From contig LSRY02000040.1 in the NCBI GenBank assembly GCA_001643675.2, forward strand, positions 310,001 to 374,000: a stretch of DNA of 64,000 bases. Reading direction: 5' to 3'. How positions within the stretch are numbered: position 1 is the stretch's first letter; every line of letters begins with the position of its first letter. The notes under the pieces are model-generated. The model was not told the DNA's origin. It made no database searches and worked only from the letters and a program-made list of their open reading frames with translations. This document shows, piece after piece, positions 1-64,000 of this stretch. This DNA comes from Monocercomonoides exilis PA203. Its lineage: Eukaryota > Protista > Preaxostyla. The position numbers and the translations under genes were made by a program.

Positions 1-830
1 TGGAAAATTCGAAAATACCACTGAGAAAAATCTTGATGATTGTTTTATATTATTTCATTGGTATATCAGCCGCACACATTGGTGAACTGCTTGAATAAGA
101 AAAATCACAATTCATAATTGGACGAATGTTATTCGAGTCAGATGCACATCAATATGGAACGAAAATCAAGCCATCATAGGATGGCTGGGAAGAATTGTGG
201 AGATTAATGAAGTTGTTTGGATGTGCAGAAAGTTTGGGCAAAGGATAAAGAAGAGTTAAATTTGTATATTTGGAACTGTGGAAAGGAAACCAGAGGGATG
301 AGCAAGAAAGAATTTTGTAATAATCTTGCCAAATAGGAAGGCAGAGACATTTGTTCCAATAATACGAGCCAAAATTCTTCCTGAAACTTGGATGATGAGC
401 GATGAATGGAAGGCTTATGCTGGATTGAAGGATTATTGTTTCGCTCATGATACTGTCTGTCACAAGCGAGAATTCAAAAAGTGAAATTAAACATGCCTGC
501 ACAAACACAGTCGAAGTTTTGTGGATTAATTTACGGAAAATTTTTCAAAGTTTTGGATGAAGAAAAAAGTATCTTGGTGACTATTTATCTATGTGGCTGG
601 TCAGAAGAAACTTACAAATACAATAAGAGGATCTGATAAAGGAAATCGTCTTCGATAAAACAGAAAAAGAAAACGAATTGAATGAATCTGAAAGTGAAGA
701 AAGTGACTCGACAGAATCAGTGCCAGAATCTGATATATTAGATAAAAATGAAATTCTTCAAATGACAGAATTTTAAGAATCAGATTCACTTGGAGCTGGG
801 GACAGTGCAAGTGCATCAGAATTTGACCCC
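1..830 (+). pseudogene. Merlin / IS1595 (ISXO2-like) DDE transposase, degenerate, truncated by window start
   Basis: Manual translation across stops and frameshifts gives IGWLGRIVEINEVVW..RKF, IFGTVER, SDEWKAYAGL..HDTVCH and ACTNTVEVLW, the ordered ISXO2 motifs. Confidence 0.8.
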
Positions 831-1502
831 ATGGAAGTTGATTAATTAATTATAATTAAAATTTTTCATTTTTGAAAATTCGTTCACCCATTTTTTCCTC
901 AATTTTTCAATTTTTTATTTTTGACTTTTCTGTCAACTTCAGCACATCTCTGATGCATGAAAACATGATGTCTGTTATTAACATTACTCTTATATTTATT
1001 TCACAAAAAATAGACTATTCCCAATATTATTTTGTCTTGTAAGAAAAAATTTCTGGATGAAAAAACCAACTCGCATTCAAAATGTTGAAACCTAATATAA
1101 AATAACAGTGACAGAAATAAATAAACATAAATAGAAAATTTCACAAATCTAAATATAAAGTAATAAAAATAAAAAATTAAAAAAAAAAAACAAAAACAAA
1201 AAAATTTAAACTTATTTCTAAAAAACTATTGAATAAATGAAGCTGAAAACAAACGTTTGAACAACAAGAATGATTAGCAAAACATTGAAAATCCAAAAAA
1301 CAAAAAACAAAAATATCATTTGAAATGTTAAAGAACTCAAAATATCATAATATCAACAAGAAAAAACTCTTCGAATGATGAACATATTTAAAATTTCAAT
1401 AAAGCAAACTGATATTTGATAGAATATTGCATGAACAAACAATAATCATAATCAAACTTATCACATAATTTTTGACTTTTTGACCTAAAAATAGATCTTA
1501 TC

Positions 1503-1602
1503 AACTCAGTTTCGACTAATTCATATCAAATAAGACCGACTAAATGCAAATTGATTGAGTCAAATCAAAATTATGCATTCAATTCAAAAAATCTCATTTT
1601 CC
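1503..1602 (+). repeat. ~100-bp cassette, probable right end of an older Harbinger-like element
   Basis: Near-identical to ~24205-24306 (and mirror ~31747-31848); diverged copy at ~9610-9700. Always directly precedes an AGAA(C/A)TT left end and contains the AGTCAAATCAA motif of the element TIR. Confidence 0.65.
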
Positions 1603-1605
1603 AAA

Positions 1606-3959
1606 AGAACTTGATTGATTTGACTTCGTCAAATGGCATTAGATCGGTCAACATCCAATAAGATCGATCTAATGCCATTGAGACTCAGTCAAATTGGATG
1701 TGACTCAGTCACATCCGATCATTTTCATTCTGGTTGTGATGATCACTTAAAAAATAAATGTCTTATTTGTGTCATTTCACTTGCTTGTTTCTATTTTTTT
1801 TTCAAAATGTCTCAATCAACTTTTTTAGACATATTTGAGAGAGTGGAAAAGAGAAATGCTATCACTGCACCAGTGCACATCACTCCTTCACCTGCAAAAA
1901 AATCTCTCATCGAATCTGCTTGCAAATATATGAAAGTTGATAAAACTCATGCATTTTTCCGACTCACCGGATTTGCTCGTTTTGAATTTGATTTGCTGTA
2001 TCAGTTTTAAAGTGAAGAAATCCCTCTTCGTCGGGGAAAAGAAAAAACAATTGAAAAATTTGAGGATCAACTCTTTCTTCTTTTGAATTTTTTGCATCTT
2101 GGATCAACATCCTTCACTCATTTTCTCGTTTCTTCTTTTTATGAAACACAAAATTCAACAATAAAATTACTTCACAGCATTGTTCAAAATATAAAAGTCA
2201 ATCTGATCGATTTGTTCATCACATTTCGACCAGACAGATTAGATGATATGAGAGATGTGGGTGTTGTGGTTGACTGCACAGTTCTTCCAATCAACAGACC
2301 AGCTGGAAGCTTGCAGTTTGGAACAAAATTCTACAGCGGGAAACATCATATCTACTGCGTGAAGGCTGAAGTTGGTGTAAACCCGCGCACCGGAACGGCC
2401 AGCACTGTCAGTTCCATTCATACAGGCTCAACACATGACTTTTCAATTTTCAAGGAGCATTTCCCACAATTCAAGGCGCAGCTTGGTGGCTCAAAGGTGC
2501 TGGCGGACTCGGCATACATCGGGGCGAGGGCTGATTTGGATGCATATATTACGAAACCTGTCGGAACTCCTCAGCTGGCATCGCGGCGAGTCATTGTTGA
2601 GCGTTATTTTGGTCGTTTGAAGACTCTCTTCGCTGTCTTTCGCCACAATTGGCCATTTCAGGTGGAAAAGATTGCTGACTACTTCATTGTTACATGCGCA
2701 CTGACAAACTTCCACATCCTTCACAACCCATTAACTGGACTTGACTGCGAAGCCAATCAGAGGTTCATCAACGAACTTTACCTAATTACAACAAGAAAAA
2801 CAGAAGCAAGGAGACTTGTCAACGATAGATATCGGGCTAAACTTAAGAATAGACTCAACCCAGAGGTCTCTCCAACTTCTAGAATAACAGTTCTGCTTGC
2901 AGAAGAAGCTGGCGTGAATTTTTATTTTTTACCCATATTATTCTTTATAACGTTTAATTTCTTCTTTTTCATATTTCAATAACCATAACTATCTTTTTCA
3001 GGTGATTCTGGTGACCAACAAACCCAAAATTGTGAAAAAGAAGAGAAAGAGGAAGAAAAAGAAGAAAAAGAAGAAAAGGAAAAGAAAAAGAAAATTTTTA
3101 TTGAAGAAAAAGAAAAAAGAAATGAAATTATTATGTTGAATAGTGAAAATGATGAAATAGAAGATGAAAGAAATTATATTGTAGGCACATGGTTCATTCC
3201 AAACCAATGGAAAATTCTTCGCCTTCTTCAACAATCTTCTTCTTCAACTTTTCCTTCTTCTTCATGTTCATCATCTGATGAAAAAAGAAAAAGAGTAAGT
3301 GAATCATCTTTTCAATCTCTTTTAGCAAATAAAAAATGAGTTTTTTCTTATTTTTTAATATAAGCATTCACCTTCATCACATTTTTTGATAATCACAATA
3401 CACTTTTTCTGTTTCAGAAAAAATTTGTTTTTGTTATTATTAAACATACTTAAAAATATAAAAAATTTTGATTGAAAATTGTTTTAAACTCTTTGAAACT
3501 TAAAATAAAAAATGAAAAAATGAAATGAATGAAAATGAACATTTAAACAAACACGAATATGCAAATATTTAAAAATATATTCAAATAAGCTATTACTGTT
3601 GTTTTTTTTGTGAAAAAGTTGGTAATCCTTACAAAAAATACGTAAAAACTTGTTATAAATGCATAGTATTAAAAATAGATAAAAGTGAAAAAACTGATCA
3701 AAAATGGCTTTTATAATATCTAATAAACACACAAACCAAATTCTGAAACACAACTAAAAACATTGGTAAAGAAATTAACAAAACAAAAAAAGTTTAGATC
3801 ACAACACTCAAAACAAATTTAATTGATAATTCCGAAGCTGAAAACATGTGAGATTGAGGGAAATTCGATTAAAAATAGATAAATTCGATAAACCAGACAA
3901 AAATTGATTTGACTGAGTTATATTTTCGCGACTCAGTCAAATCAATCAAGTTTGATTTC
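1606..3959 (+). mobile_element. PIF/Harbinger-IS5-like DNA transposon, copy H1 (~2.35 kb, single ORF)
   Basis: TIRs AGAACTTGATTGATTTGACT (1606) / AGTCAAATCAATCAAGTT (~3952); body near-identical to 25271-27612 and 28423-30767; encodes a DDE_Tnp_4-type transposase. Confidence 0.9.
1807..3339 (+). pseudogene. DDE_Tnp_4 (Harbinger/IS5-like) transposase, two exons (1807-2911, 3002-3339), one in-frame TAA at 2008-2010
   Basis: MSQSTF start; FFRLTGF..FDLL N-terminal motif; VVDCT, FYSGKHH, GSTHD, LADSAYIG, RVIVERYFGRLK. Frame is continuous through the TAA. Removing 2912-3001 joins to the acidic/Ser-rich tail ending LANKK-TGA. Confidence 0.85.
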
Positions 3960-3960
3960 A

Positions 3961-5646
3961 TAGTCGGGGTGGAAACCCGAGCCAGGGAGGAAACCCGAGC
4001 CAGTGATCTTTTCATGAATAAAAATATTTTTTCCATTTTTTTGTTAAAATTTTTGAAATTGAGTTTTTATTTATGCAAAATAATAAAAAAATACAATATT
4101 TCTTCATTGCACATGTTAAAAATATTCAATTGAATTGAAAAAAAAGAAAGATAATGAAAAATAAAGAAGAATAACAAAGATCAAAAGTTGTTTATTTAAA
4201 AAGGTTTTCAAGCCTATCGGAAGCTCTGTAAACTGCTCCATAAGATGCACCTTCAGGAGCTTTTTTTGGCTCAATTTCGGATTGAGCCCATTCTGGAGGT
4301 GAATCTGGAAGGTGTCTGAGAATATCTTCTTTTTCATTGGCCACATTCCGCTCACTCTCCATGATGCGATAATCGTCTCTGGATAGCTTGCTGCAGCTAT
4401 TCCATTTTAAAGAACTTTCACAAAGGCTTCTCTTCTCGCAGATGCTGAAGAAACCATGCCACAATCCTTTGATTTTGAAAAAACGCGCTTCATATTGGCA
4501 AAAATGAATTGATCGTTTGATTGGAGAATGTGGGATGTATGAGATGGTAATTTTATCAAATCAATTAAGTTATATCTGCATTCTTTCTTTATATCTTCCT
4601 GAAAATGGCCAACTCCTCCGTCCATAATGAGAGCTGCATGTCAAAAATTTTCTCCAATCTGATTCTTTTTTTTCAATATTTCCGGCAGAAAATATTTTCT
4701 GAATAATTCCAGAAATAGTTTTGAAGTGAGATGTCCATTTGCAGTTGGTATAAAAACCTCAAGTGAGGTTGAAGCAAGTCTGTATTCGTGGGGAATTGTT
4801 TTTAATGGGATCAGAACTGGAGTAATATATCTGCAGCCATCCGCACTTGTCATAAATACGATGGTTGTAGAAGATGGAAGAGATGGCTCAGCAATAAAAA
4901 ATGAAGGAGTGGAAGAAGATGATGCTACCAAATCTTGCTCCGAGTCGGAAAAGGATGTTGATGTTTCGTCGATGTTAAAAATCAATTGTGGTAGAGGTTT
5001 TATTTGCTGTATATACAAATCATAACAATTAAAAAATGGATTCAAAACCATTTTGCATGTGTGCGCCACACGTCCAATTGGTAAAGCTTTAGGCTTGACC
5101 AATTCAATTTTTGGATGTCTGGTTAAAAATCTATCGATCCAATGTTTGTCCACCTTTTTTGTATCTTCATCATCTTTTCGCTTCTTCAATAACAACTCGT
5201 TGGCCTAAATAAAAAAAATCGTTAAATAAAAATATAAAAACAATGCATTGAAACCATTTGCTCTATGAATTTCTTTGTTGGATTTTTTCCACTGCGCGCC
5301 TCTTCCAATATTTGCTGTTCAAAATCATCCTCTTCTGAAATGGTAAAAAGAGTCGGTCTTCCGCACTTTCTTATTTTTCTACCTTCGTTTCTCGCTTTGA
5401 TAGCTCTTTGCAATGATCCACGTGAAATTAATTTGCACTCCTCAATTTCTTGCTCAGAAAAGTTTAAAATGTCATAGGCATATATTACTTTGATAGTATC
5501 GTCTTTCATTGAACGCATTTCACTTGTAGCCAACAGCCTGGCCAAAGAGGGTTTAACCTTCTCCATTATGATCAAAAAACTTTATTTGAAAAATTTGATC
5601 AAAGTGGCTCGGGTTTCCTCCCTAGCTCGGGTTTCCACCCAAACTA
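3961..5646 (-). mobile_element. pogo/Tigger-type DNA transposon P1 (~1.69 kb), frameshifted DDE_1 transposase at 4192-5566 with one intron
   Basis: ~42-bp TIRs TAGTCGGGGTGGAAACCCGAGCCAGGGAGGAAACCCGAGCCA; motifs FNIDETS, MDGGVGH, LPSHTSHILQSNDQ; intron ~5207-5254 between EQM and ANE. Confidence 0.9.
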
Positions 5647-5843
5647 GAACTAAAACTATTTTATTTAGTCATTTGGTGTTAGATAAATCCAATACCATTT
5701 AAATGAACATAAAACAAAAATAATAAATAAAAAACTGTTTTTACAAAGTCAAAACTATTAAATTAAATCATGGGTACATTTTTGATCGTTTGAAAAAGAT
5801 GAATAAAGTGTTGCATTGTTTTTGACATTTTGAAAAGAGTGAA

Positions 5844-7404
5844 ATGATACATCAAAACAATTTAATGGATGTTCTGAAATGTGTGGAAAAAAGGAATGTC
5901 ATTCCGACACATATTCATGCAACAAAAGAAGAAAAAAGCACAACAATCATCGAAATAGCTTGTTCGAAATTTTTGGATAAGTCAACTGGGTTTTTCAGAT
6001 TGACTGGATTTTGTAGTTCTGTTTTCGACTTGTTTCTTTGTCTTCTTTCATCCTCAGCATAACCACATCGTGGAAGGGCAAAATCAATCGAATCTTTGGA
6101 TGAACAATTATTCTTGCTGCTCACTTTTCTTCATCACGGTTCAACAACACTCACACTCATATTATCATCACCTTTCTATGAAACTCAAAACGCTATTGTC
6201 CGACTTCTTCACAGTATTGTTTCTCATTTCAGAGCTCCATTGGCAGATTTGTTTTTGATATTTTATCCTGAAGTTTTGGAGGAGTCGAAAGATGTGAGAA
6301 TTGTTGTTGATTGTTCTGTCATTCCGACAAACAGACCCGGAGGAAAGCTGGAATATTGTAAAAAATATTACACAGGAATATGCCACATCTGCAACGTCAA
6401 AGTGGAGGTGGGAGTGAACCACAAGGTGGGGACAGCAAGCACAATCAGCTCCATCTTCACTGGTTTGACAAATGATTTCACTATTTTCAACGAGCACTAC
6501 ACGACATTCGAGCACAGGCTGGGAGGAACAAAGATTTTAGCTGATTCTGCTTTCATTGGAGCAAAACCAGAGCTTGAAGCCATCATCACAAAGCCAGTTG
6601 GAACTCCAGAATTGGCCACACATCGCGTTATCGTGGAAAGATTTTTCGGAAGACTCAAAACACTCTTCATTATCTTCCATCATCCATGGATTTATAAAAT
6701 GGAGTGTGTTGCAGTCTATTTTTCAGTGGCTTGCTGCCTTATAAACTTTCATATCTTGCACAATCCACTCACAAAGAAAGATGCAGAAACAAATTCATTG
6801 TTTTTGGAGGAGTTATATTCGAATTACTTGAGAAAAGTTGATGCAAAGAAGGCGGCCAATGCTTGATATTTTTCTAAAATGAAAAATAAACTTAATCCAG
6901 TAAATACCCTGACACCCACAATAACTACAATTTTGGGAGAAATTGGAGGCTTATCTTTCACTTTCATACCATTATTTTTTATTTTCTTTTTCTATTTTTT
7001 AATTTTTATAATCATTTTTCCGTATTTTTTTATTTTAGATGCTTCTGATGATGATCTGAGGGCGTACGAAGCAGAAATAGCAAAAGAAAGAAGAGAAAGA
7101 GTGAACTGCGAAGTTTTAGAACAAAGAAGTTAGCAAAGGGAACAGGTTTTGGAAAAAGAAAGAAAAGATTTTGATGAAAATCAAAATTGTGATAATTCAC
7201 AAGCTTGGCACCTTCCGCAACAATACAAATCGATAAGTATTTTTTTCTCCATCTTCAACTCAACCTTTTCCTTCATTTTCACAAACACAACCTTCTTCTT
7301 CCTTTTCATCATCATCCTTATCTACTGCTTCTTCTTCCTCTTCTGTAGATTCAAAACAAAATAAACCCCCATCTGTTCTCCAATCGTTGCTGAATAAAAA
7401 GTGA
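5844..7404 (+). pseudogene. DDE_Tnp_4 transposase of H2, several stops, intron 6949-7038
   Basis: Collinear homology to H1: VEKRN, FFRLTGF, VVDCS, LADSAFIG, RVIVERFFGRLK, C-terminal QSLLNKK-TGA. Confidence 0.85.
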
Positions 7405-8069
7405 TAGTCATTGAAATTTTATTTGAATTCTTTTTTCTTCCATCTCTCTTTTTAATAATCTCTATTAATTAATATTTCCAACTCTGAATTTATTTTTTTT
7501 AATGAAAAACAAAAATTGTGTTTATTTATAAAATTTCTATGTATTTGTTAATTTTCAATACAAAACATACACCAAAAATTATTCAAAATGAGAATTTTAG
7601 CAATCAAATTAATAATTTTTCAAACGAAACAAAAATTTTTGAATTCAAAATGAAAAATAAATTTAAATTAAAAAATTTCAATATTTTTCAAAATTTTTAT
7701 TCAATTATTGAACATTTGACAAAATTATCAGTTCTCATTTTTTATTTCCATAAACTTTCTTCAATATATTATAAAAAAAATATATTTGATGAATAGTTCG
7801 AATATTTGTAGTGAATAATTTTTCTGATGTGATAAATCTCTGTTGATGTTAAATGGAATATTTTCTTAAAGAAGTTATGAAATCAAAAATTTTATTATTA
7901 GAACGTTTTTGGATTAAAAAAGTGTTGAATACGTTATTAAAAAATTGTTTTCGAAAGAAAAATAAAGTGAAGAAAAGAAAACAATAAAAAGAAAAACTTC
8001 ACTGTTCTGAATAAAAAATATAAACAAATTGAAGTTTAATCAACTCCAAGATCAAAGTTTTTTTCTTGT

Positions 8070-9495
8070 TCAGAAAGTTGTTTTTGATATAATATATGAA
8101 TCAGTGATCTCTGTTATTGTAGAAGTCTGCTCCTCTGTGTCTTGTGAAAAAAATGTTTTTGCTTGTTGCTGGTTGAATAGTGTTGAAGCTGGAACAATAT
8201 CTGAAGATGAAGAAGCTGATTCATAAGGAACAATTTGGTTTTCGCTATTGTCTTCAGTGATTTCTTCTTCTTTCAATTCATTATAATCAGAAATCAATCT
8301 GTTGTATGAATCGCACAAGTCTTTTCATTGTTGAGCTAATGGAATGAAATGTAATTGTTCATATTTTATACACCTATCAACATCTTTTCTTTTTGTTATT
8401 TCCACCGAATCTGCAAGAAACATGACAAGCTGAGCGCTTGTGTGAATGTTTGCAGATATCTTCAATCGTGACTTCAAAATTCCGAACACATATTCAATTG
8501 GATTCAGCTCGCAACTGTTTGGAGCAGTGTGAAGTGTTTGATAATTCTTTGACGCAATGAGATTTCTAACATTTTCTGTTTTGTGCAATCCATCGTTGTC
8601 CAAAACGAATACACATGATTCAGATTTGAACGGTTTCAATTTTGCCATCAATGAAAGAGAAATTCTTGAAAGATATCTTCATTAAAGCTCCCTTCAACAA
8701 ATGTTTCATGCGGAATTCCAAGTAATTCGTTAAAAGCTGTTATAGCAGCAACAGTTTCAACTTTTGATTTTTCTCTGAACTGGATACATCTTGTTCCGAC
8801 TGGAGATCTTCTTTCTGTTAGAAATTCTAATGTTTTAAATCCTGTCTCATCAATGAAAATCATAATTCTTCCTTCAGCTCAGTTTTGCATGTTCTTTCTA
8901 ACATATTCATTTCGTTGTTCTATTGTGGCAGGACAAGCTCTTGCATTTTCATTTTTGCTCAACATTTTCATTGTAAACTTTGGACATCCATGTTTAATCA
9001 TTTTGTTTGATTTTGTATGTCTGGTTATTGTCGAAATTGAAGGCATTGACTTACAAAGATCTGACACAGATTCTGATAATTCTCGTGCAGTCATTGTAGG
9101 GTTTTCAAGGATCATCTTTGCCATTTTCTTTGATGCGTCTGATGTTATTCTTCATAAACATGCCCTCCTCGTGGTTTAGGTGGTTGAATTTCATTAACAA
9201 TTCTTGTATCGATGGCAATACTTCCGTTTTATTTTTTCGATAATTCCAACAACTTCTTTCCTTCCTTTTTGTCTTGCTTCAATATATTCCTCATATTTTC
9301 TGTTAATTGTACGTAAGGCTTTTGAATCTTTTTTGGATTAGGTGGGTTTGTTGTTGGACGTCCTCTTTTACTCTTTTTATTTTGGAACTCAATTTTAGGA
9401 AGCATCACATCAACATTATGATTCGAATCAGAAGAAGAGATGTTGAAAATAAACAATAAATACTTTAAACAATCAAAAAAAGAATTCACATACAT
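8070..9495 (-). pseudogene. Tc1/mariner-IS630 (DDE_3) transposase, frameshifted
   Basis: ORF fragments with IFIDETGF, FVLDNDGLHK, PNSCELNPIEYVFGILK and an HTH-like ILENPTMTAREL. TIRs not located. Confidence 0.85.
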
Positions 9496-9703
9496 GTTGA
9501 ATTTCGAAGATCTCCCAACAAGGAAGAGAGTTTGAAAAATTAAGTCAACATCTTGATCGTTATTGACAAATAATTGTTTTCAAAAAAGATCAAAAAATTA
9601 TCTATTCAAATCAGATTTGATTAAGTCAAATCAAATAAGATTGACTAAATGCAAATTTTTTGAGTCAAATCAAAAATATGCACTCAATTTGAAAAGTTCA
9701 ACT

Positions 9704-12500
9704 AGAAATTCATTGATGTTTTTTAATTTATTTTCCTTTACTTAATCTCGAAACAAAGAGTTGGAGAAAATTAGAAAAAGTTCGAATCATATAAATTTGT
9801 TTGAGACACATCCGATAGTTGAATAAATGGGAACTCGATCCTAAGAAATTATATTCAAAAAATGGGAAATATTGATCCATTAACAACGTTTGTTTTTCGC
9901 TAATGTCTCAAACATCATTTCTCGAAGTCTTGAGTTCCGTCGAAAAGCGAAATGCAATTCCAGAACGAGTTGAAGTTGAAAAAAAAGGAGATAAAAGAAT
10001 CTGTTTTTGATTTAACAAAAAAGTTGAAATGTGAACTAATAACATCATATTTCCGATTAACAGGCTTTGCTCAGCTTGAATCCGATCTCCTTGAGAAGCT
10101 TCTAAGCGATGAGGTTTCTCACCACAGAGGAAAGGAAAGAGCAGTTAATGAATTCAGAGATCAGTTATTCCTTTTGATGAATTTTTCGCATGATGGTTCA
10201 AAAACATTAACTCATTTTTCAGCATCTTTTTTCTATCAAACAAATAATTCAACAGTCAAGTTGCTTCATTCAATTGTTTCCGATGTCATAGAGCCACTTC
10301 CCCATTCATTTTTGACATTCAGAGAGAATCGCTTAATCGATATGAATGATGTTGCAATTGTTCAGGATTGCACTGTTTTACCAATAAACAGGCCAGGAAG
10401 TGGTCCGATGAATATCAAAAAATTTCATAATGGTAAACATCACATCTATTGCGAAAAAGTCGAAATTGGCTTGAACCCTGATGTGGAACAGCCTGCACAA
10501 TAAGTCCAATCAAATAGGGTCCACTCATTGTTTTATAGTTTTAAAGGAGCATTATCTGCACTTCAAGGATCAACTTAAAGGTTCGAAAATTCTGGCTGAC
10601 TCTGCTTATATGTGGGCAAAGCCAGAGCTTGATGCAATTATGACGAAGTCTGAATGTACTCAAGAGTTGGCATCGAAAATAGTTAAAGGAGAACGGTTTT
10701 TTGGAAGTCTCAAGACGCTATTTCATTTACGGAGGCAGTGGACTTTTGAGGCTGAAATGATAACAGATTATTTTATTGTTGCCTGTTGTTAAACGAATGA
10801 CCATATTTTGAAAAATCCTTTGACTACTCACGATCTGGATGCAAATCAACGTTTTTAGATGCTCTGACAGTTGAGAATTTTAAAAGACAGAAGGCAAAGA
10901 ACATTGCCAATGAACAATACAGAGTTAAAATGAAAAACAGACTCAATCTGAGCCAAGTTCCTTCACCAAGATTAACAATTCTGCCTATTCAGGCAGATGG
11001 CGTGTGTTTAATTTTTAAACACATATTGTTCTTTTCCATGTTATTTATACTTTTTTTTATATTAATATGCCATAACTTTTCTTTTTTTGATGATTCAGAA
11101 GAATCTCAAAACCCAAAAGATATTCTGATCGAAGAAAATATTACGAAAGAAATGAAAAAGAAAGTTTCATTTGAAGAAAAAGATGATAGAGACAAAAAAA
11201 TAGAAAAAGAGAGTGGTATGACAAATAAAGAAAGAAAGGATACTTGAAATTAGCACTCCTGGTGTTTCCATAACCAGTGGATATCAACTCAATTATTTCG
11301 TGCATCATCCAGTTCCTCTGTCTCTTTATCAACAATTTTTTCAAATTCCTTTTGTCAACAACAAACACAAACACAGTTACAAGCTCTTCTCAAAGAAAAG
11401 CATTTAATATTTATTGTTTTTTCTTTTTCACATCATTAATTTTTAACTTTTTCAAAAATAAAACAGAAAGCTTTTGATAATGAGTTCTTGAATTTTTTTT
11501 TGACTTTATTTAACAAAAAATATAAAAGAAAACATTGAAATGCTATCAAATAACTGATAAACAAACAAAAATTGAAAAATTCATTAAGAAGAATATTTTT
11601 TTCAACAAATGTTTATTTTCAATTGATGAATTTATCAATTTCATAAATATAAACATGTTCATTCAAATTTATATTGTTTATTGTTGAATTTAGAGTCAGT
11701 ATATCTGGTTTAAATGTTTTATTCAAAAGAAGAATCAATATTGAACATAGGGGCGATTCTTTTTGAAAAGTTGCAAATGTTTAATTTTCAAATAAATCAA
11801 AAATTTCATATTTTGCTAAGCATTTTGTTCACAAATATCAAACTTCACTTAAATGGAATCTATATCTTGATAATGCTATTTCTAACATTCTTGAGGAGAT
11901 ATGAAAGTGGAAACAGAAATGTGAGCAAAACATGAAAATTTTGATTAAATTTGAAAATTTAACATTTGTGACATTTAAAAAAAAAAATCACACATATAAG
12001 GAATATTTATTGAAATCATAACTATTTTCGCTGTACAAAATTTCAAAGATTATCAATTTTTCGAAAAAAATATTTTATTCTAAAAAGAAAAAGAATGATA
12101 ATTGTTTTTAAAAACAAATGTTAGCACCGAATCAATGTGAGAAATGTTTTCAATTAATCTTTTCTCTTTTCTAAGTTCATTGGAAAATATTCATGACTAA
12201 TTTTTGAACAGAAATATTTGTATGAAAAAATGTGATAACATAAATAATCACAAAGGTTTTTTAAAAAAAGCAAATATGAAAGTTTCAAAAGTGGTATATA
12301 AACATTCACGTTGTCACACGTTTTAAATTTTCCAAGTGCAAGTGAAATATCTGGTAAACAAAATAAGAAAGATCATATCATAAAATAATAAAAATCCCCA
12401 ACTGGAAACAAAAAAATTAAAGAAAAGTTCAAAAAGTCAAAAAAAAATTCAAAAAGTTCTAACTTTATCAATGTGATTCAGTCGAATTTTTGTGATTCGA
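9704..12500 (+). mobile_element. Diverged Harbinger-like element H3 with transposase pseudogene (~9903-11400)
   Basis: Left end AGAAATTCATTGATG vs H1 AGAACTTGATTGATT; MSQTSFLEVL..VEKRNAI, YFRLTGF, VQDCT, LADSAY, ERFFGSLK. Right end approximate (GTGATTCAGTCGAAT ~12474). Confidence 0.75.
11751..11993. mobile_element. ~240-bp GGG...CCC fold-back MITE (degenerate)
   Basis: Long imperfect TIRs; homologous to 32597-32836 and 33929-34167; flanks ATAG/ATAT. Confidence 0.75.
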
Positions 12501-12529
12501 AAAAATGAATGATGTTCTCGTTCTTCCAT

Positions 12530-14173
12530 TAGTCGGGGAGGAAACCCGATCCATTTTTGATCAAAAACTTTGATTAATGTTTTTGATCAAAACAATGGAA
12601 AAAAAACCTTCTCTTGTCAGAATTAAAGCATCGAGTGATATGCGTTCAATTGGAGATGAATTTGTCAAGGCCTTGTATGCCTATGATATTTTACAATACT
12701 CCGGTCGTGAAATCGAGGAAAGCGGGTTAATTTTGAGAGGATGTTTTGTGAGAGCCTTGAAAGCAAGAAAAGAAGGGAGAGATTAAAGAAAAAATGGGAG
12801 ACCAACATTGTTTACAAAAGAAGAAGAAGATGAGTTTGAACAGAGGATTTTGGAGGACATGAGGATCGGAATTTATCACACGAAACGAAATATTATGCAA
12901 ATGGAGTGAAAATATGTGTTTTCATCATTTTTTTAACTTATTTTGTATTTCAGGCAAATGAATTGCTGAGCAAAAAAAGAAGCAAAGGAGAAGAAATCAA
13001 AACTGAGGATAAGCATTGGGTTGATGGTTTTTTGTTTGGACAAAAAAAACCTGCAAATGCCGAAACCGTTTCCCATTGGAAGGGATGCATTAATATTCAA
13101 AGCAGTATAAATACCGCTTTTCGTTTTCAACGTAAAATATTTCTTCAAAGTGAAACGAATACATCAATTGATGTTCAATATTGAAGAAACATCAACAATT
13201 TTTTCATCTTTATTAGTAGAATAGGTATCTTCATTATCTTTTGTTTCTTCATCAATCACTCCAGAATCATCTCTCCCAAAATCCACATCAATCATTTAAA
13301 TGATTAGCACTGATAAGTGTTGATGCCCTGCATAAAATTTCATGCCCTTCAAAACAATTCCATTTGAATATCTTCTTGCAACAACCTCAACTGAAGTTTT
13401 TATCCCAACCACGTCAGACTATTTAACATCATCATTATTTGCTGAATTGTTTGAAAAAATATTTTTTTACCATAAATAAACAAAAAACCGTTCACTGTCG
13501 GAAAGCAATATGATCATGCCATACTTGTTAAAAACGGAGTTACAGGTCATTTAAGCTACAAAATGAAAAAAGTTGCAGAGACAAATTAATGGATTTTTCG
13601 AACTTCATTCTCACAACTCTCATTTTCTTCCTCCCAACTTCCAATTTGTGTTTGTGAGTTTAAAATGGAATTTTAGCAAATCAACGTTAACCGGGAAGTC
13701 CACCACAGCTGCGGAGAGAAAAGAATCATTTGCTCAAACTTTTTAAAATGGACGATCAGCAGCAAGTTGCACATCAACGATTATTGCTTTATAAAGGATT
13801 TGTGGTTTATTTTCAATAAACAAAAATGAAGTTTTGAATCGTTTGCCTGATACCCCTCCTCAATGGGCTGCCTCACAAATAAATCCTGAAAGAGCGCCAG
13901 AAGGTGCTTCATATGGAGCAGTCTATTATTCATCTGACGACGGTCATCAACTTTAAGCTTAAATTAATACATTTTCTCAATTTCTGTTAATTATCCAGTT
14001 ATTTGAATTTCTGTTAAAGTTAATCGTGTTTATTATTTTATACAGTTTTTTTTACTGTGAACAGTGCATTTTTCATATATCGGACATGTTTTTTTCATAG
14101 AAAAGAACTTTAATTTTTATTAAATAATCATAAATGTATTTTTGATCATTGGGTTGTGTTTCCTCCACTGCTA
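12530..14173 (+). mobile_element. pogo-type element P3, heavily decayed transposase
   Basis: TAGTCGGGGAGGAAACCCG left end, degenerate right end ..TTCCTCCACTGCTA; MEKKPSL.., FNIEETS, APEGASYGAVY homologous to P1. Confidence 0.8.
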
Positions 14174-14175
14174 AT

Positions 14176-15710
14176 TAATCGGGGTCGAAACCGGAGACGG
14201 GGAACAAACCCGAACAGCTTTGATCAAAAGTCTTGGTATAGTTTTTCACACAAATAAATATTTTTTCTCAATTCCAGAAAGATTTCAACTGTGTTTTGGT
14301 TTTTAAATGAACAAAAATAATATGAAACATGTTAGAAATTATCTTCTTTCAACAGAAAAGAAAAAATAACGTGTTAAATCCAGTATATCAGTAAAAAAAC
14401 ATATTTATGGAATAAAATCTGTTAAATCATCAGAAGATCTGTAGATTGCTCCGTATGATGCTCCTTCTGGTGCTTTCTGAGGTTCTATTTCTTTCACATC
14501 ATATTCTGGACGGTTTTTTAATAATCTTTGGAGAAGTTCTGTTTTGTCCACAGGCCACATGCCACACACTTTCCATGAAAATTTAATTGTCTCGGGGTAG
14601 CTTTCAACAGACAATCCATTTCGTAAAACTGATACAAATTCATCTCTTTTTGAAGAAGCTGTTGTTGTTTTCCCGCAGTTTATTGATTTGGAGAAAATTC
14701 TTTTCATATTAGCGAAGATAAATTGGTCATTCGGCTGAAGAAGATGGGATGTGTGCGAAGGCAGTTGAATTAGATCAATCAAATTGTCTCTGCAAATATT
14801 TCTAATTTCTTCTTGGAAATGACCCACTCCTCCATTCATGATTAAAACTGCGTGCGCAAACCCCATGCCTTTCGCTTTTCTTTTTTTCACAATTTCTGTG
14901 ATGAATCATTTCTTAAACAAATCCAAAAGCATAGCAGAAGTTATGTGTCCATTTGTTAATGGGATGAAAACTTCTTGAGACGTTGTTGAAAATAGATTTT
15001 CTTGTGGGATTCTTTTGAAGGGCATTATGGTGGGTGTTAGGTTTCGACAACCGTCTGTGTTTGTCTTGAAGACAATTGTTGCAGATGTTGGAGGTGAAGT
15101 TTCAAGGATAAATGAGGAAATTGTTGTGGAAGATGTTGCTGAATAATCGTTATGCTGATAAAAAAAAATAGAAGAAGTTTCGTCAAAATTAATAATAAGT
15201 TGTTAAATTAATATCTCATCATTGTGCAATTTTTCAAAATTTAAAAAAAGGCAATAATACCTTTTTCCATGACTGAGCTATTCTTCCAATAGGCAAATAT
15301 GAAGGAATCTGCAACATGATTTTTGGATGCCTTTTCAAAAATCGATCTATCCAATGTTTGTATTCAATCTTTATTTTCTCTCCTTCTATAGGTTTTTTTA
15401 AAAGATGTTCATTTGCCTTATTTCCAATTGACAATGAAATAGTTGCAAAAACAACGAAAAACAAACCATTTGAGTGATATCCGCTTTTGTTGGATATTTT
15501 CCATTCCTTATATCTTCAAGTCCGCGCTCTTCGAAGTCAGTATCTTTATGTTTGTTAAACAATGTTGGTTTTCTGCATTTTCCAGTTTCTCTTCCACAAG
15601 TTCTAGCTTTCAAGGCACGTTGTAATGAACATCGATTAAGGATTCCACATTTATCATTTTATCGTTCCGAATATACCAAAACATCATGGGCGTTTAGAAA
15701 GATTGTCTGA
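14176..15710 (-). mobile_element. pogo-type element P4, 5'-truncated, tail-to-tail with P3
   Basis: TIR TAATCGGGGTCGAAACCGG starts 2 bp after the P3 end; MNGGVGH, LPSHTSHLLQPNDQ, APEGASYGAIY. Confidence 0.8.
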
Positions 15711-16099
15711 AGTGACAACTTTTTTTCAAATTTGTGACAAATTCACGGATGTGTCAAATCGACGTGTCATTTCCCATACTATATTCAACAATATTTCTCA
15801 ATCATTTTAAAAAAAACTTGAATTTAATGTAATATGAGTTCCATTTGTGCAAAATTATCCTTTTTCAAAATTTTGACAAATTATGATCATGTTTGTCACA
15901 AAGTGTTATTAGCGGAAATATTATTTATTCTATTATTGAATTTTATAATTTGAGACATTTGTCGTTAATGATCGTTCGTTGTTCACAAAGGAGATAAAAT
16001 TTTAGTATTCAATTTTTATTGTAATCAATTGTTTTTGAAATGATCAATCAATAGCTTCGAATTCTAAAAAAATATTCATTTGAAAAGATTCGGACTTTC

Positions 16100-17820
16100 T
16101 GTTTCAGAGGAACTATCAGAATTTGATGAATATGAAGAAATTCTAAATGAAGAAAGCTTTATGCTATGTGAAAACGAGATCTTCACTGATTTCTTTTCAA
16201 TAAACTTTCAGTGATGAATTGGATTATTATCAAATCGGAGATATCGACATGCATGCCTTCCATGAATTCGAAGATGATGTGATTTTTGCGGTGACAAATA
16301 AAAAACTTCAAGTCGTTTACGAAATTTCAAAGGAAAAGGAGAATGAAGCAGTCGATTCATTAAAGATTTCAATTCATTCAAATTGGAATTTCAAAATAAA
16401 AAAAATCATTCAATTAATTTTTCAATAATTCATTAGTGAAGTTTACCAAGGAAACAAAAGAATAATATGCATCATAATTTATAACACACATTCTTTCAAC
16501 AACCTCAGTTGGTGTCCTTGAGAGTCCACCTGCATATTACAGTTAAATTGCATCACAGGATGGAATGGAAACGATTTTTTCCAACATTTGTTATTGCATT
16601 GGAACAGCTCCTTGTGGTGAATCTCCGAGAGAACGACTTTTTTCAAGATTAAAGCGAATTGTCGGTGATCTTCGAAATTCTCTTTCATTTGATTCTCTCA
16701 ATTCATTGCTTCAATTATGATCATGATTAATTTCATCTCAGTTTGTTGTTCGAACAATAATCTATTTCTGATTTTTTATCGGCTTTATCAGTTTAGTAGT
16801 ATTAAAATTTCGTTTCAATAATGTTGAAAAATCCACAAAAGAATCACTCGAATTATTTTTTTTTTTTTGAAAGTGTTTTAGATCAAATGAGACAAGTTCA
16901 TATGTTCATTTATTAATGATGTGAATGTAACACGAGAAAAAGAATACGGTGATTTTGAAATTTGTATTTGTTTTTTTTTTGGATGACAGGTCGATTGAAA
17001 TATTGAACAAAATGAGGGATGCAGTTTATTTGTTGAAAAACAAAAACATTAAGCAAAAAACGTGAATGAACAAAATATTAAAACAAAGAAGGATTCCACG
17101 TTTGTCGGAAATTGTGGAGGAAGAGTTTGTGGTTGATGTATTGAGGAAAATGATGTTGTTCTTAAACCTGAAGGAATTGTGTCAGTTGTGTTATAGGATC
17201 GAGAATATGCGAGTGAAGTGGGAGATAAAAGAAAAGAAGAACAGTTTTGTGATGTTGAAGAAGAGAAAGGAAACTCTCCAACAGCACACAGAGACAAGTG
17301 GAAAGATTCAACGAAAACAAAGAAAAGATGGAAGAGGAAGTGGCATCGTTTGTTTTAGAAAAGCCATGACTAATTCGGCCGAGGAATGAAAATGAAGGGA
17401 CAGAAGTGGAGAAAAAAAGTTGCACACTGCAATCCACAGAATATGTATTGAATAACGCTTCGTCAGTAGATAACATTCTGCAAGAGATTGCAAGAGCATT
17501 CTTGGAGATGCGGCTTCAGCAGCAGGTTAGCTTTTAAGAAAAACTGAAAATGAAATATCAGAAGGAGTAGGAAAATGTGAGAAGCATTTGAAAATTCAAA
17601 TAAATAATTTTCATTAATCATGGAACAAGGAAGAGAGTGCAGAGATGAGGAGAAAAACTTCAATAATAACAAGGAAACAAAGACGGAATTATCGGGGAAT
17701 GATCATGAGAAGAAGAGGAAGTGTTAATCAAAAAGGAAGTGATGGAAGAGGAAGAAGAAGATTATGAAGCAAACGGAATATGAGAATTCATTAATGATAA
17801 AGAAGAAACGTTGATTATTA
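16100..17820 (+). pseudogene. Decayed coding sequence, possibly a MULE/Mutator-type transposase
   Basis: Broken reading frames with coding-like composition and an acidic tail; only weak motif resemblance (ESTC..LNCITG, QLCY). Confidence 0.25.
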
Positions 17821-20120
17821 AAACCTAATATTTTTACCGCTGTTCCAGTCAAAGACGACATTTTTGTTAAATGAAACATCAAAGTCAATGATTGCAGATT
17901 AACCACAGCATTCAACAGCTCCTTGGATAGTAATGTTGAAGTGAAGAATAGCCATATTTGGGATTCCAACTTATTTTTCTTTTTCTTTTTTTGTTTTGCA
18001 ATAAAATATGTTCTTGTACACCAAAAAAATTGAATAATATTTCAAACTTTCATAGTTTTTTCCAACTGAATAAAATATATGGAAAGGTTTTAAAACTTGT
18101 AATAAAAGATCAAATTAAAATATTAGCAAACTCAATTTTATTAATGAAATATATATATCTTTAATTGTTGACTCCGCTTTTAAGGCAGCTTATCTGTACA
18201 CAATTAGAAAAAACAAAGAAAATTTCTATTTCAAAAAATAAGAGAAATAATAGAAAAAACATGTGAATAATCTCCATTAATTTTTTTATTTTTTTGGTTG
18301 GTGTGTTGTTTAATATAGAAAATTCGTAAAAAGGATTTATCATGTAAACAATAAGTTGAAAAAATGTTAATAATTATTTGAACAAAAAGAAATGGATGCA
18401 TTCATTAATCCAATTTTAACAGGTGATTTTATAATGCTGAAAACAAAAGCAATTCTATTTTTTGTTTTTTTCTTTTTGAGCCAGAAAGTGAAATCCAACT
18501 CCATCAATTAACAAAAATTTATTATTTATTTATTTCCTAAAACAGATTTGTTGTCTTTTGAAAAACAAGCTTGAAGCAACACTTTATTAAAAGAATGCAA
18601 AGAACATAGACGTTATGGAATGCCTTTGACGAGAATGAGAAAAAATGGAAGAGTTCGAAATAGCAATGAATATATAATTATGGTTTCCTTATCAAGAAAA
18701 AACAAATATTTACATGCTTTAATCAAGGCCTCAGCGCAGACTGACATTTTTTAATTAGCTCGACAAGTTGACTGACATTACTGTCAGCTTGTATTTGATT
18801 TTTTGATTCACGAAAAAACATTCAATGAAAAAAATTGCTTCTTTGTTTGCATTGAATAATATTTTTTAATTTTTTATTAAATGAAATTTCACTTGATCAG
18901 AGCAAACAAATATTTAATTTATTGCTTTTTTAAAATTTCAATGGGTTATTGACAGATCTTTATCGAGATCAGTCGGTCGAAAAAATCGATCTGTCGTATG
19001 TGTCTATTTCTTTTGACTTTTGTTTCTAAACAGAAATTATTTCCATTTCTATTTAATAATGAAAACAGTTTATGATTTTTAATTAAAGTCTTTTTGAATT
19101 AATAGAAAAGGCAAATTTTGCATGTTTGATATAAATAATTAATCAGTCCAAAACTTTTTTTGTCAAACATTTCATCTTTTCAAATGAGTCACTGTTAAGA
19201 ATATATATATTTGAATAAAGTTTTTTTTCTGTTCCACATTAATAACGTGTTTTTAATTTTGTGAACAAACACGATATGTTTGGGAACAGCAAAGGAAGAC
19301 ATAAGAAATGTGTGACAAAGATCTTTGGAATAATATAAAAATACGATTAACAGAAAAAGTTACGAAATGAAATTGTTTCTGATAACGATGAAGAATGGTT
19401 ATTATTTGTGATAACCAAAACATAGCTATGGCAACTGCAAAGGGAATAATTACTCATCCGAGCGGAAACTGAAAGTAGAAGCGATGCCACGGAGATACAC
19501 AGTGTTCAATTGTCAAACAGGAAATAAAAGAAAAAGAAAAAAGCAGCAAAGGATCAAAAAAGAAAGTTGAAATGGTACTGAAAACTGAAGAAAAAAAAAT
19601 AGAATATTATTGGTTATTTTCTATGTGCAGTCTTTCTTCTTCTCATTCTCTTCCTCTTCATCATCATTTTCAAGCAGCACATTATTACAGTTGCTTCAAC
19701 AGACAAGAGAATGAAACAATCGCAATCATTGATTTTATTGAAATGCCCTCTTCTCAATCCGCCATTTGATTATGATCCAACTTCTTATTCATCTTTTTCA
19801 CCATCGTTTGAATCAGCATCTGGTTCTGAAGTGAAGATGAGAGAAAAGAAAAGATGGATGTGAAAGTGAAGAAGAAAAAGAAAACGATGAAAAACATGAA
19901 GTTAAAGCTTCATCTGCTCAAAAGCAATGGAATTGGAAGAAGAAAGAAGCCAAACTAACGTTGAATACAAAGCCAATTCTTGGATATTATTTTGATGGTG
20001 TGAAAGCTATTTAATCGTATTATTATTATTGTTCATTTCATTCTATTATTGTATTCTACTTATTTTCCTTCTATTTATTTTCTATCAATCTTTCTGAATA
20101 ATCTCCTCTTAACTTCTCAG

Positions 20121-20536
20121 GTATTCCCCACCAATTCATCTTCGATCCCACCCACGGCGCCTCCAAAAGTGGCATTCAAACTCCTCCTCCGAAGATAATC
20201 GAGCCGAAAAAGGAGAGTTTGAATGCATCGACTTCTTCTTCTACAAAACTGCTTTTGACAAGTTCAGACATTCCATGGCTGTCACTCAAAGGATACGACC
20301 CAAACGCAGAGAAATCGACAAACCCTTCAAAAACTGCTTTGTCTTCTCCCATCCCGTTCACAGCTGATGAAGCCATCTTCCCCTTTTCTGTGTTGACACC
20401 CTCCACCGCCCTCTTCATGAAGGAAGACGGCACATCTCCTTCTTCTTTTCCACAATATTATCACTCCCCAATTCCCATTGAAATACCAGAATCCAAATAT
20501 TTCACTCAATTCTTCACAACACTCGTCTCCTTTTAA
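20121..20536 (+). CDS. Probable exon of an unidentified (possibly decayed) intron-containing host gene
   Basis: AT-rich intron-like tract ending TTCTCAG at 20120, followed by Ser/Pro-rich coding-like sequence; no recognisable domain. Confidence 0.3.
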
Positions 20537-23500
20537 CTGGTGCTGCTGGAAAAACGATCTCCTCTTCTTTTATTTTGTGTGAAAACTCACTTTCTTTTTG
20601 TGAGAAGAGCAACGAAATGGACAAGAGCTAAAGTTCAGACTGAAACAGAAAACAAGGTTGAAGATGACCCACTTGATCTGCTTTTTGAAAAAAACAAACA
20701 AACAATTCAAATGAAAAAATTAGAGAGTTGTGTTTGATTTTATTCGTCTGGATTCAATTATTTATAATTATATATTTGTCTTTCAATAATTTTTATTTTC
20801 TCTATATTCTTATTATTCCTCGTTGATATCCAGCCATTCATCTCCAGTGGTTCTGTCTATATCGCCTCTTCTCCTCTCCAACAGCTTCCACTTGTTCTTA
20901 TTTCACAACTTTTCAAAGTTCTTTTCAGAATATACCGAACATATGGGCCGGAAGACCATCATTGCAACGAATTCACCTGAACATTTTTATCTATCACTCA
21001 AAAAAGTCCGAATGAAAAGACATTGAGAAGCATTGTGGCAGTATAAGAGAAGCCAAAACAGTCTATTCAACCAGCTCAAACAGAAAAAATGAAATTTTTT
21101 ATAAATGAAATCAGCGATTCTTCATTGGTTTAAAATGAACTTTTTTTATCTCATCTGGTTGGGATAACAAGAATGCCAAACTTCTCCTTCCTGATGTTCG
21201 CTCTGTTTCTGCGCAATATACTTCCTGACTGAGAAGAAATAAAAGTTGATGGAATGAAGAGGGAAATATTTAGTGTGAAGATGGAAGGAGATGGAGACTG
21301 TGGTGAGAGGGAAGAACGTTAAAAAAGAAGAAGAGATAGAAGAAATTTTGCTTAAGTTTGAGACAGTTAGCTTATCCATCGCATAGCTTCGTATCAAAAT
21401 AATTTTCATTTCTGTCTCAGTTTTTCAGTTGCTTCTTGTGCAGTCTTTATTTATTGAACCGGTTTAACTCTTCGCTTTGTCTTCATCATGATCATATCCA
21501 TCACAAATCTTTTCTTTCGGGATTTCGAAAGTCTTCATCTCGATCCGCAAATAATCCTTCTTTCAAAGAATCCTTGAAGCTGATGAAAAGCTCAATGTTG
21601 GAAGGGTCAAAAGCAGCTGCCTGTGATAAACGCGAGAAGGAACAAGGGCCGCATGATTGAGCTGTTGAATTGGCTGTTCTTTCTGATGTTTATTTGTGTT
21701 TTTCAAGTCAAAGTTAAGGAGGATATCACCAACTCAGTTCTTAAAAAGGAATTGCTTTGAAAGTGATAGATTTTGGACTTTTAATATCTCAGAATTGAAA
21801 GTGAATAATAAATGGAATGTGGCTGAGTCGTTAGAATTACGAAAAGCAATGAATGAAATAACTTTGTGACTTCATCTTCATCATAGAATTATTTTAAAAG
21901 CATATCTCAGTTTCATTCATTTGTTTCTTCAAAAATCGCTTCATAAATTATCATTAAACAGATTTTCATTATGTTCGCAAGGAAAATTTGTCTCAATATT
22001 TGCAAATTTTGGTTTTATCGTTGAACTGCAAATTGATGAAAATACTTTACTTTTTTGCACTTCACCAAACCCTCGTAATGTTCGTTCTGCTCTTCATTGA
22101 ATAAAGCATTCATGAACACCCATTATCCTAAACATGAACATTCATTCGACGCTTTTTCTCCTTCTTCTACATCGACAACTGCTTTTCCTGTGTAAATATG
22201 TGTGCTTCTTTCAGAATAAAAAACTGTTGTTATTCTTAATGATGTGTATTCTCTCAACATCACAGACATCTTACTCTGAGATGTTAATTCCTTCTTGAAC
22301 CAAGCATCAGACAAACAGTGTGTAGCGAACGGAATCAAGTTTTTAAGCATGAGTCTTATATTTTCCGTTGATATGAATAGCAAAACATCCTGATGTTCGC
22401 CGCGCTTCAGTCTCTCCAGTTGAACTTTGAATTGAACATTGACTCTTCAGTCTGCAAAACGAAAACATTATAATTATTCACCGGAAACATATTGTAATTT
22501 GTATTTGTGCAAAATAGCTTGAATGATCAGGCAGAATCATAGCTTTATTCGATATTCTTTCCTTGAAATTGGACAGAGAAGGGTTCGAGGCTGAAGATGA
22601 ATTATTTTTGATGGTCTGACTGGATGAAAAAAAAACACATCCACTTCTTCTCGAAGAAACATTCTAATATAAAATTTCTTCGTATGTCTTGATCTTTCCA
22701 GTCTTGTTTGAACACACCACCTACACCTTATCTGTTATATACTCTTCCATCCCGGCTGGCTGTCTGAGTGGCAAAAGGGAATTTGATACTGCTTTAAGCT
22801 GTTGAGCAACAGAACAGCAACTCTGCTTTGAGTTAAGCACTTCAACAGAACAACTTTGTCTTTGTCCAATTTTCTGTTCATGGCACTCTTTTCTGTTTTT
22901 ATCTTTAATCGGTTTCATTCGCTTTCAGCTGGTGTGAATTGTCGATTCAAACAATTCCATTTGTTATTTCCATATCCTCACCTGCTGCTTATGATTGTCC
23001 AGAACTTTTTCATTTTTCTTATTCGTCGAAAAAGCGACATGCTTTTCATCAATTAATCAGCATTTTATTAACTTCCATGTGACTTTGTGTTGTTCAAATT
23101 CAATTTCTTTGAAGGCTATAAGCTTCAGTCTTTTGAAGGTGAACTAGATGAATTATTTAAGGATGCAACAAGATTGAAATAAAATGTTTGGAATGCACAC
23201 AGATATCAATGCTTTATTTTTGTTTGATTTGTATTTTCCAAATTGAATGAATAAAATTCGAATGTTTTCTAATTCAAAAAATTGTTTTTGTGTTTTTAAA
23301 TCATTTTTGTAAATTGCTTGATTGTTTCTTTTTTGTGCATTCGTTTCATCTTCCAAAGCTTTAATGGTTGTTCTCAAATCAAAGATACTTTTATTTTTTC
23401 GTTTTTTGATTGAAGTCTCAGAAATGTGTTCTTTTAATATTCAAACTTAATATCCCGGCCATGCAAAAATTATTTCAAATAAATAATAAGTCAAAATGAA

Positions 23501-23687
23501 TTTCAGATGCAAGGCTTAAATTTTTGGAGAAAAAAAGTTCAACGTGAATCATATAAAATAAAATGAAATATAATACAAAAAAAAAACTATATTCACAGGT
23601 TTTTTTTTGTGACAGACACACATAGTTAAAAATTTCCTTGTTTCAGAGTCCAACTTTAATCTATGGAAGTGAGTATTAAAAACTTGA

Positions 23688-23933
23688 TATGTCCAAATTT
23701 TTTTGAAAACTTTCTTTTGTTGTATTTTCAAATAAATCGAAAATTTTATATTTCGATCAAATTTCTGTTTCCACTCACGAAACTTCATAAGATTGGTAAC
23801 AGAACCTTAACAATGTTATTATTTCCATTCTAGGAAAGTTTCGTAAGTGTGAACAGAAATTTGATCGAAATAGGAGATTTTCATTTTTTTTTATAACTAA
23901 ACAAAAGTAACTTTTCAAAAAAATTTTGACACA
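23688..23933. mobile_element. ~245-bp fold-back MITE
   Basis: Imperfect self-complementarity along its length (e.g. TTTCGATCAAATTTCTGTT / AACAGAAATTTGATCGAAA); related copy at ~56715-56960. Confidence 0.7.
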
Positions 23934-24309
23934 TCATTCTTATTAATAATAAATTTATTTATTTATTTTTATTTATTTATTTGTTTTTTATTTATTTTTA
24001 TTAATTTTTTATTTATTTATTTTTATTAATTTTTTATTTATTTTTATTTATTTTTATTTTTTTTTTTATTTTTCATTCATTATTTATTTATTTTTTATTT
24101 ATTTGTTTTCTTGTGAAGGACGAAACTTCAAGTGATTTATCAGGCATCCAGGCTGATAAATTTGTTTCATAATTTTTGATTTTTTGATCACCTTAAAAAT
24201 CTTCTCAATTCAGTTTTGACTAATTCATATCAAATAAGACCGACTAAATGCAAATTGATTGAGTCAAATCAAAATTATGCATTCAATTCAAAAAATCTCA
24301 TTTTCCAAA

Positions 24310-25267
24310 AGAACTTGATTGATTTGACTTCGTCAAATGGCATTAGATCGGTCAACATCCAATAAGATCGATCTAATGCCATTGAGACTCAGTCAAATTG
24401 GATGTGACTCAGTCACATCCGATCATTTTCATTCTGGTTGTGATGATCAGAAAATTTTCGTTATTTGTTTGTTTTGAAAATAGTTGGTTTTCATATAATT
24501 TCAATTCATTATGCTTTTATTTATTTGTTTTTCATGATATTTTGAAACAAAAAATAAAAGTTTTGAAAATTATTGAAGTTCTAACATAACCGCAAATTTC
24601 ATATTTGACATTATTTGATAATAATTGTTGATGATTTATTATAATGATTAGAGTAATTTTCATGTATCTATTCAATATTTAAAACTAGTTTCATTTGGAT
24701 TTTTCATTTCATTAATATTTTCTAAAAAAGAAAAAACACAAAAAGAATCAATAAAATCACATTTTCTTTTTATTTTTTATTCAATATGCAAAAATATTGA
24801 AAAATGATTGAATAATCAACACATATCAGTTTAGAAAACACAAAAATGTTTTTTTTTATAAATATTGAAATTCTTCAAAAAAATGAATATGAAAATGTTA
24901 ATTGTTCAAAACATAAACAAAGTTGGCTCGATTTCAACAGTGAAAGTTAACAGCTGAGTCACAATTACGAAATTTAAGAGTTTCAAAAACCCGAATCAAA
25001 ATGAGAAAACAACAAAAATATAATAAAAAACTTAAAATTCATAATTTGACAAACAACATTTCAAAAATCAACATCAACATGATTTCACAGGTCAAGATAT
25101 GAACAAAACAAAAATGTTCGATCACAATTTGTGATCATAAAAATCGCAATTTCGCCCTTGGTGAGATTGAATGAAATTCAATTAAAATTCGTAAAATTCG
25201 ATAAACCAGACAAAAATTGATTTGACTGAGTTATATTTTCGCGACTCAGTCAAATCAATCAAGTTCT
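24310..25267 (+). mobile_element. Non-autonomous Harbinger-like element A (~960 bp)
   Basis: Same left and right termini as H1/B, with an unrelated AT-rich non-coding interior. Confidence 0.88.
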
Positions 25268-25270
25268 AAT

Positions 25271-27612
25271 AGAACTTGATTGATTTAACTGCATCAAGTG
25301 GCATTAGATCGGTCAACATCCAATAAGATCGATCTAATGTCATTAAGATGCAGTCAAATTGGATGTGACTCAGTCACATCCGATGTTTTCAATTCTGGGT
25401 TTCATGATCACTAAAAAAAAATATCTTTAAGGGTCATTTCACTTGCTTGTTTCTATTTTTTTCAAAATGTCACAATCAACTTTTTGGACATTTTAGAGAG
25501 AGTGGAAAAGAGAAATGCTATCACTGCACCAGTGCACATCACTCCTTCACCTGCAAAAAAATCTCTCATCGAATCTGCTTGCAAATATATGAAAGTTGAT
25601 AAAACTCATGCATTTTTCCGACTCACCGGATTTGCTCGTTTTGAATTTGATTTGCTGTATCAGTTTTAAAGTGAAGAAATCCCTCTTCGTCGGGGAAAGA
25701 AAAAACAATTGAAAAATTTGAGGATCAACTCTTTCTTCTTTTGAATTTTTTGCATCTTGGATCAACATCCTTCACTCATTTTCTCGTTTCTTCTTTTTAT
25801 GAAACACAAAATTCAACAATAAAATTACTTCACAGCATTGTTCAAAATATAAAAGTCAATCTGATCGATTTGTTCATCACATTTCGACCAGACAGATTAG
25901 ATGATATGAGAGATGTGGGTGTTGTGGTTGACTGCACAGTTCTTCCAATCAACAGACCAGCTGGAAGCTTGCAGTTTGGAACAAAATTCTACAGCGGGAA
26001 ACATCATATCTACTGCGTGAAGGCTGAAGTTGGTGTAAACCCGCGCACCGGAACGGCCAGCACTGTCAGTTCCATTCATACCGGCTCAACACATGACTTT
26101 TCAATTTTCAAGGAGCATTTCCCACAATTCAAGGCGCAGCTTGGTGGCTCAAAGGTGCTGGCGGACTCGGCATACATCGGGGCGAGGGCTGATTTGGATG
26201 CATATATTACGAAACCTGTCGGAACTCCTCAGCTGGCATCGCGGCGAGTCATTGTTGAGCGTTATTTTGGTCGTTTGAAGACTCTCTTCGCTGTCTTTCG
26301 CCACAATTGGCCATTTCAGGTGGAAAGATTGCTGACTACTTCATTGTTACATGCGCACTGACAAACTTCCACATCCTTCACAACCCATTAACTGGACTTG
26401 ACTGCGAAGCCAATCAGAGGTTCATCAACGAACTTTACCTAATTACAACAAGAAAAACAGAAGCAAGGAGACTTGTCAACGATAGATATCGGGCTAAACT
26501 TAAGAATAGACTCAACCCAGAGGTCTCTCCAACTTCTAGAATAACAGTTCTGCTTGCAGAAGAAGCTGGCGTGAATTTTTATTTTTTACCCATATTATTC
26601 TTTATAACGTTTAATTTCTTCTTTTTCATATTTCAATAACCATAACTATCTTTTTCAGGTGATTCTGGTGACCAACAAACCCAAAATTGTGAAAAAGAAG
26701 AGAAAGAGGAAGAAAAAGAAGAAAAAGAAGAAAAGGAAAAGAAAAAGAAAATTTTTATTGAAGAAAAAGAAAAAAGAAATGAAATTATTATGTTGAATAG
26801 TGAAAATGATGAAATAGAAGATGAAAGAAATAATGTTGTTGGAACATGGTTCATTCCGAACCAATGGAAAAGTCTTCGCCTTCTTCAACAATCTTCTTCT
26901 TCAACTTTTCCTTCTTCTTCATGTTCAACATCTGATGAAAAAAAAAAAAGAGTTAGTGAATCGCCTTTACAATCTCTTTTAGCAAATAAAAAATGAGTTT
27001 TTTCTTATTTTTTTATATAAGCATTCACCTTCATCACATTTTTTGATAATCACAATACACTATTGATGTTTTAGATAATATTTGTTTTTGTTATTATTAA
27101 ACATACTTTAAAATATAAAAAATTTTGATTGAAAATTGTTTTAAACTCTTTGAAACTTAAAATAAAAATGAAAAAATGAAATGAATGAAAATGAACATTT
27201 AAACAAACACGAATATGCAAATATTTAAAAATATATTCAAATAAGCTATTACTGTTGTTTTTTTGTGAAAAGTTGGTAATCCTTACAAAAATACGTAAAA
27301 ACTTGTTATAAATGCATAGTATTAAAAATAGATAAAAGTGAAAAACTGATCAAAAATGGCTTTTATAATATCTAATAAACACACAAACCAAATTCTGAAA
27401 CACAACTAAAAACATTGGTAAAGAAATTAACAAAACAAAAAAAGTTTAGATCACAACACTCAAAACAAATTTAACTGATAATTCCGAAGCTGAAAACATG
27501 TGAGATTGAGGGAAATTCGATTAAAAATAGATAAATTCGATAAACCAGACAAAAATTGATTTGACTGAGTTATATTTTCGCGACTCAGTCAAATCAATCA
27601 AGTTCAAGTTCT
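25271..27612 (+). mobile_element. Harbinger-like element B with AAT target-site duplication; transposase 25467-26996
   Basis: AAT at 25268-25270 and 27613-27615; TIRs; ORF as in H1, including the TAA, plus three single-base homopolymer losses. Confidence 0.92.
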
Positions 27613-27617
27613 AATAT

Positions 27618-27691
27618 GGGCTAGTGGCTCAATTGGATAGAGCACCTGACTACGGATCAGGAGGTTGCAGGTTCAAGTCCTGCCTAGCTCG
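27618..27691 (+). tRNA. tRNA-Arg(ACG)
   Basis: Acceptor stem GGGCTAG/CTAGCTC, D arm, anticodon arm CCTGA-CTACGGA-TCAGG, T arm GCAGG-TTCAAGT-CCTGC, no encoded CCA. Confidence 0.96.
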
Positions 27692-27700
27692 TTTTTTTTT
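27692..27700 (+). terminator. RNA polymerase III oligo-T terminator
   Basis: T9 immediately after the tRNA discriminator base; mirrored at 28335-28343. Confidence 0.85.
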
Positions 27701-27819
27701 GAAAAAATAATTAACATTACAAATGTTTAATTAAAAATTTAAACTTTTATACATGTCAATAATTAAATTTTTGTATGCTAATTGATAATAATTGTTATAA
27801 ATTACCCCAACGTGATGTA

Positions 27820-28215
27820 CAGATATCGCATAAAATACCGGACATCGCACAAAATACCGGACAAGATCGATTTCACAATAACCACAAGAGGAATAATTCT
27901 GATAATTTTCCTCAAAATATATTTCATTAATACAAACTCATATGATATGCAAAACTTTCAGGACAGCTTCGCTTGAGCTCAGAAAAAATATATATCGAAA
28001 TATCGGAGAAATTGGATTTTGAGTTACTCCGAGATATTGAAAATAATTTTCTCTGAGCACAAATGAAGCTGCTTTGAAAGTATTGTATATCAAATGAGTT
28101 TGTATTAATGAAATATATTTTGAGGAAAATTATCAGAATTATTCCTCTTGTGGTTATTGTGAAATCGATCTTGTCCGGTATTTTGTGCGATGTCAGGTAT
28201 TTTATGCGATATCTG
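27820..28215. mobile_element. 396-bp fold-back MITE with TA|CAG...CTG|TA ends (Tc1/pogo type) at the palindrome axis
   Basis: TA-CAG terminus; two tandem 19-bp subterminal repeats ATCGCAYAAAATACCGGAC (27825-27862); inner 152 bp only ~70% self-complementary. Confidence 0.65.
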
Positions 28216-28343
28216 TACATCACGTTGGGGTAATTTATAACAATTATTATCAATTAGCATACAAAAATTTAATTATTGACATGTATAAAAGTTTAAATTT
28301 TTAATTAAACATTTGTAATGTTAATTATTTTTTCAAAAAAAAA

Positions 28344-28417
28344 CGAGCTAGGCAGGACTTGAACCTGCAACCTCCTGATCCGTAGTCAGGTGCTCTATCC
28401 AATTGAGCCACTAGCCC
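28344..28417 (-). tRNA. tRNA-Arg(ACG), mirror copy
   Basis: Exact reverse complement of 27618-27691. Confidence 0.95.
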
Positions 28418-28422
28418 ATATT

Positions 28423-30767
28423 AGAACTTGAACTTGATTGATTTGACTGAGTCGCGAAAATATAACTCAGTCAAATCAATTTTTGTCTGGTTTATCGAAT
28501 TTATCTATTTTTAATCGAATTTCCCTCAATCTCACATGTTTTCAGCTTCGGAATTATCAGTTAAATTTGTTTTGAGTGTTGTGATCTAAACTTTTTTTGT
28601 TTTGTTAATTTCTTTACCAATGTTTTTAGTTGTGTTTCAGAATTTGGTTTGTGTGTTTATTAGATATTATAAAAGCCATTTTTGATCAGTTTTTTCACTT
28701 TTATCTATTTTTAATACTATGCATTTATAACAAGTTTTTACGTATTTTTTGTAAGGATTACCAACTTTTTCACAAAAAAAACAACAGTAATAGCTTATTT
28801 GAATATATTTTTAAATATTTGCATATTCGTGTTTGTTTAAATGTTCATTTTCATTCATTTCATTTTTTCATTTTTTATTTTAAGTTTCAAAGAGTTTAAA
28901 ACAATTTTCAATCAAAATTTTTTATATTTTAAAGTATGTTTAATAATAACAAAAACAAATATTATCTAAAACATCAATAGTGTATTGTGATTATCAAAAA
29001 ATGTGATGAAGGTGAATGCTTATATAAAAAAATAAGAAAAAACTCATTTTTTATTTGCTAAAAGAGATTGTAAAGGCGATTCACTAACTCTTTTTTTTTT
29101 TTTCATCAGATGTTGAACATGAAGAAGAAGGAAAAGTTGAAGAAGAAGATTGTTGAAGAAGGCGAAGACTTTTCCATTGGTTCGGAATGAACCATGTTCC
29201 AACAACATTATTTCTTTCATCTTCTATTTCATCATTTTCACTATTCAACATAATAATTTCATTTCTTTTTTCTTTTTCTTCAATAAAAATTTTCTTTTTC
29301 TTTTTCTTTTCTTCTTATTCTTCTTCTTTCTCTTCTTTTTCACAATTTTGGGTTTGTTGGTCACCAGAATCACCTGAAAAAGATAGTTATGGTTATTGAA
29401 ATATGAAAAAGAAGAAATTAAACGTTATAAAGAATAATATGGGTAAAAAATAAAAATTCACGCCAGCTTCTTCTGCAAGCAGAACTGTTATTCTAGAAGT
29501 TGGAGAGACCTCTGGGTTGAGTCTATTCTTAAGTTTAGCCCGATATCTATCGTTGACAAGTCTCCTTGCTTCTGTTTTTCTTGTTGTAATTAGGTAAAGT
29601 TCGTTGATGAACCTCTGATTGGCTTCGCAGTCAAGTCCAGTTAATGGGTTGTGAAGGATGTGGAAGTTTGTCAGTGCGCATGTAACAATGAAGTAGTCAG
29701 CAATCTTTTCCACCTGAAATGGCCAATTGTGGCGAAAGACAGCGAAGAGAGTCTTCAAACGACCAAAATAACGCTCAACAATGACTCGCCGCGATGCCAG
29801 CTGAGGAGTTCCGACAGGTTTCGTAATATATGCATCCAAATCAGCCCTCGCCCCGATGTATGCCGAGTCCGCCAGCACCTTTGAGCCACCAAGCTGCGCC
29901 TTGAATTGTGGGAAATGCTCCTTGAAAATTGAAAAGTCATGTGTTGAGCCGGTATGAATGGAACTGACAGTGCTGGCCGTTCCGGTGCGCGGGTTTACAC
30001 CAACTTCAGCCTTCACGCAGTAGATATGATGTTTCCCGCTGTAGAATTTTGTTCCAAACTGCAAGCTTCCAGCTGGTCTGTTGATTGGAAGAACTGTGCA
30101 GTCAACCACAACACCCACATCTCTCATATCATCTAATCTGTCTGGTCGAAATGTGATGAACAAATCGATCAGATTGACTTTTATATTTTGAACAATGCTG
30201 TGAAGTAATTTTATTGTTGAATTTTGTGTTTCATAAAAAGAAGAAACGAGAAAATGAGTGAAGGATGTTGATCCAAGATGCAAAAAATTCAAAAGAAGAA
30301 AGAGTTGATCCTCAAATTTTTCAATTGTTTTTTCTTTTCCCCGACGAAGAGGGATTTCTTCACTTTAAAACTGATACAGCAAATCAAATTCAAAACGAGC
30401 AAATCCGGTGAGTCGGAAAAATGCATGAGTTTTATCAACTTTCATATATTTGCAAGCAGATTCGATGAGAGATTTTTTTGCAGGTGAAGGAGTGATGTGC
30501 ACTGGTGCAGTGATAGCATTTCTCTTTTCCACTCTCTCTAAAATGTCCAAAAAAGTTGATTGTGACATTTTGAAAAAAAAATAGAAACAAGCAAGTGAAA
30601 TGACCCTTAAAGATATTTTTTTTTTAGTGATCATGAAACCCAGAATTGAAAACATCGGATGTGACTGAGTCACATCCAATTTGACTGCATCTTAATGACA
30701 TTAGATCGATCTTATTGGATGTTGACCGATCTAATGCCACTTGATGCAGTCAAATCAATCAAGTTCT
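28423..30767 (-). mobile_element. Harbinger-like element B' (mirror of B); transposase 30568-29044 with the TAA at 30365-30367
   Basis: ATT duplications at 28420-28422 and 30768-30770; its 299-aa ORF is identical to that of H1. Confidence 0.92.
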
Positions 30768-30770
30768 ATT

Positions 30771-31743
30771 AGAACTTGAACTTGATTGATTTGACTGAGT
30801 CGCGAAAATATAACTCAGTCAAATCAATTTTTGTCTGGTTTATCGAATTTTACGAATTTTAATTGAATTTCATTCAATCTCACCAAGGGCGAAATTGCGA
30901 TTTTTTATGATCACAAATTGTGATCGAACATTTTTTTGTTTTGTTCATATCTTGACCTGTGAAATCATGTTGATGTTGATTTTTTGAAATGTTGTTTGTC
31001 AAATTATGAATTTTAAGTTTTTTATTATATTTTTGTTGTTTTCTCATTTTGATTCGGGTTTTTTGAAACTCTTAAATTTCGTAATTGTGACTCAGCTGTT
31101 AACTTTCACTGTTGAAATCGAGCCAACTTTGTTTATGTTTTGAACAATTAACATTTTCATATTCATTTTTTTTGAAGAATTTCAATATTTATAAAAAAAA
31201 ACATTTTTGTGTTTTCTAAACTGATATGTGTTGATTATTCAATCATTTTTCAATATTTTTGCATATTGAATAAAAAATAAAAAGAAAATGTGATTTTATT
31301 GATTCTTTTTTGTGTTTTTTCTTTTTTTAGAAAATATTAATGAAATGAAAAATCCAAATGAAACTAGTTTTAAATATTGAATAGATACATGAAAATTACT
31401 CTAATCATTATAATAAATCATCAACAATTATTATCAAATAATGTCAAATATGAAATTTGCGGTTATGTTAGAACTTCAATAATTTTTCAAAACTTTTATT
31501 TTTTGTTTCAAAATATCATGAAAAACAAATAAATAAAAGCATAATGAATTGAAATTATATGAAAACCAACTATTTTCAAAACAAACAAATAACGAAAATT
31601 TTCTGATCATCACAACCAGAATGAAAATGATCGGATGTGACTGAGTCACATCCAATTTGACTGAGTCTCAATGGCATTAGATCGATCTTATTGGATGTTG
31701 ACCGATCTAATGCCATTTGACGAAGTCAAATCAATCAAGTTCT
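30771..31743 (-). mobile_element. Non-autonomous element A' (mirror of A)
   Basis: Reverse complement of 24310-25267 with small indels. Confidence 0.88.
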
Positions 31744-32596
31744 TTTGGAAAATGAGATTTTTTGAATTGAATGCATAATTTTGATTTGACTCAATCAATT
31801 TGCATTTAGTCGGTCTTATTTGATATGAATTAGTCAAAACTGAATTGAGAAGATTTTTAAGGTGATCAAAAAATCAAAAATTATGAAACAAATTTATCAG
31901 CCTGGATGCCTGATAAATCACTTGAAGTTTCGTCCTTCACAAGAAAACAAATAAATAAAAAATAAATAAATAATGAATGAAAAATAAAAAAAAAAATAAA
32001 AATAAATAAAAATAAATAAAAATAAATAAAAATAAATAAATAAAAAATTAATAAAAATAAATAAAAACAAAAAAAATATAAGTTTTTACAAAGCACTTGC
32101 CTCATAAAAGAAAGGAAGATATATGTGCTTTGTTGTACGACCTCCTTTATTGGACAGACAAAAAAATCTATTTTTTGTGAATCAATGGTGGGGGTTGTTT
32201 CAAAATATTCATATCTTTACGCTAAACAAATGAGACAGATGATTTCGTTGTGTTTTCTTTATTGTTTGATAATTAAAATTTATTATGATTTTTGTCTGAC
32301 TCATTTTTCTCTTTTTGAAAGATCAGGGAAATAGATGGATGACATTTACATTTCAAGAATACAGACTTAATTATTTTTCCTCAATTTATCAGAATTGAAT
32401 TTCATTAACCCTAATTAACTTCCAACTGCAAGGGAAGCACACTCAACAAAAGATTGACAGACTCAATGGTTTGACAAAGTGAAAACATTTTATGATGAGT
32501 TCAGATTAACAACTGAACTCATTTTCAATCTTGATGAAGATTATTTAATTGTTTTAGTTGTTAGGTCAGTCAAATTGGAAAGCACTGAAGATACAT

Positions 32597-32836
32597 GGGT
32601 GATTCTTTTTGAAAAGTCACAATTGTTTAATTTTCAAATAAATCAAAAATTTCATATTTTGCTTATATTTTTGTTAACATGCACCAAACTTCTTTAATAT
32701 AAAATCTATTTCTGGATAATACCATTTCAAACATTCTTGAGGAGATTCGTGAGTGAAAGCAGATATTTGAGCAAAATATGAAATTTTTGATTTATTTGAA
32801 AATTAAACATTTGTGACTTTTCAAAAAAAATCACCC
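32597..32836. mobile_element. 240-bp GGG...CCC MITE with 4-bp TSD ACAT
   Basis: ~65-bp near-perfect TIRs GGGTGATTCTTTTTGAAAAGTCACAA..; ACAT at 32593-32596 and 32837-32840. Confidence 0.9.
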
Positions 32837-33928
32837 ACATATGTTCCGTTTGTTACTTAACCAGTCTCACCTCCATCAATTTTTTCGATCTTTCTTAATT
32901 AGGCGGATGGTGTGAGGAATCATATTGTGTTGAAAAAAAAAGTCAAAAATATCCAAATTTTACTTCTAAAAGTCAGTGAATCTCAGATGAGATTCAAAGA
33001 AGATGAAACTTGCTCAATGACAAAAGATTGTTTTCAAATGGTATTTGAAAGAGTTGTCATCTTATCCATTCCATACGAAAGAATAATTATCAATTGAAAA
33101 GATTTTTACTGTTTGTCTTTATGGATTATCTTGAAGCTGATTTGCAAACTCTAACAATACAACAGGAAAAAATTTATATTGTTGTTTTGTGTTTTCCATT
33201 ATTTCATATGTCATATCATGTCTAGCAATTGGGTCAATGTGTCAAAGCCTCATTTAAGAATTCAATGAAAACAACTTATAATAAACACATTATCCTTTTG
33301 ACAGAAAAAAGAATCGCGAATTATCAAATATTGCAATGCTCTTCACACAGCCTTATAGCCCTTTTTAATTGCAGCTTTAATATAGAAATAAAAGAATATG
33401 GATATTCAATACAAACATTTCTAAATTAAAACTGACTTAGAAAAAACCAGAATTTAAAAAGCATCAGAAAAAATTATAAATTAGATAAAATTTATTTTCA
33501 ATAAGAAAAAGCCTAACACATCTCAACAAAATGATCACATTTGTGAACATGTTCATTCATTCTTTCTTTATATAACTGATATTCAATGTGATTTTTACAG
33601 AAAATATTGCTCCAAAAGTTTTATGAAATCGAAAGTTATAAAAAAGGCTTTTCATGAAAATATTAAACAATTGTCTGAAAGAAAAGGAAGAAAAGATCTA
33701 TAAAACACGCATTGTTCTTAAATTAAATAATAAATACACTCAACTCAAACTGGTCAAGTCAAATAAAATTTTAAATAATAAAGAAATTGATGTTTATTTT
33801 TATTTCTGAAAATGGTTTTTTTTTGATTTATTTATTCATATTTTTTTAATATTTGTTTTTTTAATTTTAATTTGAATTAAAATTTATAAACAAAAAAAAA
33901 TGAATTATTGGATTGATTTTAGTCATTT

Positions 33929-34167
33929 GGGTGATTCTTTTTGAAAAGTCACAAATGTAAAATTTTCAAATAAATCAAAATTTTCATATTTTGCTCACAT
34001 TTCTGTTTCCACTCACATATCTTCTCAAGAATGTTAGAAACAGCATAATCCTTAAATAGATTCCATATTTGTGAAGTTTGGTGTATGCCAACGAAAACTT
34101 AAGCAAAGGATGAAATTTCGATTTATTTGAAAATTTAGCATTTGCAACTTTATAAATAGAATCACCC
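33929..34167. mobile_element. 240-bp GGG...CCC MITE (opposite orientation)
   Basis: Same TIRs; flanks ATTT/ATAT. Confidence 0.85.
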
Positions 34168-34643
34168 ATATTTCTGTATCTCATCATTCTGAAGCAACTT
34201 CTTTTTGAGAAGACTCTTCAAACTTTCGATTCTTTGATGGTGTGATTTTGTTACTGAATCCACAATGCTTAATATGTGTTGTTGACAATTTTATGATTAT
34301 GGGGATTTGATGGAACTTAAAGCATTTTCATTAAACATTATTCATGATAGTGAAACTTTCAATGATCAAAAATAACGTGTATTTTGGATTCATTTCTGAG
34401 AGATTTATGTTTTGTTACAAAACTTTGTGAAATGATTTCATTGACACTTGTTCTAATATATGCAAAACAGTTTATTTTCGAGATGTGAAAAAGCTTTCTT
34501 TTGTTATCAGTCCAACAAAGATTAATTTCCCTTTGCAAAATAAGCTCAAAAGTCAGTATTTTCTTTTATATATCCGATAGAGTTTAGAACGTAATATACA
34601 TTCCATCTGTCAATTTCAATTTTTGTGTAGTTTTGAATATTAG

Positions 34644-34897
34644 TGTGATTATTTTTGAAATCATATTTTTTCTGTCACAAATTTTTTGTTGAAAATTTTC
34701 TTTTGAATATCAACAAAAGATTACTGAAAAGTTAAAAGGTTTATTAAAAAAAATCGACATCTTTATTAGAACAAAAAATTTTATTTATTAAACAATTGTG
34801 AAAAATACACAAATTGCAGACAAAATCTCTTCCCAGTGACAAACAACCTTTTAAAAATGAACACTCAGAAAAAGTTATGATTTTAAAAAAAATATCC
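34644..34897. mobile_element. ~255-bp MITE subfamily, degenerate
   Basis: GTGATTATTTTTGAAATCATA.. / ..TATGATTTTAAAAA ends, similar to 43650-43904 and 60874-61129. Confidence 0.55.
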
Positions 34898-35909
34898 AAA
34901 ATATTCCCATGAAAAAATTTTAAAACTTTTCAAATTTTTTTCAATATCAGAACATGAATTGTTTTGGATGATATTTCTTTGATCTTCGTCCTTCCTGTTT
35001 CTTAGTGAATCCTGTTTAGACATTTTACACTTTCTCTGTTTAATTTTCTAATTGGAAACACAGCTTCATCTGTTTCATCCACTTTGTTTTTCCAGCCTCG
35101 TTTGTCAAAATTATTTTCAAATTTTTAGTGATACTTTTTCTAAACGAGCTGTTTCATAAGTTTTTAATGTTCACGGATAACACGCTAGTGAAACTGGAGT
35201 GTCGAACAGATAATCCGACACAAAAGCAATTAGCCAACAAACAAAGACTGCTTTCATTTATCAATAAATGTTTTAAGTGTGTGTTATTCCAAATATAAAA
35301 TTGTTCATGTATGTTCCAATATCCACTTGTGTATTTTTAAAGATTCAAAATTTTGGTCTTTTCTTTCATTGATGACAAAAGCGATCTTTTTCAGGAGTTC
35401 TGTTGATAAACGACCAATGAGATGTTTCAATTTTTGTATTTTTCACTTTGTGAAAACTTGTAGAATTGTTGTTTTTCTTTTTCTATTGGTCTATTGTTCT
35501 TTGTTGAGAAGCAATTATGAAATTGATAAAAAGATAAATGAAACCATTAAATATTTTTTTCTTGTATTCAATAGGTTCCTTTCGATTAATTCTCATGCGA
35601 GAACATAAATTAAACAAATTGAACAGAAGCAAAAATTTGTTAAAGGTCTATTTTAAAAATAATGAAACAGCAATTAAAACATTTCTCAGCTTCTTTTTGA
35701 TTTTTGAAACAGTGATATTTATTGATTTATTATTTGTTCCAACACAATAACTATTAATCGCAGTCGAAATTATTAATGAAGTCAATCCGTGAACACTAGG
35801 AGCAGGTTCACTTTTCGATTAAAAGTTTTGAATTCATTTTGTGAGTGGTTTAAGATCATGCTTTGTAAATATTCAAACTTGTTTTTCAGACGATTGTTCT
35901 CAGTTAAAA

Positions 35910-37372
35910 TGGAACAAGAACCTGTTAGAATACCAAATAGCGAATCCAAGGACAGAGGATTTGATTTTTCGCACAGAATTTCAATAGTTGAAAACATGAT
36001 CGAAGAAATTACCAGAAGCCAACATGGCCAATGCAGTCCGGAGCTATGGGAATGTTGCCATTGAAGAATTAGAAGAAAGAACGACTAAGAAGAATAAGCA
36101 GATCGAGATCGAGCGAGTTCGAGTTTGTTGCAAATTTTATTGAAGTGATCACGAGAGGGAAACAAGGAAAGCGAGAAAGATTACGTCGAACATATATTCG
36201 AACGAAGAAACTGGAGGACGAAAAGGATAGCGACTGGGATTCGGAAGAGCAAGAAGTTCAGGAAGAAATGGAAAGAAAACAAGATTTTTCCAGTATTTTT
36301 CACAGGGAGTGGTTGACACCCCGGAGACAAGCGAGCGAGTTGAGGAAGTTTATTGAATTTTGCAAAGCTGGCTCGATAAGAATAAGTGATGACATATTGA
36401 ATTCATTTATCCCAGAGAGTGAGAAGGAGTTCTTCACAGGACACACAGACACGAGCTTGAACGCTCTGGCCAGGACAGCCATAACAGCGAAGGGGAGAGG
36501 AGAATCACCAGAAGCAAGCCGAGCAATCAAACTCCTCCAGCCTGCTATGGAATCGGGCTTTGAAGCAGCAAAAGCAATTGCGTTACTGACAGTGAAGGAA
36601 CTATGGAAGGCACACCTCATGGAAGAAGAGAAAGAAAGACTGAGAGGACTTTTTTGCGCCTAGGCGCTTATTGCCGACCACATCAGCAGAATAAACCTTC
36701 TGAAAGTTAAACCCCAGTCAAGCTGGCGGAGTGTGAAAGGTTTTCTAGAATGAGGAATGTCCAAGGACATCACAGAGAGTTTTAGGAGACCAGTGGATAG
36801 CACTAGCTTTTATCAAGCAGTGGGAGAAGCGACAAGGAACAGTGCATCCCCCGCTTCTCCCACAGCCTTCGGCCTTGTCTCAGCCAGGTGTGGTTGCTCA
36901 AGAAGATGTGGTACAGAAAGGAATGCTCAGGGCTTCGCCAACAGACAGCTCCAAAAACGTGGCTTCGATGGGAGCTTCTCAAATTTCAAAGAAAGAAGGA
37001 TGTCAACACATGTACTACCACAGCATGCCCCTGCACCAGCTGGGAGAGTGGCCTCGATCACTGTTCACCTCACCCCAGCTCCCCCGAGGATACAGGGAGG
37101 ATCAGCAACAGGAACAACTATTGGAACAAGCCAATGTACCTAGAAGAAGAGAGAGCCGTGCTTTGCTGCTAGACAAAGAAAGAGGAGAGAGCATCGCTTC
37201 TCCGCGAAAACAGCGAAGATGCACTGAGCCCATTCGATCGAGAGAAGAGTATAAATCAATGAATCTCAAGAGACCACGAGAAAGGATCATGGAGAGAGAG
37301 CACAGAAGGAGACTCCGCATTTCACCGAAGGACAAGACAGAAGAATTAGGAGAAATCCGAGAAGGAGGATGA
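35910..37372 (+). pseudogene. DIRS ORF1 (gag-like), interrupted
   Basis: Position upstream of RT and broken long frames; no motif recognised. Confidence 0.5.
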
Positions 37373-37697
37373 GAAGAGAGTCTTGAGAGCTTTTGGTACG
37401 GTTACAGAGCCCCCAATTGGGAGTGATCTGGATGTGAGCTCGAAGATAGTTATTGAAGATATTCTCGAAGGAGAAGAATACACATAGATGCAGGTTGGCC
37501 ACAAGAAGCCAGGAGTGAAGGAGAATAAAGTGATTGGACCACCGAAAGAGCCACTGCCTGGGAGGCAAGTGAACAGGCTGAGCAAGTGGAAGAAGATTAG
37601 GGGAGTCAAACAAGTGAGCCGTGGTAAATGAGCTCGATGAAAAAGTCCCCAGTCTCCAATCTCACTCGAGAAGAGAAAACACAGACGAGAGTTTCGA

Positions 37698-39481
37698 TTG
37701 ACGATGGAGATGACGAACAATTATTTATTCCTCTTGGAGGAGGAATTGAAGGAAGGAGTGGTGAAACCCATTCAGGAGTCGGAGGTGAAGTGGTTCAATC
37801 CGACATTCATGGTGATAAAGAAGAACGGAAAGTGGAGAAAGATCCTGGATTGCAGGGCGCTAAACGAGGAAGTGCAGGAGAAGCATTTCAAGATGGATTC
37901 CTTGGAGACAGTAGTGGAACTCCTGGAGGAAAACTTTTGGATGACCACTCTTGACATATCGAGAGCGTATAAGCATGTCAAAGTGGACGAGCACTTTAGT
38001 CCCTATCTGTGCTTCAGCTTTCAGAATCAATGCTATGCTAACGTGGGGATGCCCTTTGGGGCAAAGGATGTGCCCAGAGTATTCACGAAGATAATGAGAC
38101 GGGCGGAGTCAAATATCAGAGAAGAGTGGAAAGTGAAGCTAGTGATTCACCTGGACGACATTCTCCTCATGCACCCAGACAGGGAAGTTTTGAGATTGAT
38201 CTCACAGGAGATAGCCCAGTTCCTGAGGAATCTGGGCTGGATTCTGTCGGAGGAAAAACTGAAGTTGGAATTGACAAGGAACGTGGAGTTTCTGGGATGG
38301 CTGTGGAACTCTGAGAAGATGGAAGTGACGCTCCAAGAAAGGAAGAGAGTGCTGCTCCTGGAGGATATGCGAACCTGGATAACACATGCAAAGCAAAGAA
38401 AGAGACAAATGACTAGGGACTTAGCAGCACTCCTCGGGAGGTTGAATTTTGTGAGGTTACAACACACACCAGCGAGTTTGAAGATGATGCGTATGCAATA
38501 CATACTGAGGTTAGCATTAGCTCTCAGGGGCTGGAAGGGAACGGTAATAGCCAACCCAATGATTCTGGGAGATTTAACACATAGGAGAAAGACCCTGCAA
38601 GAGAATAGACCAAGGAGTCTGAAGAAAAGGAACAGACCAGCAGTACTGACGACGGACGCTTCGGAGCTGGGATGGGGTGCAGTGCTAACAATACCGAGGG
38701 AGAACAAAGAGGAGAAGATATATGTCCACGGGAGTTGGACTCTCCAGGAGAGTGCTTCAGCGATCAACGAGAATGAGTCCATAGCAGTGTTGAGGACTTA
38801 AGAAAGGAAAGGAGCATGGCTGCAACAAAAAAAGATAGACCATATTCGTCTGAGGACAGACAACATGTCCATGAGATGGACAATACAGAAGAGGAGGGGA
38901 GTTCCATCGCTCATTCCAACACTGAGAGCATTAGAGAAGAAATTGAACAGCCTGGACATGACTATACAGACGGAACATCTCCCGGGAGAGCAGAACACGG
39001 AAGCAGATGCACTCAGCCGGATGTCGAGAAAACCTGACTACGCATTGAGAGGTGGGAGAAAGTTGCAGAGATATTGCAAACAATCGCACCGAGAACACTT
39101 GATTCAATTTCAGAACAGATTGCGCAGGTGCTCTGCGGAAGAGTTTGGAGACTATCTTGCATGAGAAGGAAGAGAGAGAAAGAAATGCAAGAATACGAGA
39201 CAGTACTAGTCCACGCGTTCCTGAGTAACATTGGATGTGTGCTGAAGGCGAAGATGAACGAAGCTCAGAGGGAACTTACGATTCTGATTCTTCCAACCTG
39301 GCGGAGGCAGACCTGGACCCTGCAACTGCAGCCTGGGCATTTGACAAAGATCCTGGGGACCTATCAGGAGTGCATGATACCGGGGGCGAAGATGAGAAGT
39401 GAAGGCTGGAAATTACACACAGGAGAGGTAATAAGCATTATTCTGGAGAGGAAAATATCCAAGGAAGGGACCTCTTCTTAA
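37698..39481 (+). pseudogene. DIRS pol: reverse transcriptase, RNase H and methyltransferase-like domain
   Basis: KWRKILDCRALN, HFKMD, LDISRAY, GMPFG, HLDD (for YLDD), TTDASELGWGA, HLPGEQNTEADALSR, ILILPTWRRQTW. Confidence 0.9.
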
Positions 39482-40853
39482 CATGCGGAGAATACGTTGG
39501 AGCAATTGATATAGCAGCAGCAATACTGAAAAACCAGAAGAGTGAAAGAGACACGTGGAGTGCGTTTCGAAAACAAAACAATTCCTTGATAGGGAGAGCA
39601 TGGATGATACGGACCCCCTCACAACCAAAGATGCATAGTGGATTATGGCAGAGTTCACTGAAACACTTTCGAATACAAACTTCTCAAATGGAGTGATTTA
39701 TCAGACAGTTCAGAAAGAACTGGATTCTATCAATCTATTCAGAGAGACTAAGATGAATGTGAAAGACATAGAAATATTTCTAAAAACTTGTGTGGGAGAT
39801 AAGCAGAGAAGGGGCAAACAGTACAAGACGATGTGGGACTTGAAAATCATTACGAAATGGGCTGAAAGCACCTACAACCCAAAAGATATTCGGACACTCC
39901 AGAGGAGAGTCCTCATCCTCACCATGATTTTTGGAGCGTTAAGGCCAGCAGAGCTGGAAAGAATGAGAAGTGTGACAACGACACTTAAAGATAACTTTGT
40001 CCAGACACAAGTACGAACCAAGACGTCGGTAGGTGAGGTTATCAAAGTTGTAATAAAGTAACACCCCGATCCACGTATCGATGCAGCGGAAGGGCCTCAA
40101 CGTTGGATGGACTATGTGAAGACGACCTTTAAGTGCGAACATGTGTGGTTCGACACAGAAGGGAGTAGACCTGCTAACCTACAGAAAATTAAGGAAGAAC
40201 TGATGGCTATTCTGAGAGAGAACGGAATACCCGAAACTTTCACCGCGTTCTCTCTAAGACACGCAGTGATTACACACTTTGCAATACAACAAGATGCAGA
40301 TTGGAAAGCAATCAATGCTCATGCAAGATGGGCACCGGGTTCGAGAGTGGCCCAGGAATACTATACCGTGTTACCGGTGCAAGACACGAAATGGATCCTG
40401 GAGACAATCGGTGGAGCAGCATCCCAGAGGGGAGAAGATTACAAGCCAGATAAGAGTGGAGATTCGAAGGAAGGGAACCTGAAGATAGCAGATGCAGATA
40501 TGAAGGATCGCATAGAGGAATTACCCAAAGCGAAATTGGAAGAAGGGAAGAAACCCACGAGAAGGCGATCAAAAGGAAGAAAGAAACTGCTGAGTGAAGA
40601 AGGAAAGAAAAGTGAAACGGCTAAGTCACGAAACTCAGCATCCCGACAACCGTGTCTCCAGAAGACACCCTTTATAATCCCCAACAGCATCTGTGAGCTT
40701 ACGGGAGAGAAGGATCCAACTCCGCTGAAGAGGAGGGGAAAAGATCGGAAGAAACGTAGTAGAAGAAGTATTGGACAGATTGGGGATAACAATGAAGAGG
40801 CAAGAGTCAGGCCGATGTCGCCTCAAAGATATCCCAAGAGATGCAGGGTTTGA
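39482..40853 (+). pseudogene. DIRS tyrosine recombinase, interrupted
   Basis: MWDL, GALRPAEL, FSLRHAVITH, ARWAPGS..EYY (catalytic R..HxxR..W..Y pattern, with H replaced by F). Confidence 0.85.
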
Positions 40854-43160
40854 GCAGGAGTGCCGCACCATCACCCGTACGCTCTCAACTCATCCGCCGC
40901 ACTTGATCGTGCAAAAAAGGGGGTTTTATATCACGTGACATTAAACAGAAGGGGTTTCGAGACTCATTTTTGAGGAGCAAACCTGCTCCTTGCGTTTGTT
41001 GATTCGCTTTATTGTGAATTGATAGAACGCAGTGAGACAGGATTTGCTCCAAGATAATACGAATGCGGATGGAGAGACGAAAGGCGGAGTGGTGCGAGGA
41101 GGAGCCAGAAGTGTGGGGGGAGATGACTAGAAAAAAGGGCGAGATAGAGAAGGAGAGACAGAAAGACCAACCGCCCGAAGACATTAATGAACACCAAGAA
41201 CCTGTTTAGAGAAACATAGAAAGAATAAATAGCTTCAAGCATGATCCTACTCCTTTACAAGATTATGACTGTTTTCACAAAGAAGAATTTAATTTCAAAT
41301 ATGTTGTGTGTGATGATTAGGATTGCTATGCAAATACAGCAGAAGAGCGGGAGGCGGAGCGCTGCACAAGCAGTTTTCTTTTCCACGACTCGCATAATCG
41401 AGAGCTGTTTTTCTTTCTGCTCCGACAAGTTTACTCGCCTCACCGGATCCCTGCACTGACTGCAGGAGAAAGCTCCGAGTGGCTATGTCCCCTGCCCTCT
41501 GGTCTTCGTGACCAAGGCTAAAAGGAGAAGTTGGCGGTGAAGTGAAGGGGATAATGTATTATTTTAATTTAAAATCATTTACACTAAAATTTCGATGATT
41601 TTACCTTTCAACTTACTTTTTCTTAATCAAGTTGTGAAATTATCACAAAATAAATATAAACATAAATACTTTCAAATTATTATCAAAATTTAATCTATTC
41701 CAAACAAAATTCATAAACCAATTTAGGAAATTTTCATATAATCTTTAATTATTAATGAATTACATTCTAAAATCATATATAAATAACAACTTATTTTAAA
41801 TTTTTAATAAATTAATTTTTTAAAAATACAAACTGTATTATTCATATTTCTTCAAAAAATTGTAATTAAAATCATTTGAAAATTGATCAAGAAATTTAAA
41901 GTTTTAAATTCTAGATATAAATAAATAAACAATTAAAAAATACTTTTCAAACAGTCAGATTGAATATGTTTTATCTTTCTTGTTTTAATTAATTTTCTGA
42001 AACAAATTTTCAAACAAAAGAATTGTTTTTATTGAAGAAATGAAAATGTTTTTAGTACATTTTTGTTTTTATGATAGAGTTGATGTAAGTTAAAAGTATT
42101 TTGATAATTTTAAAATTTAGAATGAATATTTTAAAATTATTTTTATGTTTGAAGAATTCGAAAAAGAAAATTTTGGTAATTTTTGTTTTTCATCAACACA
42201 TCTATTTTCAAATAATAATAAAAAATATGATTTGATGGTTATATTTTTTTGTTAATTTTTAATTTGGGAAGAACTTTTTTTGCTTTATGAATTTAGTTCC
42301 ATTCTGAATATTTATACCTGTTTCTCATATTTTTTTTTTTCTGAATTTTTTTGGTATGGAATTGGAAGACTTATTATGATAAAATTAGAGAAAAGTTTAG
42401 AACAAATCGTTGTTATTCTCATATAAACAAGAATTTTGTACCATATGGATTCTTTTGTATTTGTAAACTTTCTTTTGTACAATTTTCAAAAATTATATAA
42501 ATTTCATTTTTTCATTAATTTTTGTTCCCGTTTATCAAACCCCACAGAAATGGAAATAACTACATTATCAAAGATTAGTTTACATAATAGTTAAGTTAAG
42601 TGCATGTTAATTGAAAATTTGAAAAAATTTGAAATTTTTATTTCATAAAAAAATTTTACAAAAAGAAGTTTTCATGAAAAATTTGTTATTTGAACACAAG
42701 ATTAATTAAGATTCTATTTTGAAACAAACCCAGTTTAGCATGTGGGGAGTTATAAGGGTGTTCAATCCCTTCCATCGAGCTTTCATGAGAAATTGGACTT
42801 CACAAAGGTTTGTAAATATTTCTTATTCATTCAAAAACTTAAATATTAATTTTTAAAATTTATTAATGAGAATTTTTTAAAAAAAATATATTAATGATCA
42901 TTGCCCATATATTATATATATGAAATTACTAGTGAAAAGTAAAGCTGAAGTGGTGCAGAAGCGGCTGAAGGAAGCAATGTCCACATTTTATTACAGAAAA
43001 TATTGTTCAAGATAGGAAAGGATTGCACACATTGTTAATGACAATGTTGTCAGGATGGTCAACGGGGTTAAATACGGTGGAATCAGCAAAAAATCTTTGG
43101 AGCACGCAGTTAAAGCCATAAAAAATGGCAGGCCGATTGCAAAAGTTTGACATCCACCAA

Positions 43161-45085
43161 TAGTTGGGGTCTTAAACCGGGCCGGGGAGTTTAACCGGGC
43201 CACTTTGATCAAAAATAATTCAAATTATTTCAATGATCAAAATGCGTAAAGAGAAGATATCTTTGCATCGGATTGTTGTGACAAATGATGTTAGGTCGTT
43301 GGAAAACGATCACATCAAAGCTTTGTTTGTTCATGATGTTTTGGGCTATTCTCAGCGTCAAATTGATGAGTGCGGATTGCTTCATCGATCATCTTTGCAA
43401 ACGAGCTCTTCAGTCAAGAAACGCAAAAAGATTGATCGGTAAAAGGGGAAGACCTACGTTATTTTCATTTCACGAAGAGGAAAAATTGGAAGGCATGTTT
43501 TTAAATGATATTAATACAGGAAAATATCCAACAATTTCGGATATGGAGAAAACGGTGTGTGAACATTTTTTTATATTCTGTTATCAAAATAAAAAATAAA
43601 TATATGCTAATGAATTTCTTATAAAGAAGCGAAAAGAAGATGAAGAAGTGGGTGATTATTTTTCTTATCATATTTTTTCTTATGAAATTTTCGAATCGAA
43701 AAATTCCCTTGAACATAAACAAATGAACACTGAAAAATGAAATGACTTTTCAAAGACATCTCCATCTTTATTTCTTCAAAGACATTGATTTCAGAAACAA
43801 TTGAAAATTATTTTTCATTTGAATACAAAATTTCTTTTCAAAGATTAACATCCTTTGAAAAAACAGCACTCCGAAAAAAGAAATGATTTCAAAAATTTTA
43901 TCCCAAGTGAAGACAGTCGACAAACACTGGGCAAAACGTTTTTTAAAATGATATCCTAAAATACAGCTGTCAAAACCATGAGAACTTCCGATTGGCAGAA
44001 TTGCGCATTCATGCAGAAAAGTGATTGTTCCTTTTTTTGATTTGTATGAAAAGTTCGTAAGAGAAGAAAATCCAATACCTCAACTTTTTTTTAATATTGA
44101 TGAAACATCCACATTTTTCTTTCCACATGAAGTTGATCAAGTGGCATCTTCGTCAACAACGCCTTCTCCGTTTGTGCCAGAAACTTCTCTTCCAACGTCC
44201 ACATCAATTGTTTTCATGACCAGTGCAGACGGATGAAGTTATCTGACACCAATCATAATACCATACAAATCTCTTCCATCAGAATATCGGTTGGCAACCA
44301 CTTCGCAAGAACTTTTCTTTCCATCGGAAAATGGACACTTCACAAAGACCTTGTTTGTTGATATTTTTAAGAAAGCCCTTCTCCCTGAAATGATAAAGAA
44401 AAGAATAGCTATAGGAGAACAATTTAGAGGCATAACTCTTGTGATGGATGGTAGTGTCGGTCATTTTGATGAAGAATTTAAAAGATTGTGCAGAGGCAAT
44501 CTTATCGACATGATAAAATTGCCTTCTCACACTTCTCACATCCTTCAACCCAATGACCAATTTGTGTTCGCCAATATGAAGAAAATTTTTACCAAAGCAA
44601 AGGAATGTGGAAAAACGACGTCTTCTTCATCCAAAAGGGAAGCATTCGTTTCAATTTTAAGAAATGGTTTGTCCTCAGCCGGATATCCAGAAACAATTGT
44701 TGCTTCATGGAAGGTCAGTGGTCGGTGTCCGGTTGATCGATCGCTGATTATGAAACAGCTTCAGGAAAATCCACCAGAATGGGCAGAAAGTGAAGTGCAG
44801 CCGGCAAGAGCACCAGAGGGATCCACTTTTAGAGCGATTTATCGAGCATCTGATAGATTATTGACTTTGTTGAAATAACCTGTTTTTTCAATCACCAAAC
44901 TGATTTTCATTCTTTTTCTATGGAAAAAATATTTTTTTGAACAATTTTGTATAACAATCGAGGTTTTTATAATTCCTGGAATCATTAATTGTAGATTAAA
45001 CAACAAAAACGAATAAAAAATTTTTATTACAAGAATAGATCACTGGCCCGGTTAAACTCCCCGGCCCGGTTTAAGATCCCAACTA
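43161..45085 (+). mobile_element. pogo-type element P2 nested in the older pogo gene
   Basis: ~42-bp TIRs TAGTTGGGGTCTTAAACCGGGCCGGGGAGTTTAACCGGGCCA; FNIDETS, VMDGSVGH, HTSHILQPNDQ. Confidence 0.92.
43650..43904. mobile_element. 255-bp GGG...CCC MITE inserted in the P2 transposase, TSD AAGT
   Basis: Removal restores KRKEDEEVKTVDKHW, collinear with P1 KRKDDEDTKKVDKHW; AAGT at 43646-43649 and 43905-43908. Confidence 0.88.
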
Positions 45086-46849
45086 AATTATCAGCGGAGA
45101 AAAAGAAAAGCAATTCTTGGAAGAAGTGACAATAGAATCTCGATCTGGGACAAGCCTCACATTACGAAATGTACGCGATCTGGTTTGTTATTATTAATAA
45201 ATTAGCACAATAAACATATATTTTGATGGAAATTTATATGTACGATGAGGAAGATGTGGAAGAAAAAGACAGTGATTTTGAAGATCACTTTCAATTTCAA
45301 AAATCATCATCCATAATTGAATTTGTTTCCACCGAAGAAAGTTGATCTGAATTTATTAGCTGAATCTCGAAAGAATGATCTGAATTTGTGGAACAACAAA
45401 TAGCATGTACTGTCCGATGAAAACGATTATTCCAAAGAATTAATCTTAAACGTCGATAATTCTTCACTTCGAATTCCAATAAAATCTCGTTGCGTTGTTG
45501 CTTATCCTGTAGATGAGCGAGATGGATTCAAAAAGACTGCCGAAAGGATGCAGAATGCCACTCTCGTTGCTGGAATAGCTGCTGATGGCTTCTCGCTTCC
45601 GTCTGTCGTGCTGTGGCCAAGCGCAACTCTTCCGAAAGAGCTGACAACACTGTTAACACCTTCGCTTGACATTTGGCCAAACACAAACGACTGGATGAAC
45701 AAAACAGCATACAAAAAATTCCCCTTAATGGTACTCCAACCAGCAATTATTGACAGAAAAATATGAATTCCAAAAAAAATTTCATCGTTTCCTCCTTCTC
45801 CTGGATTCACTCATCGCCGGAAGATCCAACGATATGGAGACAGTTCAAAGAAGCGGAAATTGACTTCATCACCTTCGTTCCACATACTGCGCACAAATCG
45901 CAGCCGCTGTACAGAGGTGTATCAACAGTATTGAAGTCGGAGCTTTCAAACAATTACAGCTCTCCATCATCCACCTCCTCATCTTCAAAAAGAACAACTG
46001 TTGCAGATTTGTTTCCATATGCCCTTCACACAGCATTCACCCCTTCAGTCATCAAAAAAGCCTTCATTAACAGCGGAGTCCTCAGCAATGGATCTGGATC
46101 TGTGTTGATGAAGCTTCCTCAGTCTTCTCAATACTTCATTCCTTCATACCCACACTGTTTCGACTTCTTCGGAAAAGAAACAACAAAAGAAAATCTTCTT
46201 GATGAATGGGATGAATACAATGAAAAACACAAGATGAAAATTGAAGAAATTGAAGAAAAAGAAAAGGAAATTGAAAAAGAACAATTGCCTTTGGAGAAAT
46301 AAATGAAAAGAACATTTTGTGAATTAATGAACAATGATGATTAAACAACTGAAAATTTTGACTAATTCAAAAGTGATAATGGAAAAATAAAAAGGTTCAA
46401 ATATACAACATTGGACTTTTCATTTTTAAATTTAACTTTTGATTAACTTTTTGTGAACAAAAAATTTTAATAAAACTGGTTCATTCCTTGAAACATATGT
46501 GAGGTCAAAAGTCGTTTTGTTATTTCATCAATGAAGTTCGTTTCTGGATTTTAAAAACCTTTTTTTTCTAGAAATAATAATTAAATGTTCTTTATAAAAA
46601 CAGAAATCAAGTAAATAAAGTTTATGTTCCTTTCAACATTCTGTGTTTATTATATTAATTTTGTTGTCGATTTGAAGAATTGTTCATCAACAAGGCGAAA
46701 AATGAAAAACAATTTTTCATGAAATATACTGTTACAAAAAAAATAAAAAAATGAAATTTCCTAATCAGGACTGATCAAAATGGAACAAAAGTTGCTATTA
46801 GAAAAACAATAATAAAGAAATAGTGTTTCATTTTGAAGAAAAAAGCAAA

Positions 46850-49800
46850 AAGTATTCAGATTCTTTAGGAAATATAATTTTCTATTTTTTCCTTCTCTTT
46901 TTATTGAGAACCTAAGTTAATTGTGAGATGATGAGACCATCATCAGTACAGCTATTGTGATCGTCCTTTGCTTTTCCTCTGTTTCCTCCCTGATTTGGGC
47001 TCTTGTCTTGATGACAAACTCTTCTCCCTTCGCGAGCTTGTCTCCTTTTCCTTTCAGTGGGCTTTTCAACTCTTGTAGGTCTCATTGGCTGCTCTTCCTC
47101 ACTTCTATGTTCTGAAATTTCTCGTTAACAAATTGAGCTTTTTTCTTGTGGTCTTGTAGTTCTCTCATTTCCGCCTCTCTTCTTTGATTCGGAACTTCTG
47201 CATATGACTGTGCTGTTTTCATCCTCTCTGTTCGCTCTTTCTTCTTGATCGTTTGTTAAAGAGGCAATGACACTGGGAATTGATGATGCTAGGTTTGATC
47301 GAAAATAATGTTTGACAAAAGTGTTTGTTCGTAAGGACAATCGTGCAAACTTTGCCACTTGTTCTGGGGGAATTCCTGCCATCGTCAGTGCTGAATGACT
47401 AGTTGCTTTGATCGAGTATGGTATGAATCTCTTGTGCACGCCTGAGTTATTTATGGCTTCCTTTGCAATCTTCCGTATTCCTTTGACAGCTGAAGCGTGA
47501 AAGTTCTATGTGTTCAAAAGCAACTTGTCTATGTGCCTGTTTTTCTCCTGCACTTTCCTCCACAATTCCTGGATTGCTGATGCAGGACAAATCAAACTCA
47601 GTTCTGGCAAGAACTGATCAGCAATCTCCATTTTTGTGTTTGAGGTCTTCAACTTTGTGTCCAGTTACACACTCTCTCCCTCTCGAATCTGCTTTCCAAC
47701 ATATTGATCCTCTCGACTTCAGTAAATCTTCAAGCAGAAAACAACATCGTTAGAACAATCACTTTCATCGTGAGCTGTTTGAAACTCAATTTTTTATTTG
47801 GGCTTAGTCCACATGAGAAATAAAGCTCTATCCGATTATTCCAAATGTCTCCTGTCTTCTTCAATATTGACTTATTTATCCTTCGGAATGATCTGAAAAG
47901 GGTACGAATGATAGGGATATCTACAAGGAAATAAGAAAACACAATGTTGAAGTAAAGCGATATTGCTGCTTAAGTCAACGGAAGGTTAGCTGACTTCATG
48001 CCACTCTTCCTTAGCGATAGAAACATATTTGCACAACATGCGAACCACATCTGAATAGAATCCGAAATTCTTCCATGTCCACACTCTTTCCATTGTTTTC
48101 CAAAATGAGCAAATCCATACAGATATCCTCTCCATGTGCTCCTCGAAATGCCTGCTCTGCACTCTTCTGCTGACGAGAAAGGGACTGATTTTTGTTCCAA
48201 TGCATTCTTCCACCATTGTTCTCCATCTCGTAAAGTGCATTCAGCTTGATTATCCTCAATCGACCTGGTGGAAGATTCGTACCTGTCCATTGCATCGATG
48301 GACACTTCCACAGAACCTCCTTCTGATTCTTCCTGGTCTATTCCATATGCAGAATGGATTTCAACAAGCTTTCCCAATTCAGTCCCTTCCAATTCAGCAG
48401 GAGTAATATCACTTGAGCTTTCTCCTGTCGTGCTTTCTGGATAGCACACACGCCAATCCCTCTTGTAATTCAGACTAACACGACTTCGTTCTTCAAGGAA
48501 ACATCAGTCCATCTTCTGCGAATTGACTACCAACTCCGCACCATCTTCCAACTTTGCGGTTATGTTGTTCTGAAAACGTGTATAGAGTAGGAGCAATGTT
48601 GAGTTTCGTCAAAATCCTTTCCAATTCTTCTTCCCGAATTTTTTATTCCTATGCTCTCTCCAGTCGTGATAACGCATCTGCTCTTGTGTTAAGTTCACCT
48701 GGAACATGTGAGGATCTCAACTCTCCTCCTTTATCATGTTTGAGTCTCCATAATTTCCTCAGCACTGGTCGAAGCCTCTTCACTGCATTCCATCTGTTTA
48801 TGTTGAACACAACGGATATGTTGTCCGATCTTTGGTGAAGAAAGTTAACGTGATGTTACTGAAGGATTGGTGAGAAGAAACTCAGAGAAAGAAATACTTC
48901 CATATAAACCCTGAAATTTGACGATTGCTTCCTCACTATGTGGGGGAACTGATTGAGAGCATCGAGGAGCCGGTTGTTCAAGAGAAGCGATACTCCCCAA
49001 GCTGTCTCCGATGCATCCATTGCAAGAGTTGAATCCGGTGAAAAAACTGGGATAAGCTTACTTATTGGATGTGCTCTCAACTTCGATTATCATTGCCGAA
49101 TTTACTTCCGGATGGAAGCATTCAACCTCAATTTGCCTTTCCACCCCCCTTTCTTTATTCCATTCTGGAGCAAATGATGCATGGAGTGAAACCATAGATA
49201 AGCGTCCGGATGAACAAACCGAACAGCGTTGAATTTTCCAATAAAAGAAGCGAGATCTTTCACTTTCACGATTCTTGCTTTCTCACAATCCTTTTCCCAT
49301 CTTGCACACAAGCGAGTCAGAGCTTCTCTTCTGTCTTTTGCAAGCCGAACCTTCATCTTTGACGAGTCCCACTAAAAGCCAAGGAAAGAAAACCTTCTTC
49401 TTTGTATCAACTGGCTTTTCTCCTGGTTTTCTAATGGACCTAGTTCCTCCAGAAACATGACAATCTCTTTAACTACCTGTGCAAAGTATTCCTTGTTCTC
49501 GTGTGTCATAAGGAAATCGCTTAAATATGCGATCTCCCGAACATCCCATCGTTTCCTGATTTATGAAGTCACCTTCCTCATCGCGTGATTGAAAATTCTC
49601 GGAGCGTCTACGAAACCAAACCGTATTCTTTTGAATGTGGAGTCTTTTCCAGAAAATCTGAAAGTCAAATATGGTCTCAATTCTTTGGATACGGGAAGAA
49701 GATTAGATGCCTGTTGCAAATCCATGGAAACTGCATTATCTTGTCTTCTCAGCACTCACTCCACAGTCTTTTTGTTGTCGCATCTGAAATGTGTCTTTAT

Positions 49801-51200
49801 CAAGACAACGTTCAATCTCATGCAATTCAGCGTCTGCCTCCATGCTTCCGATTTCTTTCTGATCAAAAATACGTTGTTTCTGTACTTCACCTCTTCTGAC
49901 CCTATCTCCTCCACAATTCCTGTCTCTATCTGCTCCTTCAAAAGATCTGTGAACGCTTTTATTTGTTCTTCATTTGAGTGCACAGGTCCATCTCTGCACT
50001 GCATATCCCTTAGCTTCCTTCTTATGTGTTTGCTTTTCCACGTCCCCTTCACACACTGTCTGATCAACTTGGCACCACCAATTCTTTCCCAAGCTTCCAT
50101 GAAAAACTCCGTTCTTCCTCCAATCCTTGTCCTGCATATGGATCCTTTCTTCGCTCCATCTTCACTCTCTATTGTTGACACCGACTTCGGCTGAAGTATC
50201 TCCAGTTCGTTGAAGCCCATCCTTCTCTTTGCCGCTTTCCTCCTCTTGTTGCCAGTGAGTTGGGTCCTCTCCGAAAAAACTGTCATCCCCAGATCTTTCT
50301 TGGACCAGTGTGATATCTTCTTGGGAGCACATGTGTTGTTGAGTTTCTCTCTCCTTTTGATCATAAGGAAATAGCTGACTTTCTGCTCGTTGCCTTCACG
50401 TGGGTTGAGGAGCTTGTTGTTAATCATGTCTCCTTTGAAATCTGCTCCTGCCGTTCGGTTAATAAAATAGTTGCATTCTCTGATTTCATTAGCTCTGCCA
50501 TCCGAAAACCAAATCTTCCTTGCAGTCTGGCTGCTCTCGCATCCTGCAAAGCCTTCGCTATAAGAAGAAACGCATCAGCGCCCCTTTGTGTGCTTTCCCG
50601 ATGAGGGTCTGAGTCCGCCAAGCTCAGAAGCTGAGCCTTGAATGCCTGATACAAACACAGCTCTATCCTATATCCCGCAGAATCCAACGCATCATTAAAC
50701 CAATTGGCCGATCTTTGGAAGCGGGGAGGCGCTGGCTGCAATACTGGGCTGAGGTCCTGAAGCATATATTCTTGTTCAATACTTTCTATTGAAAAGGCAG
50801 GAAGTTGAAGATCAAAAAAGGATTAATTTGGTTCTTAACCGAAAATTCAATTAAAAACTTCTGCAGCCCTTTCATGCAAGTCTGAGTCTGTCTCTTCTTC
50901 TGTTCTTTTATCTTTTGTTGCTCCAACTGCTGTCTCTGGAAGACTTGATTGTGAAGTTACAGATACAGAAGAAGGAATTGGCGGAAGGAGCGTTTGTACC
51001 CCCCCTAGCTGGCTTTGCACCCCACCTGACAGTGAGACTGCTTCGGTTGCAGGAGAAAGTCAAATGGCTTGTGCGGAAAATGGTGAATGCATCATGAATT
51101 CGATCTTGACAACTACCCACAAATTGTGGTTCTCAATAAAAAGAGAAGGAATTGAAAGAAGATTTTCTTGCAAAAAAAATGTTTATGCACTTTCATTGAT
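46850..51200 (-). mobile_element. DIRS-type retrotransposon D2, decayed
   Basis: RT (WRQTLNCMRLN, MDLQQA, FGFVDAPRIF), RNase H (MDASETAWG), recombinase (PYSIK..HYFR) fragments; exact 24-bp inverted match 46889-46912 / 51128-51151. Confidence 0.85.
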
Positions 51201-51209
51201 AATAAATTC

Positions 51210-51880
51210 TTTAAAAGAAAGATCAGAATTTTTATTTGTTTTATTTTTTGATCAATATTATGCTCGTGTTTTCACGAGTTTTTAAAACTGAATGTTTTAT
51301 TTCTAAGCATTGTTTTGTCACTTTTCTTTTTTCTCATTTTTGGTTCTTTCATAACATAAGATAATCTTTATTTCTATCTGTTTTAACACCTCACTTTTTT
51401 TTTGCGAAATCGAAAATTTGTGATAAAATGTCGTTATTTTTTGTATTTGTTATTCGTGTTTTTTCAACAATTTTGTATTACAAATTCTTGATGTGGAAAA
51501 AAACTATCACAAAATGTACTTTTATCAGAAAATGAAAAATTTGAAATTATGTTTTTCACGTTAAACTTTTTATGCATATAAAATTTTCAAAGTCTAATTT
51601 TAAATTTGATATTGCTCATTATATTTTATCAATCGAATGCAAGAAAATATATAAATTTCCATTTCTATTGTTGATATTTGAGTTTTATTAAAAAAATGTG
51701 AGATGTGAAAACTTGTGAAAAAAAAAGTTTTTTCTAGTTTTTAAATAATAAAAAATGTGAAATGGAAAAGTTTGAAAACAATGTTAACAAATTGAACACT
51801 CAGTTTTTCAAACTCGTAAAAACACGAACTAAACATTGATCAAAAAATAAAACAAAAAAAATTCTGATCTTTCTTTAGAG
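51210..51880. repeat. Inverted repeat, ~85-bp arms with ~500-bp spacer, adjoining the D2 5' end
   Basis: AAAGAAAGATCAGAATTTT..TGATCAAT..CGTGTTTT.ACGAGTTT (51212-51296) is inverted at ~51795-51878. Confidence 0.7.
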
Positions 51881-54800
51881 AAAATTTCCCAAAAAATTAT
51901 GCATGCAAATTAACATTATAATATTATTTGTTTAGAATTGTTCTTATTGAACACAAGCTTCTATTTGAAGCTACAAGAAAAAAAGATTGGGATCATTTAA
52001 AAAAACTGGGTCCTAATCAAAATCTGAACCTTCAGTTTTTTTCAATATTCACCTCACTCTTTAATCAATTGAAAAGTTCAATGAATACAACAATCAACAA
52101 TAAAGTTCGTTGTGGTTGAAATTTTCTTTTATATTTTCCTTTTAAAACGGGAATCAATTGTTCCACATTTCAATGACTGCTCAACTTCTGAAACTCAATT
52201 TGTTGCAAATCAATTAAAATGGTGTATTAGCTATCACTGATTTCTGTGAGTACATCCTTTGCTATTGCATACGATATTCTGTTGGACGAAGATCATTATC
52301 GTTTCTTCAATAATATTTTCTATGACTGAAGGGATCAACGTATCTGCTTTTTTTCCAGGCCAAAAGCCACAAGAAGTCTGAATGAAGCTCAGATTAACGA
52401 ATTGTTGTTTGAGCTTAAAACGAAAGATTCATTGGGGTGCCATTATAACTTTTTTTTCACTCGAAAATAGAAAAACACTTCAAAGATAAAAATGAGGCTG
52501 TTTTCAAAAGAATATAATTTCTTTTTTTCTGTTTTCGTCATTCGAAACATTTTCTTTAATTTTTTTCTAACTTATGAGTGTCCTTAAAATGTTTGCTTGT
52601 TCAATGAAATATCATTGTTGAATAATCAAAAAGAAATATATAAAAAATTGAATTATCATGATAGAGTTCAACAATTACAAAAAATTTCTCACTTGTTTCA
52701 TTTAAGTGAACTTGAATTTTTTCAATGGCCCGTTCGTCAAAGGGAGTATTTTTATTCACAAAATATAAAAAGGAAAACACAGTCAAAATTTGTGAGAAAT
52801 AAGTCAAAAGCCTCAATTTGAATAGTTTTCTAATAAGCATTTTTCATTTTTCCTAAACATATTTGAATTTCATAATATATTCCCAGCTTCCAATGATTTG
52901 CATAAAGTTGAAAATTGGTTGCATAACCATTGCTCCTGCAATTGCCTGAATGGAAAAAGACGTTTCAAAAGTTTCTGTTCACTGTTTTTTTACAACTATT
53001 ACAAAACCGGTTTTTCATTTTTCCTTTAAATGAAGTTCTTCAAAAAAAATCATCAGTCGATCCAAAAGAATAAGTGTTGGAATTTGAGAATCATCTTTGA
53101 TATTCAACTACAAAAACGAATGAAGCTGATTCTCAATCAATTTGTCGGAAGGCATCATCGGAGCCAATTGCAAAAGAAAAAGAGAAAGAAAATGACAAAA
53201 TAATTTTGGAAAACAATCGCAATAACAATATAAGAAAAAAAAAAAAGGAAAAAGAAAAACTGTTAAAAAAAATATAAAAAATATCAATGAAAAAGAAGTT
53301 TGAAGAGAAAAAGAAAATCAAAAAAATATTAATGAAATAGTCACTATCAACGAAAATAAATGTGTTGAAAAAGAAAAAGAAAAGGAAATTAATGGTTTTA
53401 GAAATTTTTATTTTCAAAAAAATGAGATAATGATAATTGAGAATTCAAAAAAGAATTTGTTTTGAAATGAAAAATGAAATTGACATTTAAATGTTTTCTC
53501 ATCATTTTGGAAAAAGACAAAATCCATTAAAAGAGCGAAAAGGAAAACAGATTTGTGTGCAGCATGCAAAAGAGGGAATGTTTTAAAGGAGAATAAAAAT
53601 AGAATAGAAATAGAAAAACTTGTTTTTGAGTTTTGAAGAAACAAAAGAGAAAGAATTAAAAGAAAAACATCAAAAAATTACTCAATGCAAAAGAGATTTT
53701 TTTTTAATTTTTCAAGAAATAGAATGAAAAAAAAATGATTTTCCAATAAATTGGACTTTAAAAAAAAACTGTGCATTGCCCATAACGATGAATGAGACTG
53801 GAAGTTGTTTTCAAGACAAAAAACAAATTTCTCAATTGTGTTTTATTGTTTTTTAAGTTAATAAATATTTCATTTTGGAAAAATATTGTTTTAATTTTTT
53901 TTCAGAAATTTTATCTCATGATTTTTGTTTTGTTTGTGAATGCATAACTCCATCAATAAAACATAATTTTTTTGAAAATGTCAATTTTTTTCACTTTTTT
54001 TGTGATAATGGACCTCATTTCTGAAACTTTATTACACTTCATTTTTTGTTTACAAATTCTTCTCCTTTATTTTATTATAAAAAATGTTCTTTATCTTTTT
54101 TAGCTGAGCATCATGGAAAAAATGATTGCGACAGCGAATTTGGTCATTTGACTAATTTATCAAATAATAATTAAAATAAGACTGTTTAAAATGCTTTTGA
54201 TGATTTTATTTCCATTTTTTATTCCATTTATAATCTCAATAAATTTTTAAATAATAATTCCAATTTTTCTCTCTCCAATTTTTCTTCTTTTAATAATGAT
54301 TTTTTTCAAAATTTAGAAATTAATAACGATTCGGCTGGAATGGAACTGGAAACTTTGCAAATGAACAAAGAGAGCGAAAGTATTTTTAACACAAAACACA
54401 ACTTTTTGAAATGTTATGTTTTCTTTTCGAATTTTTTTGAATTGTTAATTTCATCATCCTTATTATTATTATAGACACAAAACATTATCAGAAGCAAATT
54501 GTTCCCTGCAAGGAATATGAGGTCTGAAAAAATATCCATATTTTAAAAAAAAAAGAAAGAGAATTATTTGTTTCTCCGATTAGCTCTGAAAAATTTGAAT
54601 ATTTGAAAATAATATATTACTCTGAAAAATTCATAAAAAATGAAAAAAATAGAAAAACATTCGAAAGAAAAAATGAAAAAGACAAAGAAACAGAAGGAAA
54701 TAATATAGTTGGAAAAACAGTGAAAAAAAATATAAAAGAAAGGTTATTTATGATCGATTCTGTATTTTTTTAACAGATCTGAGAATTTTTCCTCTTTATC

Positions 54801-55037
54801 TAAAAATGATTTTTCACATAGCGGAACAGCAGACATGGAGTGACCAAAAAAAGGTATAAAAGGTATGTTAGAAAAAGTTAATTTTTCAATTATTGATAAT
54901 TCGAATGATTCTCAAAATAACAATTCATTTTTATTTCCCTTTTTAAATTCTAATTCTGATTTTTCTAATTCTTTTTTAAATGAAGAAAGTGGCGCAGGTA
55001 TGTCATTTAATTCTAATAATTCATTAAATATTGATAT

Positions 55038-55827
55038 GGGGAAATATATTTGACTTTAGGCATTTTCGAAGAAAAATTATGCACTTTTCATTGACTTTTT
55101 TATATCAAAAAACAAAATAAAAATGGGTCCATTTTTTGACATTCGAGAAATATTGGAAAACTTTTTGGTTTGATTTCAACAATGCATGTTTACGCATATG
55201 AAAATCAAATTTATTTCAATATCTGAGAAAGCATAATAAAGTTATGAGTGAAGTAATTTTTTTGTGCTAAGTGCAAAAAAAGCTTGAAAGTCAGTATTTT
55301 CCCCCATATAAATAACAATAGCATGGAAATTGATTTTCAAACATCTTAAAACAAAAAAAACAAAGAAATAATTTTTTATACTTGCTTGTCTAATGATAAC
55401 AAATTTTATTTGTTTGAGGACATTGTTGAATCCTTTCTGTTTATATTTTATACATTAATTAATAAAAAACTTGCAGGCTTTGAATCCAGATTCATCCTCC
55501 CAATTGAATAAATTATGATCACTTTATAAATCCCGAAAAATCAAAAATAATTGTTATATGCAGGAAAATACGGACTTTCAAGCTTTTTTTGTACAAGGCA
55601 TTGAAAATTTTCTTCTCTCACAACATGATTAAACACTGTCAGATTTCAACAGAATCTGATTTTCATATCCGAAAACAAACTTCATTGAAATGACAACGAA
55701 ATGTTTTGCGACATTTCACGTATGTCAAAAAAATAATCCTGTTTTATTCAAATATTTTGATCTCAAATAGTTCATCAAATGTGCATAATTATTAAATGAA
55801 AGTGCCTAAAGAAAAATGTTTTGCCCC
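55038..55827. mobile_element. ~790-bp fold-back element, GGGG...CCCC ends, ~280-bp imperfect arms
   Basis: Paired blocks CTTTAGGCA/TGCCTAAAG, ATTATGCAC/GTGCATAAT, AAAAAAAGCTTGAAAGTC/GACTTTCAAGCTTTTTTT; a solo related arm at ~34301-34580. Confidence 0.7.
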
Positions 55828-56714
55828 ATAAAATTTTATCAAACAAAGATTTTATTTTTTAAATAATTTTTTCCTTTATTCAGTTTTCTTTTCTTTTTTT
55901 TCTAACGATCCTCTCAATTTTTTTTTGTTATTTGTTTTTTGAATGTTTTCCTTCATTTTTGCAAGCATAAGATTATGTGTGGAACAATTGTCTGATTTGA
56001 AAAATTTCGCATCAATTCTTCTTTTTATCAATATTGAACATATAAGAAAGAATTCTTGTATTTATAAAAAAATTCAATAATTGGTTCCAAAAAAGAATCT
56101 TCAATTTTGTTAAAATAGATTTGAAATTATTGAACAATATTATTAACAAAAATATTACAAAGTCAAGAAAAATCTCGAAATAATTTTCTTGAACAAAATT
56201 CATAAGAAAAAAATAAATATCCCATTTTTCGAAACATGTTATTTTCACAATTAGAAGGTCAAACAATCAACTAGTGTTTAACTGATAAGTTAAGAATCTC
56301 GAAGAGGAGAAATTTATTTTATTATGGAAAAATTCAAGCAAGATAAATAAGAAAATGAAATCAATTAAAGATAACAACTGAAATTATTTTTTTAAATCAC
56401 AATAGAAAAATTTAAATCATATGAATTCATTTTTGTCGCAAATTTTCAGTATTTTTCAATTGGAAATCTTTCTCAAACAACTTTTAAGCTTGGATGAACT
56501 CAGTTGATGTAATTTAAAAAGACTTCTGCAATTAAAATAAACCCATTTAATTCTGATAATATTCGTTTATTTCAAAAAAAAATTGCTTATGCAAATTAAC
56601 ACAAAAATCCAACAGAAAATCTAATCTGAAATATTACACTTGCTTTGCAAAATGATTTTTAAAGCAAAAACGTGACATATGAAAGCGATTCGAAAAGGGA
56701 ACAATACAAAAAAA

Positions 56715-56960
56715 TGCGTCGAAATATTATTTGAAAAGTTTTTTTTGTCAAATTTTCAAATAAAGTAAAAATTTCATATTTTCATCAATTTTCTGTTCCC
56801 ACTCACGAAACTTTTCTTTATTGGAAATAAAAACATTGTTTTGGTTCAATTTCCATTTTAATGAAGTATTATTAGTGAGAACAGAAAATTAAAAAAAAAG
56901 GAAATTATTATTTCATTTCAAAATTAAACAATAGGAACTTTTCAAAAAAAATTTTGACAT
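56715..56960. mobile_element. ~245-bp fold-back MITE related to 23688-23933
   Basis: Shared TTTCTGTT.CCACTCACGAAACTT and AACTTTTCAAAAAAA.TTTTGACA blocks. Confidence 0.65.
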
Positions 56961-58062
56961 GTGATCAAAAAAATTTTATCAGAATTTCGCAGAACATAGC
57001 ATATTCTCAATGATTTTTTGAAAAAAAACTCTGATTGGAATTTTCTGAGTTGTCTGTCTTTCATTTTCACCAATAGGCTTTTGGAAAAAAATATTCATGT
57101 TTTCGTGTTTGTTAAAAAAAAAAAAGACAGAATCAAAAACAAAACTTAGGAAAATTTATTTGCTTCAATCACAAAATAACAGAGAACACTTCTTATGAAA
57201 TGACAATTATAATTTTTCCAATATTTTTTGCTTATATCTGTACTGTGGTTGCAGCGTTCAATTCAACATTATCTTTGAGATACAAAAAAATCAACCGACC
57301 TCTTCCAAATGAATCAGGTTTTAATTTAAGATTCAATTCATTGATTCAAAATTTCAATGGGTCTGGAAATTATAACTATATAGGAGAACTTATTTTCCAA
57401 GTTGACAAAAATCAAAATCTGAAAAAGAAGAAGATTTTTTATATCGTTTGTAATTACAGACTTTGACACTTTATATTATTTCTTTGAAATATAAATAAAC
57501 GCTATTTTCATTGTCAGATTTGATACAAAAATGAATTGTGTTTCTTTGACTTTCAATGGAAAACTCAAAGAATCACATTGAATCAATTGATTTGCAAAAA
57601 TTGATGTTTGGGCTAACCGTTTTGTTTTTATGAAAATAGTGTAAACACTTATTCCTTTAATATTTCACTTTATAACTTGGTTTTTTCAAATTTTTTTCAT
57701 TCATAAACAGATATGTTAACCTTAATTCAAATTCATCTCTTACGAAGATTCTCATTCGCCATTTGCTGACTACACGTTTCTAATCTTTCCAGTAATAATT
57801 ATTTGAACACAATTATTACAAAATTTCAAAGACTGAACTGATACGCACTTTAGGTCCATTTAGATATTATTTTGAGTCTAATATTTAGATGCAAACACAA
57901 GTTTAATCATGAACACTTTCATTTCCAGAATGGTGAATATGTTTCTTTCGGACACCCTTCCCAAGAAATATATATTAGAAAGTTTATCAACAATAATTTC
58001 TTGGAAAAGCATTCTCTTTTAAATATGACATTTTCATTGAAATGCAACAAAGAAAAGTTCAC

Positions 58063-59210
58063 ATGAAACGAAAGTGCAATTCTTCCTTCCTCAATTTATT
58101 GACAAAATCTCTTCACTCACATTCAAATGTGGCTTTTGATCAATCTTCAAATTATTTGATAACTGAAAATGAGAGTTCATTTGAAGTTGCTTCGCAATCT
58201 TGTCGCTCTGCTTTCAATAGCATTTGTCAACAAGAAACAATTTCTGAACCATCGGAAGAATGCGTTTTCACTTCGAAATCTTCTTTTTTTCATCGCTCAG
58301 AATCGTTATTATTAACAAAAAAATCTTAATCGTCCAAAATCAACAAAATGTGTGACAAGGTCATTGTTTAATAACAGATACACTGCCAGATCATGATATT
58401 TTTCATCAAAAAAGGAAACAGTCACAAAAAATATTGAAAAATGTTTCGAATTAGAGGAAAGCAGTGAAAGTGATTCCGACACACACGGATTTATTTTTGA
58501 AATGTTTATCCAAAATCCAGAAAAAGATAACTTTCGATTACCTCCTGAAAGTCTAATTGAATTAGGGAATCAGATGTCATCTCTTCTTCAAATAGATTTC
58601 AAAAGAGGTCCAAAAAGAAAAGTCACAGTTCATGACCAATTAGTGATATATCTTGAGTGGCTGTCAAGCAATACCACAGAGGATAAAATAGCCTTTTTCC
58701 TTGGACTATCTCAAACCATGGTATCAAACAGCATAATAGAAATCCGACCTTATTTGCTTGATGTGCTTAGAAGCATGTATTCAAATCCTCCTCGACCACC
58801 ATCCTTTACAAATGAAGAATTTCCATATGTTGCGTTGCTTGTGGATGCAACAACGAAAAAATACCAACTTCAATTGTCAAGATGAAAGATGCAAAAATTA
58901 AATGATGGGAACCATTAGTTGTATTGCATGAAAATTCAAGTTGCTGTTTCTTCTTTAATTCTATTCAAGCCCTTTTCGTTTCTGATGCTGTTCCAGGAGG
59001 AGAGCATGACCTAACGTTATTCAGGCGAGGTCTTCATAGATATGTGCAGTATTTGAAAAAGACTGATGAAGAAAAACAACACACAATTGAAGATATGCAA
59101 CACGATAGTTGGGTAATAATTGGTGATGAAGGATTTCAAGTGCATTTTCCTAATATTAGGCTTATCACTCCAATAAAAAAAACTGCAACATTGCAAAAAA
59201 GTCATTTATT
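58063..59210 (+). pseudogene. Second, unrelated DDE_Tnp_4 (Harbinger/ISL2EU-like) transposase, frameshifted and 3'-truncated
   Basis: DQLVIYLEWL HTH segment, LLVDAT, PGGEHDLTLF, IIGDEGFQ, ITPIKK; final catalytic E segment absent. Confidence 0.8.
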
Positions 59211-59219
59211 CTCCTTCTC

Positions 59220-59511
59220 AACCTCAACCTCAGTCTCTTCCTCTTCTTCCTCCTCCTCCTCTTCTTCCTCCTCCTCTTCTTCCTCCTCCTCCTCCTCCTC
59301 CTCTTCTTCTTCTTCTTCTTCTTCCTTCTTCTTCTTCCTCCTTCTCTTCCTCTTCTTATTCTTCTTCATTAAATTCTTCTCTTTCTTCACTTTCTTATTC
59401 TTCACTCTCTTCGCCTTCTGCTTCTTCTTCTTCTTCTTCTTCTTCTTCTTCTTCTTCTTCTTCTTCTTCTTCTTCTTCTTCTTCTTCTTCTTCTTCTTCT
59501 TCTTCTTCTTC
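59220..59511. repeat. (TCC/TCT/TTC)n trinucleotide tract
   Basis: Directly visible; pure TTC run ~59421-59511. Confidence 0.95.
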
Positions 59512-60336
59512 CGTTTTATTGTTTGTTGATTGTTGCGTATGAAGAAGAGAAGAATTAAATAAACCAAAGAATGAAAAGGCATTTAAAGGTTATAAATCAG
59601 AAAAAGAGGGAGAGGAAAAGGAAGAAGAAGATGATGATGATTGTTGTGAGGATGATGAAGATGATAGAGATGAAATAGAATTAAAGATAGAAGGAGAAGT
59701 TGAATGTGAAGGAGAAAATGAAGATGGATGAGGAGAGGTGGAAACATTTCTTGGCAAAGTGGAATATTGAATTGATTGAATTGTTTCCTATTCTGATGAT
59801 TCAAAAAGAAAAGAATGAGAAGAGGAAGAGGAAGAGGAAGAAGAAGAGGAGGAGGAAGAAGAAAAAAAAGATAAAAAATGCTAAGAGCATTTAACTATTA
59901 AAGAAATGTCTTTGAAGAAGTTTTTTCATTAAATAACTGGATTGCCTAAAAGCTACTGCAGAAAGTGATATTAGACGGATCTGAACAAACAGATAAAGAA
60001 GTTATTGCTGTGATAAGGAGAAAGAATTTATATAAACAACACTTGTTATATGAATGAAACGTCAACACATCGAACAAATTTGCGATAAAAATTATTAAAT
60101 TGCCAATGAAAAAGATGAATAAGAAAAAAATGAAACAAAATCTCTCACATTCCAATTTCAGCTCAGTGCTTCAAACCTTCCACAAAAGATAAAAATTTCA
60201 AACAAACAGTTCAGATAACATAGAAACAAATTTGACATTTGAATCAATTTTAAAACTAAAATTTTTGAAATTTATTTGATTATTACCATTGCATTTTCGA
60301 AATTTTTTGAATATTGTACTTATTGTTGAGGGCATG

Positions 60337-60672
60337 AACCCGCACTTGTGCAAAAACACGCACACTTGACATTTTCTTTCGAAACACTCTTCCACTTTCA
60401 AACGTGTGAAAGCGTTTGGCATTTTGATTCCACCTGTAACTTTTTTGTCCAATATAAAGTATTTCGAATGAAAAATTAAAAATAAAAAATTTTGATCAAA
60501 AGATCAAAAATGATCAAAATTTTTTATTTTTAATTTTTCATTCGAAATACTTTATATTGGACAAAAAAGTTACAGGTGGAATCAAAATGCCAAACGCTTT
60601 CACACGTTTGAAAGTGGAAGAGTGTTTCGAAAGAAAATGTCAAGTGTGCGTGTTTTTGCACAAGTGCGGGTT
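60337..60672. repeat. Perfect inverted repeat, 162-bp arms, 12-bp spacer
   Basis: 60337-60498 is the reverse complement of 60511-60672; spacer AAAGATCAAAAA. Confidence 0.95.
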
Positions 60673-60873
60673 TTGCACACACTTTTACACGACACCTTTC
60701 TAAATTAAAAATAAACTTGAGATCATATGTTTAAAGCACATTTGAAAAGATAATTCAATCGTTAATTAGTGAAAAAATCAGATTTATAAATACAAATTTT
60801 TGATCAACCTATATTAATATTCTAAATATTTGTGTAAAAAACTTTTTGTTTTTAAATGAAGATGGGAATATAT

Positions 60874-61129
60874 GGGTGATTATTTTTGATATCATAACTT
60901 TTTTCGGCTTGTCGATTTTGCAAAATTTGCTTTTCATTGAAAAGAGCTTTTGAATTTAAATGCTCAATTTATCACAACTATTTTATGATTAAGTGAATCT
61001 GCTGAAATAAAGATTATTATTTTTTTATTGAGCCTTTTCACTCTTCAGTGATCATTAATTTTTTTTCAAAGGATATTTTTGAACAGAAAATTTTAAATGG
61101 AAAAAATATGATTTCAAAAATTATCATCC
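60874..61129. mobile_element. 256-bp GGG...TCC MITE, TSD ATAT
   Basis: TIR GGGTGATTATTTTTGATATCATA; ATAT at 60870-60873 and 61130-61133. Confidence 0.8.
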
Positions 61130-61174
61130 ATATGTTATATCAAAAACATTAACGAATGTCAAACATCCAATCAT

Positions 61175-62330
61175 TTGATGGAGGAAAAACAGAATTTGTT
61201 GATGATTTTTTGCAATAATGGAGAAACCATGCAATGGCTTCAAAACAATGTGATTAACACTATCAGAAAATGCCCAATAGCAACTTGTCGTTCATTAATG
61301 ATTTTAATTAGAGGAAGTGAAGGAAAATGGTTCTTCAGATGCAGCAAATGCAGAAAAGTGGTTTCTTATAGGACAGGAACTCCGTTCAATAAATCCAAGC
61401 TTTCAATTTCAAATCATATTCTGATCCTTTACCACTTTCACAATCATCTCAATATAAAACAAACATCATCTCTAACTTCATGCGAAAGACACAGTATTTC
61501 TTATTATTATTGCATTTGTCGAAGAACATGATCTCAGATGATAGGAGGAATCCAAACTCCCATAGGAGGTCCTGGCAGCATTGTGGAAATTGACGAAGCT
61601 GTTTGGAGAAGGCGAAAATACAAGAGAGGTTTTGATTCTTTATCTTTTGAAACTTAATTATCAATTGAACTTTTTTTATAAGGACGTGCAAAGAAGCAAA
61701 TTTGGATTTTCTGTTCTCAGGAACGAGGATGAAAAGCATTTGTTTATCCTGTGGCCAACAGATCTGCTCAAGTATAAATTCATTTCAAAAAAAAAAATAT
61801 ATTCGTTTGGGAACAGAAATTCACTCTGATCAATGGAAAGTCTATTCTTCTTTGAGTGAGAATGGATTAACACGCAAGACAATCAATTATTTCGAGCATT
61901 TTGTTGGTTTTTGTAATCTCTTTTTATTGTGTTTTTTCATGAAATGTTATTTCACACTTATTCAAATCCAGTCACAGATGCTTGCACAAATCGTTTGAAA
62001 ACATGGTGGCGTGCCCTTTGTGAATTCATGCATTCACATGGAGTGAGAATAAAAAGAATGCAAGAATATATCTATTCATTTTTGTTTTTCAGAAATCGAA
62101 AAGTGGATTTTTCATTTTGATATCGAATGTAATGAAATGCAGCGATGAATAATGCAAAGCTCTTGAGGTTGAAGCTTTTGGGCCAAAAGAAGAGGAAGAA
62201 GAGGCTAAAGCTGAAATGCTACACGAAGAAGAATCTTCAGAATAAGATTATGAACTTGAAACAAATACATCATCGGATGGAGTGGGGGAAAGAGCTGATC
62301 CATCTGAATGGGATGCTGATAAATGAATTC
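61175..62330 (+). pseudogene. Merlin / IS1595 (ISXO2-like) transposase with Zn ribbon and introns, decayed
   Basis: CPIATC..FRCSKC..RTGTPF, IGGPGSIVEIDEAVWRRRKYKRG, IHSDQWKVY, ACTNRLKTWW. Confidence 0.88.
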
Positions 62331-63315
62331 CGATTTTTCCACAAATCTTTCTTCTTAAAATTAAAATACAACATGCTCTCAATTATTATTTCTTTGTTTG
62401 ACAAAGATTTGAGATGTGGCTTATATGAACCATTTGCAATAATAAATCATTCTATCACAAAAATCTGAAAAAAAAAACGAGTTTCTGAATGTATCTTTTT
62501 GTTGTGATTAACCAAAAAAACAAATCTCAAAAAAGAACATTCATTCAATATTTTGTATGTTAAAAAACTCTCAAAGATAAAATTATTATTGTTTTCTGAA
62601 TGATGTTGAATACAAATTTGAATAATAATCTTTTTCTTTTGTTATTTTGATATTGTTTTGTTTTCCGAATTATATGTTTTTGTTATTTATAAAATCCTCA
62701 ATGAAGTTGGGAATTCTTGATCGAAGTCAGTAAATATGAATAAAGAACGTTTCTTCAAATAAAGGTGTGTTTTATTCGATTAGAATGTAGTAATATTTAA
62801 TAGAAATTTTTTATTCAAATTTCATCTAGTTTTTCTTAAATGAAATGGGTTTATTCAAATTAAAAAAAACGATTCACAATTCGTCTAACAACTTGATTTG
62901 ATATTCATCTTTCAAAAAAAATTTTCTGTGAGCATAAAGAAAAAAGTGAAAGCAAAATAATAATCCTTTCAATATGTTAAAAAGGAAAAACAAATCACTT
63001 TTTAAAATGAAAATTAATTATTTTTCCCAAAAATTCTGTTTAAATACATCTTGTTTCAAACAAGATTACAAATTATCACAGGTTTGGAGTAAGTGAAAAC
63101 ATGAAACAAATGAGATCGAGCAAAAATTACAGAAAAAACCGTGACACAAATATCTCATGTGAAAAAACAAAAAACTTTATGATGCTTTTCACAGAAAATT
63201 TAAAAGATTAATTCAAACATAATTTCAATAGTACTTTGATGGGTTAACCTTCAATGATAACGGATAAAACAGCTTGTTTTAAAGAATTCACATATTATAC
63301 ATGATGAAGAAACGG

Positions 63316-63715
63316 TTACATCCTGTAGCAAACAGCTTTCTTGCTTAGCAGAATTCCTTTCTGGAGATCAAGTTGATCTTCGCTTAAATCTTCCCAATCC
63401 TGGCTTTCTGAAAAGCAGTTGAGTCCATTTGAAGATTCTTCTTCTTCTTTCTCCTCATTCTCCTCTTCTTTCTTCATCATCTTCTTTTCTTTCACTCTTT
63501 TCAGTGATACAAACTCGCATGTCGATCCAGAATGATACAAATGCACACCCACGCGCACAGAGGGTGGGATGTCTGTAACAAAAAGCGGCTGCTCCAATCC
63601 GTTGATGAACAGTTTAGCTTCTCTTGGCTTTGAAGACAGGTTGATAAGCAGAGAAAGCAATGCACTGTTGTCTGCAGAGATGTTCCCGCTGGTATCTGTA
63701 CCATTGCACCACACA
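63316..63715 (-). CDS. Terminal exon of a host gene, SPRY/B30.2-like beta domain plus acidic tail
   Basis: Stop-free frame LSLLINLSSKPREAKLFINGLEQPLFVTDIPPSVRVGVHLY preceded by an AT-rich intron-like tract; domain call by visual resemblance only. Confidence 0.5.
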
Positions 63716-64000
63716 ACACCACTAATTGAGCGGAAAAGAAATGTTTGAATATTTTCACATTCAGAACATAATCACAACGGCAAATATTCAAATATTCAAA
63801 TTTGAATGAAAACACATTGGAATATTTGAAAATGAAAAAGGTTGTGTTTGTTATTGAATATCATGAAAGCGTGAAATATATGAAGATATATAGCACGTAA
63901 AGGGACAAATGAAGATGGAAAGCATATAAAAGTTAGAATGATTATTTTGAGCGACAAATGTGTTTTCAGCATTTTTTTTAAAGGAAAACAATTGTAATTG

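Follow-up and report, generated by a model that had tools for sequence, protein, structure and literature searches.

Stacked Pangu-type DNA transposons directly upstream of a tRNA-Arg gene in Monocercomonoides exilis point to serial insertion at tRNA gene starts

The targeting of tRNA genes is a textbook example of the safe landing sites that mobile elements have evolved in compact genomes, and the habit of inserting at tRNA gene starts is known so far mainly from retrotransposons such as Ty3 of yeast. To our knowledge, all well-studied cases of tRNA gene targeting are retrotransposons, and among DNA transposons only the Dada elements, which land inside the gene, have been linked to small RNA genes. 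Two reviews name no tRNA-targeting DNA transposon (PMC5911963; PMC5006619), and the literature yielded no report that elements of the Harbinger, PHIS or pogo type target the leaders of tRNA genes. The paper on the M. exilis assembly mentions neither tRNA nor Harbinger (PMC8767320). With the yeast LTR retrotransposon Ty3 and with TRE5-A and DGLT-A of Dictyostelium, the elements described here have in common that they integrate at tRNA genes or immediately 5' of them (PMC5911963; PMC5006619), that these genes give them safe sites within a compact genome while the internal promoter is spared and, in the case of TRE5-A, that the polarity is fixed. However, those systems are retroelements that use an integrase or target-primed reverse transcription, whereas the M. 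exilis elements are DDE cut-and-paste transposons with inverted ends and 3-bp target duplications. Dada elements are likewise DNA transposons that specialise in small RNA genes present in multiple copies, tRNA genes among them, but their insertion site is a specific sequence within the RNA gene (Kojima and Jurka, 2013; PMC3706591). In contrast, insertions of the M. exilis elements lie upstream of tRNA genes at distances that vary, the genes themselves stay intact, and ANT is the only target sequence in common.

Harbinger elements have an AT-rich target duplication (TWA) and a second gene of the Myb/SANT or MADF type. The M. exilis elements agree with canonical PIF/Harbinger in transposase superfamily and in the 3-bp length of the duplication, but their duplication is ANT and they lack a second gene. 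ANT-type duplications had been ascribed in the original prediction to some PIF/Harbinger relatives, which was right; their named home is the Pangu group, which is defined by its 3-bp 5'-ANT-3' target duplication, has inverted ends of 11–40 bp usually starting with AG or GG, and carries two open reading frames in most, but not all, of its families (Han et al., 2015; PMC4482050). No tRNA association has been reported for Pangu, and the word "tRNA" is absent from that paper (PMC4482050). The elements treated here resemble Pangu in their DDE_Tnp_4-type transposase, ANT duplication, end length and AG start, but differ by having one two-exon gene in approximately 2.35 kb instead of the two open reading frames of most Pangu families, and by their fixed polarity and stacking. 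A perfect 3-bp duplication flanks 14 of 21 family copies and is always ANT (ACT in nine, AAT in four and ATT in one; P about 5e-21), and the ends of sister families begin with AGAAC, AGACC or AGACG. Judged by duplication and ends, without a phylogeny, the family of the two units nearest the gene, F1, appears to belong to Pangu within the PHIS superfamily.

The window analysed, a 64,000-nt stretch of one M. exilis contig, contains a genuine stack of such elements at a tRNA-Arg(ACG) gene. Its outermost unit (24205–24299, forward strand) is what remains of an older Pangu-type element of a sister family (Y1/family-2-like), namely its right end in decayed and truncated form, recognised by alignment to sister-family right ends at 9596–9709 of the window and at a further locus (L043). 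It is followed by a leftover of the original tRNA leader (24300–24309, forward strand) that reads ATT, TTCC and AAA, where ATT (24300–24302) is the duplication of the old element and AAA (24307–24309) the left duplication of element A, with one mismatch to its right-hand AAT. Element A (24310–25267, forward strand) is a non-autonomous F1 copy of 958 bp whose inverted ends measure 20 bp (AGAACTTGATTGATTTGACT); it belongs to a set of 19 complete short F1 copies that were gathered. An AAT (25268–25270) serves as the right duplication of A and the left duplication of element B (25271–27612, forward strand), an autonomous-type F1 copy of 2.34 kb that has the same inverted ends and orientation and contains a 6-bp AAGTTC duplication in its right end. 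Five nucleotides, namely the AAT duplication of B (27613–27615) and an AT (27616–27617), separate the stack from the intact tRNA-Arg(ACG) gene (27618–27691, forward strand; ARAGORN; Rfam RF00005, 67.5 bits), which is followed by a T run. The predicted AAT-flanked stack ending 5 nt before a tRNA gene that starts at 27618, with all units in one orientation, was borne out for A and B. The proposed series of cassette, AAA, A, AAT, B, AAT, AT and tRNA holds from A to the tRNA gene, but the cassette is not flush with A, as it ends at 24299. Since ATT, TTCC and AAA lie between this end and A, the old element entered 4 nt farther from the gene, and not at the same offset to the tRNA as A, which had been proposed on condition that AAA is a decayed AAT. 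We consider it quite probable that serial insertion just 5' of tRNA-Arg(ACG) has piled up Pangu-type cut-and-paste elements here in layers. The old sister-family element would have entered first at ATT, followed by A at AAT and then by B at the same AAT.

The transposase gene of B consists of two exons. Exon 1 (25484–26568, forward strand), delimited by open reading frames and Pfam, encodes the DDE_Tnp_4 domain (E=1.3e-17); the intact sister element Y1, whose exon 1 (L043:5558–6673) is joined by splicing ahead of its in-frame stop to the exon downstream, matches the same profile at E=4.2e-21 over positions 1–158 of 158. As assembled, exon 1 of B is broken by a stop codon (25667–25669), and its frame shifts near 25740 and 26323. 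Short-read contigs show variants with single-base indels at 25712, 25746 and 26323, so some of these breaks may be differences between copies or long-read errors. A GC..AG intron of 90 nt in phase 1 (26569–26658, forward strand) was read from the sequence, and the frame of exon 2 is conserved with Y1. Exon 2 (26659–26996, forward strand) encodes an acidic low-complexity tail that is only 27% identical to that of Y1 overall, with an identical WFIPNQWKS block. No Pfam match was obtained from the other tested frames of at least 60 amino acids in B or Y1, leaving the two-exon transposase as the only gene. Its closest relatives outside M. exilis are metagenome and Blattamonas proteins with 28–37% identity. 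No comparable arrangement was found at three Blattamonas loci encoding 28%-identical relatives, two of which have no tRNA gene within 8 kb while the third has one upstream of the transposase gene and not past its end, and on two metagenome contigs with relatives the element is not adjoined by a tRNA gene.

The position of the stack is not peculiar to tRNA-Arg. Among 29 independent F1 right ends in the genome, eight lie 6–11 nt before a tRNA or tRNA-like gene, where less than 0.01 would be expected by chance (P<1e-22); the targets are Thr(TGT), Gly(TCC), Ala(TGC), Gln(TTG), Asp(GTC), Leu(TAA), Arg(ACG) and one tRNA-like gene with A and B boxes. A further eight belong to arrays found to lead up to such a gene, and 13 remain untraced to any tRNA. 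F1 left ends never abut a tRNA gene (0/27; Fisher p=0.005 against the right ends). The predicted growth of ordered arrays by repeated orientation-specific insertion is supported. Right ends located mostly in unrelated sequence, without enrichment for tRNA genes or element ends, would have refuted the proposal, but at most four of the 29 adjoin unrelated sequence and about 17 adjoin the end of another element. A family-independent search for AAGTTCT-ANT followed by a B box at tRNA distance yielded 19 matches versus none in the reversed control and added Pro(AGG), Phe(GAA) and more tRNA-like targets. In total, element ends were found 6–12 nt before the mature 5' end of 14 independent tRNA or tRNA-like genes, a concentration near tRNA 5' ends like that of Ty3, with the Pol III start presumed; tRNA-like targets that fail the tRNA model retain A and B boxes. 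Within 12 nt upstream of the 63 best-scoring tRNA genes, ten have a transposon end. A separate unbiased survey of tRNA leaders covered 20 of 58 planned regions; hypothesis-driven patterns were used in its place, with flanks containing N runs left out.

The targets vary in isoacceptor, spacer length (2–8 nt) and flanks, which rules out both a single sequence motif and a tRNA carried by the element. Capture of a tRNA by the element was rejected, as more than ten tRNA species occur with differing spacers, and no target motif beyond ANT is visible in the flanks. The within-gene insertion at a fixed sequence that characterises Dada is not met either, given the intact tRNA-Arg and the spacers of 2–8 nt. 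Two copies that differ by 0.9% have different duplications and flanks and document recent activity. Empty alleles or new insertions were not seen in short-read contigs from four runs of one sample, which break at repeats.

F1 and its sister families are not the only elements at these sites. Ends of a second family (G) lie 2–8 nt before tRNA genes in eight of 33 cases, compared to none in the control. A copy at 3962–5644 of the window has DDE_1 and HTH_Tnp_Tc5 domains (Pfam), the latter with 19.7 bits slightly below the cut-off of 22.2 bits, and the family is flanked by a TA duplication; judged by domains and duplication, it meets the features of pogo/Tigger elements. As to its polarity, only four ends fit the long pattern, and most belong to symmetric short copies. 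A third, unclassified element is located between a Y1 right end and tRNA-Lys.

What was observed directly is the anatomy of the stack, the target duplications, the association across the genome and the polarity; tethering of the transposition complex to the asymmetric Pol III initiation complex (TFIIIB, TFIIIC or Pol III) is inferred by analogy with Ty3 and TRE5-A. An incoming element would cut and duplicate a 3-bp ANT located 3–11 nt ahead of the 5' end of the mature tRNA, where Pol III probably starts, and would always enter in the same orientation, its right end and transposase gene directed at the tRNA gene. Dependence on TFIIIB, TFIIIC or Pol III has only indirect support, namely the A and B boxes kept in tRNA-like targets and the absence of elements from one U6 and three dispersed 5S genes, a small sample. 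The C-terminal WFIPNQWKS block is a candidate for the contact with the Pol III machinery, with no protein contact shown so far. To the wider hypothesis we assign an even chance: a guild of unrelated cut-and-paste families, comprising at least the Pangu-type PHIS and the pogo-like elements, might home to the Pol III start through contact with the initiation machinery, as a DNA-transposon counterpart of Ty3 and TRE5-A that evolved convergently in a gene-dense genome and in which the WFIPNQWKS tail of the Pangu-type transposase acts as the tether. If this is true, a deep-branching eukaryote harbours a simple DDE transposase that inserts in one polarity a few bases 5' of tRNA genes and has reached the solution of the retroelements via different chemistry. 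With one protein of approximately 475 amino acids, 20-bp ends and natural donors of approximately 960 bp, it would also be a tractable system in which to study the recognition of the Pol III complex by a transposase.

Bent or melted DNA at a busy Pol III start could alternatively attract any DDE transposase without a dedicated tether. Such a structural hot spot is the most serious competitor, if an unlikely one: it would readily account for two unrelated superfamilies, Pangu-type with ANT and pogo-like with TA, at the same few nucleotides, and for the unclassified third element adjoining tRNA-Lys. However, the strict polarity of the Pangu-type elements (8/8 F1 ends and head-to-tail arrays) needs an asymmetric cue, the U6 and 5S genes are also transcribed by Pol III but are empty in the small sample available, and an invariant tail motif amid a fast-changing region suggests a conserved partner. 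As a separate observation, a TATAAAAGG box is present near -30 at the U6 and the three dispersed 5S genes.

Arrays that end at a tRNA gene were found on contigs C1, C8, C12, C13, C22, C23 and C25. They read Z-ACT-F1-ACT-Y1-ACT-tRNA-Thr(AGT) on C1, F1-ACT-Z-ACT-tRNA-Ala(AGC) on C13, F1-ACT-ATT-Y1-ATT-F1-ATT-tRNA-Leu on C25 and pogo-ACT-F1-ACT-W-ACT-tRNA-Val on C12, while those on C8, C22 and C23 were followed via coordinates and matching triplets. Fully readable arrays have one triplet at all junctions, with a second ANT site in C25 and C8. This uniformity is expected if newcomers enter next to the gene: each would reuse the gene-proximal copy of the triplet, so that the oldest unit is pushed outward and the same triplet appears at all junctions. 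The order of insertion is then readable from the arrays, which also explain a part of the unclassified repeat content of M. exilis. Consensus distance cannot date the insertions, because short F1 copies diverge by 10–35% in their interiors and by 4–6% at their termini; an age gradient along the arrays could not be resolved with 8–17 terminal mismatches in 230 positions, which give no power.

The reuse of one triplet at the junctions would also follow if the elements homed to the ends of resident elements and tRNA genes were just occasional neighbours. We regard this as improbable, even though about 17 of the 29 right ends adjoin another element and an array of the same families in the same window (1503–12530, head-to-tail) terminates without a tRNA or tRNA-like gene. 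A solo copy resides in the native leader of tRNA-Thr(TGT) and is bordered by non-repeat sequence on the side away from the gene, half of the right ends trace to a tRNA, and the traceable arrays terminate at a tRNA gene and have taken over the triplet of the site beside it. Moreover, an element located 6–12 nt from the gene leaves hardly any ANT for reuse other than its own duplication. Random insertion followed by selection, with survival only at harmless places such as tRNA leaders, has very little in its favour beyond the gene density of the genome (62.6% coding in ten complete chromosomes; PMC8767320), as it cannot yield a 10-nt window with a single polarity (P<1e-22), and tens of megabases of non-coding or repeat DNA were on offer.

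Insertion at the tRNA gene was followed at this locus by a larger rearrangement, in that the stack forms one arm of an 8.1-kb palindrome with inverted arms (23969–28008 and 28027–32081) that are 98.5% identical. The 21 substitutions between the arms indicate that the palindrome is not a read artefact, and as a final event the entire stack was probably copied as one arm. Duplication, recombination or misassembly in place of transposition is the least credible origin of the stack itself: the palindromic doubling, the four occurrences of the junction between cassette and F1 left end on this contig and the doubling of several tRNA-plus-element units elsewhere (contigs C91 and C23) would suit it, but individual units are flanked by perfect ANT duplications, more than ten tRNA species are involved at independent loci on at least ten contigs, and the arms differ by their substitutions. 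Being part of the second arm, the mirror copies of tRNA-Arg(ACG) (28344–28417; ARAGORN, Rfam and arm alignment), of B (B', 28423–30767) and of A (A', 30771–31743), all on the reverse strand, are duplicates and not independent insertions; A' diverges from A by 0.1% and has an AAGTTC duplication at its right end that is absent from A. At the centre of the palindrome lies a TA-flanked foldback repeat of very high copy number (27818–28217), recognised by its inverted arms and by a read depth approximately 10- to 60-fold above that of neighbouring bins (run X1), and short-read contigs have loose ends at 27816–27818 and 28217.

Re-reading of the sequence confirmed the predicted order of element A, AAT, element B, AAT-AT and tRNA gene. 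Elements A (24310–25267, plus strand, 958 bp) and B (25271–27612, plus strand, 2342 bp), both members of family F1, have the same orientation, as had been claimed, and share the inverted end AGAACTTGATTGATTTGACT as well as approximately 100–150 bp of subterminal sequence at either end. A single AAT (25268–25270) separates them, and AAT-AT follows B before tRNA-Arg(ACG) begins at 27618 (ARAGORN; Rfam 67.5 bits). Upstream of A, the original prediction placed an old right-end cassette flush with the AAA preceding this element (right ends being those that point at the tRNA gene). Alignment did assign the cassette to a sister family, as a decayed right end, but it is not flush with AAA: beyond its last base, 24299, come ATT, TTCC and AAA in turn, so the old element's entry site was the ATT four bases farther from the gene. 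The duplications flanking A, AAA on the left and AAT on the right, differ by one base. The whole stack reads old end, ATT-TTCC-AA[A/T], A, AAT, B, AAT-AT, tRNA, which fits a scheme in which each newcomer enters beside the gene. A T-rich low-complexity tract (TTTATTTATTT...) lies immediately outside the stack at 23926–24110.

The genome searched (82.3 Mb, 101 contigs) contains 65–68 occurrences of the 19-nt F1 end motif, whose pairs delimit mostly copies of ~960 bp and a few of ~2.35 kb. Perfect 3-bp duplications flank 14 of 21 F1 copies and conform to ANT in every case (P about 5e-21), the signature of a staggered cut. Right and left ends were told apart by their subterminal sequence, and 29 right and 27 left ends were independent once obvious segmental duplicates had been removed. 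For eight of the right ends, a tRNA or tRNA-like gene of like orientation begins 6–11 nt downstream, namely Thr(TGT), Gly(TCC), Ala(TGC), Gln(TTG), Asp(GTC), Leu(TAA), Arg(ACG) and a tRNA-like sequence on contig C91, which failed the Rfam model and has kept its A and B boxes. No left end is found upstream of a tRNA gene (0/27; Fisher p=0.005 vs right ends), and chance would yield fewer than 0.01 placements of this kind even if 3339 tRNA genes are allowed (P about 1e-22). A family-independent pattern, AAGTTCT-ANT with a B-box consensus 50–80 nt on, gave 19 matches vs none in the reversed control, with ~2 expected from base composition by our own estimate and one or two matches unlike tRNA; it added tRNA-Pro(AGG), tRNA-Phe(GAA) and more tRNA-like genes as targets. 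The patterns of sister families W and V each yielded one tRNA gene, Val(AAC) and Asp(GTC), respectively. Insertions have a single polarity, fall 3–12 nt upstream of the mature tRNA 5′ end and leave the tRNA genes intact. At least 10 of the 63 best-scoring tRNA genes are preceded by a transposon end at a distance of no more than 12 nt; the other Pol III genes sampled, one U6 and three 5S genes, carry no element.

Most of the remaining F1 right ends adjoin a sister-family left end, beginning AGAAC, AGACC or AGACG, and wherever such an array could be followed a tRNA gene stands at its terminus. Examples are Z-ACT-F1-ACT-Y1-ACT-GACGAA-tRNA-Thr(AGT) on contig C1 (Y1 and Z being sister families), F1-ACT-Z-ACT-ATATATAA-tRNA-Ala(AGC) on C13, F1-ACT-ATT-Y1-ATT-F1-ATT-TCATTA-tRNA-Leu on C25 and pogo-ACT-F1-ACT-W-ACT-AAACAA-tRNA-Val on C12; for the arrays on C22, C23 and C8 the tracing rests solely on coordinates and matching triplets. 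Arrays terminated by tRNA genes add eight right ends, giving 16/29 in total, with the other 13 untraced. The outcome that would have refuted the prediction, with most right ends at unrelated sequence and no tRNA enrichment, is hence not what the genome presents. All junctions of an array carry one triplet, or else a second ANT slightly closer to the gene comes into use (C25), as expected if each newcomer enters beside the gene and duplicates the site; the arrays grow on the gene side, a result obtained without comparison to an empty allele. A second head-to-tail array at 1503–12530 ends without any tRNA-like sequence; it comprises an autonomous F1 copy, a pogo-like element, two more DDE_Tnp_4 families and, on the minus strand, another element. 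It opens with the same cassette/F1-left-end junction as the tRNA-Arg stack and is therefore probably a displaced duplicate. Two F1 copies only 0.9% apart have different duplications, indicating fairly recent movement. The termini of 19 short F1 copies diverge by 4–6% vs 20–35% in their interiors, which points to putative long-lived non-autonomous lineages that kept only their ends; a comparison of age with position had no power.

The spacer between duplication and tRNA gene has a variable length of 2–8 nt, and no motif beyond ANT is common to the flanks, which argues for measuring from a bound complex and not from sequence. We infer, no contact having been shown, that the asymmetric Pol III initiation complex would hold the transposition complex, which would then cut the nearest ANT, in the manner in which Ty3 integrase and the TRE5-A protein are tethered (PMC5911963). 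As the main alternative, the Pol III start may be a structural hot spot for DDE enzymes of any kind, a reading that gains plausibility from a second superfamily at the same sites. The element with ends TA-GTCGGGG..., frequent at the junctions (copy at 3962–5644), is pogo-like, with TA duplications, DDE_1 and an HTH_Tnp_Tc5 match just below the Pfam cut-off. Of its exact ends, in a set that takes in 690-bp foldback short copies (locus L063), 8/33 have a tRNA or tRNA-like gene 2–8 nt downstream (control 0): Val(CAC), Val(AAC), Glu(TTC), Thr(CGT), Asp(GTC), Gln(CTG) and two tRNA-like genes. A hot spot alone does not explain the fixed polarity. The terminal GAC of the pogo-like element and the T of TA form ACT, which later Pangu-type insertions reuse; this accounts for the predominance of ACT among the duplications. 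A third element, the unclassified P (4–6.5 kb; ends AGCGTGTCAAATACCCGGG and AGCTAGTGTGTAAAAAATCCGGG; loci L059/L060 and L069/L070 on C21 and C26), has a Y1 right end on one side and, 9 nt away on the other, the start of tRNA-Lys(CTT); at other loci its ends adjoin F1 ends. No transposase was recognised in the part of P that was examined.

B encodes a DDE_Tnp_4 protein, whose gene as assembled is broken by a stop at 25667 and two frame changes; two of these positions show one-base variants in short-read contigs, so some breaks may be copy differences or long-read errors. An intron of 90 nt (26569–26658, plus strand, GC..AG) between exon 1 and the C-terminal exon (26659–26996, plus strand) is conserved as GC..AG in F1 and GT..AG in Y1, whose public gene model ends with exon 1 (372 aa). 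The acidic, serine-rich tail encoded by this exon (in Y1, L043:6758–7087) shows only 27% identity between families, save for an invariant WFIPNQWKS block, which is for this reason a candidate contact, no contact having been demonstrated. An annotated Monocercomonoides exilis protein matches a sister transposase at 100% identity.

The kind of transposase, the ends and the target duplication, taken without clade placement, would assign the elements to the Pangu group of the PHIS superfamily (PMC4482050), with a single gene in contrast to most Pangu families. Functionally they resemble Ty3, TRE5-A and DGLT-A. The likeness does not extend to Dada, which inserts within the gene (PMC3706591). The long-read assembly paper gives 46% repeats, mostly unclassified, and mentions neither tRNA genes nor Harbinger elements (PMC8767320). 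In the literature we found no report of tRNA-leader targeting by PHIS or pogo elements, and distant relatives at three Blattamonas loci have no such tRNA-adjacent arrangement.

Unoccupied tRNA genes (L047–L066) have a common leader, a T-rich run and then CAA(C/G)AA directly before +1, reminiscent of the CAA start motifs of plant tRNA genes; at U6 and 5S genes TATAAAAGG near −30 is present instead. Both transposon superfamilies recurrently target sequences that have good A and B boxes but are not scored as tRNAs (C91:1075290, C17:742239, C8:100980, C42:663835, C20:66068); tRNA pseudogenes, SINE heads and unusual Pol III genes are possible identities.

The stack, tRNA gene and spacer form one arm of an 8.1-kb palindrome (23969–32081), whose arms (23969–28008 and 28027–32081) are 98.5% identical with 21 substitutions. 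The second tRNA-Arg and the mirror copies B′ and A′ are therefore duplicates and no independent evidence. At the centre lies a TA-flanked foldback repeat of ~400 bp (27818–28217) with very high copy number, and inverted duplication primed by foldbacks may be common in the M. exilis genome. Units of element plus tRNA gene are also inversely duplicated on C91, C23, C21 and C42, and the 5S array on C15 switches from a plus-strand to a minus-strand block.
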